In this document: positions 1 to 35,117 of the stretch, in pieces
Layout: every line of letters begins with the position of its first letter
Position numbering within the stretch: the stretch's first letter is position 1
Source of the DNA: an uncultured Rhodobacterales bacterium
GTDB lineage: Bacteria; Pseudomonadota; Alphaproteobacteria; Puniceispirillales; GCA-002684695
Direction: 5' to 3'
NCBI GenBank assembly: GCA_964502335.1
Contig: CAZCWO010000006.1
Location: 1-35,117, forward strand
DNA length: 35,117 nt
Notes under the pieces: generated by a model
The model's input: only the letters and a program-made list of their open reading frames with translations
Databases searched by the model: none
Told to the model about the DNA's origin: nothing
Program-made: the position numbers and the translations under genes

Positions 1-947
1 TTGATTTCTTCATGGTAATTGATAATGTCGTTACTTTTCGTCCAAACTTTTAGTTCATTTACTAATTCATAAAGGAATTCTATATCATCATCAACTTTAG
101 TCTCTTTAACTTTCTTGCCCAACTCCAAAGACTCTAATATATTATCATTTTCTAAATTCATTAAGATGTACTCATTGATTTTGACTTCTGCATGCTTAAT
201 AAATTTAAATAATTTATCTTTTTCTAATACTAGATCTTTCTCCCTTTTGGCTTTTCTCTGACCAATAAATAAAATAAAATCTTCGTCTTTAGAAACATAC
301 TCTAGAAGACTTTCATAATTGGTAATAAATTCTTGATTTGGATTATCAATGTTACTATTTTTTAATTTTAGGAAAAGTTCTCCTAATATAATTGGATCCA
401 AGTTATTAGTTTGTTTCATAAAGTCTTTAATATCACCAGTCAGTAAAGCACTTTCTTTTTTTATTGCATTGAAGCGATTAGAAATATTTGAATCTAATCC
501 AACAATAATTTCTTTTTCTTTGTTCAAACTAGCTTCTACGACAATTCCATTAGTTGCATTGCTTAAGTTGTTATTACTTGAAAATGCATATTCTGCATTT
601 TTAGTTATGATTGATCTGCAAGAGTTTTTGTCATCAAGAATAATGAGAGTTCCAGTATTATTGTTTTTGGTTTTTGAAATAATCATGTTAGCATGATAAC
701 CTTGCAAGTTATAAATGTATTCATAATCATTATATTTAGTAATTTGCTTTAATTTTTTATCATTTGAAGGGAGGTTAATTATGTATAAGTTTTCTTCTTT
801 TGATAAGATTTCTTTAAAAGAAATCTCTAAGTATGCTTGGCACTGGATTGAAGGATTAATTAAATAAAAGGTTTCAGCTTGCAATGAAATAGGTAAAAAT
901 ACTAATAAAGAAAAAAATTTTAACCATTTAAATAATTTAATAATCAT
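1..947 (-). CDS. Exported protein of unknown function, with its C-terminus beyond the window start. Its N-terminal ~100-aa two-Cys domain is paralogous to the N-terminus of the MORN-caspase protein.
   Basis: Absent from the supplied ORF track because it has no stop inside the window. ATG at 947..945 on the minus strand. I read every minus-strand codon from 947 down to 5..3 (315 codons) and found no stop. Translation begins MIIKLFKWLKFFSLLVFLPISLQA|ETFYLINPSIQCQAYLEISFKEILSKEENLYIINLPSNDKKLKQITKYNDYEYIYNLQGYHANMIISKTKNNNTGTLIILDDKNSCRSIITKNAEYA. This is a signal peptide followed by a domain that aligns without gaps to the caspase protein N-terminus. It starts 8 nt after the stop of 956..1762, so it is probably co-transcribed. 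The listed + ORF 349..696 is its antisense shadow. Confidence 0.8.
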   Translation of the reverse strand, partial: MIIKLFKWLKFFSLLVFLPISLQAETFYLINPSIQCQAYLEISFKEILSKEENLYIINLPSNDKKLKQITKYNDYEYIYNLQGYHANMIISKTKNNNTGTLIILDDKNSCRSIITKNAEYAFSSNNNLSNATNGIVVEASLNKEKEIIVGLDSNISNRFNAIKKESALLTGDIKDFMKQTNNLDPIILGELFLKLKNSNIDNPNQEFITNYESLLEYVSKDEDFILFIGQRKAKREKDLVLEKDKLFKFIKHAEVKINEYILMNLENDNILESLELGKKVKETKVDDDIEFLYELVNELKVWTKSNDIINYHEEI

Positions 948-955
948 TGAAATAT

Positions 956-1762
956 TTATCCACAACCATCACTGCTGGAAGAAGCAACCAATTCACCTTC
1001 TTCACCGTTTTCTGTTCTGGAGCATATTGTCCAACCTTTTGCAATATAGTCAGCTTCTAGCCTATCAAAGAAATCACTTAGACTTTCATAAACCTGCTCT
1101 TGCACTTGTTTCTCAATCTGCTCTTGCACTTGCTTCTCAACTTGTTCTTGCACTTGTTTCTCAACTTGTTTTTCTACTTTTTTATCAACAGTATCGCTGA
1201 CTTTTTCATTAATATTTTTTAAAACCTGCAAAGAAAGCTTTTCTTTTTTCTTTTTTCGCATTAATGCGACTACCTCATTTTCATCTAAATTAATTTTATC
1301 AGTGTTGATAGAAGAGGAAATAAAAATAATTGCATTTTCCTCAGATAAATTTAGTTGGTCTAGAAAAGAGTGATTAGCGCTTCCTATAATAAATTTTTGT
1401 AAATCATTTACGTTTGAAAAATGATTAAGTTTTGCAATTTTTTCTATATAATTGCTTCGTAGGTCTATGCCCGACATCCTTAACAATGGTGTACCTGGAA
1501 TAAAAAGTTCATTACCAAAGTAATTTTTTGGACTCTGGCCTCTGCCACTCGCCTTTGGCCAATCTTTTGATGGGTTTGAAAGTTGATTTTGAAATCTAAC
1601 GCCATAACTTTCTTTTTTTATGTTTCCATCTGCATCGATAACTGTCCCGTCAGATTTCCAAACAACTTGAGCAACAGATATTAAACTATAGAAAGACAAT
1701 TGCATTAAACAAATAGTTATAATTAATGAAACTTTCATGTTTTTTGAAATTCTACTAAACAT
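956..1762 (-). CDS. Exported coiled-coil protein with EKQVQEQV octad repeats, function unknown
   Basis: Long minus-strand ORF. The probable true start is the internal ATG at 1738 (MKVSLIITICLMQLSFYSLISVAQ|VVWK, a signal peptide). The C-terminal third is K/E/Q-rich (KKKKEKLS...VEKQVEKQVQEQVEKQVQEQIEKQVQEQV). It ends in a Cys-containing tail, WTICSRTENGEEGELVASSSSDGCG. I recognised no family by eye. Confidence 0.7.
   Translation of the reverse strand: MFSRISKNMKVSLIITICLMQLSFYSLISVAQVVWKSDGTVIDADGNIKKESYGVRFQNQLSNPSKDWPKASGRGQSPKNYFGNELFIPGTPLLRMSGIDLRSNYIEKIAKLNHFSNVNDLQKFIIGSANHSFLDQLNLSEENAIIFISSSINTDKINLDENEVVALMRKKKKEKLSLQVLKNINEKVSDTVDKKVEKQVEKQVQEQVEKQVQEQIEKQVQEQVYESLSDFFDRLEADYIAKGWTICSRTENGEEGELVASSSSDGCG
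1094..1177 (-). repeat. In-frame 24-bp tandem repeat, about 3.5 copies, inside CDS 956..1762
   Basis: Plus-strand units are ctgctcttgcacttgtttctcaat (1094..1117), ctgctcttgcacttgcttctcaac (1118..1141), ttgttcttgcacttgtttctcaac (1142..1165) and the partial ttgtttttctac (1166..1177). They encode the (V/I)EKQVQEQ octads. Confidence 0.9.
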
Positions 1763-1857
1763 ATATTATTATTTATTGTTTATTGTGTATTATAATTTAT
1801 CATTATAATTAAACACAATTTTTTTGATATTTATATTAAATTGTAAAATCTATTTAA

Positions 1858-4620
1858 TTGATAGTTATTAAAATGAATAATTTTTTGAAATTATTGATCT
1901 CATTAATATTATTAATTGCTCCTATTTCTTTGAATGCTCAAACATTTTATTTAATCAATCCCTCTGAAACATGCAAAGAGTACCTTGGAAGTGCATTTAA
2001 TAATTTTTTCAAAAAGAGAGATAACATCTATTCTATGGAAGTTTTGGAATCTAAAGAGGGGGTAAGCAAAATAACAAAATATAAGGATTTAGAATTTGTA
2101 TATACCATTCAAGGTAATGGGGCGCGCCTAATAATAACTAAAGAGAAAACTCAAAACACAGGCACACTATCTTTTCTTGATGAAGATAAACCTTGTAATT
2201 CACTTATAACATTAGATAAAACCTATGCTACTAATTTTATTAATTTAGATAACAAAATAGAAACTTCATTCGACCAATCTAACAACAAGAACCATTCAAA
2301 TTATAATTTTTCTCAATTGCCTCTATGTAAAGGTGAGTATAATTCTTCTATTTGGTCAAATTGCTTTGGTGAAATTAAAACTAAAAATGGAGATAAGTAT
2401 ATTGGTGAATGGAGAAATGGAAAATATTTTGGGACAGGAAGTTATTTCTTTAAAAATGGTGACGAATACTTTGGTGAGTGGAAAGATAATAAATTTGAAG
2501 GCATTGGAACTTATAAATTTAAAAATGGCAATAAATTTATAGGCCAACATAAATCAGGAAAATTTAATGGCTTTGGCACTTTTGTTTATAACAGTGGTGC
2601 AAGGGATGTAGGTGAGTGGAAAGAAGGAAAATTAAATGGTCAGGCTATTCAATATAATTTTGACGGTACCATAAAACTTCAAGGAATTTTTAAAGATGAT
2701 AAATTAACTAAATCAAGTATTATCACAGCAAAAAGTAAAATTCAAAAAAATTCAAATCTTCCAGTATGCTCTTCTAAGACTGCTATTTCAATCGATCAGC
2801 CAGTTGAATGGAATTGGGATAATTGTTTAGGGAAAATTCATATTTTGGATGGTAAATTTAAAGATTGGAAGTATGACGGAAATTTTAAAAATGGAAAATT
2901 ACATGGTTTTGGAAAAATTAGATATAAAGATGGAAGTAATTTTATAGGTGAGTTCCAAAAAGGAAAAAAACATGGCAAGGGGACTATGGTTTTTGGTTCA
3001 AAATCTAACAAAGCTGGGGATAAATATGTTGGTGAATATAGAGAAGGAAAAAAGGACGGGCAGGGTATATTTACATTTTCAGATGGAGAAAAATATGATG
3101 GTGAATGGAAAAATGATAAAAGAAATGGCATAGGAAAAAATGTTTGGGCAAATGGTAGTATGTATATAGGGGAATGGAAAAGTAATAAACAGAATGGATT
3201 TGGAACCTTTTCCTTTGCTAATGGAGATAGAGATGTTGGCCAATGGATTGACAATAAATTAAATGGTGATGCTGTTCAATATTATTCTGATGGAAGCATA
3301 TTTAGGCAAGGGGTTTTTAAGGATGACAAGTTTCTATATGATAAGAAAGTTCTAATTGAAAATGAAAGTATTAATCCAAACAAAGCTCTTAAAAATAAAG
3401 AGAATATAAATTGTGAAGATGGTTTTGAAAAAATTGGCGATAATTGCATCAGCAAAGCTTTATCTGATGAGTTGGTAGCAGCTTTAAACAAAGCTAAAGA
3501 ACTTGAAGAAGAACTTTCTAAGCTCAAAGTAGAGAATAAAAAGAAAAAACAAAAAATTAATTCTGACGATCAATTGCCAACTATCAGTTCGTTGAAATAT
3601 AACTATTCAGATTATAATGTTACCATTGAAGGTATTGTTTCTGATAATGTTGAAGTAGCAGAAGTTCTTATTAACAATGAAATAGTTTTCCTTGATAGTG
3701 ACGGAGCTTTTCAGGAAACGCTTTATATTCCAAGAAATGGTACAAAAATTAATATTATTGCATTTGATTTAAAGGGTAACAAATCTATAAAAACAATTCA
3801 TTTACAACGCAAAGAAACTGAAAAAAATATTGGTCCTTTTTTTGAGGCGCTTAATCCAACTGGAAAAATTGCTACAGTGAATAAAAATTCTTTAGCACTG
3901 ATTGTCGGTATATCTAAATATGAAAAAACTTCAGCTGAGGCAATTTATGCCGATAATGACGCTAAAATGTTTTATGACTATGCAAGGTTTAAACTTGGTA
4001 TACCAACATCAAACATAAAAGAATTGATTAATGAAAATGCGGAAGAAAGCGAAATACTTTTAGCTTTAAAAGATTGGATCGGACGAAACTCTCAAAAGGG
4101 TAAGAGTGATATTTTTATTTTTTTTGCGGGACATGGCATGTCATCGCATAACGGTGAAAATATGTATTTACTGCCTTATGACGGATCTCCAAGATTATTA
4201 GAAGATTCAGCTATTTCAAGGAATAGACTTTTTAATGAGGTTTCATCCTTTCAACCACGATCAGTCAGCGTATTTTTTGACACTTGTTTTTCTGGATCAG
4301 CTAGAGATAATGACACTCTTTTGTCATCAAGGCCAGTGTTAATTGTTCCTAAAGAAAAACCTATTCCTGAAAACTTTACATTGTTTTCTGCTGCTGCAGC
4401 TGATCAAGTTGCGAACCCTTTAAAAGAGGTTGAACATGGAATGTTTTCTTACTTTCTGATGAAAGGAATGGAGGGGAACGCTGACCAAAATAATGATAAC
4501 TTAATTACAACCGGAGAACTTCATTCATATGTTCAAAGTAACGTAATGAAGCATTCTTTAGGATCTCAAACGCCAGAATTGCATGGGGATCACAATAAAG
4601 TTCTTTTAAGAATTAATTAA
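1858..4620 (+). CDS. Secreted MORN-repeat / peptidase C14 (caspase-like, orthocaspase) multidomain protein
   Basis: 920-aa ORF. The likely start is ATG 1873 (MNNFLKLLISLILLIAPISLNAQ|TFY, a signal peptide) rather than TTG 1858. Domain order: two-Cys N-domain, two blocks of MORN-type repeats (pattern Y.GEWK.GK.NG.G.....G, 4 + 6 copies), a coiled-coil linker (ELEEELSKLKVENKKKKQK), a beta-rich spacer, then a C-terminal caspase fold. The catalytic dyad is in canonical contexts: IFIFFAGHG (His codon 4132..4134) and VFFDTCFSG (Cys codon 4285..4287). Confidence 0.9.
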   Translation: MIVIKMNNFLKLLISLILLIAPISLNAQTFYLINPSETCKEYLGSAFNNFFKKRDNIYSMEVLESKEGVSKITKYKDLEFVYTIQGNGARLIITKEKTQNTGTLSFLDEDKPCNSLITLDKTYATNFINLDNKIETSFDQSNNKNHSNYNFSQLPLCKGEYNSSIWSNCFGEIKTKNGDKYIGEWRNGKYFGTGSYFFKNGDEYFGEWKDNKFEGIGTYKFKNGNKFIGQHKSGKFNGFGTFVYNSGARDVGEWKEGKLNGQAIQYNFDGTIKLQGIFKDDKLTKSSIITAKSKIQKNSNLPVCSSKTAISIDQPVEWNWDNCLGKIHILDGKFKDWKYDGNFKNGKLHGFGKIRYKDGSNFIGEFQKGKKHGKGTMVFGSKSNKAGDKYVGEYREGKKDGQGIFTFSDGEKYDGEWKNDKRNGIGKNVWANGSMYIGEWKSNKQNGFGTFSFANGDRDVGQWIDNKLNGDAVQYYSDGSIFRQGVFKDDKFLYDKKVLIENESINPNKALKNKENINCEDGFEKIGDNCISKALSDELVAALNKAKELEEELSKLKVENKKKKQKINSDDQLPTISSLKYNYSDYNVTIEGIVSDNVEVAEVLINNEIVFLDSDGAFQETLYIPRNGTKINIIAFDLKGNKSIKTIHLQRKETEKNIGPFFEALNPTGKIATVNKNSLALIVGISKYEKTSAEAIYADNDAKMFYDYARFKLGIPTSNIKELINENAEESEILLALKDWIGRNSQKGKSDIFIFFAGHGMSSHNGENMYLLPYDGSPRLLEDSAISRNRLFNEVSSFQPRSVSVFFDTCFSGSARDNDTLLSSRPVLIVPKEKPIPENFTLFSAAAADQVANPLKEVEHGMFSYFLMKGMEGNADQNNDNLITTGELHSYVQSNVMKHSLGSQTPELHGDHNKVLLRIN
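2311..2706 (+). repeat. MORN module 1 (internal protein-level duplication, 4 MORN repeats)
   Basis: Opens with SQLPLCKGEYNSSIWSNCFGEIK, followed by YIGEWRNGKYFGTG / YFGEWKDNKFEGIG / FIGQHKSGKFNGFG / DVGEWKEGKLNGQA. Closes with IQYNFDGTIKLQGIFKDDKL. Confidence 0.8.
2752..3333 (+). repeat. MORN module 2 (internal protein-level duplication, 6 MORN repeats)
   Basis: Opens with SNLPVCSSKTAISIDQPVEWNWDNCLGKIH, followed by six MORN units. Closes with VQYYSDGSIFRQGVFKDDKF. The head (LP.C ... NC.G.I) and tail (.QY..DG.I..QG.FKDDK) match those of module 1. Confidence 0.8.
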
Positions 4621-5868
4621 CTTAGTTTTTATAAAATTAGAAACTTTAATTCCCAACATGTTATAGTGTTCATTTGCAGTTACATTCTTTGTGCTTAAAC
4701 GCTTTAATGCCTTCAGAGATTTATATAATCTAAGGTTATTATTTTCTTCTAATGACATAAGACCAGTTAAATAATAGTAATTTGCTGATGTCTTTATATT
4801 ATTTTTAATTTCATTTATTACTGCATAATTATAATTTGTCATAGAATGTTGGGGGTTTAACTTTATTGCTTTATCAAATGATGCAAAAGCTAATTTATTT
4901 TCTTGCTCTTTTAAATAGGATGATCCCAGTATAGAATATATTTCAGCGTCATTATATCCTTTTGCAATTGCACTTAATCCAAAATCAATAGAAGATTTAT
5001 AATTTTTTAATAAAAATTCTGACTTACTTGCAAAATAATAATTTTCTGGAACACTGGGATTGAGATTAATAGAAATTTTAGATTCGATCAAAGCTTGTTC
5101 ATATTGACCAGTTTCAATAAAGTTTTGAATTTTTAAATTATCTAAATAAATTGTAGAAAGTTTTTGTTGGTCTTTATTTAAAATTGCAAAAAATTCATTA
5201 TTGGCAACTATTTTTTGTTTGTTAGGAAGAGTGCTCATAACACGCCTTGAAACAGTATCAACCATTTGCAATACTGTTTCATCTTCTCTATTTGAAGAAG
5301 CTTCTAATATTCCTGTAACCAATGATATAGGTGACACTGGTATTGAGCCTTCGCTACTAATTGCTGAATGTTTTGCTGACCAAAGTACTTTTGAAAACTT
5401 GTCAGTCAATTCTAATTCAATCCCGACAGAAGTAAATGAGTATAAAACTAAATAATTATTAGTAAATGTAGTAATTTTCCCATTTATAATAGCGTCACAG
5501 TTTAATAATTCTAATAGTCGATCGTTTGAAATGTTTTGATTATTATCAAGGATGTAATCTGTCCTAGTTAAATTAATATACTCGTAATTTTTTGTACTCA
5601 ATAATCCAAATAAAGCATTTCTAATTAATTTAGATTTATTAAGATGTTCATAATCGTAGTTATTTGTATTGTCGGAAATCTTTCCAATTGCAATACAATT
5701 TACTTTATTTGGATTAAAGTTCTCATCCAAAGAAAACTCTACAATTTCTCTTGATGAAATTTGTTTATTATTGCTAAGCACGTCAACCTTTTTATAGATT
5801 GGTGTCGAGCATGAAGAAAAAAATAACAAAATAAATATTACTGAGATATAATTTAAATCTTTAGGCAT
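4606..5868 (-). CDS. Lipoprotein with an N-terminal small alpha/beta lipoprotein module (DUF799/GNA1162-like by eye) and C-terminal TPR repeats
   Basis: Signal peptide with a lipobox-like FSSC|S (MPKDLNYISVIFILLFFSSCSTP). The N-terminal ~200 aa resembles the small periplasmic lipoprotein modules of the DUF799/LpoB/TolB-N class (..CIAIGKISDNT...CDAIINGKITTF...VGIELELTD..SKVLWSAKHS..); this is unverified. The C-terminal half has TPR-like A/Y/L periodicity (YEQALIESKISINLNPSVPENYYFASKSEF..; AFASFDKAIKLNPQH). Its 3-prime end overlaps the convergent caspase gene by 15 nt. Confidence 0.7.
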   Translation of the reverse strand: MPKDLNYISVIFILLFFSSCSTPIYKKVDVLSNNKQISSREIVEFSLDENFNPNKVNCIAIGKISDNTNNYDYEHLNKSKLIRNALFGLLSTKNYEYINLTRTDYILDNNQNISNDRLLELLNCDAIINGKITTFTNNYLVLYSFTSVGIELELTDKFSKVLWSAKHSAISSEGSIPVSPISLVTGILEASSNREDETVLQMVDTVSRRVMSTLPNKQKIVANNEFFAILNKDQQKLSTIYLDNLKIQNFIETGQYEQALIESKISINLNPSVPENYYFASKSEFLLKNYKSSIDFGLSAIAKGYNDAEIYSILGSSYLKEQENKLAFASFDKAIKLNPQHSMTNYNYAVINEIKNNIKTSANYYYLTGLMSLEENNNLRLYKSLKALKRLSTKNVTANEHYNMLGIKVSNFIKTKLINS

Positions 5869-5909
5869 ACTAAAAGGCTTTAAAATTAATATTAAAGTTA
5901 TTTATTATT

Positions 5910-7523
5910 ATGATTTTATTTAGCTCATTAAATCAAGTAACGGTTAAAGTAATATACTTTTTTATTATTAATATTATTTTAATTAAAACCTCGTTCGCCT
6001 TAACAGATGAACAGTTTAATAGAGTTAATTCTTTAATTGAGCAACAAAATATTGAAAAATCTTTTGAGTTGTTGAAAACTTTTCAATCTAATGAAGAAGA
6101 ACTATCCTCAAGGTCCCTTTTATTGTTTGGAAAAATTTACCTTGAACTAGGGCAACCACTTAAAGCTATTAATTATTTTGAGTCTGTTTATTATTCTTCA
6201 ATTGAATTAAACGATTACGCATACGTAGGAATGGCTAATTCTGAATTTATGCTAGGCAACTTATCAAAATCAAAAGCTTTTGCTTTAAAGGCTTTAAATA
6301 TTAATCCTAATTTAACTGATGCAATAATTATTTTGGCTCAAATTTTAGCTGATGAAAACTTAATTGAAAAATCTGATAAATTATTTTTGTCAACTTTGGA
6401 CTCTAGTCCTAGCAGTTCCTACGCAGGAAGAAAATTTGTTGAAACTCTTCTGAGAAGAAATCAAATTGACAAAGCGGAAACTATTCTTAAGCAGACAATA
6501 ATTAATAACAGTATTGATGCTCCATCATTGGAATTGTTTTCTGATATATATTGGTTAAGAGGAGAGCTGAAAACTGCAATAAAATTCAAACAACAAGCAA
6601 AGGAAAAATATTTAGAAGTTGGTAATAAGATAAAAGCTAGAAAAATCAATGACTGGTTGGCGTTCCAAGTTAATACAAATAAAACAATTTCAGAGATATA
6701 TACACAAGAATTAATCTCAAAAAAGGTGGTCGGTAATTTAGCAATTATCAATTCAGATAAAGTTGAACCCAATAAGCAGTTATATCAAAATAAGCAAAAG
6801 ACTAACGTGACTGATAGGATTGCATTTGAACCAAAAATTACACCAGAAGAAATCATAATTAACAATAGTAAACCAGTTTTTACTGGCAGTGGAGCCATTA
6901 TAAATGGTGGAAAATGGATTTTAACAAATAAGCATGTAGTTAATAATTTAAACTATATAATTGTTAGAAATGGATTGGGTGAAATCAGAAATGTAAAAGA
7001 AATTAGAGTTGCAGAAGATGATGATTTAGCAATTTTGATTCTATCAAAGCCCTATTCTTCAGATTACTCATTAAGTATTAATGATTTTAAAAAAGGTAAA
7101 ACTGGTTCAAGTATATATGTTATTGGCTATCCCATCGCGTCTCTATTTGGAAGTTTTCATCCTTCGATAACACAAGGGATCATTAGTAATCCATTAGGAT
7201 TTGATGAAAATAATAATGAATTTCAAATTACAGCAAAAATTAATCCAGGAAATAGTGGCGGTCCAATTTTTAATAAATTTGGGAAAATTGTTGGTATTGT
7301 TACTGGTAAATTAGATAGTCAAAAAATATTAAAAAATGAAGGGTTTTATCCAGAAGATATTAATTTTGGAATTCAACCTGATGCAATCCTTTCTTTTTTA
7401 AATGTAAATAATGATGATAGAATAAAATTGTTGTCAGATATTTCCTATGATTATGAATATAACATTGAAGATTTATATAAGTACATGAGGTCAGCCATTG
7501 TTTTTATTGTTGCTCAGAGATAG
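5910..7523 (+). CDS. Exported TPR-repeat / trypsin-like serine protease
   Basis: It has a hydrophobic N-terminal signal or anchor (VKVIYFFIINIILIKTSFA|LTD). The N-terminal ~250 aa are TPR-like (LLLFGKIYLELGQPLKAINYFES; AFALKALNINPNLTDA). The C-terminal ~200 aa carry a chymotrypsin-fold triad in typical contexts: WILTNKHVV (His codon 6933..6935), EDDDLAILIL (Asp) and INPGNSGGPIFN (Ser codon 7254..7256). Confidence 0.85.
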   Translation: MILFSSLNQVTVKVIYFFIINIILIKTSFALTDEQFNRVNSLIEQQNIEKSFELLKTFQSNEEELSSRSLLLFGKIYLELGQPLKAINYFESVYYSSIELNDYAYVGMANSEFMLGNLSKSKAFALKALNINPNLTDAIIILAQILADENLIEKSDKLFLSTLDSSPSSSYAGRKFVETLLRRNQIDKAETILKQTIINNSIDAPSLELFSDIYWLRGELKTAIKFKQQAKEKYLEVGNKIKARKINDWLAFQVNTNKTISEIYTQELISKKVVGNLAIINSDKVEPNKQLYQNKQKTNVTDRIAFEPKITPEEIIINNSKPVFTGSGAIINGGKWILTNKHVVNNLNYIIVRNGLGEIRNVKEIRVAEDDDLAILILSKPYSSDYSLSINDFKKGKTGSSIYVIGYPIASLFGSFHPSITQGIISNPLGFDENNNEFQITAKINPGNSGGPIFNKFGKIVGIVTGKLDSQKILKNEGFYPEDINFGIQPDAILSFLNVNNDDRIKLLSDISYDYEYNIEDLYKYMRSAIVFIVAQR

Positions 7524-8304
7524 TGTTTTATTATTGATATTTCTAATTGTCATCCCAGTGAAAGCTGAAGTTTTTTCAAGTAATGGAACTTATTTTTTTC
7601 CTACAAATATAAGTGAGGAAGATTGTTACTTCAAAGCACAAAGTAACGCGATAAAAGCAGTTATGGAAAAAGCGGGCCTGTCTTATGTTGTAAGCTCAGA
7701 AAACCTTAATTGCTCTGAAATTAAAGATAAAAATACTTGTGAGTATTTTCAAGATAGTCAGATATATTATGAAGGAGGTTTCATAACTTCAAAAAAGTTT
7801 TCAAATAATCGAATATTATTTGAAGGCTCTATTAATAGAAAATGTTCGGTTCATTTAGTGGCTGATATAAAAAAGTTTAAATCTAAACATGATCCCAATT
7901 ATATTCTGGAAGTAAATTTGAACAATTATATATTTAGGGATGGTGATGAAATTTTAATTAACGGTGAAACAAACTTACCTTCAAATATTTATTTATTTAA
8001 TTTTGTTAATGATTCTGAAGAGTATCAACTGATAATACCAAATAAGTTTGAAAAATTAACTAACTTGAATGGTCCCTTTAATATTCCTTCGAACCAAAAA
8101 TATAAATTGGTAGCAAAATTTCCTATTGATCATAATAAAGACATAATTCAAGAGCAATTTATGTTGTTGATAACTAAAACAAATAAAGAAGAGTTCAAAG
8201 TTATTGATATTGAGTCCTCAGTATCTTTATTAAGTAGATTAAATGATTTTGGCAGGAAAAATTGGAAAAAAATTCGCTTAAGTTATTTTATTATAAAGGA
8301 GTAA
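7498..8304 (+). CDS. Exported protein with a DUF4384-like C-terminal domain
   Basis: The start codon is uncertain (TTG 7498, 7507 or 7510) and the ORF overlaps the upstream stop. Signal peptide LLLIFLIVIPVKA|EVF. The C-terminal region YIFRDGDEILINGETNLPSNIYLFNFVNDSEEYQLIIPNKFEKL...KYKLVAKFP...FMLLITK matches the DUF4384 pattern as I remember it (Y..GD.i.i......YLYvf..d..g....l.PN). That domain is frequently fused or adjacent to bacterial caspase domains. Confidence 0.7.
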   Translation: MFLLLLRDSVLLLIFLIVIPVKAEVFSSNGTYFFPTNISEEDCYFKAQSNAIKAVMEKAGLSYVVSSENLNCSEIKDKNTCEYFQDSQIYYEGGFITSKKFSNNRILFEGSINRKCSVHLVADIKKFKSKHDPNYILEVNLNNYIFRDGDEILINGETNLPSNIYLFNFVNDSEEYQLIIPNKFEKLTNLNGPFNIPSNQKYKLVAKFPIDHNKDIIQEQFMLLITKTNKEEFKVIDIESSVSLLSRLNDFGRKNWKKIRLSYFIIKE

Positions 8305-8307
8305 ATA

Positions 8308-8943
8308 ATGTTTAGATTTAGTTTATTATTAATATTTACCTTAGTTTTTTTATCTTCTTGTACTACAACTGACAATTCTAGTAACGCTAATTCAGAGGGA
8401 ACCAATGCATCAGTAATTTTTAATAATAACAATCTTAAAGAGGATATGAGCAAAACAGAAGAAGCTTCTATAACTGTTTTAATGGTTCCTGATTGGTGCA
8501 AAAAAATGCCAAAATCTGATATTTTTATATATGCATGTGGTATTGGCAATTCATCAAATTTAAATATGTCTAATTCTAGAGCTTTGTTGGATGGAAAGGC
8601 AAAACTTGCAAACCAGATAAATAGTCAGATTACATCACGGATGGCAGATTTAATTGAAGATTTAGGAGAAAACAATGACCAAGTAACACAAGCGAGTGAG
8701 CGTGTTATTAAAAGCGTAACCAAAGAAACACAGGTTGCTGGTTTTAAAGAAGTGCAATCTGAATTTCAAAACATAGCAAGTAAATTCCAGACCTACATAT
8801 TGCTTGAATATCCAATAGGTGAAGCCAATCAATTATTATATAACAAGATTAAAAATGATAATATATTAAGTAATCAGGAATCTATTGATTCTGCACTTGA
8901 AGAGTTGGAAGCTGAAATTAATAAAAAAAGTTCTATTAATTAA
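8308..8943 (+). CDS. LPP20/FlgP-like lipoprotein
   Basis: Begins 3 nt after the previous stop. Lipobox LSSC|T (MFRFSLLLIFTLVFLSSCTTT). The core IYACGIGNSSNLNMSNSRALLDGKAKLANQINSQITS...ERVIKSVTKETQVAGFKEV resembles the LPP20 lipoprotein family pattern by eye. Confidence 0.65.
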   Translation: MFRFSLLLIFTLVFLSSCTTTDNSSNANSEGTNASVIFNNNNLKEDMSKTEEASITVLMVPDWCKKMPKSDIFIYACGIGNSSNLNMSNSRALLDGKAKLANQINSQITSRMADLIEDLGENNDQVTQASERVIKSVTKETQVAGFKEVQSEFQNIASKFQTYILLEYPIGEANQLLYNKIKNDNILSNQESIDSALEELEAEINKKSSIN

Positions 8944-8989
8944 TTTTTTTTAAATAATACATTATTATTTTTTTTGAGGTGAATCCATT

Positions 8990-10396
8990 TTGAAAGATGC
9001 TCTTTGGAGAATGTCAGCACATGAGGTGGTGTCATTAATACGAAATGGACATTTAAGTCCAAAGGAAGTTGTTGAAGCTTCAATCAATAGAATTGAAATG
9101 GTAGATGAAAAAATCAATGCTTTACCAATTCATTGTTTTGAAAGAGCACTAAATATTGCTAATAGTATTGACATAAAAAAAGAAAAAGAAAACCTTAAAA
9201 GTTTAATGGGCCTTCCTATAGCTGTCAAAGATTATAATGATGTTGGAGGTGTTTTAACAACTTTTGGTTCAAAAATTTTTACAAATAATACACCAAAATT
9301 TTCAGATGAAACGGTTTCAAAATTAGAACGAAATGGAGCTAACCCTATTGCTAAGTCTAATGTACCTGAATGGGCAGGTGGCCATACTTTCAACCCTGTG
9401 TTTGGGGTCACTCGAAATCCATTTGATAACACAAAAACGGTTGGAGGGTCTTCAGGTGGTTCGGCCGCTGCATTAGCGAGTGGGCAGGTTTGGCTTGCCA
9501 CTGGAAATGACCTAGGAGGAAGTCTTAGAACGCCAGCTGCTTTTAATAACGTTGTAGGCTTACGTCCTAGTCCTGGGGTTGTGCCAAGAGGAACAAGATT
9601 GCAACCTTTTGATACGCTTTGGGTTGAAGGGCCAATGGCAAGATCTGTTAAAGATGTCTCTTTGATGCTGGATGCTGGTTCTGGATATTCATCAAAAGAT
9701 CCTCTTTCTTTTGAACAAGATACAAAATGTTTTGTTGATAAACTCAATGATTATAAATTGCCTGCTCGGATCTCATATAGTGATAATTTAGGTATTGTGC
9801 CAATGTCTAAAGAGATCACTGTGGTAACAAACAAGGCAATTAGAAAATTAAATCATATAGGAATAGAGGTATCTGATAAGGTACCAAATTTTTCAAATGT
9901 ACTTAGTGGTTTTCGGACTCTTAGGGGAGTTCTTCTAGCTACTATGCTCGATGATTTAATAGATAAACATCGAAATGAAATCCTGAAAGATATTATAGAA
10001 AATGCAGAAGTTGGCCATAACGTGAGTAATCATGAAATTATTGAAGCTGAAAAAACTAGAAAATCTTTATTACACGAAATGCAGTTATTTTTTGAAGTTT
10101 ATGATTTTCTTATTTGCCCTTCAACATCTGTTACCCCTTTCAATATTGAAAAACCTTTTGTCACTGAAATCGATGGTCATCAATGCAAAACATATATCGA
10201 TTGGTTTGCTATAACATTTGCTTTGACAATGACTGGATGTCCAGTAGTTAGTTTGCCTTGTGGTTTTAATAAAAACGGTCTTCCAGTTGGAATTCAAATT
10301 TTAGGACAGCCAAGGCAAGAAGCAAAGCTGTTATCTTTTTGTTCACAATTGGAAGAATTATTTAATGTAAGTAAATACGTACCTTTGGAAATTTAA
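8990..10396 (+). CDS. Amidase (amidase-signature family)
   Basis: AS-family signature GGSSGGSAAALASG, a conserved Lys context PIAVKD, and an overall length of 468 aa. TTG start at 8990, preceded by the SD-like GAGGTG (8976..8981). Confidence 0.9.
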   Translation: MKDALWRMSAHEVVSLIRNGHLSPKEVVEASINRIEMVDEKINALPIHCFERALNIANSIDIKKEKENLKSLMGLPIAVKDYNDVGGVLTTFGSKIFTNNTPKFSDETVSKLERNGANPIAKSNVPEWAGGHTFNPVFGVTRNPFDNTKTVGGSSGGSAAALASGQVWLATGNDLGGSLRTPAAFNNVVGLRPSPGVVPRGTRLQPFDTLWVEGPMARSVKDVSLMLDAGSGYSSKDPLSFEQDTKCFVDKLNDYKLPARISYSDNLGIVPMSKEITVVTNKAIRKLNHIGIEVSDKVPNFSNVLSGFRTLRGVLLATMLDDLIDKHRNEILKDIIENAEVGHNVSNHEIIEAEKTRKSLLHEMQLFFEVYDFLICPSTSVTPFNIEKPFVTEIDGHQCKTYIDWFAITFALTMTGCPVVSLPCGFNKNGLPVGIQILGQPRQEAKLLSFCSQLEELFNVSKYVPLEI

Positions 10397-10418
10397 ATTT
10401 ATTAAAAAGGAAAATTAA

Positions 10419-11300
10419 ATGAAAATTGGATTTATTGGCTTGGGAAATATGGGTTCTCCTATGGCGGCTAATTTAGCAAAGGCAGGTTATGAAGTTTTTG
10501 GATTTGATATAGAGGAAAAGGCAATTTCAAATGTTACAATCGTTAAAAATATTAAAAACGCTATCATTGATATGGACTTAGTAATCACGATGCTCTCTGA
10601 TGGTAATATCGTAAAGGAAGTTTCAAAAAAAATTATATCAAATTTTACAAAAGGAAAAACTTTTATCGACTGCTCAACGATTGATGTTGAAACAGTAATA
10701 TACATTGGGGGAAACTGTAAAAAATTTAGCATAAATTTTATCGACGCACCAGTTTCTGGAGGCATTAGCGGAGCTATAGAAGGGGGGTTAACTTTTATGA
10801 TTGGTGGAACACAAGAGGCGTTTTCTATAGCTAAACCTCTTTTTGAAGTTATGGGAAATAAAACTGTGCATTGTGGTGAAATAGGTTCTGGCCAAGTAGC
10901 CAAAACCTGTAATAATATGATTTTAGGGTCTACCATGATAGCTACTTGTGAGACTATAGCTTTGGCTGATAAATTAGGATTAGATAGACAAAAGTTATTT
11001 GATGTTGTCAGTACATCCTCTGGTTTTAGTTGGTCAATGAATAATTATTGCCCCGCTCCTGGAATAGGTCCAAAATCACCAGCGGATAATAACTATAATC
11101 CAGGCTTTGCTTCTGAACTTATGCTTAAAGACTTAACATTGGCTCAACAGGCTGCTAAAAGTGTTAATGCTGACACTCCTATGGGTGAGTTAGCATTAAA
11201 ACTATATAATGAATTTGTTAATAATGAAGATGGCAAAGGAATTGATTTTTCAGGAATGCTTCCCAGGTTTGAAAAAAGAAGTAGAAATAATAACTCTTAA
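10419..11300 (+). CDS. mmsB: 3-hydroxyisobutyrate dehydrogenase (HIBADH family)
   Basis: N-terminal NAD fold MKIGFIGLGNMGSPMAANLAKAGYEV. Also DAPVSGG...GGLTFMIGG and the HIBADH-type C-terminal block WSMNNYCPAPGIGPKSPADNNYNPGFASELMLKDLTLAQQAA. Confidence 0.85.
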   Translation: MKIGFIGLGNMGSPMAANLAKAGYEVFGFDIEEKAISNVTIVKNIKNAIIDMDLVITMLSDGNIVKEVSKKIISNFTKGKTFIDCSTIDVETVIYIGGNCKKFSINFIDAPVSGGISGAIEGGLTFMIGGTQEAFSIAKPLFEVMGNKTVHCGEIGSGQVAKTCNNMILGSTMIATCETIALADKLGLDRQKLFDVVSTSSGFSWSMNNYCPAPGIGPKSPADNNYNPGFASELMLKDLTLAQQAAKSVNADTPMGELALKLYNEFVNNEDGKGIDFSGMLPRFEKRSRNNNS

Positions 11301-11318
11301 TAAGTTTTTTCTGCAAAC

Positions 11319-13961
11319 TCAAAAATTTAATGATATGTCTTGGTGCACAGATCTACATCTAGATATTCTTGGAACCAAGAAAGAAGGCAACCTCTCCTGA
11401 CCTCTTAATCCTATATTCTTCGAAGTTTCTTCTTGAAATTTTCTCAATAATGGCAAAACAGATTTTACTGCTAATTCTCTCCAAAATATTTCTTCATTAA
11501 GTTTTTCATCAGCCTTTTGAAGGTAATTATTTGCTTTTTCAAGGTTTTCTTTTTTAAATTCTTTTCTTGCCTTATTAAGGAGGGATTTAACTGGGGTCCC
11601 TCCGGGAACCGAACTTATTTTTTTTGAGGTCGTTTTTATCGCTTCTTGTTTGGCTTGATTATCAAGGTCTTTAATGGAAATTTTTAGTTTATTAAAATCA
11701 TTCTTAAAGTTTATGAAACCACTCCCTGAGGAAATGATTTCAATTGTTTCTTCAATTCCATCATAAGTGTCGTCCATAGCTCTACGATACTTTCGTTGAT
11801 TATTACTTAATGCCTTCAATTTATTTTGATATTCTTTAGAAACTTTTTCCCATTCTGAAGGAATTAACTTTGATAATTCCTCTTTTTCATATAAGGATAA
11901 TTTAATTTCTTCATTTATGTCATCTTTTTTATTTTGTTCGTCAGTAATTTGAAGTTCACGTTTTAAGCGTTTTAAATGGCCATCAATTTTTTTAGTATCC
12001 CTCTGGATTGTTCTAACTTTAAAATGAATATCTTGATAAGCTACAGTGGCTTCATCAAGTATTAATTTAGAAGAATTTACATTGTCGAGTTTTTCAAAAA
12101 CTGTATTTGCACTTTCTATTGATTCAGAAATTTTTGATATTAGGTTCTTTGGCAAGATACTAATTTCTAAACTAGAAAGGTTATTAATTGAGGATTGGAT
12201 GGTTTGCTTATTATTTAATAATGTTTCGGAAAGATATTCTTCAACACAATATTCTAATTTAGGGTTCATTGGAGGAGGAGCATTAAATGATGATAAATAA
12301 AAACGGTTTGGTAAGTAATTAACTAATGGTGGAAATGTACCTACAATTACAAGGGCTATTAACTGAAGTATTATAAAAGGGATAACGCCTTTATACATAG
12401 AAATTGTTGAAATAGCTTTTGATGCAACTCCCCTTAAATAGAATAAAGCAAAACCAAAGGGAGGTGTGAGGAAGCTTGTTTGAATATTTACGCCGATCAT
12501 GACGCCCAACCAAACAGCGGTGATGTTTGCACTTGGATCAGCAAGAAGAATTGGTGCTATAATAGGAACTACTACTACAGCGATTTCTATAAAATCTAAG
12601 AAAAAACCAAGTATAAATATAACTGCCATTACAACGATAAATTGTGACCAAAATCCACCAGGTAAACTTTGCAAAAAATCTTTTACATATTCCTCGCCAC
12701 CAAAACCTCTAAATGCTGCTGTTAGCATTGCCGCACCAAGAAGGATTATAAATACCATCGATGTCGTTTTCGCAGTTTCTATCATGACCTCGTTTAATGT
12801 GTTGTCAATTTTATGGGTTCTCCATATTGACCAAACAATAGAAATTACTAATGAAAAAGATGCCATCATTGCAAAAAACACTGGCATATAATTTTTTGTT
12901 ACAGCTAAATTTTTGATGTTTAAGTCATACGAATTGATAAACAAGAAAATGATTAACACTGAAATAAAACCCAACATAGCAGGGTATGCGGCGCCTTTAT
13001 TATTTTCTGTTAGTTTGTAACCAGCCATTAATGTAGCACCAATTGCACCAATTGCACCGGCTTGATTAACTGTTGCAATTCCCATAATAATTGACCCTAA
13101 GACTAGAAAAATAAGAACCAGAGGTGGCACTAAGGAGAACATGACCTTAGAAAAAAATTCTCTTGTAAAGCCAGTGGGGTTAGGTACTGCAGGAGCCATT
13201 GACGGTTTGATTAACGCTGTAATAAATATGTAAGCAAAATAAACCAGTACTAAAACAATGCCAGGCAGGAAAGCCCCTAAAAACATATCGCCGGCAGAGG
13301 TTGAAGTGACGTCAAAAGCAGATGGCATAGTAAACTCACCTGTTGCATCTTTATATAGAGACTGTCTCATGGCTGAAGCTTGATCTGAGGCTGAACCAAG
13401 CTGATCAGCTAAAATAATAAGAACAATTGACGGGGGTATGATTTGTCCCAAGGTTCCGGATGCTGCAATTGTCCCTGTAGCTAATGATGGAGAATACTTA
13501 TTTCGCATCATTGAAGGGAGGGAAATAAGCCCCATGGCTACAACTGTAGCTCCTACTATACCAGTAGTTGCTGCTAAAAGAGCACCAACAAAAACTACTG
13601 AGATACCTAACCCACCGGGAACAGGGCCAAATAAACCTGCCATGGTCATCAGTAAATCTTCTGCAATTCGTGATCTTTGCAGCATAATCCCCATAAATAT
13701 AAACAATGGAATTGCTATTAAAGTGTCACGTTCAAAGTCGTAGTAAATTGCACGAAAGTTCATGACACCTGCCGAAAGCCATTCGACAGGACCATCGTTA
13801 TAAAAGAAAATTTTTGTATCATCAAATATAAGCCATCCAAGAATAGCTGCAAGACCAATAGTGAATATGGCAGATCCAGGTAAAGCAAAAGCCACAGGGT
13901 AACCATAACCAAGTGCAACCATCATTATAATGAATAAAAGTAGTAAGAAGTAGATTTCCAT
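11319..13961 (-). CDS. dctM: TRAP transporter large permease (DctM-type) with a ~320-aa C-terminal soluble coiled-coil extension
   Basis: 880-aa ORF. Residues 1 to ~555 are polytopic membrane protein with DctM-like blocks (GIMLQRSRIAEDL, LGQIIPPSIVLIILADQ, TSFLTPPFGFALFYLRG). From NAPPPMNPKLEY (Asn560 codon 12284..12282) to the end it is hydrophilic and K/E/N-rich with heptad character. It lies directly downstream of dctQ (5-nt gap). Confidence 0.85.
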   Translation of the reverse strand: MEIYFLLLLFIIMMVALGYGYPVAFALPGSAIFTIGLAAILGWLIFDDTKIFFYNDGPVEWLSAGVMNFRAIYYDFERDTLIAIPLFIFMGIMLQRSRIAEDLLMTMAGLFGPVPGGLGISVVFVGALLAATTGIVGATVVAMGLISLPSMMRNKYSPSLATGTIAASGTLGQIIPPSIVLIILADQLGSASDQASAMRQSLYKDATGEFTMPSAFDVTSTSAGDMFLGAFLPGIVLVLVYFAYIFITALIKPSMAPAVPNPTGFTREFFSKVMFSLVPPLVLIFLVLGSIIMGIATVNQAGAIGAIGATLMAGYKLTENNKGAAYPAMLGFISVLIIFLFINSYDLNIKNLAVTKNYMPVFFAMMASFSLVISIVWSIWRTHKIDNTLNEVMIETAKTTSMVFIILLGAAMLTAAFRGFGGEEYVKDFLQSLPGGFWSQFIVVMAVIFILGFFLDFIEIAVVVVPIIAPILLADPSANITAVWLGVMIGVNIQTSFLTPPFGFALFYLRGVASKAISTISMYKGVIPFIILQLIALVIVGTFPPLVNYLPNRFYLSSFNAPPPMNPKLEYCVEEYLSETLLNNKQTIQSSINNLSSLEISILPKNLISKISESIESANTVFEKLDNVNSSKLILDEATVAYQDIHFKVRTIQRDTKKIDGHLKRLKRELQITDEQNKKDDINEEIKLSLYEKEELSKLIPSEWEKVSKEYQNKLKALSNNQRKYRRAMDDTYDGIEETIEIISSGSGFINFKNDFNKLKISIKDLDNQAKQEAIKTTSKKISSVPGGTPVKSLLNKARKEFKKENLEKANNYLQKADEKLNEEIFWRELAVKSVLPLLRKFQEETSKNIGLRGQERLPSFLVPRISRCRSVHQDISLNF

Positions 13962-13966
13962 GTCGA

Positions 13967-14980
13967 CTATGAAAACCTTTCTTGTTCAGAAGCATGATCT
14001 GGTTGCTCTGAATAATTTTCTAAATTATTTATATTGGATATGATGAAATTCGCAAACTGAAACAACATTGACAGAGCAAATATGACCAAGAAACCAGACA
14101 TTAAATACTTAACATACATGCCAAAACCTTGTTGAGTAACTTCAAAATTTAGTAATGCAAGATTAAATGGTGAAGATTCATTCCAAAGACCACGAATAAG
14201 TATTACCCAGCAAAGTGGAATGCCAAAAATTAATGAACCATAAATATTTGTATGTGCTTTTCTTTTTTCTGAAAAAGCAGCGTAAATAATATCAACTCTT
14301 ACATGACCGTCATGAACGAGCGTATATGCACTAGAGAACAGAAAAAGAGCAGCATACCAAAATCTGACTAAATCGCCCATAAAAGCTTGTTCATAAGAGA
14401 AAATGAACCTTGCTATAACTATTAAAAGCTCACCTAAGACGATCATTAATGCCAACCATATAAAATCAATACGTCTTCGTAAAAGTGCTATAATTATTCC
14501 AACTGCAATTAATGGAAAGTGAACGTACATCCCTCTAAATGAAGGTTTACCAAGTGATAGAGCTAAATCCTCACCTACAATAATCGGAAGAAAATTTTCA
14601 ATCCGAACAAAAGAAATAAAAGCGTCAACTAATCCTACAAAAAGCACCGACCAAAATGCAGCAGAAACAATTATTTCTGATATATTGTTTGGCATTTTTT
14701 CATCACGATGATTTGTTTTATTATAAATGATCCTAATTGGATAAATTATAGCTGCTAAATATAAAATTGTTTGGAAAACTCCGAGTAATTTAATTGTAAA
14801 GCTAGTATTTGTATGAATTTCTCCTAAATTAATGCCTATCATTGACAATGTTCCAAAGGCACCAGGCAAGTCAAATATGTATGTGAGAAAGTTATTTAGA
14901 ACAAATGCTCCACCTAAAAAAGCACTTGAAAGTGCTATAAAGTGCAAAAAATCCATTAATGAAACAGACTTTAAGTTCAT
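13967..14980 (-). CDS. dctQ: TRAP transporter small permease (DctQ-type) with an N-terminal extension of about four extra TM helices
   Basis: 337 aa. The canonical DctQ core starts around RRRIDFIWLALMIVLGELLIVIARFIF...YTLVHDGHVRVDIIY. The ~165 residues before it contain four hydrophobic helices (FLHFIALSSAFLGGAFVLNNFL, LLGVFQTILYLAAIIYPI, IIVSAAFWSVLFVGLVDAFI, VHFPLIAVGIIIALL). Confidence 0.85.
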   Translation of the reverse strand: MNLKSVSLMDFLHFIALSSAFLGGAFVLNNFLTYIFDLPGAFGTLSMIGINLGEIHTNTSFTIKLLGVFQTILYLAAIIYPIRIIYNKTNHRDEKMPNNISEIIVSAAFWSVLFVGLVDAFISFVRIENFLPIIVGEDLALSLGKPSFRGMYVHFPLIAVGIIIALLRRRIDFIWLALMIVLGELLIVIARFIFSYEQAFMGDLVRFWYAALFLFSSAYTLVHDGHVRVDIIYAAFSEKRKAHTNIYGSLIFGIPLCWVILIRGLWNESSPFNLALLNFEVTQQGFGMYVKYLMSGFLVIFALSMLFQFANFIISNINNLENYSEQPDHASEQERFS

Positions 14981-15002
14981 TCTAAATTAAACCTAGTTAG
15001 TA

Positions 15003-15033
15003 TTAAAAAGCAGAGCCAAATAAAAGGCTCTGC
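15003..15033 (-). terminator. Rho-independent terminator/attenuator between dctP and dctQM
   Basis: The minus strand reads GCAGAGCC-TTTTATTT-GGCTCTGC-TTTTT. This is an 8-bp stem (15033..15026 pairing with 15017..15010) with 6 of 8 G/C pairs, an 8-nt loop and a T5 tract (15009..15005). It is the only GC-rich hairpin I noticed in an intergenic region here. Confidence 0.8.
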
Positions 15034-15051
15034 AAGTAATGTGTAGTTATA

Positions 15052-16146
15052 TTATATATTATATATTCTATTTCGTTGAGCTAAATAAGCACCCTCTGTG
15101 ATAGATATCCAGCTACCAGTGTCTTTCATTGATTTAGCAAAACTTTCGTGAATACGGTTAGCAATATCAGAATGTGCTCTAGTTTCTTCAAACACTTCAT
15201 CTGCAGCTTCAGCCATTGCATCCCACACGTCATCATTAAAAGAACGGATTTTGATACCGTGGTCGCTTTTAAGCCTTGTAAGAGCTGCACCTGATTTACC
15301 CATATATTCGGTCATCATCATTTCATTCTCTTGAGTTGCGGCAGCATTGATAATTGCTTTATCAGTGTCAGATAGATCGTGCCAAAATTTTGCATTAAAA
15401 CCTGCAGCAATCATTGAGCCAGGCTCATGCATTCCACCAGTATAGTAATATTTAGCTGCTTCATAGAACTTCATAATTTCATCGTTCCATGCACCAACCC
15501 ACTCTGTAGCATCAATGGCACCAGAAACTAAGTTTTCATATATTTGACCACCGGGAACAGTTACTGGAGATGCTCCTAATTTACTGATAACGTCACCACC
15601 CAAACCAGGCATTCTCATTTTTAAACCATTAAAGTCATCAGGAGAGTTGATTTCCTTATTAAACCATCCTCCAGCTTGGGCACCTGTAGATCCAGCCATG
15701 AGACATTTTAAACCAAAGCTACCAGCAAGTTCATCCCAAAGTTCTTGACCTCCACCGTATCGTATCCATGCATTAATCTCATGGAAAGTCATGCCAAAAG
15801 GAACAGCAGTAAAATATGCCCAACCAGGATGTCTGCCCTTCCAATAGTAATCAGCAGCATGATATCCTTGAGCATTTCCTGAAGCTACTTCATCAAAACT
15901 ATCAAATGCACCAACCCTTTCGTTTGCTGCATAATAACTCACCTGTATACGCCCACCTGAGATATCTTGAATAGTTTGAGCGTATCTTTGTGCTCCTGTT
16001 CCCAATCCTGGAAAATCTCTACCCCAAGTTGCAACAATTGCCATTTCAATACGATCTTGAGCGATAGCAGGAGTAGCTAAAGTTGATGCTGCAACAACGC
16101 CAGTAGCACCTATGCCTGCTTTTTTTATAAAGTCACGCCTTTTCAT
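15052..16146 (-). CDS. dctP: TRAP transporter periplasmic solute-binding protein (DctP-type) with a TAT signal
   Basis: Twin-arginine signal MKRRDFIKKAGIGATGVVAASTLATPAIAQ. The DctP-family body has features of the mannitol/chloroaromatic-type TRAP SBP subfamily. SD-like GGGAGA lies upstream of the ATG. Confidence 0.9.
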   Translation of the reverse strand: MKRRDFIKKAGIGATGVVAASTLATPAIAQDRIEMAIVATWGRDFPGLGTGAQRYAQTIQDISGGRIQVSYYAANERVGAFDSFDEVASGNAQGYHAADYYWKGRHPGWAYFTAVPFGMTFHEINAWIRYGGGQELWDELAGSFGLKCLMAGSTGAQAGGWFNKEINSPDDFNGLKMRMPGLGGDVISKLGASPVTVPGGQIYENLVSGAIDATEWVGAWNDEIMKFYEAAKYYYTGGMHEPGSMIAAGFNAKFWHDLSDTDKAIINAAATQENEMMMTEYMGKSGAALTRLKSDHGIKIRSFNDDVWDAMAEAADEVFEETRAHSDIANRIHESFAKSMKDTGSWISITEGAYLAQRNRIYNI

Positions 16147-16394
16147 ATATTTTCTCCCAAAAGTTTATGTTTTAGATTCTTAAAAAAAATTTATTTTCTT
16201 TAACTTATAAATCAATACATGAAACGCCTTACTTTACAAGTATATAAAACGTACAATAAACAAAATACATATTAAAAAAAGAGAGGTAAATAAATAATAT
16301 TTAAGTAATTATTAAATATTATAATTATAATATATCAATAAGCGTTTTTTTTATTTTCTTCATGAGATATTAAAGGACAAATAACTATCTTTTA

Positions 16395-17288
16395 TTGTTT
16401 TTAATTATGATTTTATTTCTAACTGTATTAAAAATCATCTCTCCAATTTTTTTACTAGGATCAATTGGTTTTATTTGGGAGAAAGCTAAAGTAGAATACC
16501 CCATTCATTTTGTCACTAATTTAACAATGAATATTTCCCTTCCTTGTTTAATTTTTACTTCATTGATGAATTCAAATGTTGATCAAAAGATTTTAAGTTC
16601 AATTATAATGGCCACAATCATTACTTATTTATTTTTAATATTATTTTGCTACGGATTTGTAAAATTAATAAAAATAGATGTTCCTACATTCTTGCCACCC
16701 ATGATATTTGGAAATACAGGGAACCTAGGACTCCCTTTAGCATTTTTTGCATTTGGAGATGTTGGTTTAAGTTACGCAATTATTATTTTTGCAATTATGG
16801 CTATTTTTTCATTCACTTATGGAGTTTGGGTGATTAGTGGAGAAACCAACTTTCGAAAATTATTTCAAGAACCTATAGCATGGAGTGCCATTATTGGTGC
16901 AATATTTTTATTTTTTAATATAAAAACTCCAATATTTTTAACAAACTCCTTGGAATTAACGGGACAAATAGCCATTCCTCTGATGTTAATCACTCTAGGA
17001 GTATCTGTTGCACGGTTAAATCTTAAAAATGTCACAAAAGGATTAACGATTATAAGTTTTAGAACAATTTTTTGTCTTTTTCTATCAGTCAGTGTATCAC
17101 TGCTATTTAGTTTAACTGAAGTTGCAAGCGCTATTTTAATATTACAATTTACTACCCCAGTTGCAGTAACTTCTTACTTGCTTGCAGAGAGATTTAATAG
17201 AAATCCTGATGATGTGGCAAGTTTGGTTATTATTTCAACATCAATGTCTATATTGTATATCCCATTAATTTTGAGTTTCTTAATTTAA
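16395..17288 (+). CDS. AEC (auxin efflux carrier) family membrane transporter
   Basis: About 10 TM helices with an AEC-like N-terminus (ISPIFLLGSIGF) and the internal NTGNLGLPL motif. The more likely start is ATG 16407 (MILFLTVLK) rather than TTG 16395. Confidence 0.8.
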   Translation: MFLIMILFLTVLKIISPIFLLGSIGFIWEKAKVEYPIHFVTNLTMNISLPCLIFTSLMNSNVDQKILSSIIMATIITYLFLILFCYGFVKLIKIDVPTFLPPMIFGNTGNLGLPLAFFAFGDVGLSYAIIIFAIMAIFSFTYGVWVISGETNFRKLFQEPIAWSAIIGAIFLFFNIKTPIFLTNSLELTGQIAIPLMLITLGVSVARLNLKNVTKGLTIISFRTIFCLFLSVSVSLLFSLTEVASAILILQFTTPVAVTSYLLAERFNRNPDDVASLVIISTSMSILYIPLILSFLI

Positions 17289-17385
17289 TATTTTAATAAA
17301 ACTTAAATATTTTATATAAATTTATATTGATTTTATAATTAAAAATTTCATATATATAACCTAATATTTAAGGGACCAAAAAATT

Positions 17386-17526
17386 ATGGCTACAAGAAAA
17401 TCTACTTCTACAAAATCTAAAGCTTCTAATAAAAACGTTAAAGAAGTTAAAAAATCTATTTCTAGAACCGGCTCAAAGAAATCATTGGGATTTTATGAAT
17501 GGTTAAACAAACTTGGGATAGGCTAA
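17386..17526 (+). CDS. Candidate small basic protein (46 aa), unannotated
   Basis: ATG 17386 to TAA 17524..17526. Sequence: MATRKSTSTKSKASNKNVKEVKKSISRTGSKKSLGFYEWLNKLGIG. AGGGA (17371..17375) lies 10 nt upstream. It is below the size cut-off of the ORF track. It fills an otherwise empty 243-nt gap in a very compact region. I recognised no homology. Confidence 0.4.
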   Translation: MATRKSTSTKSKASNKNVKEVKKSISRTGSKKSLGFYEWLNKLGIG

Positions 17527-17531
17527 TTATA

Positions 17532-19304
17532 TCAACCTTTAGGCATTCCAGCTAATTCCATACCCTCAAGAATAATGTCCTTGATAATAGTGGGTGCAAC
17601 TTTTTCGTAATCTTTCAAAGTTTTTACTTTTGGTCTAAGTTCTTGATATTGCATTAAATACTTTTTAGCGTTTTCTATGTCTCCTTGTAATGCGGTTACG
17701 CTTGCAAGAAAACCATATGCACCTGTAAAGCCTGGATTTTTTTCAAGCATATAGTTTATGTTTTTTAAAGCTTCATCATAATCCTTGAGACCAATGTTAA
17801 TTAGCCATAAACCACCAGTTTGATAGCGTTCTCTATCTGGACCAGAAGGACTAAGCTCTAAAGCTTTAAGTGCATGTTCCTTCGCTTTTTCAAATTCTTT
17901 ATTGTTTGTAAGAGCCAATCCATAGTCAAAATTTGCGGCAGCATGATTAGGGTTAATTTTAACAGCTTTTTCCATTAAGGAAATTCTTTTGTCATATTCC
18001 TTTTTTAAATTATGTGATCGGCTCAGAACGATAATAGCATCTGGATTTTCTGGATCTAGATCAAAAGCAGTTTGAGCGTTTTTATGAAAAGTTTCTTCAT
18101 TTTCTTTTCTTTTGTCTTGTAGCTCATGATTGAAAATATCATTATAACCTGAATTACATAATAAAACATAATTATCAGAAATTTTTGGGTCTAGTTCAAT
18201 GGATTTATAACAATGAGCTTTTATTGCATCGGAGCCTTCTCTGTTGTTGTAACAACTTAAAGCTCGAAGATATTCATCCCACGCGTTCATATTTTTAGTT
18301 TGTTTTTTGACAACGCGCTTACCTTCTTGTTCTTTAACAGCAGGGGATACAACTGCAGCTATTGCGGATGAAACTTCATCTTGAACTTCAAAAATATCAT
18401 CAAGGCTTCTATCCCATTTGTTAGACCACAAGTGATGATCTTCACTTGCATCTATTAACTGAGCAGTAATTCTAACTTTATTACCACCCTTCCTAACACT
18501 GCCTTCGACAATATATCTTACGCCTAATTCTTCAGCTACTTCCTTCATGTTTACGTTTTTGCCTTTATAAGTGAAGCTTGAATTTCTAGAAATTACTGGA
18601 AATGTTTTCCATAAAGATAAATTAGTAATTATATCTTCTGTCATTCCATCAGCGAAGTATTCTTGTTCTTCATCACCGCTCATATTGGCAAAAGGAAGAA
18701 CTGCAATCGCAGGGGGTTTACTTATTTCTTCTTCACTTTGAGTTTGTTTCTCGAAAGTTCTTTTTTCTAGCTCAGGATCAGATAAGTCAAATGCGTGGAC
18801 ATTTGTATTTTTTATTTTTTGTTCACCCAGATCATGGAAATTGAGTTCTGTTTTCTTATTTACAAAATCTAAAATGCTTTTTGAAAGACAAACTCCATCG
18901 GGTTGAGATAAAGCTTCTAATCTTGCAGCAACATTTACACCTTCTCCATAGAGGTTTTCACCTTCTACAATTACGTCGCCCATATTCAAGCCAATTCTAA
19001 AGTGCATTTCTGCATCTTCAGAAACATTTGCATTTCTTTCTCGAATTAGATTCTGAAATTCTTTGGCACAAATAACAGCTGAAACTGCACTTTGAAATTC
19101 AGCTAAAACTGAATCGCCTGCCGTATTAAAAATGCGGCCACTATGTTCCTTAAATAAATTATCTAAAATATCCCTGCAAGAACGGAAACTTCTTAATGTT
19201 TCATCTTCGTTTTTTTCCATCATTTTACTAAAGCCAACTACGTCAGTAACAAATATGACAGCAATTTTTCTATCTATGTCTTTTGACATTATACCATCAA
19301 CCAA
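17532..19304 (-). CDS. Class III nucleotidyl cyclase with a TolB-N-like central domain and C-terminal TPR repeats
   Basis: N-terminal cyclase homology domain (IAVIFVTDVVGFS, TAGDSVLAEF, RIGLNMGDVIVEG..YGEGVNVAARLE). Central module AVLPFANMSGDEEQEYFADGMTEDIITNL...RYIVEGSVRKGGNKVRITAQLIDA. C-terminal TPRs (KSIELDPKISDNY, MEKAVKINPNHAAANFDYGLAL, ALKALELSP). The likely start is ATG 19289 (MSKDIDRK) rather than TTG 19304. Confidence 0.85.
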   Translation of the reverse strand: MVDGIMSKDIDRKIAVIFVTDVVGFSKMMEKNEDETLRSFRSCRDILDNLFKEHSGRIFNTAGDSVLAEFQSAVSAVICAKEFQNLIRERNANVSEDAEMHFRIGLNMGDVIVEGENLYGEGVNVAARLEALSQPDGVCLSKSILDFVNKKTELNFHDLGEQKIKNTNVHAFDLSDPELEKRTFEKQTQSEEEISKPPAIAVLPFANMSGDEEQEYFADGMTEDIITNLSLWKTFPVISRNSSFTYKGKNVNMKEVAEELGVRYIVEGSVRKGGNKVRITAQLIDASEDHHLWSNKWDRSLDDIFEVQDEVSSAIAAVVSPAVKEQEGKRVVKKQTKNMNAWDEYLRALSCYNNREGSDAIKAHCYKSIELDPKISDNYVLLCNSGYNDIFNHELQDKRKENEETFHKNAQTAFDLDPENPDAIIVLSRSHNLKKEYDKRISLMEKAVKINPNHAAANFDYGLALTNNKEFEKAKEHALKALELSPSGPDRERYQTGGLWLINIGLKDYDEALKNINYMLEKNPGFTGAYGFLASVTALQGDIENAKKYLMQYQELRPKVKTLKDYEKVAPTIIKDIILEGMELAGMPKG

Positions 19305-19429
19305 AAAGTTTTAAATTTAATATAAAATTACAACTAGTAAGATTAAGTTATATACTAATAATTAATATAATAAAATTTTTTTAATAAAATATCTTTAATT
19401 AAAAAATAGTAATGTTTTAATTAAATAAA

Positions 19430-20389
19430 TTAATCAGACAAAAAATTAATTTCCAATTTTTTAGATACTGTAAAAATTTTTTCTATATATTTTTTATTTC
19501 TTTTTTTGCCATTAGGTTCATTAATTCTTGAAATATTCCAACCAACATATGTAAAGGATCTTATCAAGATAAAAATATTGAGAAAGTTAAAATCTAAAAA
19601 TCTTACGGATAAATATCCTTTAAGAATATTCTTTTTAATTGTTAAAAAATTTTTGTCTTTAATGTAATGTAATAATGTTGTTGCTATATCAAAAAGCCTA
19701 AAACCAAAACCACTATCATCAAAGTCAATAAGATTTACTTTATGGTTATCCTGAACCAAAACATTATCTCTTACTGCATCTGCATGTATCAAACCATAAT
19801 CTAATTCACCAATCGTTTTTTTTAGGAAAAAGTAACATTGTTTTTTCATTAAATTAATATGATCTGTTTGAGTTGGAGTTAACTCTGGATTTGTCCAAAA
19901 TTTATCCCAGACTGGGGCTTCACCTAAAAGTCCTTCAATGTCCCATTTTCTCTTGCGGAACTGATCAGGCTTGATCCAATCGTCAGAAAATTTATGTATT
20001 TTCGCAATTTCTTTTCCAAGATTAAAAAAAATTATTTCATTAATTTGTTCATCTTTATTTTTATTTATTTTTGTCAAAGGTAATCCATTTATCCAAGATA
20101 AGACTGAGATTAACTGACCTTCAATATCCTCAATATAATTATTCTGAATTGATTTGACTGGTTTTGGAACATTAATATCTTTTTCATTCAATGCTTCCAA
20201 CCATAGCAATTCAGAAACTATTTCATATTTGTGTGAATAATTTTTTCTATGAAATCTCAAGACTAATCTATTTCCAAAATCGTCCTGTGCTTTAAATGTA
20301 AAGTTTTCTCTATAAGCAATTAGTTCAGTTTTTGTATTATTTATTCCCCAAAGTGACAAAGTTTTTTGGATTAATGCTTTTTCAATCAT
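19430..20389 (-). CDS. Small-molecule kinase of the APH/choline-kinase/homoserine-kinase-II fold
   Basis: Brenner-type catalytic motif LIHADAVRDNVLV and the metal-binding LIDFDDSGFG. Its start ATG shares one nucleotide (20389) with the stop of the upstream aminotransferase-fold gene. Confidence 0.8.
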   Translation of the reverse strand: MIEKALIQKTLSLWGINNTKTELIAYRENFTFKAQDDFGNRLVLRFHRKNYSHKYEIVSELLWLEALNEKDINVPKPVKSIQNNYIEDIEGQLISVLSWINGLPLTKINKNKDEQINEIIFFNLGKEIAKIHKFSDDWIKPDQFRKRKWDIEGLLGEAPVWDKFWTNPELTPTQTDHINLMKKQCYFFLKKTIGELDYGLIHADAVRDNVLVQDNHKVNLIDFDDSGFGFRLFDIATTLLHYIKDKNFLTIKKNILKGYLSVRFLDFNFLNIFILIRSFTYVGWNISRINEPNGKKRNKKYIEKIFTVSKKLEINFLSD

Positions 20390-21678
20390 TAAATTTTATT
20401 TCTAAGTAATACTTTATCCAATTTTTCTAATAAAAAATCAGCATTTTTTAATGAAAATGACATTGGGGGCCTTATTTTTAAAGTATTGTAATTAATTCCT
20501 AATTTACTCAATAAAACGCCTTCTTCCTTCATTTCATTAACAATTTTATTTGTTATATCTTTTGCAGGAGTTTTAAGTTTACGATCTAAAACAAGTTCAA
20601 CTCCAAAAAAAAGACCTTCACCTCTAACATCTCCTATTATTTCATAAACCTTGGAGAGATCTTGAAGTCCTTTAATGGCGTAATTTCCAACAGATTGAGC
20701 ATTTTCCATTAGTTTTTCTTCTTCAATTATATTTAAAACTGATAGAGAGGCTGCGCAAGATACAGGGTTACCGCCAAAAGTATTAAAATACCGATAACTA
20801 TTTCTAAAAGTTTCCATATTTTTATTCGAAGTAATCACAGCTCCTACAGGGTGTCCATTGGCCATTGGTTTTCCTATAGTGACAATATCTGGTTTTATTC
20901 CAATAAAATCATGTGCCCACATTGTTGATCCTAGCCTTCCAAAACCTGGTTGAACTTCATCAGCTATCAAAACTCCATTGTATTTTGTAACGATATCTTG
21001 AACTGGATTTAGCCAGCCTTTTGGTAATTTTGGGAACCCTTCATTGGCAAAAAATGGACATAAAATTAATCCAGCAAATTTTGTATTTTCTTTTTGAAAT
21101 TCTAATATTGATTTTTCTAATTCTAACGCAAAAATATCTGAGTAATTGTGGCTAGTGCCGTTTCCAAGTGGCCGATAACTGTCAGGTGCGGGGATATGTT
21201 TAAAATACTTAAATAACTTATCGTTTGTTGGATTTGTTGAACTTAATTGGGATACTAAGGCAGTATTTCCATGATATGTATGATCAGTGGAAATAATTCC
21301 TTTTGAACCTGTAATAGTTTGAGCCATTCGAATGGCTATGTCATTAGCTTCTGAACCTGTACAAGTCATAATTGCAGTAGTTAAATTATGATCTAATGTA
21401 TTCGTAAGTCGTTCAACGTAATTTAATATACCTTCGTGTAAGTAACGAGTGTGTGTATTCAAAGTGGATGCTTGTTTAGTAATTGCTTCAACTACTTTTG
21501 GGTGGCAATGCCCAACATGAGGTACATTGTTATAGCAGTCTAGATACTTTTTACCTTCTTTGTCCCAAACCCAAACATCTTTTCCTTTCACTAAATGAAC
21601 AGGAGTTTCATAAAATGTAGGCAAATTAGGTCCAAGAAGTTTCTCTCTTCTAGTTAATAGTTCGTTCAGGTCATTCAT
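20389..21678 (-). CDS. Class-III aminotransferase-fold PLP enzyme of the ETNPPL/PHYKPL (AGXT2L) phospho-lyase type
   Basis: Blocks YLDCYNNVPHVGHCHPKVVEA, TGSEANDIAIRMA, ADEVQPGFGRLG and the PLP-lysine block DIVTIGKPMANGHPVGAV. NNV.HVGHCHP and GKPM.NGHP are the blocks I associate with the AGXT2L1/AGXT2L2 subfamily rather than ordinary transaminases. Confidence 0.8.
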   Translation of the reverse strand: MNDLNELLTRREKLLGPNLPTFYETPVHLVKGKDVWVWDKEGKKYLDCYNNVPHVGHCHPKVVEAITKQASTLNTHTRYLHEGILNYVERLTNTLDHNLTTAIMTCTGSEANDIAIRMAQTITGSKGIISTDHTYHGNTALVSQLSSTNPTNDKLFKYFKHIPAPDSYRPLGNGTSHNYSDIFALELEKSILEFQKENTKFAGLILCPFFANEGFPKLPKGWLNPVQDIVTKYNGVLIADEVQPGFGRLGSTMWAHDFIGIKPDIVTIGKPMANGHPVGAVITSNKNMETFRNSYRYFNTFGGNPVSCAASLSVLNIIEEEKLMENAQSVGNYAIKGLQDLSKVYEIIGDVRGEGLFFGVELVLDRKLKTPAKDITNKIVNEMKEEGVLLSKLGINYNTLKIRPPMSFSLKNADFLLEKLDKVLLRNKI

Positions 21679-21778
21679 TTAAATTTCTATAATGTTTTAT
21701 TAATTATATTTTTATATATTAATGAATATAGTTTATTATTTAAACAATATATTAAATTTAAATTAATGGATTAAAATT

Positions 21779-21967
21779 ATGCCAATAATTCGTGTAGAAA
21801 TATTTAAATGTCGTACCAAAGATTCACAAAAGAAATCTTGTTAAAGAGCTTACAGAAGCTTTTAATAGGGCATGAGGTTATACCATCAAGAGATAGATGT
21901 AATGTTGTTTGATATTGAGCAAGAAAATTGGGGATCTGCAGGCGTTTTATTCTCTGAAAAGAAATAA
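21779..21967 (+). pseudogene. 4-oxalocrotonate tautomerase family pseudogene (multiple frame disruptions)
   Basis: Frame A reads MPIIRVEIFKCRTKDSQKKSC then TAA (21842..21844). Frame +1 from 21831 reads RNLVKELTEAFNRA then TGA (21873..21875). The third frame reads ..EVIPS... Frame A resumes as ..EIDVMLFDIEQENWGSAGVLFSEKK then TAA (21965..21967). Joined together the pieces give a ~62-aa tautomerase-like sequence with the N-terminal Pro2 motif MPII.V. Confidence 0.75.
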
Positions 21968-21990
21968 ATGATTTAATATAAATAAATTAT

Positions 21991-22941
21991 ATGAACATAA
22001 ACGATAAATTTGATTTGGGAGCATTTGAGGCTTCTAATTTCTCAAAACAAAAAGAAATAGCATCTAGGATCGATGAACAATTACAAAGTGTTGGTTTTTT
22101 AATTGTTTCAAACCATGGTATTGAATGTGAAAAAATTAATAATATTTGGTCTGCTTTAATAAATTTTTTTAATTCAAATCAAGACTATAAAAATAAAGTA
22201 AAGGCCCCTTTTAAGGGGTATCCTTACGGATATTTAATTTCTGAAAGCGAAACCTTAGCTAAGTCAAAAGGTGAGTTCACACCTCCAGATTTAAAAGAGA
22301 GTTTCAATGGGGGACCATTGAACATACCAAAAGGAATAAGTAGTGATGCACTAGAGTTTTGTTACTTGCCAACGATTTGGCCGAATTTAGATAATTTTAG
22401 GAAAAGTTGGGAAGATTATTACTGTGAAATGGAGAATCTTTCTAAAAGACTAATGACAGTTTTTGCGATCGCTTTAAAATTACCTTCAAATTATTTTGAT
22501 CCTTATATAGATAAACCAATTTCTGCTTTAAGAGCATTGAATTATCCACCAATCAATAAAAATATTTTACCAAACCAATTAAGAGCTGGCGCACATACCG
22601 ACTATGGCAGTTTAACTATTTTGTTACCTTTTGACCAGGTTGATGGATTGCAAATTAAGGACTTAAAAGGTAATTGGATAGACGTTCCATATGTAAAAGA
22701 TTCATTTATAATTAATATTGGTGATTTAATGGCACTTTGGACTAATGATCGCTGGACTTCAACCTTGCATAGAGTTATCCCTAGAAATAAAAGTTTTTCA
22801 AGAAGGACATTAGTTTTCTTTCATCAGCCTAATTGGGATGCAAAAATTAAATGTTTAGAAAGTTGTAAAGGGGAAGGAATGAAACATTTGGAGGTTGTAT
22901 CTGGCCCTTATTTGATGGAGAAATTCAAATCTACAACATAA
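21991..22941 (+). CDS. 2-oxoglutarate/Fe(II)-dependent oxygenase (IPNS/ACC-oxidase-like family)
   Basis: HxD...H facial triad in typical contexts (RAGAHTDYGSLTILL and TSTLHRV). RxS-type 2OG-binding context (SRRTLVFF). N-terminal DIOX_N-like region (VGFLIVSNHGI). Confidence 0.85.
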   Translation: MNINDKFDLGAFEASNFSKQKEIASRIDEQLQSVGFLIVSNHGIECEKINNIWSALINFFNSNQDYKNKVKAPFKGYPYGYLISESETLAKSKGEFTPPDLKESFNGGPLNIPKGISSDALEFCYLPTIWPNLDNFRKSWEDYYCEMENLSKRLMTVFAIALKLPSNYFDPYIDKPISALRALNYPPINKNILPNQLRAGAHTDYGSLTILLPFDQVDGLQIKDLKGNWIDVPYVKDSFIINIGDLMALWTNDRWTSTLHRVIPRNKSFSRRTLVFFHQPNWDAKIKCLESCKGEGMKHLEVVSGPYLMEKFKSTT

Positions 22942-22958
22942 GTATATAATTAATTGAA

Positions 22959-23483
22959 ATGGCTATATATAATTTAAATAAATTAAAACCGAAATTACCT
23001 AATGGTGATTATTGGATTGCTGAAAATGCACAGGTTATTGGTGATGTTAGGCTTGGAGTTGATACAGGTATTTGGTTTGGAGCAGTTTTACGTGGAGATA
23101 ATGAGCCAATCATTGTTGGAGACAAAACAAACATTCAAGAAAACTCAGTGATACACGTTGATGAAGGTGTAAAAGTAGTGATTGGATCTGGGTGCACTAT
23201 TGGTCATAAAACCATAATACATGGGTGCACAATTGGTTCAAACTCACTAATAGGGATGGGGGCAATTATATTAAATAATGCTATTATTGGTAATAATTGT
23301 TTAGTTGGAGCAGGTTCATTAATCACTGAAGGGAAGGAGTTTCCTGATGGAAAACTTATTCTTGGATCTCCAGCAAAAGTTAAAAGAAGCTTAACTGACA
23401 ATGAGATAAAGCAAATTGAATGGTCAGCTAATCATTATGTTGAAAACTTTAAAATTTTTAAAAAAGGGCTTATTAAAAATTAA
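22959..23483 (+). CDS. Gamma-class carbonic anhydrase-like / left-handed beta-helix (YrdA/PaaY family) protein
   Basis: Hexapeptide repeats throughout (VIGDVRLG, IWFGAVLRGD, IQENSVIHVD, IGHKTIIHGCTIG, IGMGAIILNNAIIG). The size is 174 aa. Confidence 0.85.
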   Translation: MAIYNLNKLKPKLPNGDYWIAENAQVIGDVRLGVDTGIWFGAVLRGDNEPIIVGDKTNIQENSVIHVDEGVKVVIGSGCTIGHKTIIHGCTIGSNSLIGMGAIILNNAIIGNNCLVGAGSLITEGKEFPDGKLILGSPAKVKRSLTDNEIKQIEWSANHYVENFKIFKKGLIKN

Positions 23484-23499
23484 ATAGAAAGTTAAAGAT

Positions 23500-24102
23500 A
23501 TGAAAATTGATATTTCTGGTCAAAATTTAGACACAGGTGAATCTTTTAGAGATTACGCTGAAACTAACTTAAAAAAATCTATAGATAAATACTTTGAGAG
23601 AGCCATTGCAGGTTCAGTGATATTGAAGAAATCTTTAAATAACTTTTCCGTCAAAATAATTGTTACTTTAACTAGACGTACTAAATTAGAGACAAGCGGC
23701 AGTTCTTCTGATGCTCATGCAGCATATGATATCGCTCTTGAAAAAGCAGAAAAAAGATTGCGTCGTTACAAGCGAAGACTCAAAGATTATAGGTCCAAAG
23801 GGGATAAAAAAGAACTTATATTTGCTCAAGAAACCGTTCTAGATAGTAAAGTTGACCTTGAAGAAGAGATGATCAATGAAGATGGAATGCCTCCAGTTTT
23901 GATGGAGTTGTCTTATAATATTGAGGAAATGACAACTGAAGAAGCCATTATGAAATTTGATTTAGAAAATTTAAATGCACTTATGTATAGAAATATTTCT
24001 CATCAAGGATTAAATATGCTTTATAGACGTAATGATGGTGCAATTGGTTGGGTCGATCCAAGGGGTCATAGAGGCCACACTGTTTCAAAAGTTAATCTAT
24101 AA
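23500..24102 (+). CDS. hpf: Ribosome hibernation promoting factor, long form
   Basis: N-terminal S30EA/RaiA domain (MKIDISGQNLDTGESFRDYAE...YDIALEKAEKRLRRYKRRLKDY). C-terminal long-HPF dimerisation domain (EEMTTEEAIMKFDLENLNALMYRN...LNMLYRRNDGAIGWVDP). Confidence 0.9.
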   Translation: MKIDISGQNLDTGESFRDYAETNLKKSIDKYFERAIAGSVILKKSLNNFSVKIIVTLTRRTKLETSGSSSDAHAAYDIALEKAEKRLRRYKRRLKDYRSKGDKKELIFAQETVLDSKVDLEEEMINEDGMPPVLMELSYNIEEMTTEEAIMKFDLENLNALMYRNISHQGLNMLYRRNDGAIGWVDPRGHRGHTVSKVNL

Positions 24103-24114
24103 GGGGCAAAACTA

Positions 24115-24759
24115 GTGAATTTAAAAATTGTATATTTTGATTTTCCATTTTGGCGTGCAGAAGTTGCAAGAATATCCTTGTTTAAAGGCAATATTAGATT
24201 CGATGATATTAGAGTTAATGGAGATGATTTTAAATTTATTAAAGAACATGGAAAGATGAAAGATGGAACATTAGTACCTTTCCGTCAGTTACCAATTTTA
24301 GTTGTTGAAGAGAAAACTATTGCGCAAACAGGAGCTATTGCAAGAATATGTGGGAAACTGAGTGGATTATACCCTGAAGAAATGATTGAAGCGGGTAAAG
24401 TGGATCAAATAATTGATACTGCTACAGATATTAATGTTTTATTAAGGCCTTCAATGCAAGAAAGTGATCCAGTCAAGAGAAAAGCAATGCGTGTTGAGTT
24501 GGCTCAAAATGATTTGCCTAAATATTTTGGGTACTTAGAAAACATTTTAGCTGATAACAAATCTCACTGGTTTGTTGGTGATAAAATGTCTATTGCAGAT
24601 ATTGCTATTTGGAGGCTTATGGGGTGGGTAACTTCTGGTGTCGTTGATGATATTCCTAAAGATATTCTTAATCCTTTTAAAAATCTTAACAAATTATATA
24701 ATGAAGTTAAAGAAGACGAACAAGTTTCTAAATGGATGTTAAAAACTTATAAAAAGTAA
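24115..24759 (+). CDS. Glutathione S-transferase family protein
   Basis: GTG start preceded by AAGGGG. Thioredoxin-like N-domain (KIVYFDFPFWRAEVARISL...FRQLPILVVEEKTIAQTGAIARIC). Helical C-domain with SIADIAIW. Confidence 0.8.
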   Translation: MNLKIVYFDFPFWRAEVARISLFKGNIRFDDIRVNGDDFKFIKEHGKMKDGTLVPFRQLPILVVEEKTIAQTGAIARICGKLSGLYPEEMIEAGKVDQIIDTATDINVLLRPSMQESDPVKRKAMRVELAQNDLPKYFGYLENILADNKSHWFVGDKMSIADIAIWRLMGWVTSGVVDDIPKDILNPFKNLNKLYNEVKEDEQVSKWMLKTYKK

Positions 24760-24760
24760 A

Positions 24761-25126
24761 ATGAAAAAAATTTTATTAATTATTACTATACTAATTTCAA
24801 GTCAATCATATGCGTATATCAATGAAACCTATGACTGTAAAATGAAAAACTTTATTGGTATTGATAAAGATGGATTGCCTAAAAAATGGAGAGAACAAAA
24901 ATTTTCTTTTAAGTGGAAAGACGATTTTACCATTCAGTTTAGCAAAGGGGGATATTTTGATAACCTTACATCTGAAAGAATAGGATGGTTTAGCGCAAAT
25001 AAAGACAGCTTTAATATTCATCATGATATTTATATAATGAATTACGCAAATAGGTCTCTTTGGTTTTCTCATGTAAACCCAGAAAGCGGCATTCTAAATA
25101 TACATGCAAACTGTGAAAAAAGATAA
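24761..25126 (+). CDS. Small exported protein, function unknown
   Basis: Starts 1 nt after the GST stop. Signal peptide MKKILLIITILISSQSYA|YINE. Two Cys residues (CKMKNF..., ..HANCEKR). No family recognised. Confidence 0.6.
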   Translation: MKKILLIITILISSQSYAYINETYDCKMKNFIGIDKDGLPKKWREQKFSFKWKDDFTIQFSKGGYFDNLTSERIGWFSANKDSFNIHHDIYIMNYANRSLWFSHVNPESGILNIHANCEKR

Positions 25127-25169
25127 TAAAAACATATATTTATAATAATTAATTAGTATAATTTATTAA

Positions 25170-26636
25170 CTATAAAAATTTATTATTTAGATAATTAATC
25201 AGAGATTTTTCATCAGGCTGCCTTCCAATTGCATCAGCAATTAGTTGCTCAGGTTTCTTGATGCTACCATAAGAATAAATATTTTTGGTTAACCACTCTA
25301 TAACTGAAGACAATTCACCTTTCTGAACTTCACTCATAACTGGTTTTACGTCATTAAGTATTTTGTCATAAAGACAGCCTGCGTAAATATTTCCTAATGT
25401 ATAAGTAGGAAAATAACCAAATAATCCAGCAGACCAGTGAACGTCTTGCATGAAACCATCAGAAGATTTTCTGATCTCTACACCAAAGTCATTTTTAAAT
25501 CTTTCATTCCAAGATTCTTCAATATTTTGAACTTTCAAATTTCCATTAATTAAATCTTTTTCTAAATCATATCTCATAAGGATGTGTAAATTATAATGAA
25601 TTTCATCAGCTTCAGTTCTTATAAATGAGTTTTCTACTTTATTAATGTATAAATAAAAATCTTCTTCATTGTTAATTCCAAAATCTCCAAATTTTTCAAC
25701 CATAATTTTATATAAAAAATTACAGAACTCTCTACTTCTCCCAAATTGATTTTCAAAAATTCTTGATTGACTTTCATGAACTGCCATTGACGCTCCTTGT
25801 CCATTTGGCGTGTATATTAAGTCCTTTGGAATTTGCTGTTCGTAAACGGCATGACCTGTCTCGTGTATTGTTGAATAGAAACAATTAAATGGATCATAAT
25901 TGTCTATTCTTGTGGTAATTCTAACATCATTCCCACTTCCAGTAGAGAAGGGGTGTTCTGATAAATCAATTCTGCCGATGTTAAAATCATAACCAAAAAT
26001 ATTCGCTAATTTATTTGAAATTTCTAATTGTAATTTTTTATCAAAAGAAAAGTTTAATTTAGTTTCAATTTCTTTTTTATCAAAAATAATATTACGTAGC
26101 TTAATAAGCTCATTTCTTAATCTATTGAAAATCTTATCAAGTTTTTTTGATGTCATCCCTGGTTCAAAATCATCAATTAATGCATCATAGACATTGTCAG
26201 AGTTTGATAAAATTTCAGCTTCTCTTCTTTTTAGATTGATGACTTCCTTAAAGTAATTAATAAATTCATCTGGGTTGTTATTTTTCCTTGCTTCAACCCA
26301 AGACATTTGTGAAAGTGAGCAAACCCTAGTAATTTCTGTAGCTAAACTATTTGGTATTTTTGAAGATCTTTCATAGGACCTTTTAATATGATGGTAATTT
26401 GCTTTTTCTTCATTTTTTAGCTTTTTAACGTCAATTTTACTTAAAAAATCTTCGATTTTTAAATTTGAACGTCTTTTATGAATTTCGCTTTCTATCGCTG
26501 CCAGACAATCAGCCCTTTGACTGACACTCCCTTTTGGCATCATGGTTTCTTGATCCCAGGCTATTAAACTAGAGCCATGTGCTAGTGCTTCCGTTCTTTT
26601 TACATAGTTCATTAAATCGTTGTAATCTGAGTTCAT
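25170..26636 (-). CDS. Carboxypeptidase Taq-type metallopeptidase (family M32)
   Basis: HEXXH as IHETGHAVYEQ, plus the M32 hallmark blocks HESQSRIFEN and FIRTEADEIHYNLHI, and DVHWSAGLFGYFPTYTLG. Confidence 0.9.
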   Translation of the reverse strand: MNSDYNDLMNYVKRTEALAHGSSLIAWDQETMMPKGSVSQRADCLAAIESEIHKRRSNLKIEDFLSKIDVKKLKNEEKANYHHIKRSYERSSKIPNSLATEITRVCSLSQMSWVEARKNNNPDEFINYFKEVINLKRREAEILSNSDNVYDALIDDFEPGMTSKKLDKIFNRLRNELIKLRNIIFDKKEIETKLNFSFDKKLQLEISNKLANIFGYDFNIGRIDLSEHPFSTGSGNDVRITTRIDNYDPFNCFYSTIHETGHAVYEQQIPKDLIYTPNGQGASMAVHESQSRIFENQFGRSREFCNFLYKIMVEKFGDFGINNEEDFYLYINKVENSFIRTEADEIHYNLHILMRYDLEKDLINGNLKVQNIEESWNERFKNDFGVEIRKSSDGFMQDVHWSAGLFGYFPTYTLGNIYAGCLYDKILNDVKPVMSEVQKGELSSVIEWLTKNIYSYGSIKKPEQLIADAIGRQPDEKSLINYLNNKFL

Positions 26637-26662
26637 ATATTGTTTTCACTTAATGAGCTAGA

Positions 26663-26848
26663 TTAAGTCCTTACATTTAAATCTGGCTTTAATAATCTTT
26701 TTCTAATGATTTTTGAGTTTTTCAAACCTAAATCAGAAGCTATTTTAGGCATTATAACCACTTTTGCTTGGGCTTGAGCCATTTCAGATTCAACTTTGAG
26801 ATAACTTTCCCAAAGATTTGAGTTCTCAAAATAATGATTACATTTTTT
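26663..26848 (-). pseudogene. Possible relic of the N-terminus of an adenylosuccinate-lyase/fumarate-lyase superfamily gene, or a 39-aa upstream ORF
   Basis: Open minus-strand frame bounded by TAA (26851..26849) and TAA (26665..26663). Sequence: KKCNHYFENSNLWESYLKVESEMAQAQAKVVIMPKIASDLGLKNSKIIRKRLLKPDLNVRT. The first ATG is at 26782. By eye the stretch NLWESYLKVE...A.A.AK..IMPK resembles the N-terminal helix pair of PurB/PcaB-type lyases (pattern F.AWL.VE..LA.A.A.LG.IP). It accounts for only ~60 of ~430 expected codons. Confidence 0.3.
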
Positions 26849-26971
26849 TTATCCAAAATAGACAACAATTATATTAAATCTTTTTTAAATATAATACTTT
26901 ATTTTTATATTTTGTAATATACAAATAATTATCAAAAAATCATATGATATAAAAAACATTAAAGGAAATTT

Positions 26972-27811
26972 ATGAAATTTTCAGGAACTGAAGATTATAT
27001 TTCAACTAAGGAATTAACGATTGCTGTTAATGCTGCAATAACTTTAGAAAGACCTTTGTTGGTAAAAGGGGAACCAGGAACGGGAAAAACAGAACTTGCT
27101 AAACAAGTAGCGATTGCACTTGGGTTAGAAATTATTGATTGGTCAATCAAGTCTACAACAAAAGCCCAACAAGGATTATATGAATACGACGCTGTAAGTC
27201 GTTTAAGAGATAGTCAAATAGGTGGTAAAGATGTTTCAAATATTAATAATTACATAAAAAAAGGTAAAATATGGAACGCTTTTGAAAACGAGAAGAAGAC
27301 GGTTCTTCTCATTGACGAAATCGATAAAGCAGACATTGAGTTTCCTAATGACTTGCTTCAAGAATTAGATAAAATGGAGTTTTTTGTTTATGAAACAGGA
27401 GAAGTGATAAAATCCAAAAATCGTCCTATTGTAATAATCACCTCAAATAATGAAAAAGAACTTCCAGATGCTTTTTTAAGAAGGTGTTTTTTTCATTTTA
27501 TTCAATTTCCTGATCAAGTAACACTTACAAAAATTATTAAAGTACATTTTCCTAATATTAAGAAAACTCTTCTTGACAGATCTTTACAAAGATTTTTTGA
27601 AATTAGGGAAACACCTGGGTTGAAGAAGAAACCGTCAACTTCAGAAATATTAGATTGGCTTAAATTGCTTTTAGCTGAAGATATTGATCCTTCAGAACTA
27701 CAGAATGACAGCAAAGACTTATTGCCTAAATTGCATGGTGCTCTTCTTAAAAATGAACAAGATGTTCATTTATTTGAACGACTTGCTTTTATAGCTAGAG
27801 GCAACAATTAA
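26972..27811 (+). CDS. MoxR-like AAA+ ATPase
   Basis: Walker A LLVKGEPGTGKTELAK, Walker B VLLIDEIDKAD, sensor region IVIITSNNEKELPDAFLRRC. The 279-aa size is typical of the short MoxR/CoxD-like group. Confidence 0.85.
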   Translation: MKFSGTEDYISTKELTIAVNAAITLERPLLVKGEPGTGKTELAKQVAIALGLEIIDWSIKSTTKAQQGLYEYDAVSRLRDSQIGGKDVSNINNYIKKGKIWNAFENEKKTVLLIDEIDKADIEFPNDLLQELDKMEFFVYETGEVIKSKNRPIVIITSNNEKELPDAFLRRCFFHFIQFPDQVTLTKIIKVHFPNIKKTLLDRSLQRFFEIRETPGLKKKPSTSEILDWLKLLLAEDIDPSELQNDSKDLLPKLHGALLKNEQDVHLFERLAFIARGNN

Positions 27812-27820
27812 ATATTTATT

Positions 27821-29008
27821 ATGTTCCTAAATTTATTTTTAACTATGAGACAATACCGTATCCCAGTTAGTATACGAGAGTATTTATCTCTTTTAGAATG
27901 CTTAAGCAACGATGTAATTTCTTATAAAGTTGAAGAATTTTATTTTTTATCGCGTTCAGTATTAATTAAAAATGAAAAACATATAGATAGATTTGATAAA
28001 GTTTTTTCAAACGTATTCAAAGGAATTGAAAACATAACCATTGATGATATTTTTAATAATATTGAAATTCCAAAAGAGTGGATAAGAAAGCTTTCTGAAA
28101 AGTTATTAACTAAAAGTGAACTTGAAGAAGTAAAATCCCTTGGAGGATTTGAAAAATTAATGGAAACACTGAAACAACGTTTGTCTGAACAGGAAAAAAG
28201 ACATCAAGGTGGAAGTAAATGGATTGGAACTGCCGGAACCTCACCATTTGGTGCCTATGGATACAATCCTGAAGGAGTTAGAATTGGTCAAAATGAAAGT
28301 AGACATAAAAAGGCTGTAAAAGTTTGGGACAAGAGAGAATTTAAAAATTTTGATGACAAAGCTGTATTAGGTACTAGATCTATGAAAATAGCTTTAAAGA
28401 GGCTGAGGCAATGGGCTAGAAACGGCCTAGAGGAGGAAATTGATATAGAGGGAACTATCGTTTCTACAGCTAAAAACGGTTATTTAGATGTCAAAACTCA
28501 ACCTGAAAAAAACAATGTCATTAAAGTTTTATTATTTTTAGATGTCGGAGGGTCAATGGACTCCTATATTCAAAAAGTTGAAGAACTGTTTTCTGCCTCA
28601 AGGAGTGCTTTTAAACATTTAGAGTATTTTTATTTCCATAACTGTTTATATGAGGGGGTCTGGAAGGATAACCATAGAAGATGGTCGGATCAAATACCAA
28701 CAATGGAAATTCTAAATAAGTATGGAAATGATTATAAATGTATTTTTGTTGGAGACGCCTCGATGAGCCCATATGAAATTTTATATCCAGGAGGAGGTAA
28801 TGAACATTTTAATAAGGAAACTGGTAAATTATGGCTTGAAAGAGCTTTAAGTCATTGGACATCTCACATTTGGATTAATCCAGTTGCCAGAAAATACTGG
28901 AATTATACTCAATCAATTCAAATTATTAATGATATCTTTATGGAGAAAATGTTTCCTTTAAGTTTGCAAGGATTAGAAAATGGAATGAAGTCTTTAAGTG
29001 CAAAATAA
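27821..29008 (+). CDS. VWA-domain protein (CoxE-like partner of the MoxR ATPase)
   Basis: Lies 9 nt downstream of the ATPase gene. The C-terminal VWA fold has a MIDAS-like KVLLFLDVGGSMDS (DxGxS rather than DxSxS) and later CIFVGDASMSP. The N-terminal helical region is as in CoxE-like proteins. Confidence 0.75.
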   Translation: MFLNLFLTMRQYRIPVSIREYLSLLECLSNDVISYKVEEFYFLSRSVLIKNEKHIDRFDKVFSNVFKGIENITIDDIFNNIEIPKEWIRKLSEKLLTKSELEEVKSLGGFEKLMETLKQRLSEQEKRHQGGSKWIGTAGTSPFGAYGYNPEGVRIGQNESRHKKAVKVWDKREFKNFDDKAVLGTRSMKIALKRLRQWARNGLEEEIDIEGTIVSTAKNGYLDVKTQPEKNNVIKVLLFLDVGGSMDSYIQKVEELFSASRSAFKHLEYFYFHNCLYEGVWKDNHRRWSDQIPTMEILNKYGNDYKCIFVGDASMSPYEILYPGGGNEHFNKETGKLWLERALSHWTSHIWINPVARKYWNYTQSIQIINDIFMEKMFPLSLQGLENGMKSLSAK

Positions 29009-29009
29009 A

Positions 29010-30341
29010 TTAAACGCTTATAAGTTTAGATATAGAAAAATTGTCTTCAAAAGATAAATTTAATAGGTAATTAAGTTGTTCTTTTGATCCCCCACAAGAT
29101 AAAAATTTTTCAATGACTTCCTCTTTATGCATTGGAAGAACCGATCCTCCTAGTACGTTTTTTATTTGTTTTTCTATTGTTTGATTATTTTGCAAAGTAA
29201 CTTTTACCATATCAGGGTTTTTGGGGCACATGTCATTAAGGCCTTTACTTGTTTTATAAGGAATTACCTTAGTTAATTTAATAAGTTTTTCTGTCTTGCT
29301 CCCTTTGAAGCCATTTAAATCAAAGCTATTTGGATAAATATTTCCTTCAATTAACGTTTTTGAAACACAGTAAGGCAAACTAAATCTTGCCTCTTGTTCT
29401 TTAGTTGGTTTTAAAAAATGTGATACCCTAAAATATGGCTCGGGAATGGTTATCTCTATTTTCTTTATATCATTAAGTATATAGTGATGGTTTTCATATA
29501 TATATTTTGCTGCCATTATGGACCTATGAGTGTAAGAGCATGATGGCCATGGTTTTCTATATGTAGGATTAGTTAAAATCGCCGGAGTTATTGGGTCAAT
29601 TGAATTATTGTCTATATCTTTATTTGCACTGTACATAGAAAGCATTCCATATTTACCATCTAAAAATTCATGATTTCCATTCACTCCATTATTAGCTAAT
29701 GCAGCTGCTTCAATGCCTGCCTTAGCGGCCAATCCACAGTGAAGAGCCTTAACATCAGTACCAAATTGTTTTTTCATACCTGCCGACATAGAGCTAGCAA
29801 TTGACAAAGAATTATCAAAATTACATTCATTACCTTCTAATAAATAAGAGCAGGAAATTGCTGCGCTCAAAGAGCCTATCGTAGAAGTTGAATGCCATCC
29901 TGAATCATAGTGATCATATGCTAGTTTTAGACCCAATAATGTAAGTGTTTGATAACCCAATATGTATGCATCAATTAAATTTTTGAATTTATATTTACGA
30001 GCAAGTGACATGGCGGAGATTGCAGAAATTAAAGGTCCGCTCGGATGAGTTGTCCCAGATATTTCATAATCATCAAAATCTAATGAGTGTATCGCTGTGC
30101 CAAAGTAAACTGCAAATCCAGACGCCGACATAATATTAAGCTTTGATTTTTTAATCTCTTTTAAATTATATGCATTATAAACATTTTTAGATTTAATATT
30201 TTTTTTTCCTTCAATTAAACAGGCAAAACTGTCCAAAAAATTTAATTTATACTCATTATAAATATCATCATTTAACTTATTGATATTATTTAAAAAAATA
30301 ATAATATCATTTAAAAAATTGATCGTTTGATTTTCCTTCAT
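29010..30341 (-). CDS. MmgE/PrpD family protein (2-methylcitrate dehydratase-like fold)
   Basis: 443 aa. Family-typical blocks: LDSFACLIEG, HSLDFDD, THPSGPLISA, DSGWHSTSTIGSLSAA, FGTDVKALHCGLAAKAG. Its start overlaps the upstream MaoC-like gene stop by 4 nt (ATGA). Confidence 0.8.
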   Translation of the reverse strand: MKENQTINFLNDIIIFLNNINKLNDDIYNEYKLNFLDSFACLIEGKKNIKSKNVYNAYNLKEIKKSKLNIMSASGFAVYFGTAIHSLDFDDYEISGTTHPSGPLISAISAMSLARKYKFKNLIDAYILGYQTLTLLGLKLAYDHYDSGWHSTSTIGSLSAAISCSYLLEGNECNFDNSLSIASSMSAGMKKQFGTDVKALHCGLAAKAGIEAAALANNGVNGNHEFLDGKYGMLSMYSANKDIDNNSIDPITPAILTNPTYRKPWPSCSYTHRSIMAAKYIYENHHYILNDIKKIEITIPEPYFRVSHFLKPTKEQEARFSLPYCVSKTLIEGNIYPNSFDLNGFKGSKTEKLIKLTKVIPYKTSKGLNDMCPKNPDMVKVTLQNNQTIEKQIKNVLGGSVLPMHKEEVIEKFLSCGGSKEQLNYLLNLSFEDNFSISKLISV

Positions 30342-31159
30342 TTAAACTCTACATTTGCTGTCATAGCCAGTTGATTATCAAAATTAGTAGCATGTAAATT
30401 TGTTATGTCTTCGGATGAGCTAAAAGTGATAACTTTGTTTACATACAAAGCTTGAAAGCCCTTAAAGGAAAAAGTTTTTATTGTTTTGTTTCTGGAAGCT
30501 ATCAGTGCCATTCTCATAGCTGTAAATGGTCCATGAACTAATATATCAGGATAGTTTTCTAATGCATTACAATGATTATAATCAAAATGAATTTTATGAC
30601 TGTTCCATGTGAGACAAGAAAATCTAAATAATTCAATATTTAATGGAGTCCATTTCTCTATGAAATTGTAATTTGGCTGAGGTTCAATTTGAAGTGAGAA
30701 GGGCAATTTCTTTGGATCATGACTTTTGTATACTATGGTCCTATGTTCTATAATTTTTCCGGACTTACTTTTCAAAGTTCTTTCTATAGTAACAAAAATT
30801 AAAGGTCCACTTTTACCTTGATTTTCTTCTATAGATGTAATTTTTGAAACTCTGGTAATATTTTCACCAATTTTAATATTACCTTCAAAAATAAAACTCC
30901 CTGAAGCCCACATTCTCTTAGAAAAATCACCAAATTTTTTTACGTCAGGAATAAAATGCCCTAATTTTTCATGACCTTCATTATCGAGAATATCTAATTG
31001 TGAGATATTATTAGCAAAAAATAAATGAAATAGTATGGGCAAATTATTATTTTTTATTTTTGTATTAATAAATGACAAGGCTTGTTTAATGCGAAGTTCA
31101 TCAATGACATCTTCACAAAACTCTTCACGTCCTATACAATCTTTGAGATTTTTATCCAT
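30338..31159 (-). CDS. MaoC-like double hot-dog (R)-hydratase/dehydratase family protein
   Basis: At 273 aa the size fits a fused N-terminal FAS1-like/MaoC_N domain plus a C-terminal MaoC hot-dog. The C-terminal block is WNSHKIHFDYNHCNALENYPDILVHGPFTAMRMAL. It is the first gene of a two-gene minus-strand unit with the PrpD-like gene. Confidence 0.65.
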   Translation of the reverse strand: MDKNLKDCIGREEFCEDVIDELRIKQALSFINTKIKNNNLPILFHLFFANNISQLDILDNEGHEKLGHFIPDVKKFGDFSKRMWASGSFIFEGNIKIGENITRVSKITSIEENQGKSGPLIFVTIERTLKSKSGKIIEHRTIVYKSHDPKKLPFSLQIEPQPNYNFIEKWTPLNIELFRFSCLTWNSHKIHFDYNHCNALENYPDILVHGPFTAMRMALIASRNKTIKTFSFKGFQALYVNKVITFSSSEDITNLHATNFDNQLAMTANVEFK

Positions 31160-31344
31160 GTTTAAAAAACTACGATTTTAATATGTTGTAATTAAATTTA
31201 TTAAAGCTAAATATTAAATTAAATCAATAGAATTGAATGCATATTAAATTATTCAATTAAAGTATGAAATTATATTACTTAACGTAGAATCTAATTTAAT
31301 TCTGGAGATTAATATATAAAATATCTGATTATTATATACAGCAG

Positions 31345-32511
31345 GTGAACTTTATGGAATATGCAGTTGATCATTTAGAAATTCGATATGCGGTGGCAAA
31401 ACTATGCTCAAAATTTTCTAGTAATTATTGGCAACATTGTGATCAAAACAATAATTATCCAAAGGAATTTGTTAAAGCTTTAACTGAAGCAGGATTTTTA
31501 TCTTCTTTGATTCCAAAAGAATATGGAGGTTTGGGATTATCTTTATCTGTTGGAGCTGCAATATTAGAAGAAATTCATATATCAGGTTGCAATGCAGCTG
31601 CTTGTCATGCGCAGATGTATACAATGGGCACATTATTAAGGTATGGATCAAAAGAGCAGAAAGAAGAATTTCTTCCAAGAATATCAGATGGATCACTTAG
31701 GTTGCAGGCCTTTGGTGTTACTGAACCATCAAGTGGAAGTGACACTTCTTCTTTAAGCTGTCGTGCTGTATTAAAAGATGATGTTTATTATATTAACGGA
31801 CAAAAAATTTGGACTAGCAGAGCGGAGCACTCTGATTTACTGCTACTACTAGCTAGAACAACTCCAAAAGATAAAATTACTAAAAAAACAGAAGGCTTGT
31901 CTGTATTTATAGTTGATATGAATAAAGCACCAAAAGGTTCAATATCAATAAAGCCTATTAGAACCATGATGAACCATTCATCCACTGAAATATTTTTTGA
32001 TAATTTGCCAGTCCCTAAAAGGAATTTGATTGGTCAAGAAGGGAAGGGATTTAAATATATACTTTCTGGTATGAATGCTGAGAGAATTTTAATTGCTGCT
32101 GAGTGTATTGGTGATGCCAAATGGTTTATTAATAAAGCTTCTAATTATTCAAGAGACAGGGTTGTTTTTGATAGACCTATTGGAAAAAATCAAGGAATTC
32201 AGTTTCCTATCGCACGATCATATAGTCAAATGAGAGCTGCTGAGTTAATGATGCATGAAGCCATACGATTATTTGATAATGGTGGAAATCCTGGTGAAGA
32301 AGCAAATTTAGCTAAATTACTTTCAGCGGACGCCCAATGGCTAGCTGCTGAAACTTGCCTGCAAACTCATGGTGGGTTTGGTTTTGCAGAAGAATATGAT
32401 GTAGAACGAAAGTACAGAGAAGCTAGGCTGTATCAAGTTGCTCCCATTTCAACTAATATGATTTTAAGCTACATTGCGGAACATGTTTTAAACCTCCCAC
32501 GTTCATATTAA
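31345..32511 (+). CDS. Acyl-CoA dehydrogenase family flavoprotein
   Basis: ACAD blocks: GVTEPSSGSDTSSL, INGQKIWTSRAEHSD, GMNAERILIAAECIG, FDRPIGKNQGIQFPIA, QTHGGFGFAEEYDVERKYREARLYQVAP. The more likely start is ATG 31354 (MEYAVDHLE), 8 nt after AGG, rather than GTG 31345. Confidence 0.85.
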   Translation: MNFMEYAVDHLEIRYAVAKLCSKFSSNYWQHCDQNNNYPKEFVKALTEAGFLSSLIPKEYGGLGLSLSVGAAILEEIHISGCNAAACHAQMYTMGTLLRYGSKEQKEEFLPRISDGSLRLQAFGVTEPSSGSDTSSLSCRAVLKDDVYYINGQKIWTSRAEHSDLLLLLARTTPKDKITKKTEGLSVFIVDMNKAPKGSISIKPIRTMMNHSSTEIFFDNLPVPKRNLIGQEGKGFKYILSGMNAERILIAAECIGDAKWFINKASNYSRDRVVFDRPIGKNQGIQFPIARSYSQMRAAELMMHEAIRLFDNGGNPGEEANLAKLLSADAQWLAAETCLQTHGGFGFAEEYDVERKYREARLYQVAPISTNMILSYIAEHVLNLPRSY

Positions 32512-32641
32512 ATTGAAAACTTTGAATTTCTAATAATAATATTAACAAATAATAAAATATCAAATTATTTTCTTCCAATTCGATTCTGATTAATTATTAA
32601 TTAATCCATAAATTTTAATGATAAATTTGATATAGGTAATT

Positions 32642-33859
32642 ATGCATCGAGAAATACTTAAAAATCGCTATACAATAAAAGCATTTGAAAACAAAGGAAA
32701 TAGACCAGTAGAAATTTCTCACCCGTTAAGCATGAAGCCGCATCCTTTATCTTATATGGAATTACCATTTGATCCTGAGTATTTTCTTTACAATAATAGA
32801 ATGTCTCCTGAAACATTGAACAACGCCACTCCGGATGAGCAATATTGGGCAGTCAGACAAAGTGTAATATTTAGAAATACAGGTGAATTTCCAGTCGAAA
32901 TATCAGGGCCAGATGCTGAAAAATTTGCAAATTTTATTTTTACTCGAGATGTAACAAAAATAAACCCTGGTAGGTGCTCATATCAATTTGCTTGCTACCA
33001 TGATGGAGGAATGATTACAGATGGTGTCATGCTTCACCTTAGACGAGATAAATTATGGATGGCGCAAGCAGATGGTGAATTGATGAAATGGTACTTGGCT
33101 TTTGCAAATAATTTTAATGTTTCAATAAAAGACCCCAATGTATTTGTAACCCAAGTTCAAGGTCCAAAGTCTATGAATGTACTTGAAGAGGTTATTGATG
33201 GAAATTTTCCTCATCCATGGAAGTATTTTGATATTGCTGAAGTTTCTGTAGTAGGGGAACCATTAATAATAACTCGTACAGGATTCACAAATGAGCTTGG
33301 TTGGGAGTTTTATTTACGACCTGACAATAATGCTGAAGCCATCGGCAATCATATAATGAATATTGGTAAAAAACATGGAATGATACTCGCTGGATCACCA
33401 GGATTTCGTGCACGCAGGATAGAGGCGGGTCTTTTGTCTGCTAATAATGATTTTACTAAAGATACTACACCTTTTGAGGTTGGTTTGGGTCGGTTTGTAG
33501 ATTTGGAAAAAGAGGATTTTATTGGCAAGGAGGCATTAAAGAGTTCAAATAAAAAAAATAAAGTTTGGGGTATAAAAGTTAGAAAAGGAATTGCTAAAAG
33601 AGGACGTACAATTTCTATAAATGGGGATTTAATTGGAACGGTAAGTTCTTCTACATGGTCACCTTATTTAAATTGTGGAGTGGGCATCGCTAGAATAGAT
33701 GAGGAAAGTATTGAAGCTGGTACGGAGGTAGAAGTATTAGGCTTAAGTGATAAATATTATAAAGCTCAAATATGTACTTTACCAATGTATGATGAAAAAG
33801 GATTAATTTTAAGAGGAATTGATAAAACCATCCCTAAAGAACCCAATCCATGGAAATGA
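32642..33859 (+). CDS. GcvT-family (aminomethyltransferase-fold) folate-dependent methyl/aminomethyl transferase
   Basis: GcvT-fold blocks: YWAVRQSVIFRNTGEFPVEISGPDAEKFANFIFTRDV, GGMITDGVMLHL, QVQGPKS, ITRTGFTNELGWEFY, FRARRIEAGLL, DFIGKEAL. The C-terminal barrel has VGIARID...GTEVEV. The substrate cannot be called from sequence. Confidence 0.8.
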   Translation: MHREILKNRYTIKAFENKGNRPVEISHPLSMKPHPLSYMELPFDPEYFLYNNRMSPETLNNATPDEQYWAVRQSVIFRNTGEFPVEISGPDAEKFANFIFTRDVTKINPGRCSYQFACYHDGGMITDGVMLHLRRDKLWMAQADGELMKWYLAFANNFNVSIKDPNVFVTQVQGPKSMNVLEEVIDGNFPHPWKYFDIAEVSVVGEPLIITRTGFTNELGWEFYLRPDNNAEAIGNHIMNIGKKHGMILAGSPGFRARRIEAGLLSANNDFTKDTTPFEVGLGRFVDLEKEDFIGKEALKSSNKKNKVWGIKVRKGIAKRGRTISINGDLIGTVSSSTWSPYLNCGVGIARIDEESIEAGTEVEVLGLSDKYYKAQICTLPMYDEKGLILRGIDKTIPKEPNPWK

Positions 33860-33937
33860 TAACCTTTAATTAAGTGCTCTTTTCAAAATTAACAATTTAA
33901 TTTACTTTTAAATTTATAATTATATGAATGAAACGAT

Positions 33938-35113
33938 ATGATAGAAAATGATAATTTAGAAAAACAATTAAAAAATTGTTTAAATGATCATGATCAATCA
34001 TACTCTATTCCTCCAATTTGCTATTCAGACGACAGAATAAATAGATTAGAAATAGATATTTTATTCAAACAGCAATGGATTTGTATAGGTCATGTAAATT
34101 TTCTAAAAAAACCAGGTGATTATTTAACTAAGGAAGTCACTGGCATTCCAATAGTGGTCATAAGAGATAAAACAAACACAATAAGGGTTTTTTCTAATTC
34201 TTGTAGACATAGAGGCGCACGTTTATTAGTTGGAAAAGGAAATACAAAAGGAATTATATGTCCTTTTCATAGTTGGTCTTACAATCTTAATGGTGATTTA
34301 TTAGGCGCTCCAAAAATGGATAGTGCTTTAAATTTTAATAAATGTGATTATGGTCTTAAGGAATTTAGGGCTGAGGAAAGGTTAGGGTTTTGTTTTTTAT
34401 GTTTTAATGAAGAACATATTGAACTTGATGAACAAATTGATAACTTTGTTGAAGTTCATTCTAAATGGCCAATGGATCATTTAGTTTCTACAAGAGAAAG
34501 GTCTTTTGAAGTAAGCTGTAATTGGAAAGCATTTTTAGAAGTTTTTAATGAATATTATCATTTACCCTTTGTACACCCAGAAACTATTGGTGATATTTAT
34601 CAACTGCCAGAGTTTCCAGATTCTACAAAAGGTTCATTTACTTCTCAATTTGGAAAAACTTCAGGAACAGGTGCACTGCTTGAAAAAGAACAAAAGTATG
34701 CATTACCTAAAATGATTGGCCTTCATAATGATGTAATTAACTCTGTTCGTTACACCTGGATATTTCCAAACTTTACATTTGCTATTGGTCAAGACGCTTT
34801 ATGGATTTATGAGGTTCACCCGATAGGCCCTAATAAATGTAAAGTAATTCAAACAACTTGTTTTCCTCAAACTACAACTAACTTGAAAAAATTTAAAAAC
34901 CTATCTAAGCAATACTATCACAGAATGGATGCTGCGATAGAGGAAGACATACCAGCACTTGAAAACCAGCAAGCTGGACTTAGATCTCCTTACGCAGTCC
35001 AAGGAAGGTTTTCACCTCTTATGGAAGCTAATGTTGCATCTTTTGCTAAATGGTATGCTAATAGACTGATAAATAGCAGTAATTTGACTTCTATTTCTCA
35101 AATACATATTTAA
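33938..35113 (+). CDS. Rieske [2Fe-2S] non-heme-iron oxygenase, alpha-subunit type
   Basis: Rieske motif CRHRGARL...(17 aa)...CPFHSW. Mononuclear iron motif in FLEVFNEYYHLPFVHP (H-x4-H). No beta subunit or reductase follows before the window ends. Confidence 0.85.
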   Translation: MIENDNLEKQLKNCLNDHDQSYSIPPICYSDDRINRLEIDILFKQQWICIGHVNFLKKPGDYLTKEVTGIPIVVIRDKTNTIRVFSNSCRHRGARLLVGKGNTKGIICPFHSWSYNLNGDLLGAPKMDSALNFNKCDYGLKEFRAEERLGFCFLCFNEEHIELDEQIDNFVEVHSKWPMDHLVSTRERSFEVSCNWKAFLEVFNEYYHLPFVHPETIGDIYQLPEFPDSTKGSFTSQFGKTSGTGALLEKEQKYALPKMIGLHNDVINSVRYTWIFPNFTFAIGQDALWIYEVHPIGPNKCKVIQTTCFPQTTTNLKKFKNLSKQYYHRMDAAIEEDIPALENQQAGLRSPYAVQGRFSPLMEANVASFAKWYANRLINSSNLTSISQIHI

Positions 35114-35117
35114 ATAT

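What the first reader, a model, noticed from the sequence alone, without database searches (positions are those of the whole stretch)
1..8943. Seven-gene block of exclusively exported proteins around a secreted MORN-caspase: candidate envelope proteolytic system
All seven consecutive genes (1..947, 956..1762, 1858..4620, 4606..5868, 5910..7523, 7498..8304, 8308..8943) begin with a signal peptide or a lipobox. The set contains two different endopeptidase folds, each with intact catalytic residues. One is peptidase C14 with the His/Cys dyad, and the other is a trypsin-like His/Asp/Ser triad fused to TPRs. The rest of the set is a DUF4384-like protein, two lipoproteins (one DUF799-like with TPRs, one LPP20-like), a repeat-bearing coiled-coil protein, and a paralogue of the caspase N-domain. 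DUF4384 is known for co-occurring with bacterial caspase domains, which supports a functional link rather than chance adjacency. Bacterial caspase homologues are mostly discussed as cytoplasmic, in conflict systems or gasdermin activation. Here everything is predicted to act in the periplasm or at the outer membrane. No NTPase, gasdermin-like or nucleic-acid-related gene is present. A ~9-kb investment in such a module is surprising for an otherwise streamlined genome. I cannot name a described system with this composition.
Basis: partly seen in the sequence, partly recalled or inferred. Interest (0 to 1): 0.8.

Follow-up and report, generated by a model that had tools for sequence, protein, structure and literature searches.

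The report
Exported caspase and serine-protease envelope gene module
A marine bacterium encodes a gene cluster in which every product is exported from the cytoplasm: a caspase-type protease, a trypsin-type protease, two outer-membrane lipoproteins and a DUF4384 protein. The same set recurs in many other marine bacteria, so it is a real and so far undescribed cell-envelope protease system whose job is still unknown.

Summary
All seven ORFs sit at the stated coordinates and all start with a signal peptide or a lipobox. Only 2 of the 22 other window genes encode soluble exported proteins.

Domain calls:
- MORN + Peptidase_C14 is confirmed, with the His/Cys dyad and acidic S1 residues intact.
- TPR + HtrA-like S1 protease is confirmed, with the His/Asp/Ser triad intact and no PDZ domain.
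- GNA1162-like + TPR lipoprotein is confirmed.
- DUF4384 and LPP20 are supported only through family members, and for LPP20 also through fold.

Synteny test:
- It passes, but it redraws the unit. The conserved core is g4-g5-g6-g7, nearly always beside one to four or more exported caspases.
- This holds in metagenome and single-cell loci of 27-46% GC.
- g1 and g2 are lineage-specific accessories. g2-like genes always precede a protein carrying the shared N-domain.
- One genome has the core without a nearby caspase. Some loci lack g5.

The host looks like SAR116 (Puniceispirillaceae), not Pelagibacterales.

No paper in the searchable library describes this cluster. MORN-metacaspase architectures and trypsin-pseudocaspase-DUF4384 fusions have been noted before.

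Best model: an outer-membrane-tethered periplasmic protease complex, analogous to NlpI-Prc, with caspases as effectors. An envelope defence role is a live rival.

The parts
1..947 (-). g1 (5' part only; the gene runs off the window). Exported protein: signal peptide, ~100-aa N-domain paralogous to the g3 N-domain, helical region. In L042 it continues into a coiled coil and MORN repeats. No caspase domain in the L007 orthologue. Lineage-specific accessory.
956..1762 (-). g2. Exported 268-aa protein with a conserved N-terminal ~140-aa region, (EKQVQEQV)n coiled-coil repeats and a Cys-containing C-terminus. Lies 8 nt upstream of g1. g2-like genes always directly precede a gene for a protein with the g1/g3 N-domain.
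1858..4620 (+). g3. Exported MORN-Ig-caspase (ATG 1873 is an alternative start). N-domain aa 28-135, MORN blocks aa 181-270 and 339-480, coiled coil, Ig-like domain aa ~587-651, Peptidase_C14 aa 679-910.
3892..4587 (+). Peptidase_C14 domain of g3. Catalytic His759 (AGHG) and Cys810 (DTCFSG). S1 acidic residues D701 and D808. EF-hand-like loop DQNNDNLITTGE at aa 876-887.
4606..5868 (-). g4. Lipoprotein (lipobox FSSC, Cys20) with a GNA1162-like/DUF799 domain (aa 110-206) and C-terminal TPRs (aa ~247-395). Core component.
5910..7523 (+). g5. Exported TPR (aa ~42-250) + HtrA-like S1 serine protease (aa ~325-480; H342, D372, S449). No PDZ domain. Frequent core component. Overlaps the g6 start by 26 nt, an overlap conserved in L007, L011 and L041.
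7498..8304 (+). g6. Exported ~270-aa protein: N-domain with four conserved Cys, then DUF4384 (aa 146-207). Member of a distinct family with 380 representatives at 50% identity. Core component.
8308..8943 (+). g7. Lipoprotein (lipobox LSSC, Cys18) with an Lpp20-type fold and conserved PDWC...YACG cysteines. Core component, almost always immediately downstream of g6.

Best explanation
What it is. This is a conserved, fully extracytoplasmic proteolytic module of marine proteobacteria. It has a four-gene core:
- g4, an outer-membrane lipoprotein with a GNA1162-like domain and TPRs;
- g5, a TPR-fused HtrA-type serine protease without PDZ;
- g6, a disulfide-bonded DUF4384 protein;
- g7, an Lpp20-fold lipoprotein.
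The core is joined by one to several exported C14 caspase homologues, here one MORN-Ig-caspase.

How it most likely works (inferred, not shown).
1. The two lipoproteins tether a complex under the outer membrane.
2. The TPR surfaces of g4 and g5 dock partners, as the TPR lipoproteins NlpI and LbcA dock the periplasmic proteases Prc and CtpA.
3. The DUF4384 protein acts as a protease-binding regulator or substrate.
4. The caspases are the variable effector proteases. They are predicted to cleave after Arg/Lys and to be Ca2+-dependent. They are either held latent and released by g5 cleavage or are targeted through their MORN and Ig domains.

Shown here: gene content, export signals, intact active sites, and recurrent synteny. 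Inferred: physical complex, order of action, and substrates.
For: - Domains and active sites.
- S1 aspartates D701 and D808 align with MALT1 D365 and D462. That these two MALT1 residues form the Arg-specific S1 pocket is from my own knowledge.
- EF-hand-like loop conserved in proteobacterial homologues.
- Export signals: 7 of 7 in the block, and conserved in homologues. 97 of 117 MORN-protease homologues carry an N-terminal signal.
- Conserved Cys pairs in g6 and g7.
- g7 has the Lpp20 fold: 5ok8 prob 1.0, 4kzs E 4.6e-3.
- Synteny of g4/g5/g6/g7 plus caspases at 25-37% identity in L002, L004 and L005, and across 33 metagenome loci. g6 is adjacent to g7 in 25 assessable loci and within two genes in 3 more.
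- The 26-nt g5/g6 overlap and 4-nt g6/g7 gap are conserved.
- Trypsin-pseudocaspase-DUF4384 fusions exist in Alphaproteobacteria (PMC6426788). DUF4384 is 'often fused to protease domains' and occurs as the C-terminal domain of the Craspase substrate Csx30 (bioRxiv 10.1101/2022.08.17.504292).
- g4 gives a weak NlpI-like TPR hit.
Against: - No interaction, localisation or activity data exist. Signal peptides were judged with a home-made heuristic only.
- g5 is absent from some loci (L032-L035, L038), so a serine-protease-to-caspase cascade cannot be obligatory.
- L041 has the core without a caspase within 10 kb, and L043 has MORN-caspases without the core.
- Prc and CtpA are S41 proteases, not S1, so the analogy is functional only.
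- Outer-membrane sorting is inferred from the E. coli +2 rule.
- The g6 structure prediction failed (pLDDT 44).
Confidence: 0.45

Rival explanations
1. Envelope-level conflict system against phage, predatory bacteria or protist grazers. The core senses envelope damage or invasion in the periplasm and unleashes caspases. The caspases either destroy the cell's own envelope (abortive-infection-like) or attack the aggressor's proteins or membranes through the MORN repeats.
For: - Caspase copy number and N-terminal domains vary between loci: 1 to 4 or more, with MORN, PDZ or the N-domain.
- The module is patchy (L041, L043).
- It neighbours an AEP-primase island (L004) and an integrase (L006).
- It neighbours STAND/NACHT NTPases in two independent variants (L032, L034).
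- DUF4384 is also fused to a KAP NTPase (P0356).
- Bacterial caspase homologues are typical of conflict systems (PMC3417536).
Against: - PADLOC finds no known defence architecture, only generic caspase and protease models.
- In this lineage the block has a stable position among metabolic genes, with flanks shared with L011 and L042.
- No relatives of g6 or g7 were found in viral contigs.
- Divergence of block proteins (48-66%) is only modestly above a flanking amidase (70%).
- The adjacent NTPases are cytoplasmic and may be mere island neighbours.
Confidence: 0.25
2. Surface or periplasmic nutrient-scavenging proteases. The caspase, gingipain-like with Arg/Lys specificity, and the serine protease degrade environmental proteins to feed peptide and amino-acid transporters. 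The lipoproteins serve as anchors.
For: - Everything is exported.
- Clan CD proteases such as gingipains are surface nutritional proteases (established knowledge).
- An extracellular protein-degradation role for aquatic metacaspases has been speculated (PMC4933709).
- The neighbourhood is metabolic and transport-related: TRAP transporter, amidase, M32 carboxypeptidase.
Against: - No outer-membrane translocation route is encoded in the module.
- Elaborate TPR, DUF4384 and Lpp20 partners, translationally coupled, are not needed for bulk digestion.
- Multiple paralogous caspases with interaction domains suggest specific targets.
Confidence: 0.12
3. A dedicated sorting, maturation or anchoring apparatus for large exported cargo (MORN proteins, caspases, FG-GAP proteins). 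g5 would be the processing peptidase. The shared N-domain together with the g2 partner would be the recognition tag.
For: - Compared with L041 (core only), L007 has blocks of exported 'cargo' genes inserted on both sides of the same core: FG-GAP 966 aa, g2-like + N-domain-caspase, g2-like + N-domain-MORN 963 aa, and an 810-aa protein.
- g2-like genes always precede N-domain proteins.
- GNA1162 relatives belong to csgG clusters thought to assist an unidentified transport machinery (bioRxiv 10.1101/2021.05.19.444899).
Against: - No CsgG-like or other channel protein appears in any locus.
- The N-domain and g2 are confined to close relatives, whereas distant loci keep the core with caspases that lack them.
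Confidence: 0.12
4. Chance adjacency of unrelated exported genes with no common function.
For: The genes lie on both strands in four transcription units.
Against: The same families co-occur, in changed order and orientation, at 25-37% identity and across 27-46% GC. Seven of seven exported proteins is very unlikely by chance given the window background.
Confidence: 0.03

Closest known systems
NlpI-Prc (E. coli) and LbcA-CtpA (P. aeruginosa) lipoprotein-adaptor/periplasmic-protease pairs
   Same: An outer-membrane TPR lipoprotein is encoded or acts with a periplasmic serine protease, and TPRs serve as docking surfaces. g4 gives a weak NlpI-type TPR hit.
   Different: Prc and CtpA are S41 tail-specific proteases, while g5 is an S1/HtrA-type protease with its own TPRs. 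Those pairs have no caspase, Lpp20-like or DUF4384 partner. Interaction is untested here.
HtrA/DegP/DegQ/DegS periplasmic proteases (S1C)
   Same: The catalytic domain aligns to DegS with the His-Asp-Ser triad intact, and the protein is exported.
   Different: There is no PDZ domain. An N-terminal TPR array takes its place. NCBIfam scores are far below the equivalog cut-offs, for example 77 against 416 bits.
Bacterial orthocaspases/metacaspases (Peptidase C14), including the MORN|metacaspase architecture seen in Baltic metagenomes
   Same: C14 fold, His/Cys dyad and acidic S1 residues. The MORN-metacaspase architecture and likely signal peptides have been reported in surveys (PMC3501461, PMC4933709).
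   Different: Those surveys did not describe the conserved partner genes (GNA1162-like/TPR lipoprotein, TPR-protease, DUF4384 protein, Lpp20-like lipoprotein). No exported member has been characterised experimentally in the literature I could search.
Alphaproteobacterial trypsin - pseudo-orthocaspase (QC) - DUF4384 fusion proteins
   Same: The same three domain families are functionally linked (PMC6426788). This amounts to a Rosetta-stone fusion of g5, g3 and g6 types.
   Different: The fusion proteins carry a Gln in place of the catalytic His. Here the three are separate proteins, the caspase dyad is intact, and lipoproteins are added.
Helicobacter pylori lpp20 operon (HP1454/HP1456/HP1457) and FlgP-type Lpp20 lipoproteins
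   Same: The g7 model matches HP1456 and HP1454. It is a lipoprotein co-encoded with exported partners.
   Different: The H. pylori operon contains no proteases. Sequence similarity is marginal. The function of Lpp20 is itself unknown.
csgG-GNA1162 (DUF799) clusters
   Same: g4 carries a GNA1162-like domain above the Pfam cut-off and a lipobox.
   Different: No CsgG or DUF4810 partner is present in any locus examined. g4 has an added TPR domain.
Gingipains (C25) of Porphyromonas
   Same: Exported clan-CD cysteine proteases with Arg/Lys specificity and Ig-like accessory domains.
   Different: They belong to a different family (C25, not C14), are secreted by T9SS with a C-terminal domain signal, and have a different partner set.

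Membership tests
Peptidase C14 (caspase/metacaspase/orthocaspase) | Pfam PF00656 match above the gathering score | tested here: met
   64.6 bits against a cut-off of 21.4
Peptidase C14 (caspase/metacaspase/orthocaspase) | Catalytic His-Cys dyad | tested here: met
   H759 and C810 are invariant in 20 homologues and align to MALT1 H415 and C464
Peptidase C14 (caspase/metacaspase/orthocaspase) | Acidic S1 pocket (Arg/Lys specificity of meta-, para- and orthocaspases) | tested here: met
   D701 and D808 are conserved and align with MALT1 D365 and D462. The pocket assignment comes from published MALT1 and metacaspase structures (my own knowledge).
Peptidase C14 (caspase/metacaspase/orthocaspase) | Proteolytic activity and autoprocessing | not testable with these tools
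   Needs enzymology
HtrA/DegP family (S1C) | Trypsin-fold domain with His-Asp-Ser triad | tested here: met
   Trypsin_2 75.4 bits. H342, D372 and S449 align to DegS
HtrA/DegP family (S1C) | One or two C-terminal PDZ domains | tested here: not met
   No PDZ hit at E<=0.1, and only ~55 residues follow the protease domain. NCBIfam scores are far below the cut-offs.
LPP20 lipoprotein family (PF02169) | Profile match | tested here: inconclusive
   g7 itself has no hit at E<=0.1, but 19 of 25 aligned family members hit LPP20, best 3.2e-6
LPP20 lipoprotein family (PF02169) | Lpp20 fold and lipobox | tested here: met
   The AF2 core has pLDDT >90. Foldseek gives 5ok8 prob 1.0 with TM(target) 0.68, and 4kzs E 4.6e-3. 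Lipobox LSSC.
GNA1162-like / DUF799 (PF05643) | Profile match above the gathering score, plus lipobox | tested here: met
   27.7 bits against 25.9. Lipobox FSSC at Cys20.
GNA1162-like / DUF799 (PF05643) | Membership of a csgG-type cluster | tested here: not met
   No CsgG family hit in the window or in the Pfam lists of related loci
DUF4384 (PF14326) | Profile match | tested here: inconclusive
   g6 scores 20.2 bits, below the cut-off of 27. 29 of 41 family members match, best 3e-11.
NlpI-Prc / LbcA-CtpA type adaptor-protease system | TPR outer-membrane lipoprotein partnered with an S41 C-terminal processing protease | tested here: not met
   The TPR lipoprotein is present, but the protease is S1, not S41. 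Binding is not testable here.
Known anti-phage defence systems (PADLOC-DB v2) | Match of the gene set to a catalogued system | tested here: not met
   Only generic caspase, protease and TPR models hit. g1, g4, g6 and g7 have no hits.

The most novel reading that the evidence does not exclude
This would be the first extracytoplasmic protease cascade in bacteria. Periplasmic sensors (DUF4384 and TPR proteins tethered under the outer membrane) would detect envelope breach by phage, predators or grazers. They would trigger an HtrA-like protease that activates Ca2+-dependent exported caspases, which then dismantle envelope or attacker proteins. That would be a bacterial counterpart of the extracellular zymogen cascades of animal immunity, and it would place caspase-type immunity outside the cytoplasm.
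Probability: 0.12. Interest if true: 0.9.

Novelty: new variant of a known kind. Interest (0 to 1): 0.62.

Why it matters
Bacterial caspase homologues are studied almost entirely as cytoplasmic death or defence effectors. Here an intact C14 protease is consistently exported and genetically tied to a second protease and to outer-membrane lipoproteins, across many abundant marine lineages.

This gives a defined, testable gene set of four core genes plus caspases. It can be used to ask what caspase-fold enzymes do in the bacterial envelope. It can also give first functional contexts to three orphan families: DUF4384, GNA1162-like/DUF799 and Lpp20. If the module controls envelope integrity, or resistance to phage or grazers, in SAR116-type bacterioplankton, it bears on mortality and carbon flow in the surface ocean.

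Tried and rejected
- BLAST hinted that g7 resembles the caspase domain. Profile-profile comparison gave probability 0.4%, so this was rejected as compositional.
- g6 and g7 are not detectably related.
- The g6 AF2 model was poor (pLDDT 44), and its Foldseek hits were all non-significant.
- g1 and g2 have no Pfam, NCBIfam or PDB sequence relatives.
- The single-sequence PDB search with the caspase domain found nothing. A 13-sequence profile was needed.
- PADLOC returned only generic models.
- There are no tRNA or Rfam elements in the window.
- Promoter and terminator scans equal the shuffle expectation in this AT-rich DNA.
- The genome-collection scan with the g7 family found only one species representative, L007. 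Its pattern-based sensitivity is limited, so taxonomic breadth is under-sampled.
- Viral-contig scans for g6 and g7 relatives were negative.
- Cluster look-ups gave almost no organism names.
- The 'Pelagibacterales' attribution is not supported. The only taxonomic labels recovered are SAR116 and Candidatus Puniceispirillaceae.

Full report
**Observation**

The transcription layout is as follows:
- g2 to g1 on the minus strand, with an 8-nt gap.
- g3 divergent from g2.
- g4 convergent with g3, with a 15-nt overlap.
- g5-g6-g7 on the plus strand, with a 26-nt overlap between g5 and g6 and a 4-nt gap between g6 and g7.

g1 is cut by the window edge. A near-identical metagenome contig (L042) extends it to at least 487 aa and shows the N-domain followed by a helical region, an EEAERK coiled coil and MORN repeats. 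The window contains no tRNA or Rfam element. Its GC content is about 29%.

**Export**

No SignalP was available, so I scored N-termini with a hydrophobicity and lipobox script.
- All seven block proteins have an uncharged hydrophobic stretch within the first 25 residues, followed by a small-residue cleavage motif. g4 has the lipobox FSSC and g7 has LSSC.
- Among the other 22 window genes, only a 121-aa protein and the Tat-type DctP are soluble exported proteins.
- The signals are conserved in homologues from distant loci: g2 7/7, caspases 24/25, g5 14/14, g6 21/23, g7 31/34. The misses are mostly threshold or start-codon artefacts.
- Conserved cysteine pairs in g6, g7 and the N-domain fit an oxidising compartment.
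- Of 117 full-length MORN-caspase or MORN-trypsin homologues, 97 carry such a signal.

**Domains**

Pfam and NCBIfam confirm the following:
- MORN repeats and Peptidase_C14 in g3, plus a weak Ig-like (Glucodextran_B/Big_6) region.
- A GNA1162-like domain just above the cut-off, plus TPRs, in g4. The TPRs are also seen against PDB TPR proteins.
- TPRs plus a Trypsin_2/HtrA-like domain in g5, with no PDZ.

The g6 DUF4384 hit is sub-threshold. A profile of the g6 family finds 380 representatives at 50% identity among 1.84 billion proteins. Almost all are 250-290 aa and align end to end, and 29 of 41 sampled members hit DUF4384.

g7 has no Pfam hit of its own. However, 19 of 25 family members hit LPP20. 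Its AF2 model (core pLDDT >90) finds H. pylori HP1454, Lpp20/HP1456 and Tip-alpha as top PDB matches.

g1 and g2 match nothing. The g1 and g3 N-domains are 46% identical.

**Active sites**

- In a 20-sequence alignment of caspase domains, the AGHG His and the D-x-C-x-S-G Cys are invariant.
- A 13-sequence profile aligns them to MALT1 H415 and C464. It aligns two conserved aspartates (D701, D808) to the MALT1 S1 residues D365 and D462, which predicts Arg/Lys specificity.
- A canonical EF-hand-type loop (D-x-N-x-D-x-x-I-T-x-x-E, aa 876-887) is conserved in the proteobacterial homologues. It suggests Ca2+ dependence, which would suit seawater or the periplasm. This is inference.
- The g5 residues H342, D372 and S449 align to the DegS triad.

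**Comparative genomics**

Neighbourhoods of caspase homologues show the same families together:
- L001 (81% identity) keeps g2-g3-g4-g5-g6-g7.
- L002 (35%) has caspase, g6-like, g4-like, g7-like, g5-like and MORN-caspase.
- L005 and L006 have g6, g4, g7, a 150-aa gene, g5 and three caspases.
- L004 has at least four caspases around g7-like, g6-like and g5-like genes.

BLAST confirms homology at 25-37% identity.

Scans with the g7 family returned one single-cell genome (L007) and 33 metagenome loci. I annotated these with HMMs built locally.
- g6 is immediately upstream of g7 in 25 assessable loci and two genes away in three more.
- g5 precedes g6 in most loci.
- g4 and caspases are adjacent wherever there is room.
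- Module loci span 27-46% GC.

There are exceptions:
- L032-L035 and L038 lack g5.
- L041 has g4-g5-g6-g7 with no caspase within 10 kb.
- L043 has two MORN-Ig-caspases with no core nearby.
- A Bacteroidota-type MORN-caspase (L003) stands alone.

The unit is therefore a four-gene core plus variable caspases, not the seven genes.

**Accessories**

g2-like genes always directly precede a gene for a protein carrying the g1/g3 N-domain. This is seen in the window, L001, L007 (twice), L011, L014, L017 and L042.

L007 can be compared with L041, because both are bounded by a TPR protein and a DUF192 gene. L007 shows blocks of exported genes inserted on both sides of the same core: an FG-GAP protein, g2 with an N-domain-caspase, g2 with an N-domain-MORN protein, and others.

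**Context and taxon**

The rest of the window is ordinary metabolism and transport: amidase, dehydrogenase, TRAP transporter, aminotransferase, M32 carboxypeptidase, acyl-CoA dehydrogenase and others. L011 and L042 share the right flank, so the block is chromosomally stable in this lineage.

The only taxonomic labels recovered are 'SAR116 cluster' for L007 and 'Candidatus Puniceispirillaceae' for a >=90% identical DctP. Neither points to Pelagibacterales.

In other lineages the module abuts:
- an AEP-primase island (L004);
- an integrase (L006);
- cytoplasmic STAND/NACHT NTPases (L032, L034).

No relatives of g6 or g7 were found in viral contigs. PADLOC recognises no catalogued defence system.

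**Literature**

- Surveys already noted that about 15% of prokaryotic metacaspases have a probable signal peptide or transmembrane helix, and that multi-metacaspase operons exist in Alphaproteobacteria (PMC3501461).
- MORN|metacaspase architectures occur in Baltic metagenomes (PMC4933709).
- Alphaproteobacteria encode trypsin-pseudo-orthocaspase-DUF4384 fusion proteins (PMC6426788).
- DUF4384 is 'often fused to protease domains' and forms the C-terminal domain of some Csx30 substrates of the caspase-like Csx29 (bioRxiv 10.1101/2022.08.17.504292).
- GNA1162 is a TolB-like lipoprotein of unknown role found in csgG clusters (bioRxiv 10.1101/2021.05.19.444899).
- Eight full-text searches found no description of this gene set.

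**Mechanism**

The best-supported reading is an outer-membrane-tethered periplasmic protease assembly.
- Lipoproteins g4 and g7 act as anchors.
- The TPRs of g4 and g5 act as docking surfaces, analogous to NlpI-Prc and LbcA-CtpA.
- g6 acts as a protease-associated regulator or substrate.
- The caspases act as exchangeable effectors.

All steps beyond gene content, export signals, active sites and synteny are inferred.

A defence or conflict role is the main rival. It is favoured by copy-number variation, patchiness and island neighbours. It is weakened by the stable metabolic context here and by the lack of any catalogued architecture. Nutrient scavenging and a cargo-sorting apparatus are less likely but not excluded. 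Chance adjacency is excluded.

**Verdict**

The parts belong to known families, and exported MORN-metacaspases had been seen in surveys. The conserved partnership with a TPR-HtrA-like protease, a DUF4384 protein and two lipoproteins appears undescribed, and its function is open.

Noticed in passing
window 17532-19304 (-); L041 2611-6274; L011 167-2176: An adenylate/guanylate cyclase + TPR protein lies 8.6 kb from the block. Two paralogous cyclase-TPR genes sit immediately upstream of g4 in L041. In L011 a cNMP-binding + HlyD-like protein flanks g2. This may be a cyclic-nucleotide link or merely lineage synteny.
   Followed up: partly
window 11319-13961 (-) and 13967-14980 (-): The TRAP transporter DctM is 880 aa, with a long hydrophilic, coiled-coil-like C-terminal extension of roughly 300 aa. 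The DctQ is 337 aa with the DctQ domain only at residues 186-313. Both are unusually long for their families.
   Followed up: no
L032 6588-10796; L034 5966-10903; L033 13119-14996: In module variants that lack the TPR-protease, cytoplasmic STAND NTPases and a DUF4116 protein lie directly beside the module. The NTPases are NPHP3_N/AAA_16 + TPR_12 and DUF4062-NACHT-APAF1_C.
   Followed up: partly
L004 1483-9683; L006 8986-9207; L044 8272-9090: A run of small ORFs with an AEP-TOTE/DUF5906 primase flanks the L004 caspase cluster. Phage-type integrases flank L006 and the lone MORN-trypsin gene in L044. These suggest that some versions sit on mobile islands.
   Followed up: no
window 4483-4518 (g3 aa 876-887): A canonical EF-hand-type calcium-binding loop (DQNNDNLITTGE) lies inside the caspase domain. 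It is conserved in proteobacterial homologues and deleted in the Bacteroidota-type ones.
   Followed up: partly
protein P0356 (metagenome representative): A KAP-family P-loop NTPase is fused to a C-terminal DUF4384 domain. This adds to the kinase, protease and Csx30 contexts of this orphan domain.
   Followed up: no
L004 15143-16405 (-): Here the g7-like Lpp20 domain is the C-terminal third of a 420-aa protein. Its N-terminal ~250 residues are highly charged coiled-coil repeats, there is no separate g4 gene, and the N-terminus has no lipobox.
   Followed up: no
window 24761-25126 (+): A small 121-aa protein with a clear signal peptide and no Pfam match. It is the only other Sec-type soluble exported protein in the window.
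   Followed up: no
one search hit list (e.g. P0005, P0014, P0052, P0070): MORN repeats are fused to trypsin-like proteases about as often as to caspases among the homologues, mostly with signal peptides. MORN therefore looks like a general targeting module for exported proteases in marine bacteria.
   Followed up: partly

Follow-up and report, generated by a model that had tools for sequence, protein, structure and literature searches.

Two neighbouring genes at the start of the window (the whole stretch of 35,117 nucleotides analysed here, from a marine SAR116-like bacterium) encode proteins with a common, new alpha+beta domain of about 100 residues, termed the head. One product is a predicted exported protease with a caspase domain (the caspase protein); the other, whose reading frame runs off the window edge (the edge ORF), is a predicted exported protein with MORN repeats and no caspase domain. 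The two are old paralogues with an N-terminal architecture in common, and we are confident of the anatomy and evolutionary relationship of both genes as described below. Our preferred explanation as a whole, to which we assign a probability of about 0.55, combines this anatomy and paralogy with a proposed role of the common head as a disulfide-stabilised periplasmic binding module that would give both paralogues the same address; the product of gene B, which lies between them, is the candidate partner.

1..947, minus strand: edge ORF (gene A), first 315 codons of a predicted exported, non-catalytic MORN-repeat paralogue of the caspase protein; the orthologue has 1,028 aa
876..947, minus strand: predicted Sec signal peptide of the edge ORF, MIIKLFKWLKFFSLLVFLPISLQA then E, read by eye
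573..875, minus strand: head copy 1, residues 25–125, with Cys36 at nt 840–842 and Cys110 at nt 618–620
1..572, minus strand: linker and conserved, probably helical region, residues 126–315, kept in related contigs L004 and L005
1873..4620, plus strand: caspase protein (gene C), predicted exported MORN-Big-caspase protein of 915 aa from ATG 1873
1873..1938, plus strand: predicted Sec signal peptide of the caspase protein, MNNFLKLLISLILLIAPISLNA then Q, with LNA before the cut, read by eye
1939..2241, plus strand: head copy 2, residues 23–123 from ATG 1873, with Cys34 at nt 1972–1974 and Cys108 at nt 2194–2196
2308..3342, plus strand: two MORN arrays (Pfam MORN, seven stretches)
3616..3810, plus strand: Big-like beta domain (Pfam), the beginning of a constant tail, 3616..4587
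3892..4587, plus strand: caspase (Peptidase_C14) domain (Pfam)

The head domain

When the edge ORF was compared by BLASTP with the caspase protein (920 aa), 47 of 103 residues were identical in a gap-free alignment (46%; 98 bits, E = 1e-26), which begins shortly ahead of the signal-peptide cleavage site and ends at residue ~121/124. The original prediction, which had claimed a gap-free alignment of ~100 aa at 40–45% identity and whose quoted peptide strings agree with the translations, is thus borne out by a significant pairwise match. A profile built from the two copies detected these two frames only in the whole 35-kb window (next E = 0.28). The domain had also been called novel, and at the sequence level it is: Pfam offers no family for the window head copy and nothing below E = 0.077 among 10 members, NCBIfam gives no match, and the best hit of a profile search against PDB chains has E = 0.33.

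An AlphaFold2 model of head copy 1 (pLDDT 92.6, pTM 0.83) has the order beta1-alpha1-beta2..beta8-alpha2. The best Foldseek hits of this model have E = 0.15 in PDB (TM 0.2–0.45, rmsd 8–17 Å) and E = 0.19 in BFVD, the two databases to which the statement that the head has no structural relative applies. None of the sequence and fold searches matched the head to a catalytic family.

Both cysteines are conserved, as had been claimed (C36/C110 in the edge ORF, C34/C108 in the caspase protein from ATG 1873). The pair is invariant in all 15 of the 15 copies that span both positions, which represent at least eight subfamilies and identities down to 20%; in the model, C12 falls where helix 1 begins and C86 where the last strand begins. 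Every non-catalytic Cys in the head-bearing proteins falls in a local pair: the L005 orthologue of the edge protein has 12 Cys in six such pairs, and the Cys content of P0012 and P0084 is the head pair plus the catalytic Cys only. This pairing fits disulfides in an oxidising compartment, and the head is probably held by one conserved Cys pair, predicted to form a disulfide. The leaders claimed for both proteins are hydrophobic and Sec-type when read by eye, ending in LQA before E or LNA before Q; that of the edge ORF has a basic n-region, a hydrophobic core and LQA before the cut, a layout common to every family member.

Of 1.84 billion cluster representatives, 12 match the head, every one of them from marine Alphaproteobacteria; it is a rare, lineage-restricted domain family of marine SAR116-like Alphaproteobacteria.

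The edge gene

From ATG 947 to base 1, the minus-strand frame is open for 315 codons and runs off the window edge, as had been noted; it is missing from the ORF list because the lister skips ORFs that run off an end, which is a mechanical and not a biological matter. The upstream extension was obtained from related contigs: the frame continues uninterrupted in L001, L002/L003 (GOS), L004 and L005, and the L005 orthologue is an intact protein of 1,028 aa, of whose gene the edge ORF corresponds to the 5' third. The gene is syntenic in a SAR116 single-cell genome, its dN/dS of 0.26–0.42 indicates purifying selection (0.21–0.22 for the head), and metatranscriptome-type, RNA-derived contigs map onto the ORF at window positions 4..622. 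That the edge ORF might be a decaying duplicate of the 5' end of the caspase gene, a reading suggested by nothing beyond its truncation at the window edge and its similarity to that 5' end, therefore retains almost no probability: an intact orthologue, an uninterrupted frame in four other contigs, the selection, the RNA contigs and the synteny all point to a functional gene, and pseudogene status is refuted for the whole lineage, with room left only for a lesion beyond base 1 in this particular strain.

The window variant of the edge ORF lacks ~185 aa, the first MORN block, which is present in L004 and L005; its 315 codons contain no MORN repeat because this strain variant has lost that block. 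MORN repeats are detected by Pfam at 1e-43 in the L005 orthologue and at 1.8e-17 in L004. Pfam matches are absent at E<=1 from residues 126–315 of the edge ORF and from the C-terminal 198 aa of the L005 orthologue, and Peptidase_C14 is found at E<=0.01 neither in the 1,028-aa orthologue nor in the 315-aa window part.

The caspase protein and its paralogy with the edge protein

The ORF lister starts the caspase protein at TTG 1858 (1858..4620, 920 aa), and its orthologues begin MNNFLK/MNKYLK. The MORN (PF02493) match has E = 4.6e-44, and each of the two arrays is preceded by an LPxC...CxG cap with a Cys pair (C152/C164 and C299/C318), a cap that is also present in the edge orthologue. The PF00656 match covers residues 679–910 with 64.6 bits against a gathering cut-off of 21.4 (E = 1.5e-17), and Pfam also gives a weak Glucodextran_B match in the protein. 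Assigned by motif, the dyad comprises the His of AGHG at residue 752 and Cys805 of DTCFSG at 803; the DTC[FY]SG motif recurs in 118 of the 120 best homologues. The caspase protein is thus a predicted protease of the Peptidase_C14 family with an intact His-Cys dyad.

The original prediction held that the two proteins diverge completely after the shared domain. This is true for the 315 codons in the window and fails for the full-length orthologue: two stretches of the L005 edge orthologue match the caspase protein, one comprising the head, the linker and the first MORN block (31% over 322 aa, E = 6e-31), the other the main MORN array (E = 1e-32). The alignment therefore extends beyond the head, and the two are diverged paralogues that differ in the C-terminal tail, which is Big-like plus caspase in one and ~190 aa long without a family match in the other. 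These matches do not fit the idea of one module placed on two different payloads.

Heads and tails in the exported caspase family

Searches with the constant tail (Big plus caspase) recovered 871 homologues at E<=1e-10, of which the best 120 are 51–62% identical, are named 'caspase family protein' and come from Alphaproteobacteria or Ca. Puniceispirillum. Their N-termini vary: among these best 120 of 871, 37 have two-Cys 'EAKRRGLxC' repeats, 5 have MORN only and 6 have the present head, the rest having other or short N-termini. The head, which the original prediction had taken for a shared module on different payloads, is one among many N-terminal heads that can replace one another on exported coiled-coil + Big + caspase proteins; the family picture is nearer the reverse, with a constant tail (>870 homologues) and a variable head.

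Three architectures carry this head: head-Big-caspase, head-MORN-Big-caspase and head-MORN-unknown tail. One of them has no caspase, and the role of the head is therefore independent of a caspase in cis. The two window copies are 42% identical, and the edge copy is 44–53% identical to those of P0020, P0006 and P0005. The head of P0005 is nearer the edge type (53%) than the window caspase head (44%), while the rest of P0005 resembles the window caspase protein, which suggests that heads get exchanged. Several caspase paralogues occur per cluster, with five in tandem in L011.

Gene B and the companion cluster

The ~0.9 kb that had been said to separate the two genes on opposite strands is correct as a distance, but the gap is not empty: it holds gene B. 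Four further genes follow the caspase gene.

956..1762, minus strand: gene B, predicted secreted protein of 268 aa, with 8 nt between its end and the start of the edge ORF
1763..1872: AT-rich intergenic stretch from which gene B and the caspase gene diverge (from sequence)
4606..5868, minus strand: GNA1162-like + TPR lipoprotein (Pfam, NCBIfam)
5910..7523, plus strand: TPR + trypsin-like protease (Pfam, NCBIfam)
7498..8304, plus strand: secreted protein, weakly DUF4384-like (Pfam, NCBIfam)
8308..8943, plus strand: small lipoprotein with an LSSC lipobox (Pfam, NCBIfam)

Pfam and NCBIfam give no family for the gene B protein. Its YFG..PGTPLLR..G region is invariant; other features are a helix of acidic (E/K)QVQ repeats and a pair of C-terminal Cys. 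Gene B and the edge ORF probably form one operon; the caspase gene is divergent from B in the window, so only the edge ORF shares B's operon. A promoter scan of 1763..1872 returned sites no more frequently than in shuffled sequence.

A new observation is that gene B lies directly upstream of head-bearing genes and is absent from two head-less caspase clusters. Its homologue occupies this position in the window and in L001, L002, L004, L005, L006, L008, L009 and L013, that is, in five of five testable lineages (nine short contigs), including an organism of 49.6% GC whose head is 20–26% identical to the others. The two clusters without head and without B are L010 and L011, with 10–14 kb covered in each.

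This lipoprotein/TPR-trypsin cluster is a conserved neighbour of the exported caspase family: all four companion genes adjoin caspase genes in L006 and L010, as does the TPR lipoprotein in L004 and L012. The GNA1162-like lipoprotein scores 27.7 with PF05643 (gathering score 25.9) and carries TPRs. The companion cluster also accompanies caspases with unrelated heads, which argues against docking of the heads to a conserved core and makes variable targets possible.

Proposed function of the head

We propose that the head would be a periplasmic protein-binding module, with the gene B protein as its candidate partner. The protease and its non-catalytic paralogue would be recruited to one common partner or site in the envelope by their shared head, and probably also by the shared MORN arrays; there the edge paralogue could serve as a scaffold, regulator or competitor of the protease. 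A binding or address function for the head is reasonably probable. The strict pairing of B with the head favours docking, and gene order makes B a tentative choice of partner, with the odds somewhat against it.

Possible, if unlikely, is that the head is a module for target or substrate specificity and does not dock to B: a constant catalytic tail would then be directed by diversified heads to envelope or extracellular ligands, and the edge protein would bind the same ligand through the same head without cutting it. The high variability of heads on a constant tail, the several paralogues per cluster up to the tandem of five, the co-occurrence of the core cluster with unrelated heads and the exchange suggested by P0005 are all in keeping with such a role. 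It leaves unexplained, however, the pairing with B in every testable lineage and the absence of B where the head is missing, although the target could be B itself, or B could serve the target as chaperone or immunity factor; moreover, the fold searches point to no ligand.

A sensor that binds a small molecule or lipid and regulates the attached protein is very unlikely. The best, non-significant Foldseek matches in PDB are fatty-acid- and retinol-binding proteins with a similar strand-helix-meander layout, but E values of at least 0.15 and the TM and rmsd ranges given above do not amount to a match, and the ~100-residue head is smaller than a 10-strand FABP barrel and has no known ligand-binding motif. 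Pro-domains are common in clan CD peptidases, and the position of the head, directly after the signal peptide in proteins that mostly end in a caspase domain, would suit a pro-domain or inhibitor whose removal activates the caspase; this is more improbable still, as the head is under purifying selection on a protein without a caspase domain, is separated from the caspase by ~550 residues and two MORN arrays in the window protein, and has no structural match to cystatin-like or known pro-domains.

A binding head with B as its candidate partner remains our preferred reading. An extension of it that we regard as speculative and rather improbable is that B and the head are cognate partners of a periplasmic docking pair, which would recruit interchangeable exported cargo, a caspase or a non-catalytic MORN protein. 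In its broader form, the SAR116-type exported caspases, with hypervariable heads and tandem paralogue arrays beside a conserved lipoprotein/trypsin core, would make up a diversifying system of envelope recognition and cleavage that serves defence, competition or the remodelling of the cell surface in a group that ranks among the most abundant bacteria of the ocean.

Comparison with known systems

Prokaryotic caspase homologues and their accessory domains were surveyed by Asplund-Samuelsson et al. 2012 (PMC3501461), who noted N-terminal hydrophobic leaders and read them as likely signal peptides. The window protein resembles these orthocaspases/metacaspases in its PF00656 domain, His/Cys motifs, interaction repeats and N-terminal leader, whereas its head, which has no Pfam family, is not among the accessory domains described. 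In the literature we found no description of the exported head-MORN-Big-caspase architecture, of the multi-paralogue clusters or of the pairing with B. The best NCBIfam match of the caspase domain is NF047832, 'caspase, EACC1-associated type' (E = 3.7e-16); at 59.3 bits against a cut-off of 140 the caspase protein is not a member, and an EACC1 partner was not detected here. PF02493 arrays in both paralogues are shared with bacterial MORN-repeat proteins, but the head lies outside the MORN coverage. The adjacent TPR lipoprotein matches the GNA1162-like family (PF05643), which has no direct tie to the head.

A parallel in logic is offered by NTP-dependent conflict systems with effector-associated domains (EADs; Kaur, Burroughs, Iyer, Aravind 2020; PMC7159879), in which a small terminal domain on the proteins of two neighbouring genes is taken as coupling through the shared domain. 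Here too a small non-enzymatic domain occurs on two neighbours, a caspase-type effector among them, whose genes are ~0.9 kb apart. EAD systems, however, are cytoplasmic, and in them a core component (NTPase, vWA or GAP1) carries one of the copies as a fusion, whereas both window proteins carry predicted signal peptides, and Pfam, NCBIfam and PADLOC detected no VMAP, iSTAND, Ubl or GAP1/NTPase core component among the cluster genes (1..8943). The adjacent window copies, in addition, show no greater similarity to each other than to other subfamilies (42% versus 44–53%). The relation to EADs is one of similar logic and not of membership; if the docking pair described above is real, it would represent an extracytoplasmic counterpart of the EAD/Death-domain coupling principle.

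Two neighbouring genes encode a common head domain

The original prediction held that an open minus-strand frame at the window edge, without an entry in the ORF track, and the nearby caspase gene encode exported proteins with a common, novel two-Cys domain of ~100 residues, hereafter the head. The features concerned are as follows.

1..947, minus strand: edge ORF, running off the window at base 1
573..875, minus strand: head of the edge protein
956..1762, minus strand: gene B, ORF of 268 aa
1873..4620, plus strand: caspase gene from ATG 1873 (listed ORF from TTG 1858)
1939..2241, plus strand: head of the caspase protein

The frame from ATG 947 indeed continues for 315 codons without a stop to base 1; it is absent from the ORF list because the list leaves out ORFs crossing an end. 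In a BLASTP comparison of the edge ORF with the 920-aa caspase protein (1858..4620), 47 of 103 aligned residues are identical (46%, gapless, 98 bits, E=1e-26), a significant similarity that agrees with the gapless 40–45% over ~100 aa estimated by eye. The match extends from the ends of the signal peptides to residues ~121/124, and the rest of the pair shows no significant similarity. Both head cysteines are conserved in peptides that read as had been quoted (C36/C110 in the edge protein; C34/C108 in the caspase protein, counted from ATG 1873). A profile of both copies detected no third head in the six frames of the window. The reported spacing of ~0.9 kb between the two genes was correct, with the qualification that the stretch is filled by gene B.

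The edge ORF in related genomes

The initial homology search with the 315-aa edge fragment returned a single match, to one GOS fragment. Scanning genomes with the two-copy head alignment matched a single contig, from a SAR116 single-cell genome, and a metagenome scan matched one locus, carrying a full-length orthologue of the edge ORF. The frame is lengthened without interruption by an ENA scaffold (L001, 98% identical) and by the GOS records L002 and L003 (P0001), and in a JGI contig (L005) the orthologue is complete; it has 1,028 aa and is 85% identical to the edge ORF across the 315 common codons and 97% within the head. Gene order matches the window in the single-cell genome of "uncultured SAR116 cluster alpha proteobacterium AG-343-K16" (L004), in which the orthologue reaches 568+ aa. 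Values of dN/dS against L005 and L004 were 0.42 and 0.26 for the edge gene and 0.22 and 0.21 for its head, compared with 0.21 for the caspase gene and 0.13 for gene B. That the edge ORF is a pseudogene copy of the caspase gene 5' end, as its homologous start and truncation at the window edge might suggest, is refuted by the uninterrupted frame in relatives, the intact L005 orthologue and the dN/dS of 0.26–0.42. Judged by these comparisons, the edge ORF belongs to a genuine gene of considerable length. Therefore, neither a non-significant alignment nor an interrupted upstream frame, the two outcomes that the original prediction had named against itself, is what we find.

Contigs from two RNA-type marine runs (X21 and X22) match 4..622, towards the 3' end of what the window shows of the edge ORF, with 90–99% identity, which is weak evidence because DNA carry-over is possible. 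The region 1..622 is also present in marine DNA metagenomes from many studies, with up to 80% of sampled words found.

The L005 protein reveals the full architecture. It starts with a signal peptide, the head and a linker; next come three MORN repeats behind an LPxC-type Cys cap, a region that is conserved and probably helical, and a repeat rich in (K/E)A(E/Q); another cap (LPFC..CFG) with a long MORN array then leads into a coiled-coil-like stretch and a C-terminal tail of ~190 aa. Neither the tail nor the helical middle region matches a Pfam or PDB family, and Pfam found no caspase domain in the full-length protein. Compared with L004 and L005, the forms in the window, L001 and GOS lack ~185 aa in frame, corresponding to the first Cys-capped MORN block. 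The difference, found in three independent assemblies, is polymorphic between strains.

window ~470..560, minus strand: site of the ~185-aa in-frame difference in the edge protein (strain comparison)
L005 ~1230..1790: the same difference, present also in L004

One alignment of the L005 and caspase proteins takes in the head, the linker and the first MORN block (31% over 322 aa, E=6e-31) and a second the MORN arrays (E=1e-32), which marks the two as paralogues with a common N-terminal architecture. Both are MORN proteins, unrelated in their tails only, and their similarity is simply paralogy, ordinary in kind. The notion of one shared module placed on two different payloads is thereby correct as to the head and the unlike tails and incorrect as to the remainder, in which MORN blocks are shared too: the observation is confirmed, and its interpretation was right in part.

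The head is a new, rare domain family

An exhaustive HMM search with the head among 1.84 billion cluster representatives yielded 12 proteins at E<=1e-3, of which at least P0013 is spurious, and a word-seeded profile search yielded six. Further copies were found among homologues of the caspase tail (P0018, P0019, P0020, P0021, P0084 and P0098), P0020 representing a cluster of 141 sequences. The family comprises at least eight subfamilies with 20–97% identity; P8, C12, K68 and C86 are invariant in a 10-sequence alignment, and both cysteines are kept in every copy that spans them.

AlphaFold2 predicted a confident fold from only 10 sequences (pLDDT 92.6, pTM 0.83), with the order β1, α1, seven more strands and α2. 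The head sequence had no match in Pfam, NCBIfam or PDB, and Foldseek comparisons of the fold were non-significant against PDB (E=0.15 at best, for fatty-acid-binding proteins; TM no higher than 0.45) and BFVD (best E=0.19). The claim of novelty is thus borne out: the head is a new, rare domain family, predicted to be compact and confidently folding, without a relative, in sequence or structure, in any library searched.

The non-catalytic cysteines of the caspase protein form local pairs (34/108, 152/164, 299/318 and 514/525), so that the catalytic Cys805 alone is without a partner. P0012 and P0084, which have the head pair and the catalytic Cys only, follow the same pattern, as do P0020 and the L005 protein, whose 12 cysteines make six local pairs. 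Because non-catalytic cysteines come in local pairs, the pattern lends indirect support to a disulfide in the head.

A family of exported caspases with variable heads

The caspase protein belongs to Peptidase_C14 (Pfam, 64.6 bits versus a cut-off of 21.4) with AGHG and DTCFSG motifs, seven MORN stretches (4.6e-44) and a weak Big-like match; an exact look-up returned no identical record. For its Big and caspase tail (window 3538..4620), 871 homologues were found at E<=1e-10, the top 120 being 51–62% identical; several carry the name "caspase family protein" and come from Alphaproteobacteria or Candidatus Puniceispirillum (SAR116). Behind the leader or lipobox, the N-termini of these 120 vary widely: repeats ending in EAKRRGLxC(G), with two Cys per unit, are commonest (37/120), this head occurs in 6/120, MORN only in 5/120, and the rest are other or short. 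With such varied N-termini on a constant protease tail, this head is one among many alternatives; P0060, which bears another type, has no profile similarity to it. The edge protein is so far the single architecture seen with this head on a non-protease.

Several caspase paralogues occur per locus. Tandem arrays, in which the N-termini are unrelated among themselves, lie at L010 2211..4064 and 8960..11770 and at L011 1..9527, a Ca. Puniceispirillum contig with five exported paralogues in tandem followed by a phage-integrase-family gene. The P0005 head (residues 1–70) is 53% identical to the edge-type head (573..875) and 44% to the caspase head (1939..2241), and beyond it P0005 resembles the MORN-caspase protein of the window; this mismatch may reflect the exchange of heads, or mosaic evolution, among paralogues. 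The wider head-variable family of exported SAR116-type caspases is a more interesting lead than the two-gene similarity.

Gene B and the companion cluster

Gene B encodes a protein with a hydrophobic leader and stops 8 nt short of the start of the edge ORF. HMM searches located homologues encoding predicted secreted proteins of 236–287 aa.

L004 3421..4284; L005 21..827; L006 2120..2836; L008 814..1527; L013 362..1072: gene B homologues (HMM)
window 4606..8943; L006 4406..8711; L010 4065..8315: four-gene companion set, conserved in distant relatives

Gene B or its homologue sits immediately upstream of a gene encoding the head in the window and in L001, L002, L004, L005, L006, L008, L009 and L013, loci that represent five lineages; L013 is from a 49.6% GC organism, and its head is just 20–26% identical to other heads. 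The HMM did not find gene B in L010 and L011, whose caspases are without this head, and L012 carries no upstream sequence for this comparison. Three features mark the gene B product: an invariant segment, YFG..PGTPLLR..G; an acidic helix of (E/K)QVQ repeats; and a Cys pair at the C-terminus. The product matched no known family in Pfam, NCBIfam or PDB, and its single-sequence structure model was unusable (pLDDT 42.6). The pairing of B with the head is a new gene-pair association.

The companion set beside the caspase genes encodes a GNA1162-like/TPR lipoprotein, a TPR-trypsin-like protease, a weakly DUF4384-like secreted protein and a small lipoprotein. The last has no Pfam or PDB family, and the impression that it is LPP20-like came from a weak precomputed match on the L010 counterpart only. 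We found no literature on the set; PADLOC returned generic caspase and trypsin matches only, with no defence-system assignment, and a promoter and terminator scan did no better than on shuffled sequence.

Elsewhere in the window, 17532..19304 (minus) encodes a protein of 590 aa that begins with an adenylate-cyclase-like region (weak LipJ-type match), includes a TolB-N-like stretch and ends in TPRs; it may be a signalling protein. A TRAP transporter locus (11319..16146, minus) comprises an unusually long 880-aa DctM-type permease, a 337-aa DctQ-like protein and a DctP-type binding protein. At 26972..30341, ~25 kb from the caspase cluster, a MadB-like AAA ATPase (279 aa) precedes a same-strand 395-aa ORF and an opposite-strand 443-aa ORF, both without an NCBIfam match; this could be a MoxR-type module.

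Possible function of the head

The head that the two predicted exported paralogues have in common is folded, bears a Cys pair and is under purifying selection. By sequence it is found on catalytic and non-catalytic proteins alike, and gene B accompanies it in all five lineages that could be compared. We infer that the head is a binding module, neither catalytic nor a pro-domain, and that its most likely partner is B, to which gene order is the one pointer. The protease and its non-catalytic paralogue would then be addressed to the same place through the head.

The main rival reading takes the heads as specificity modules for variable targets, consistent with head variability on a constant tail and with the presence of the conserved core cluster beside unrelated heads as well. 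Poorly supported is a pro-domain role, natural as it may seem for an N-terminal domain of a protease, since the full-length edge orthologue has no caspase domain and the fold search gave no significant match; a cystatin-like pro-domain in particular was rejected, the head being under purifying selection on a caspase-less protein and matching no such fold. A ligand sensor, suggested by the fatty-acid-binding-protein matches, fares no better given their non-significance (E=0.15).

The locus shows that caspases with signal peptides form a large family in an abundant marine lineage, their catalytic tail constant and their N-terminal heads interchangeable. One of these heads, linked through gene order with a small secreted protein, has also been retained on a non-protease paralogue. 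It yields a concrete and cheap hypothesis, head–B binding and one disulfide, and a way into what exported bacterial caspases recognise. Were the head merely a lineage-specific structural module, the finding would be an addition to the domain catalogue only.

Relationship to known systems

Bacterial caspase homologues are widespread; to our knowledge, a role has been established for hardly any of them, and those that are exported have received the least study. Our literature searches on the head or the cluster returned nothing specific.

The logic of a shared terminal domain is similar to that of the effector-associated domains (EADs) described by Kaur et al. 2020 (PMC7159879). Unlike in EAD systems, there is no core NTPase or vWA component here, both proteins are predicted to be exported, and the adjacent head copies are not each other's closest relatives; with these three defining features lacking, EAD membership was rejected. 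Membership in the NCBIfam EACC1-associated caspases was also rejected, as the match fell under the model's cut-off. A 2012 survey of prokaryotic caspase homologues (PMC3501461) reported diverse accessory domains and likely signal peptides; this head is not among the accessory domains reported. The architecture is new, within a known kind, the prokaryotic caspase homologues.
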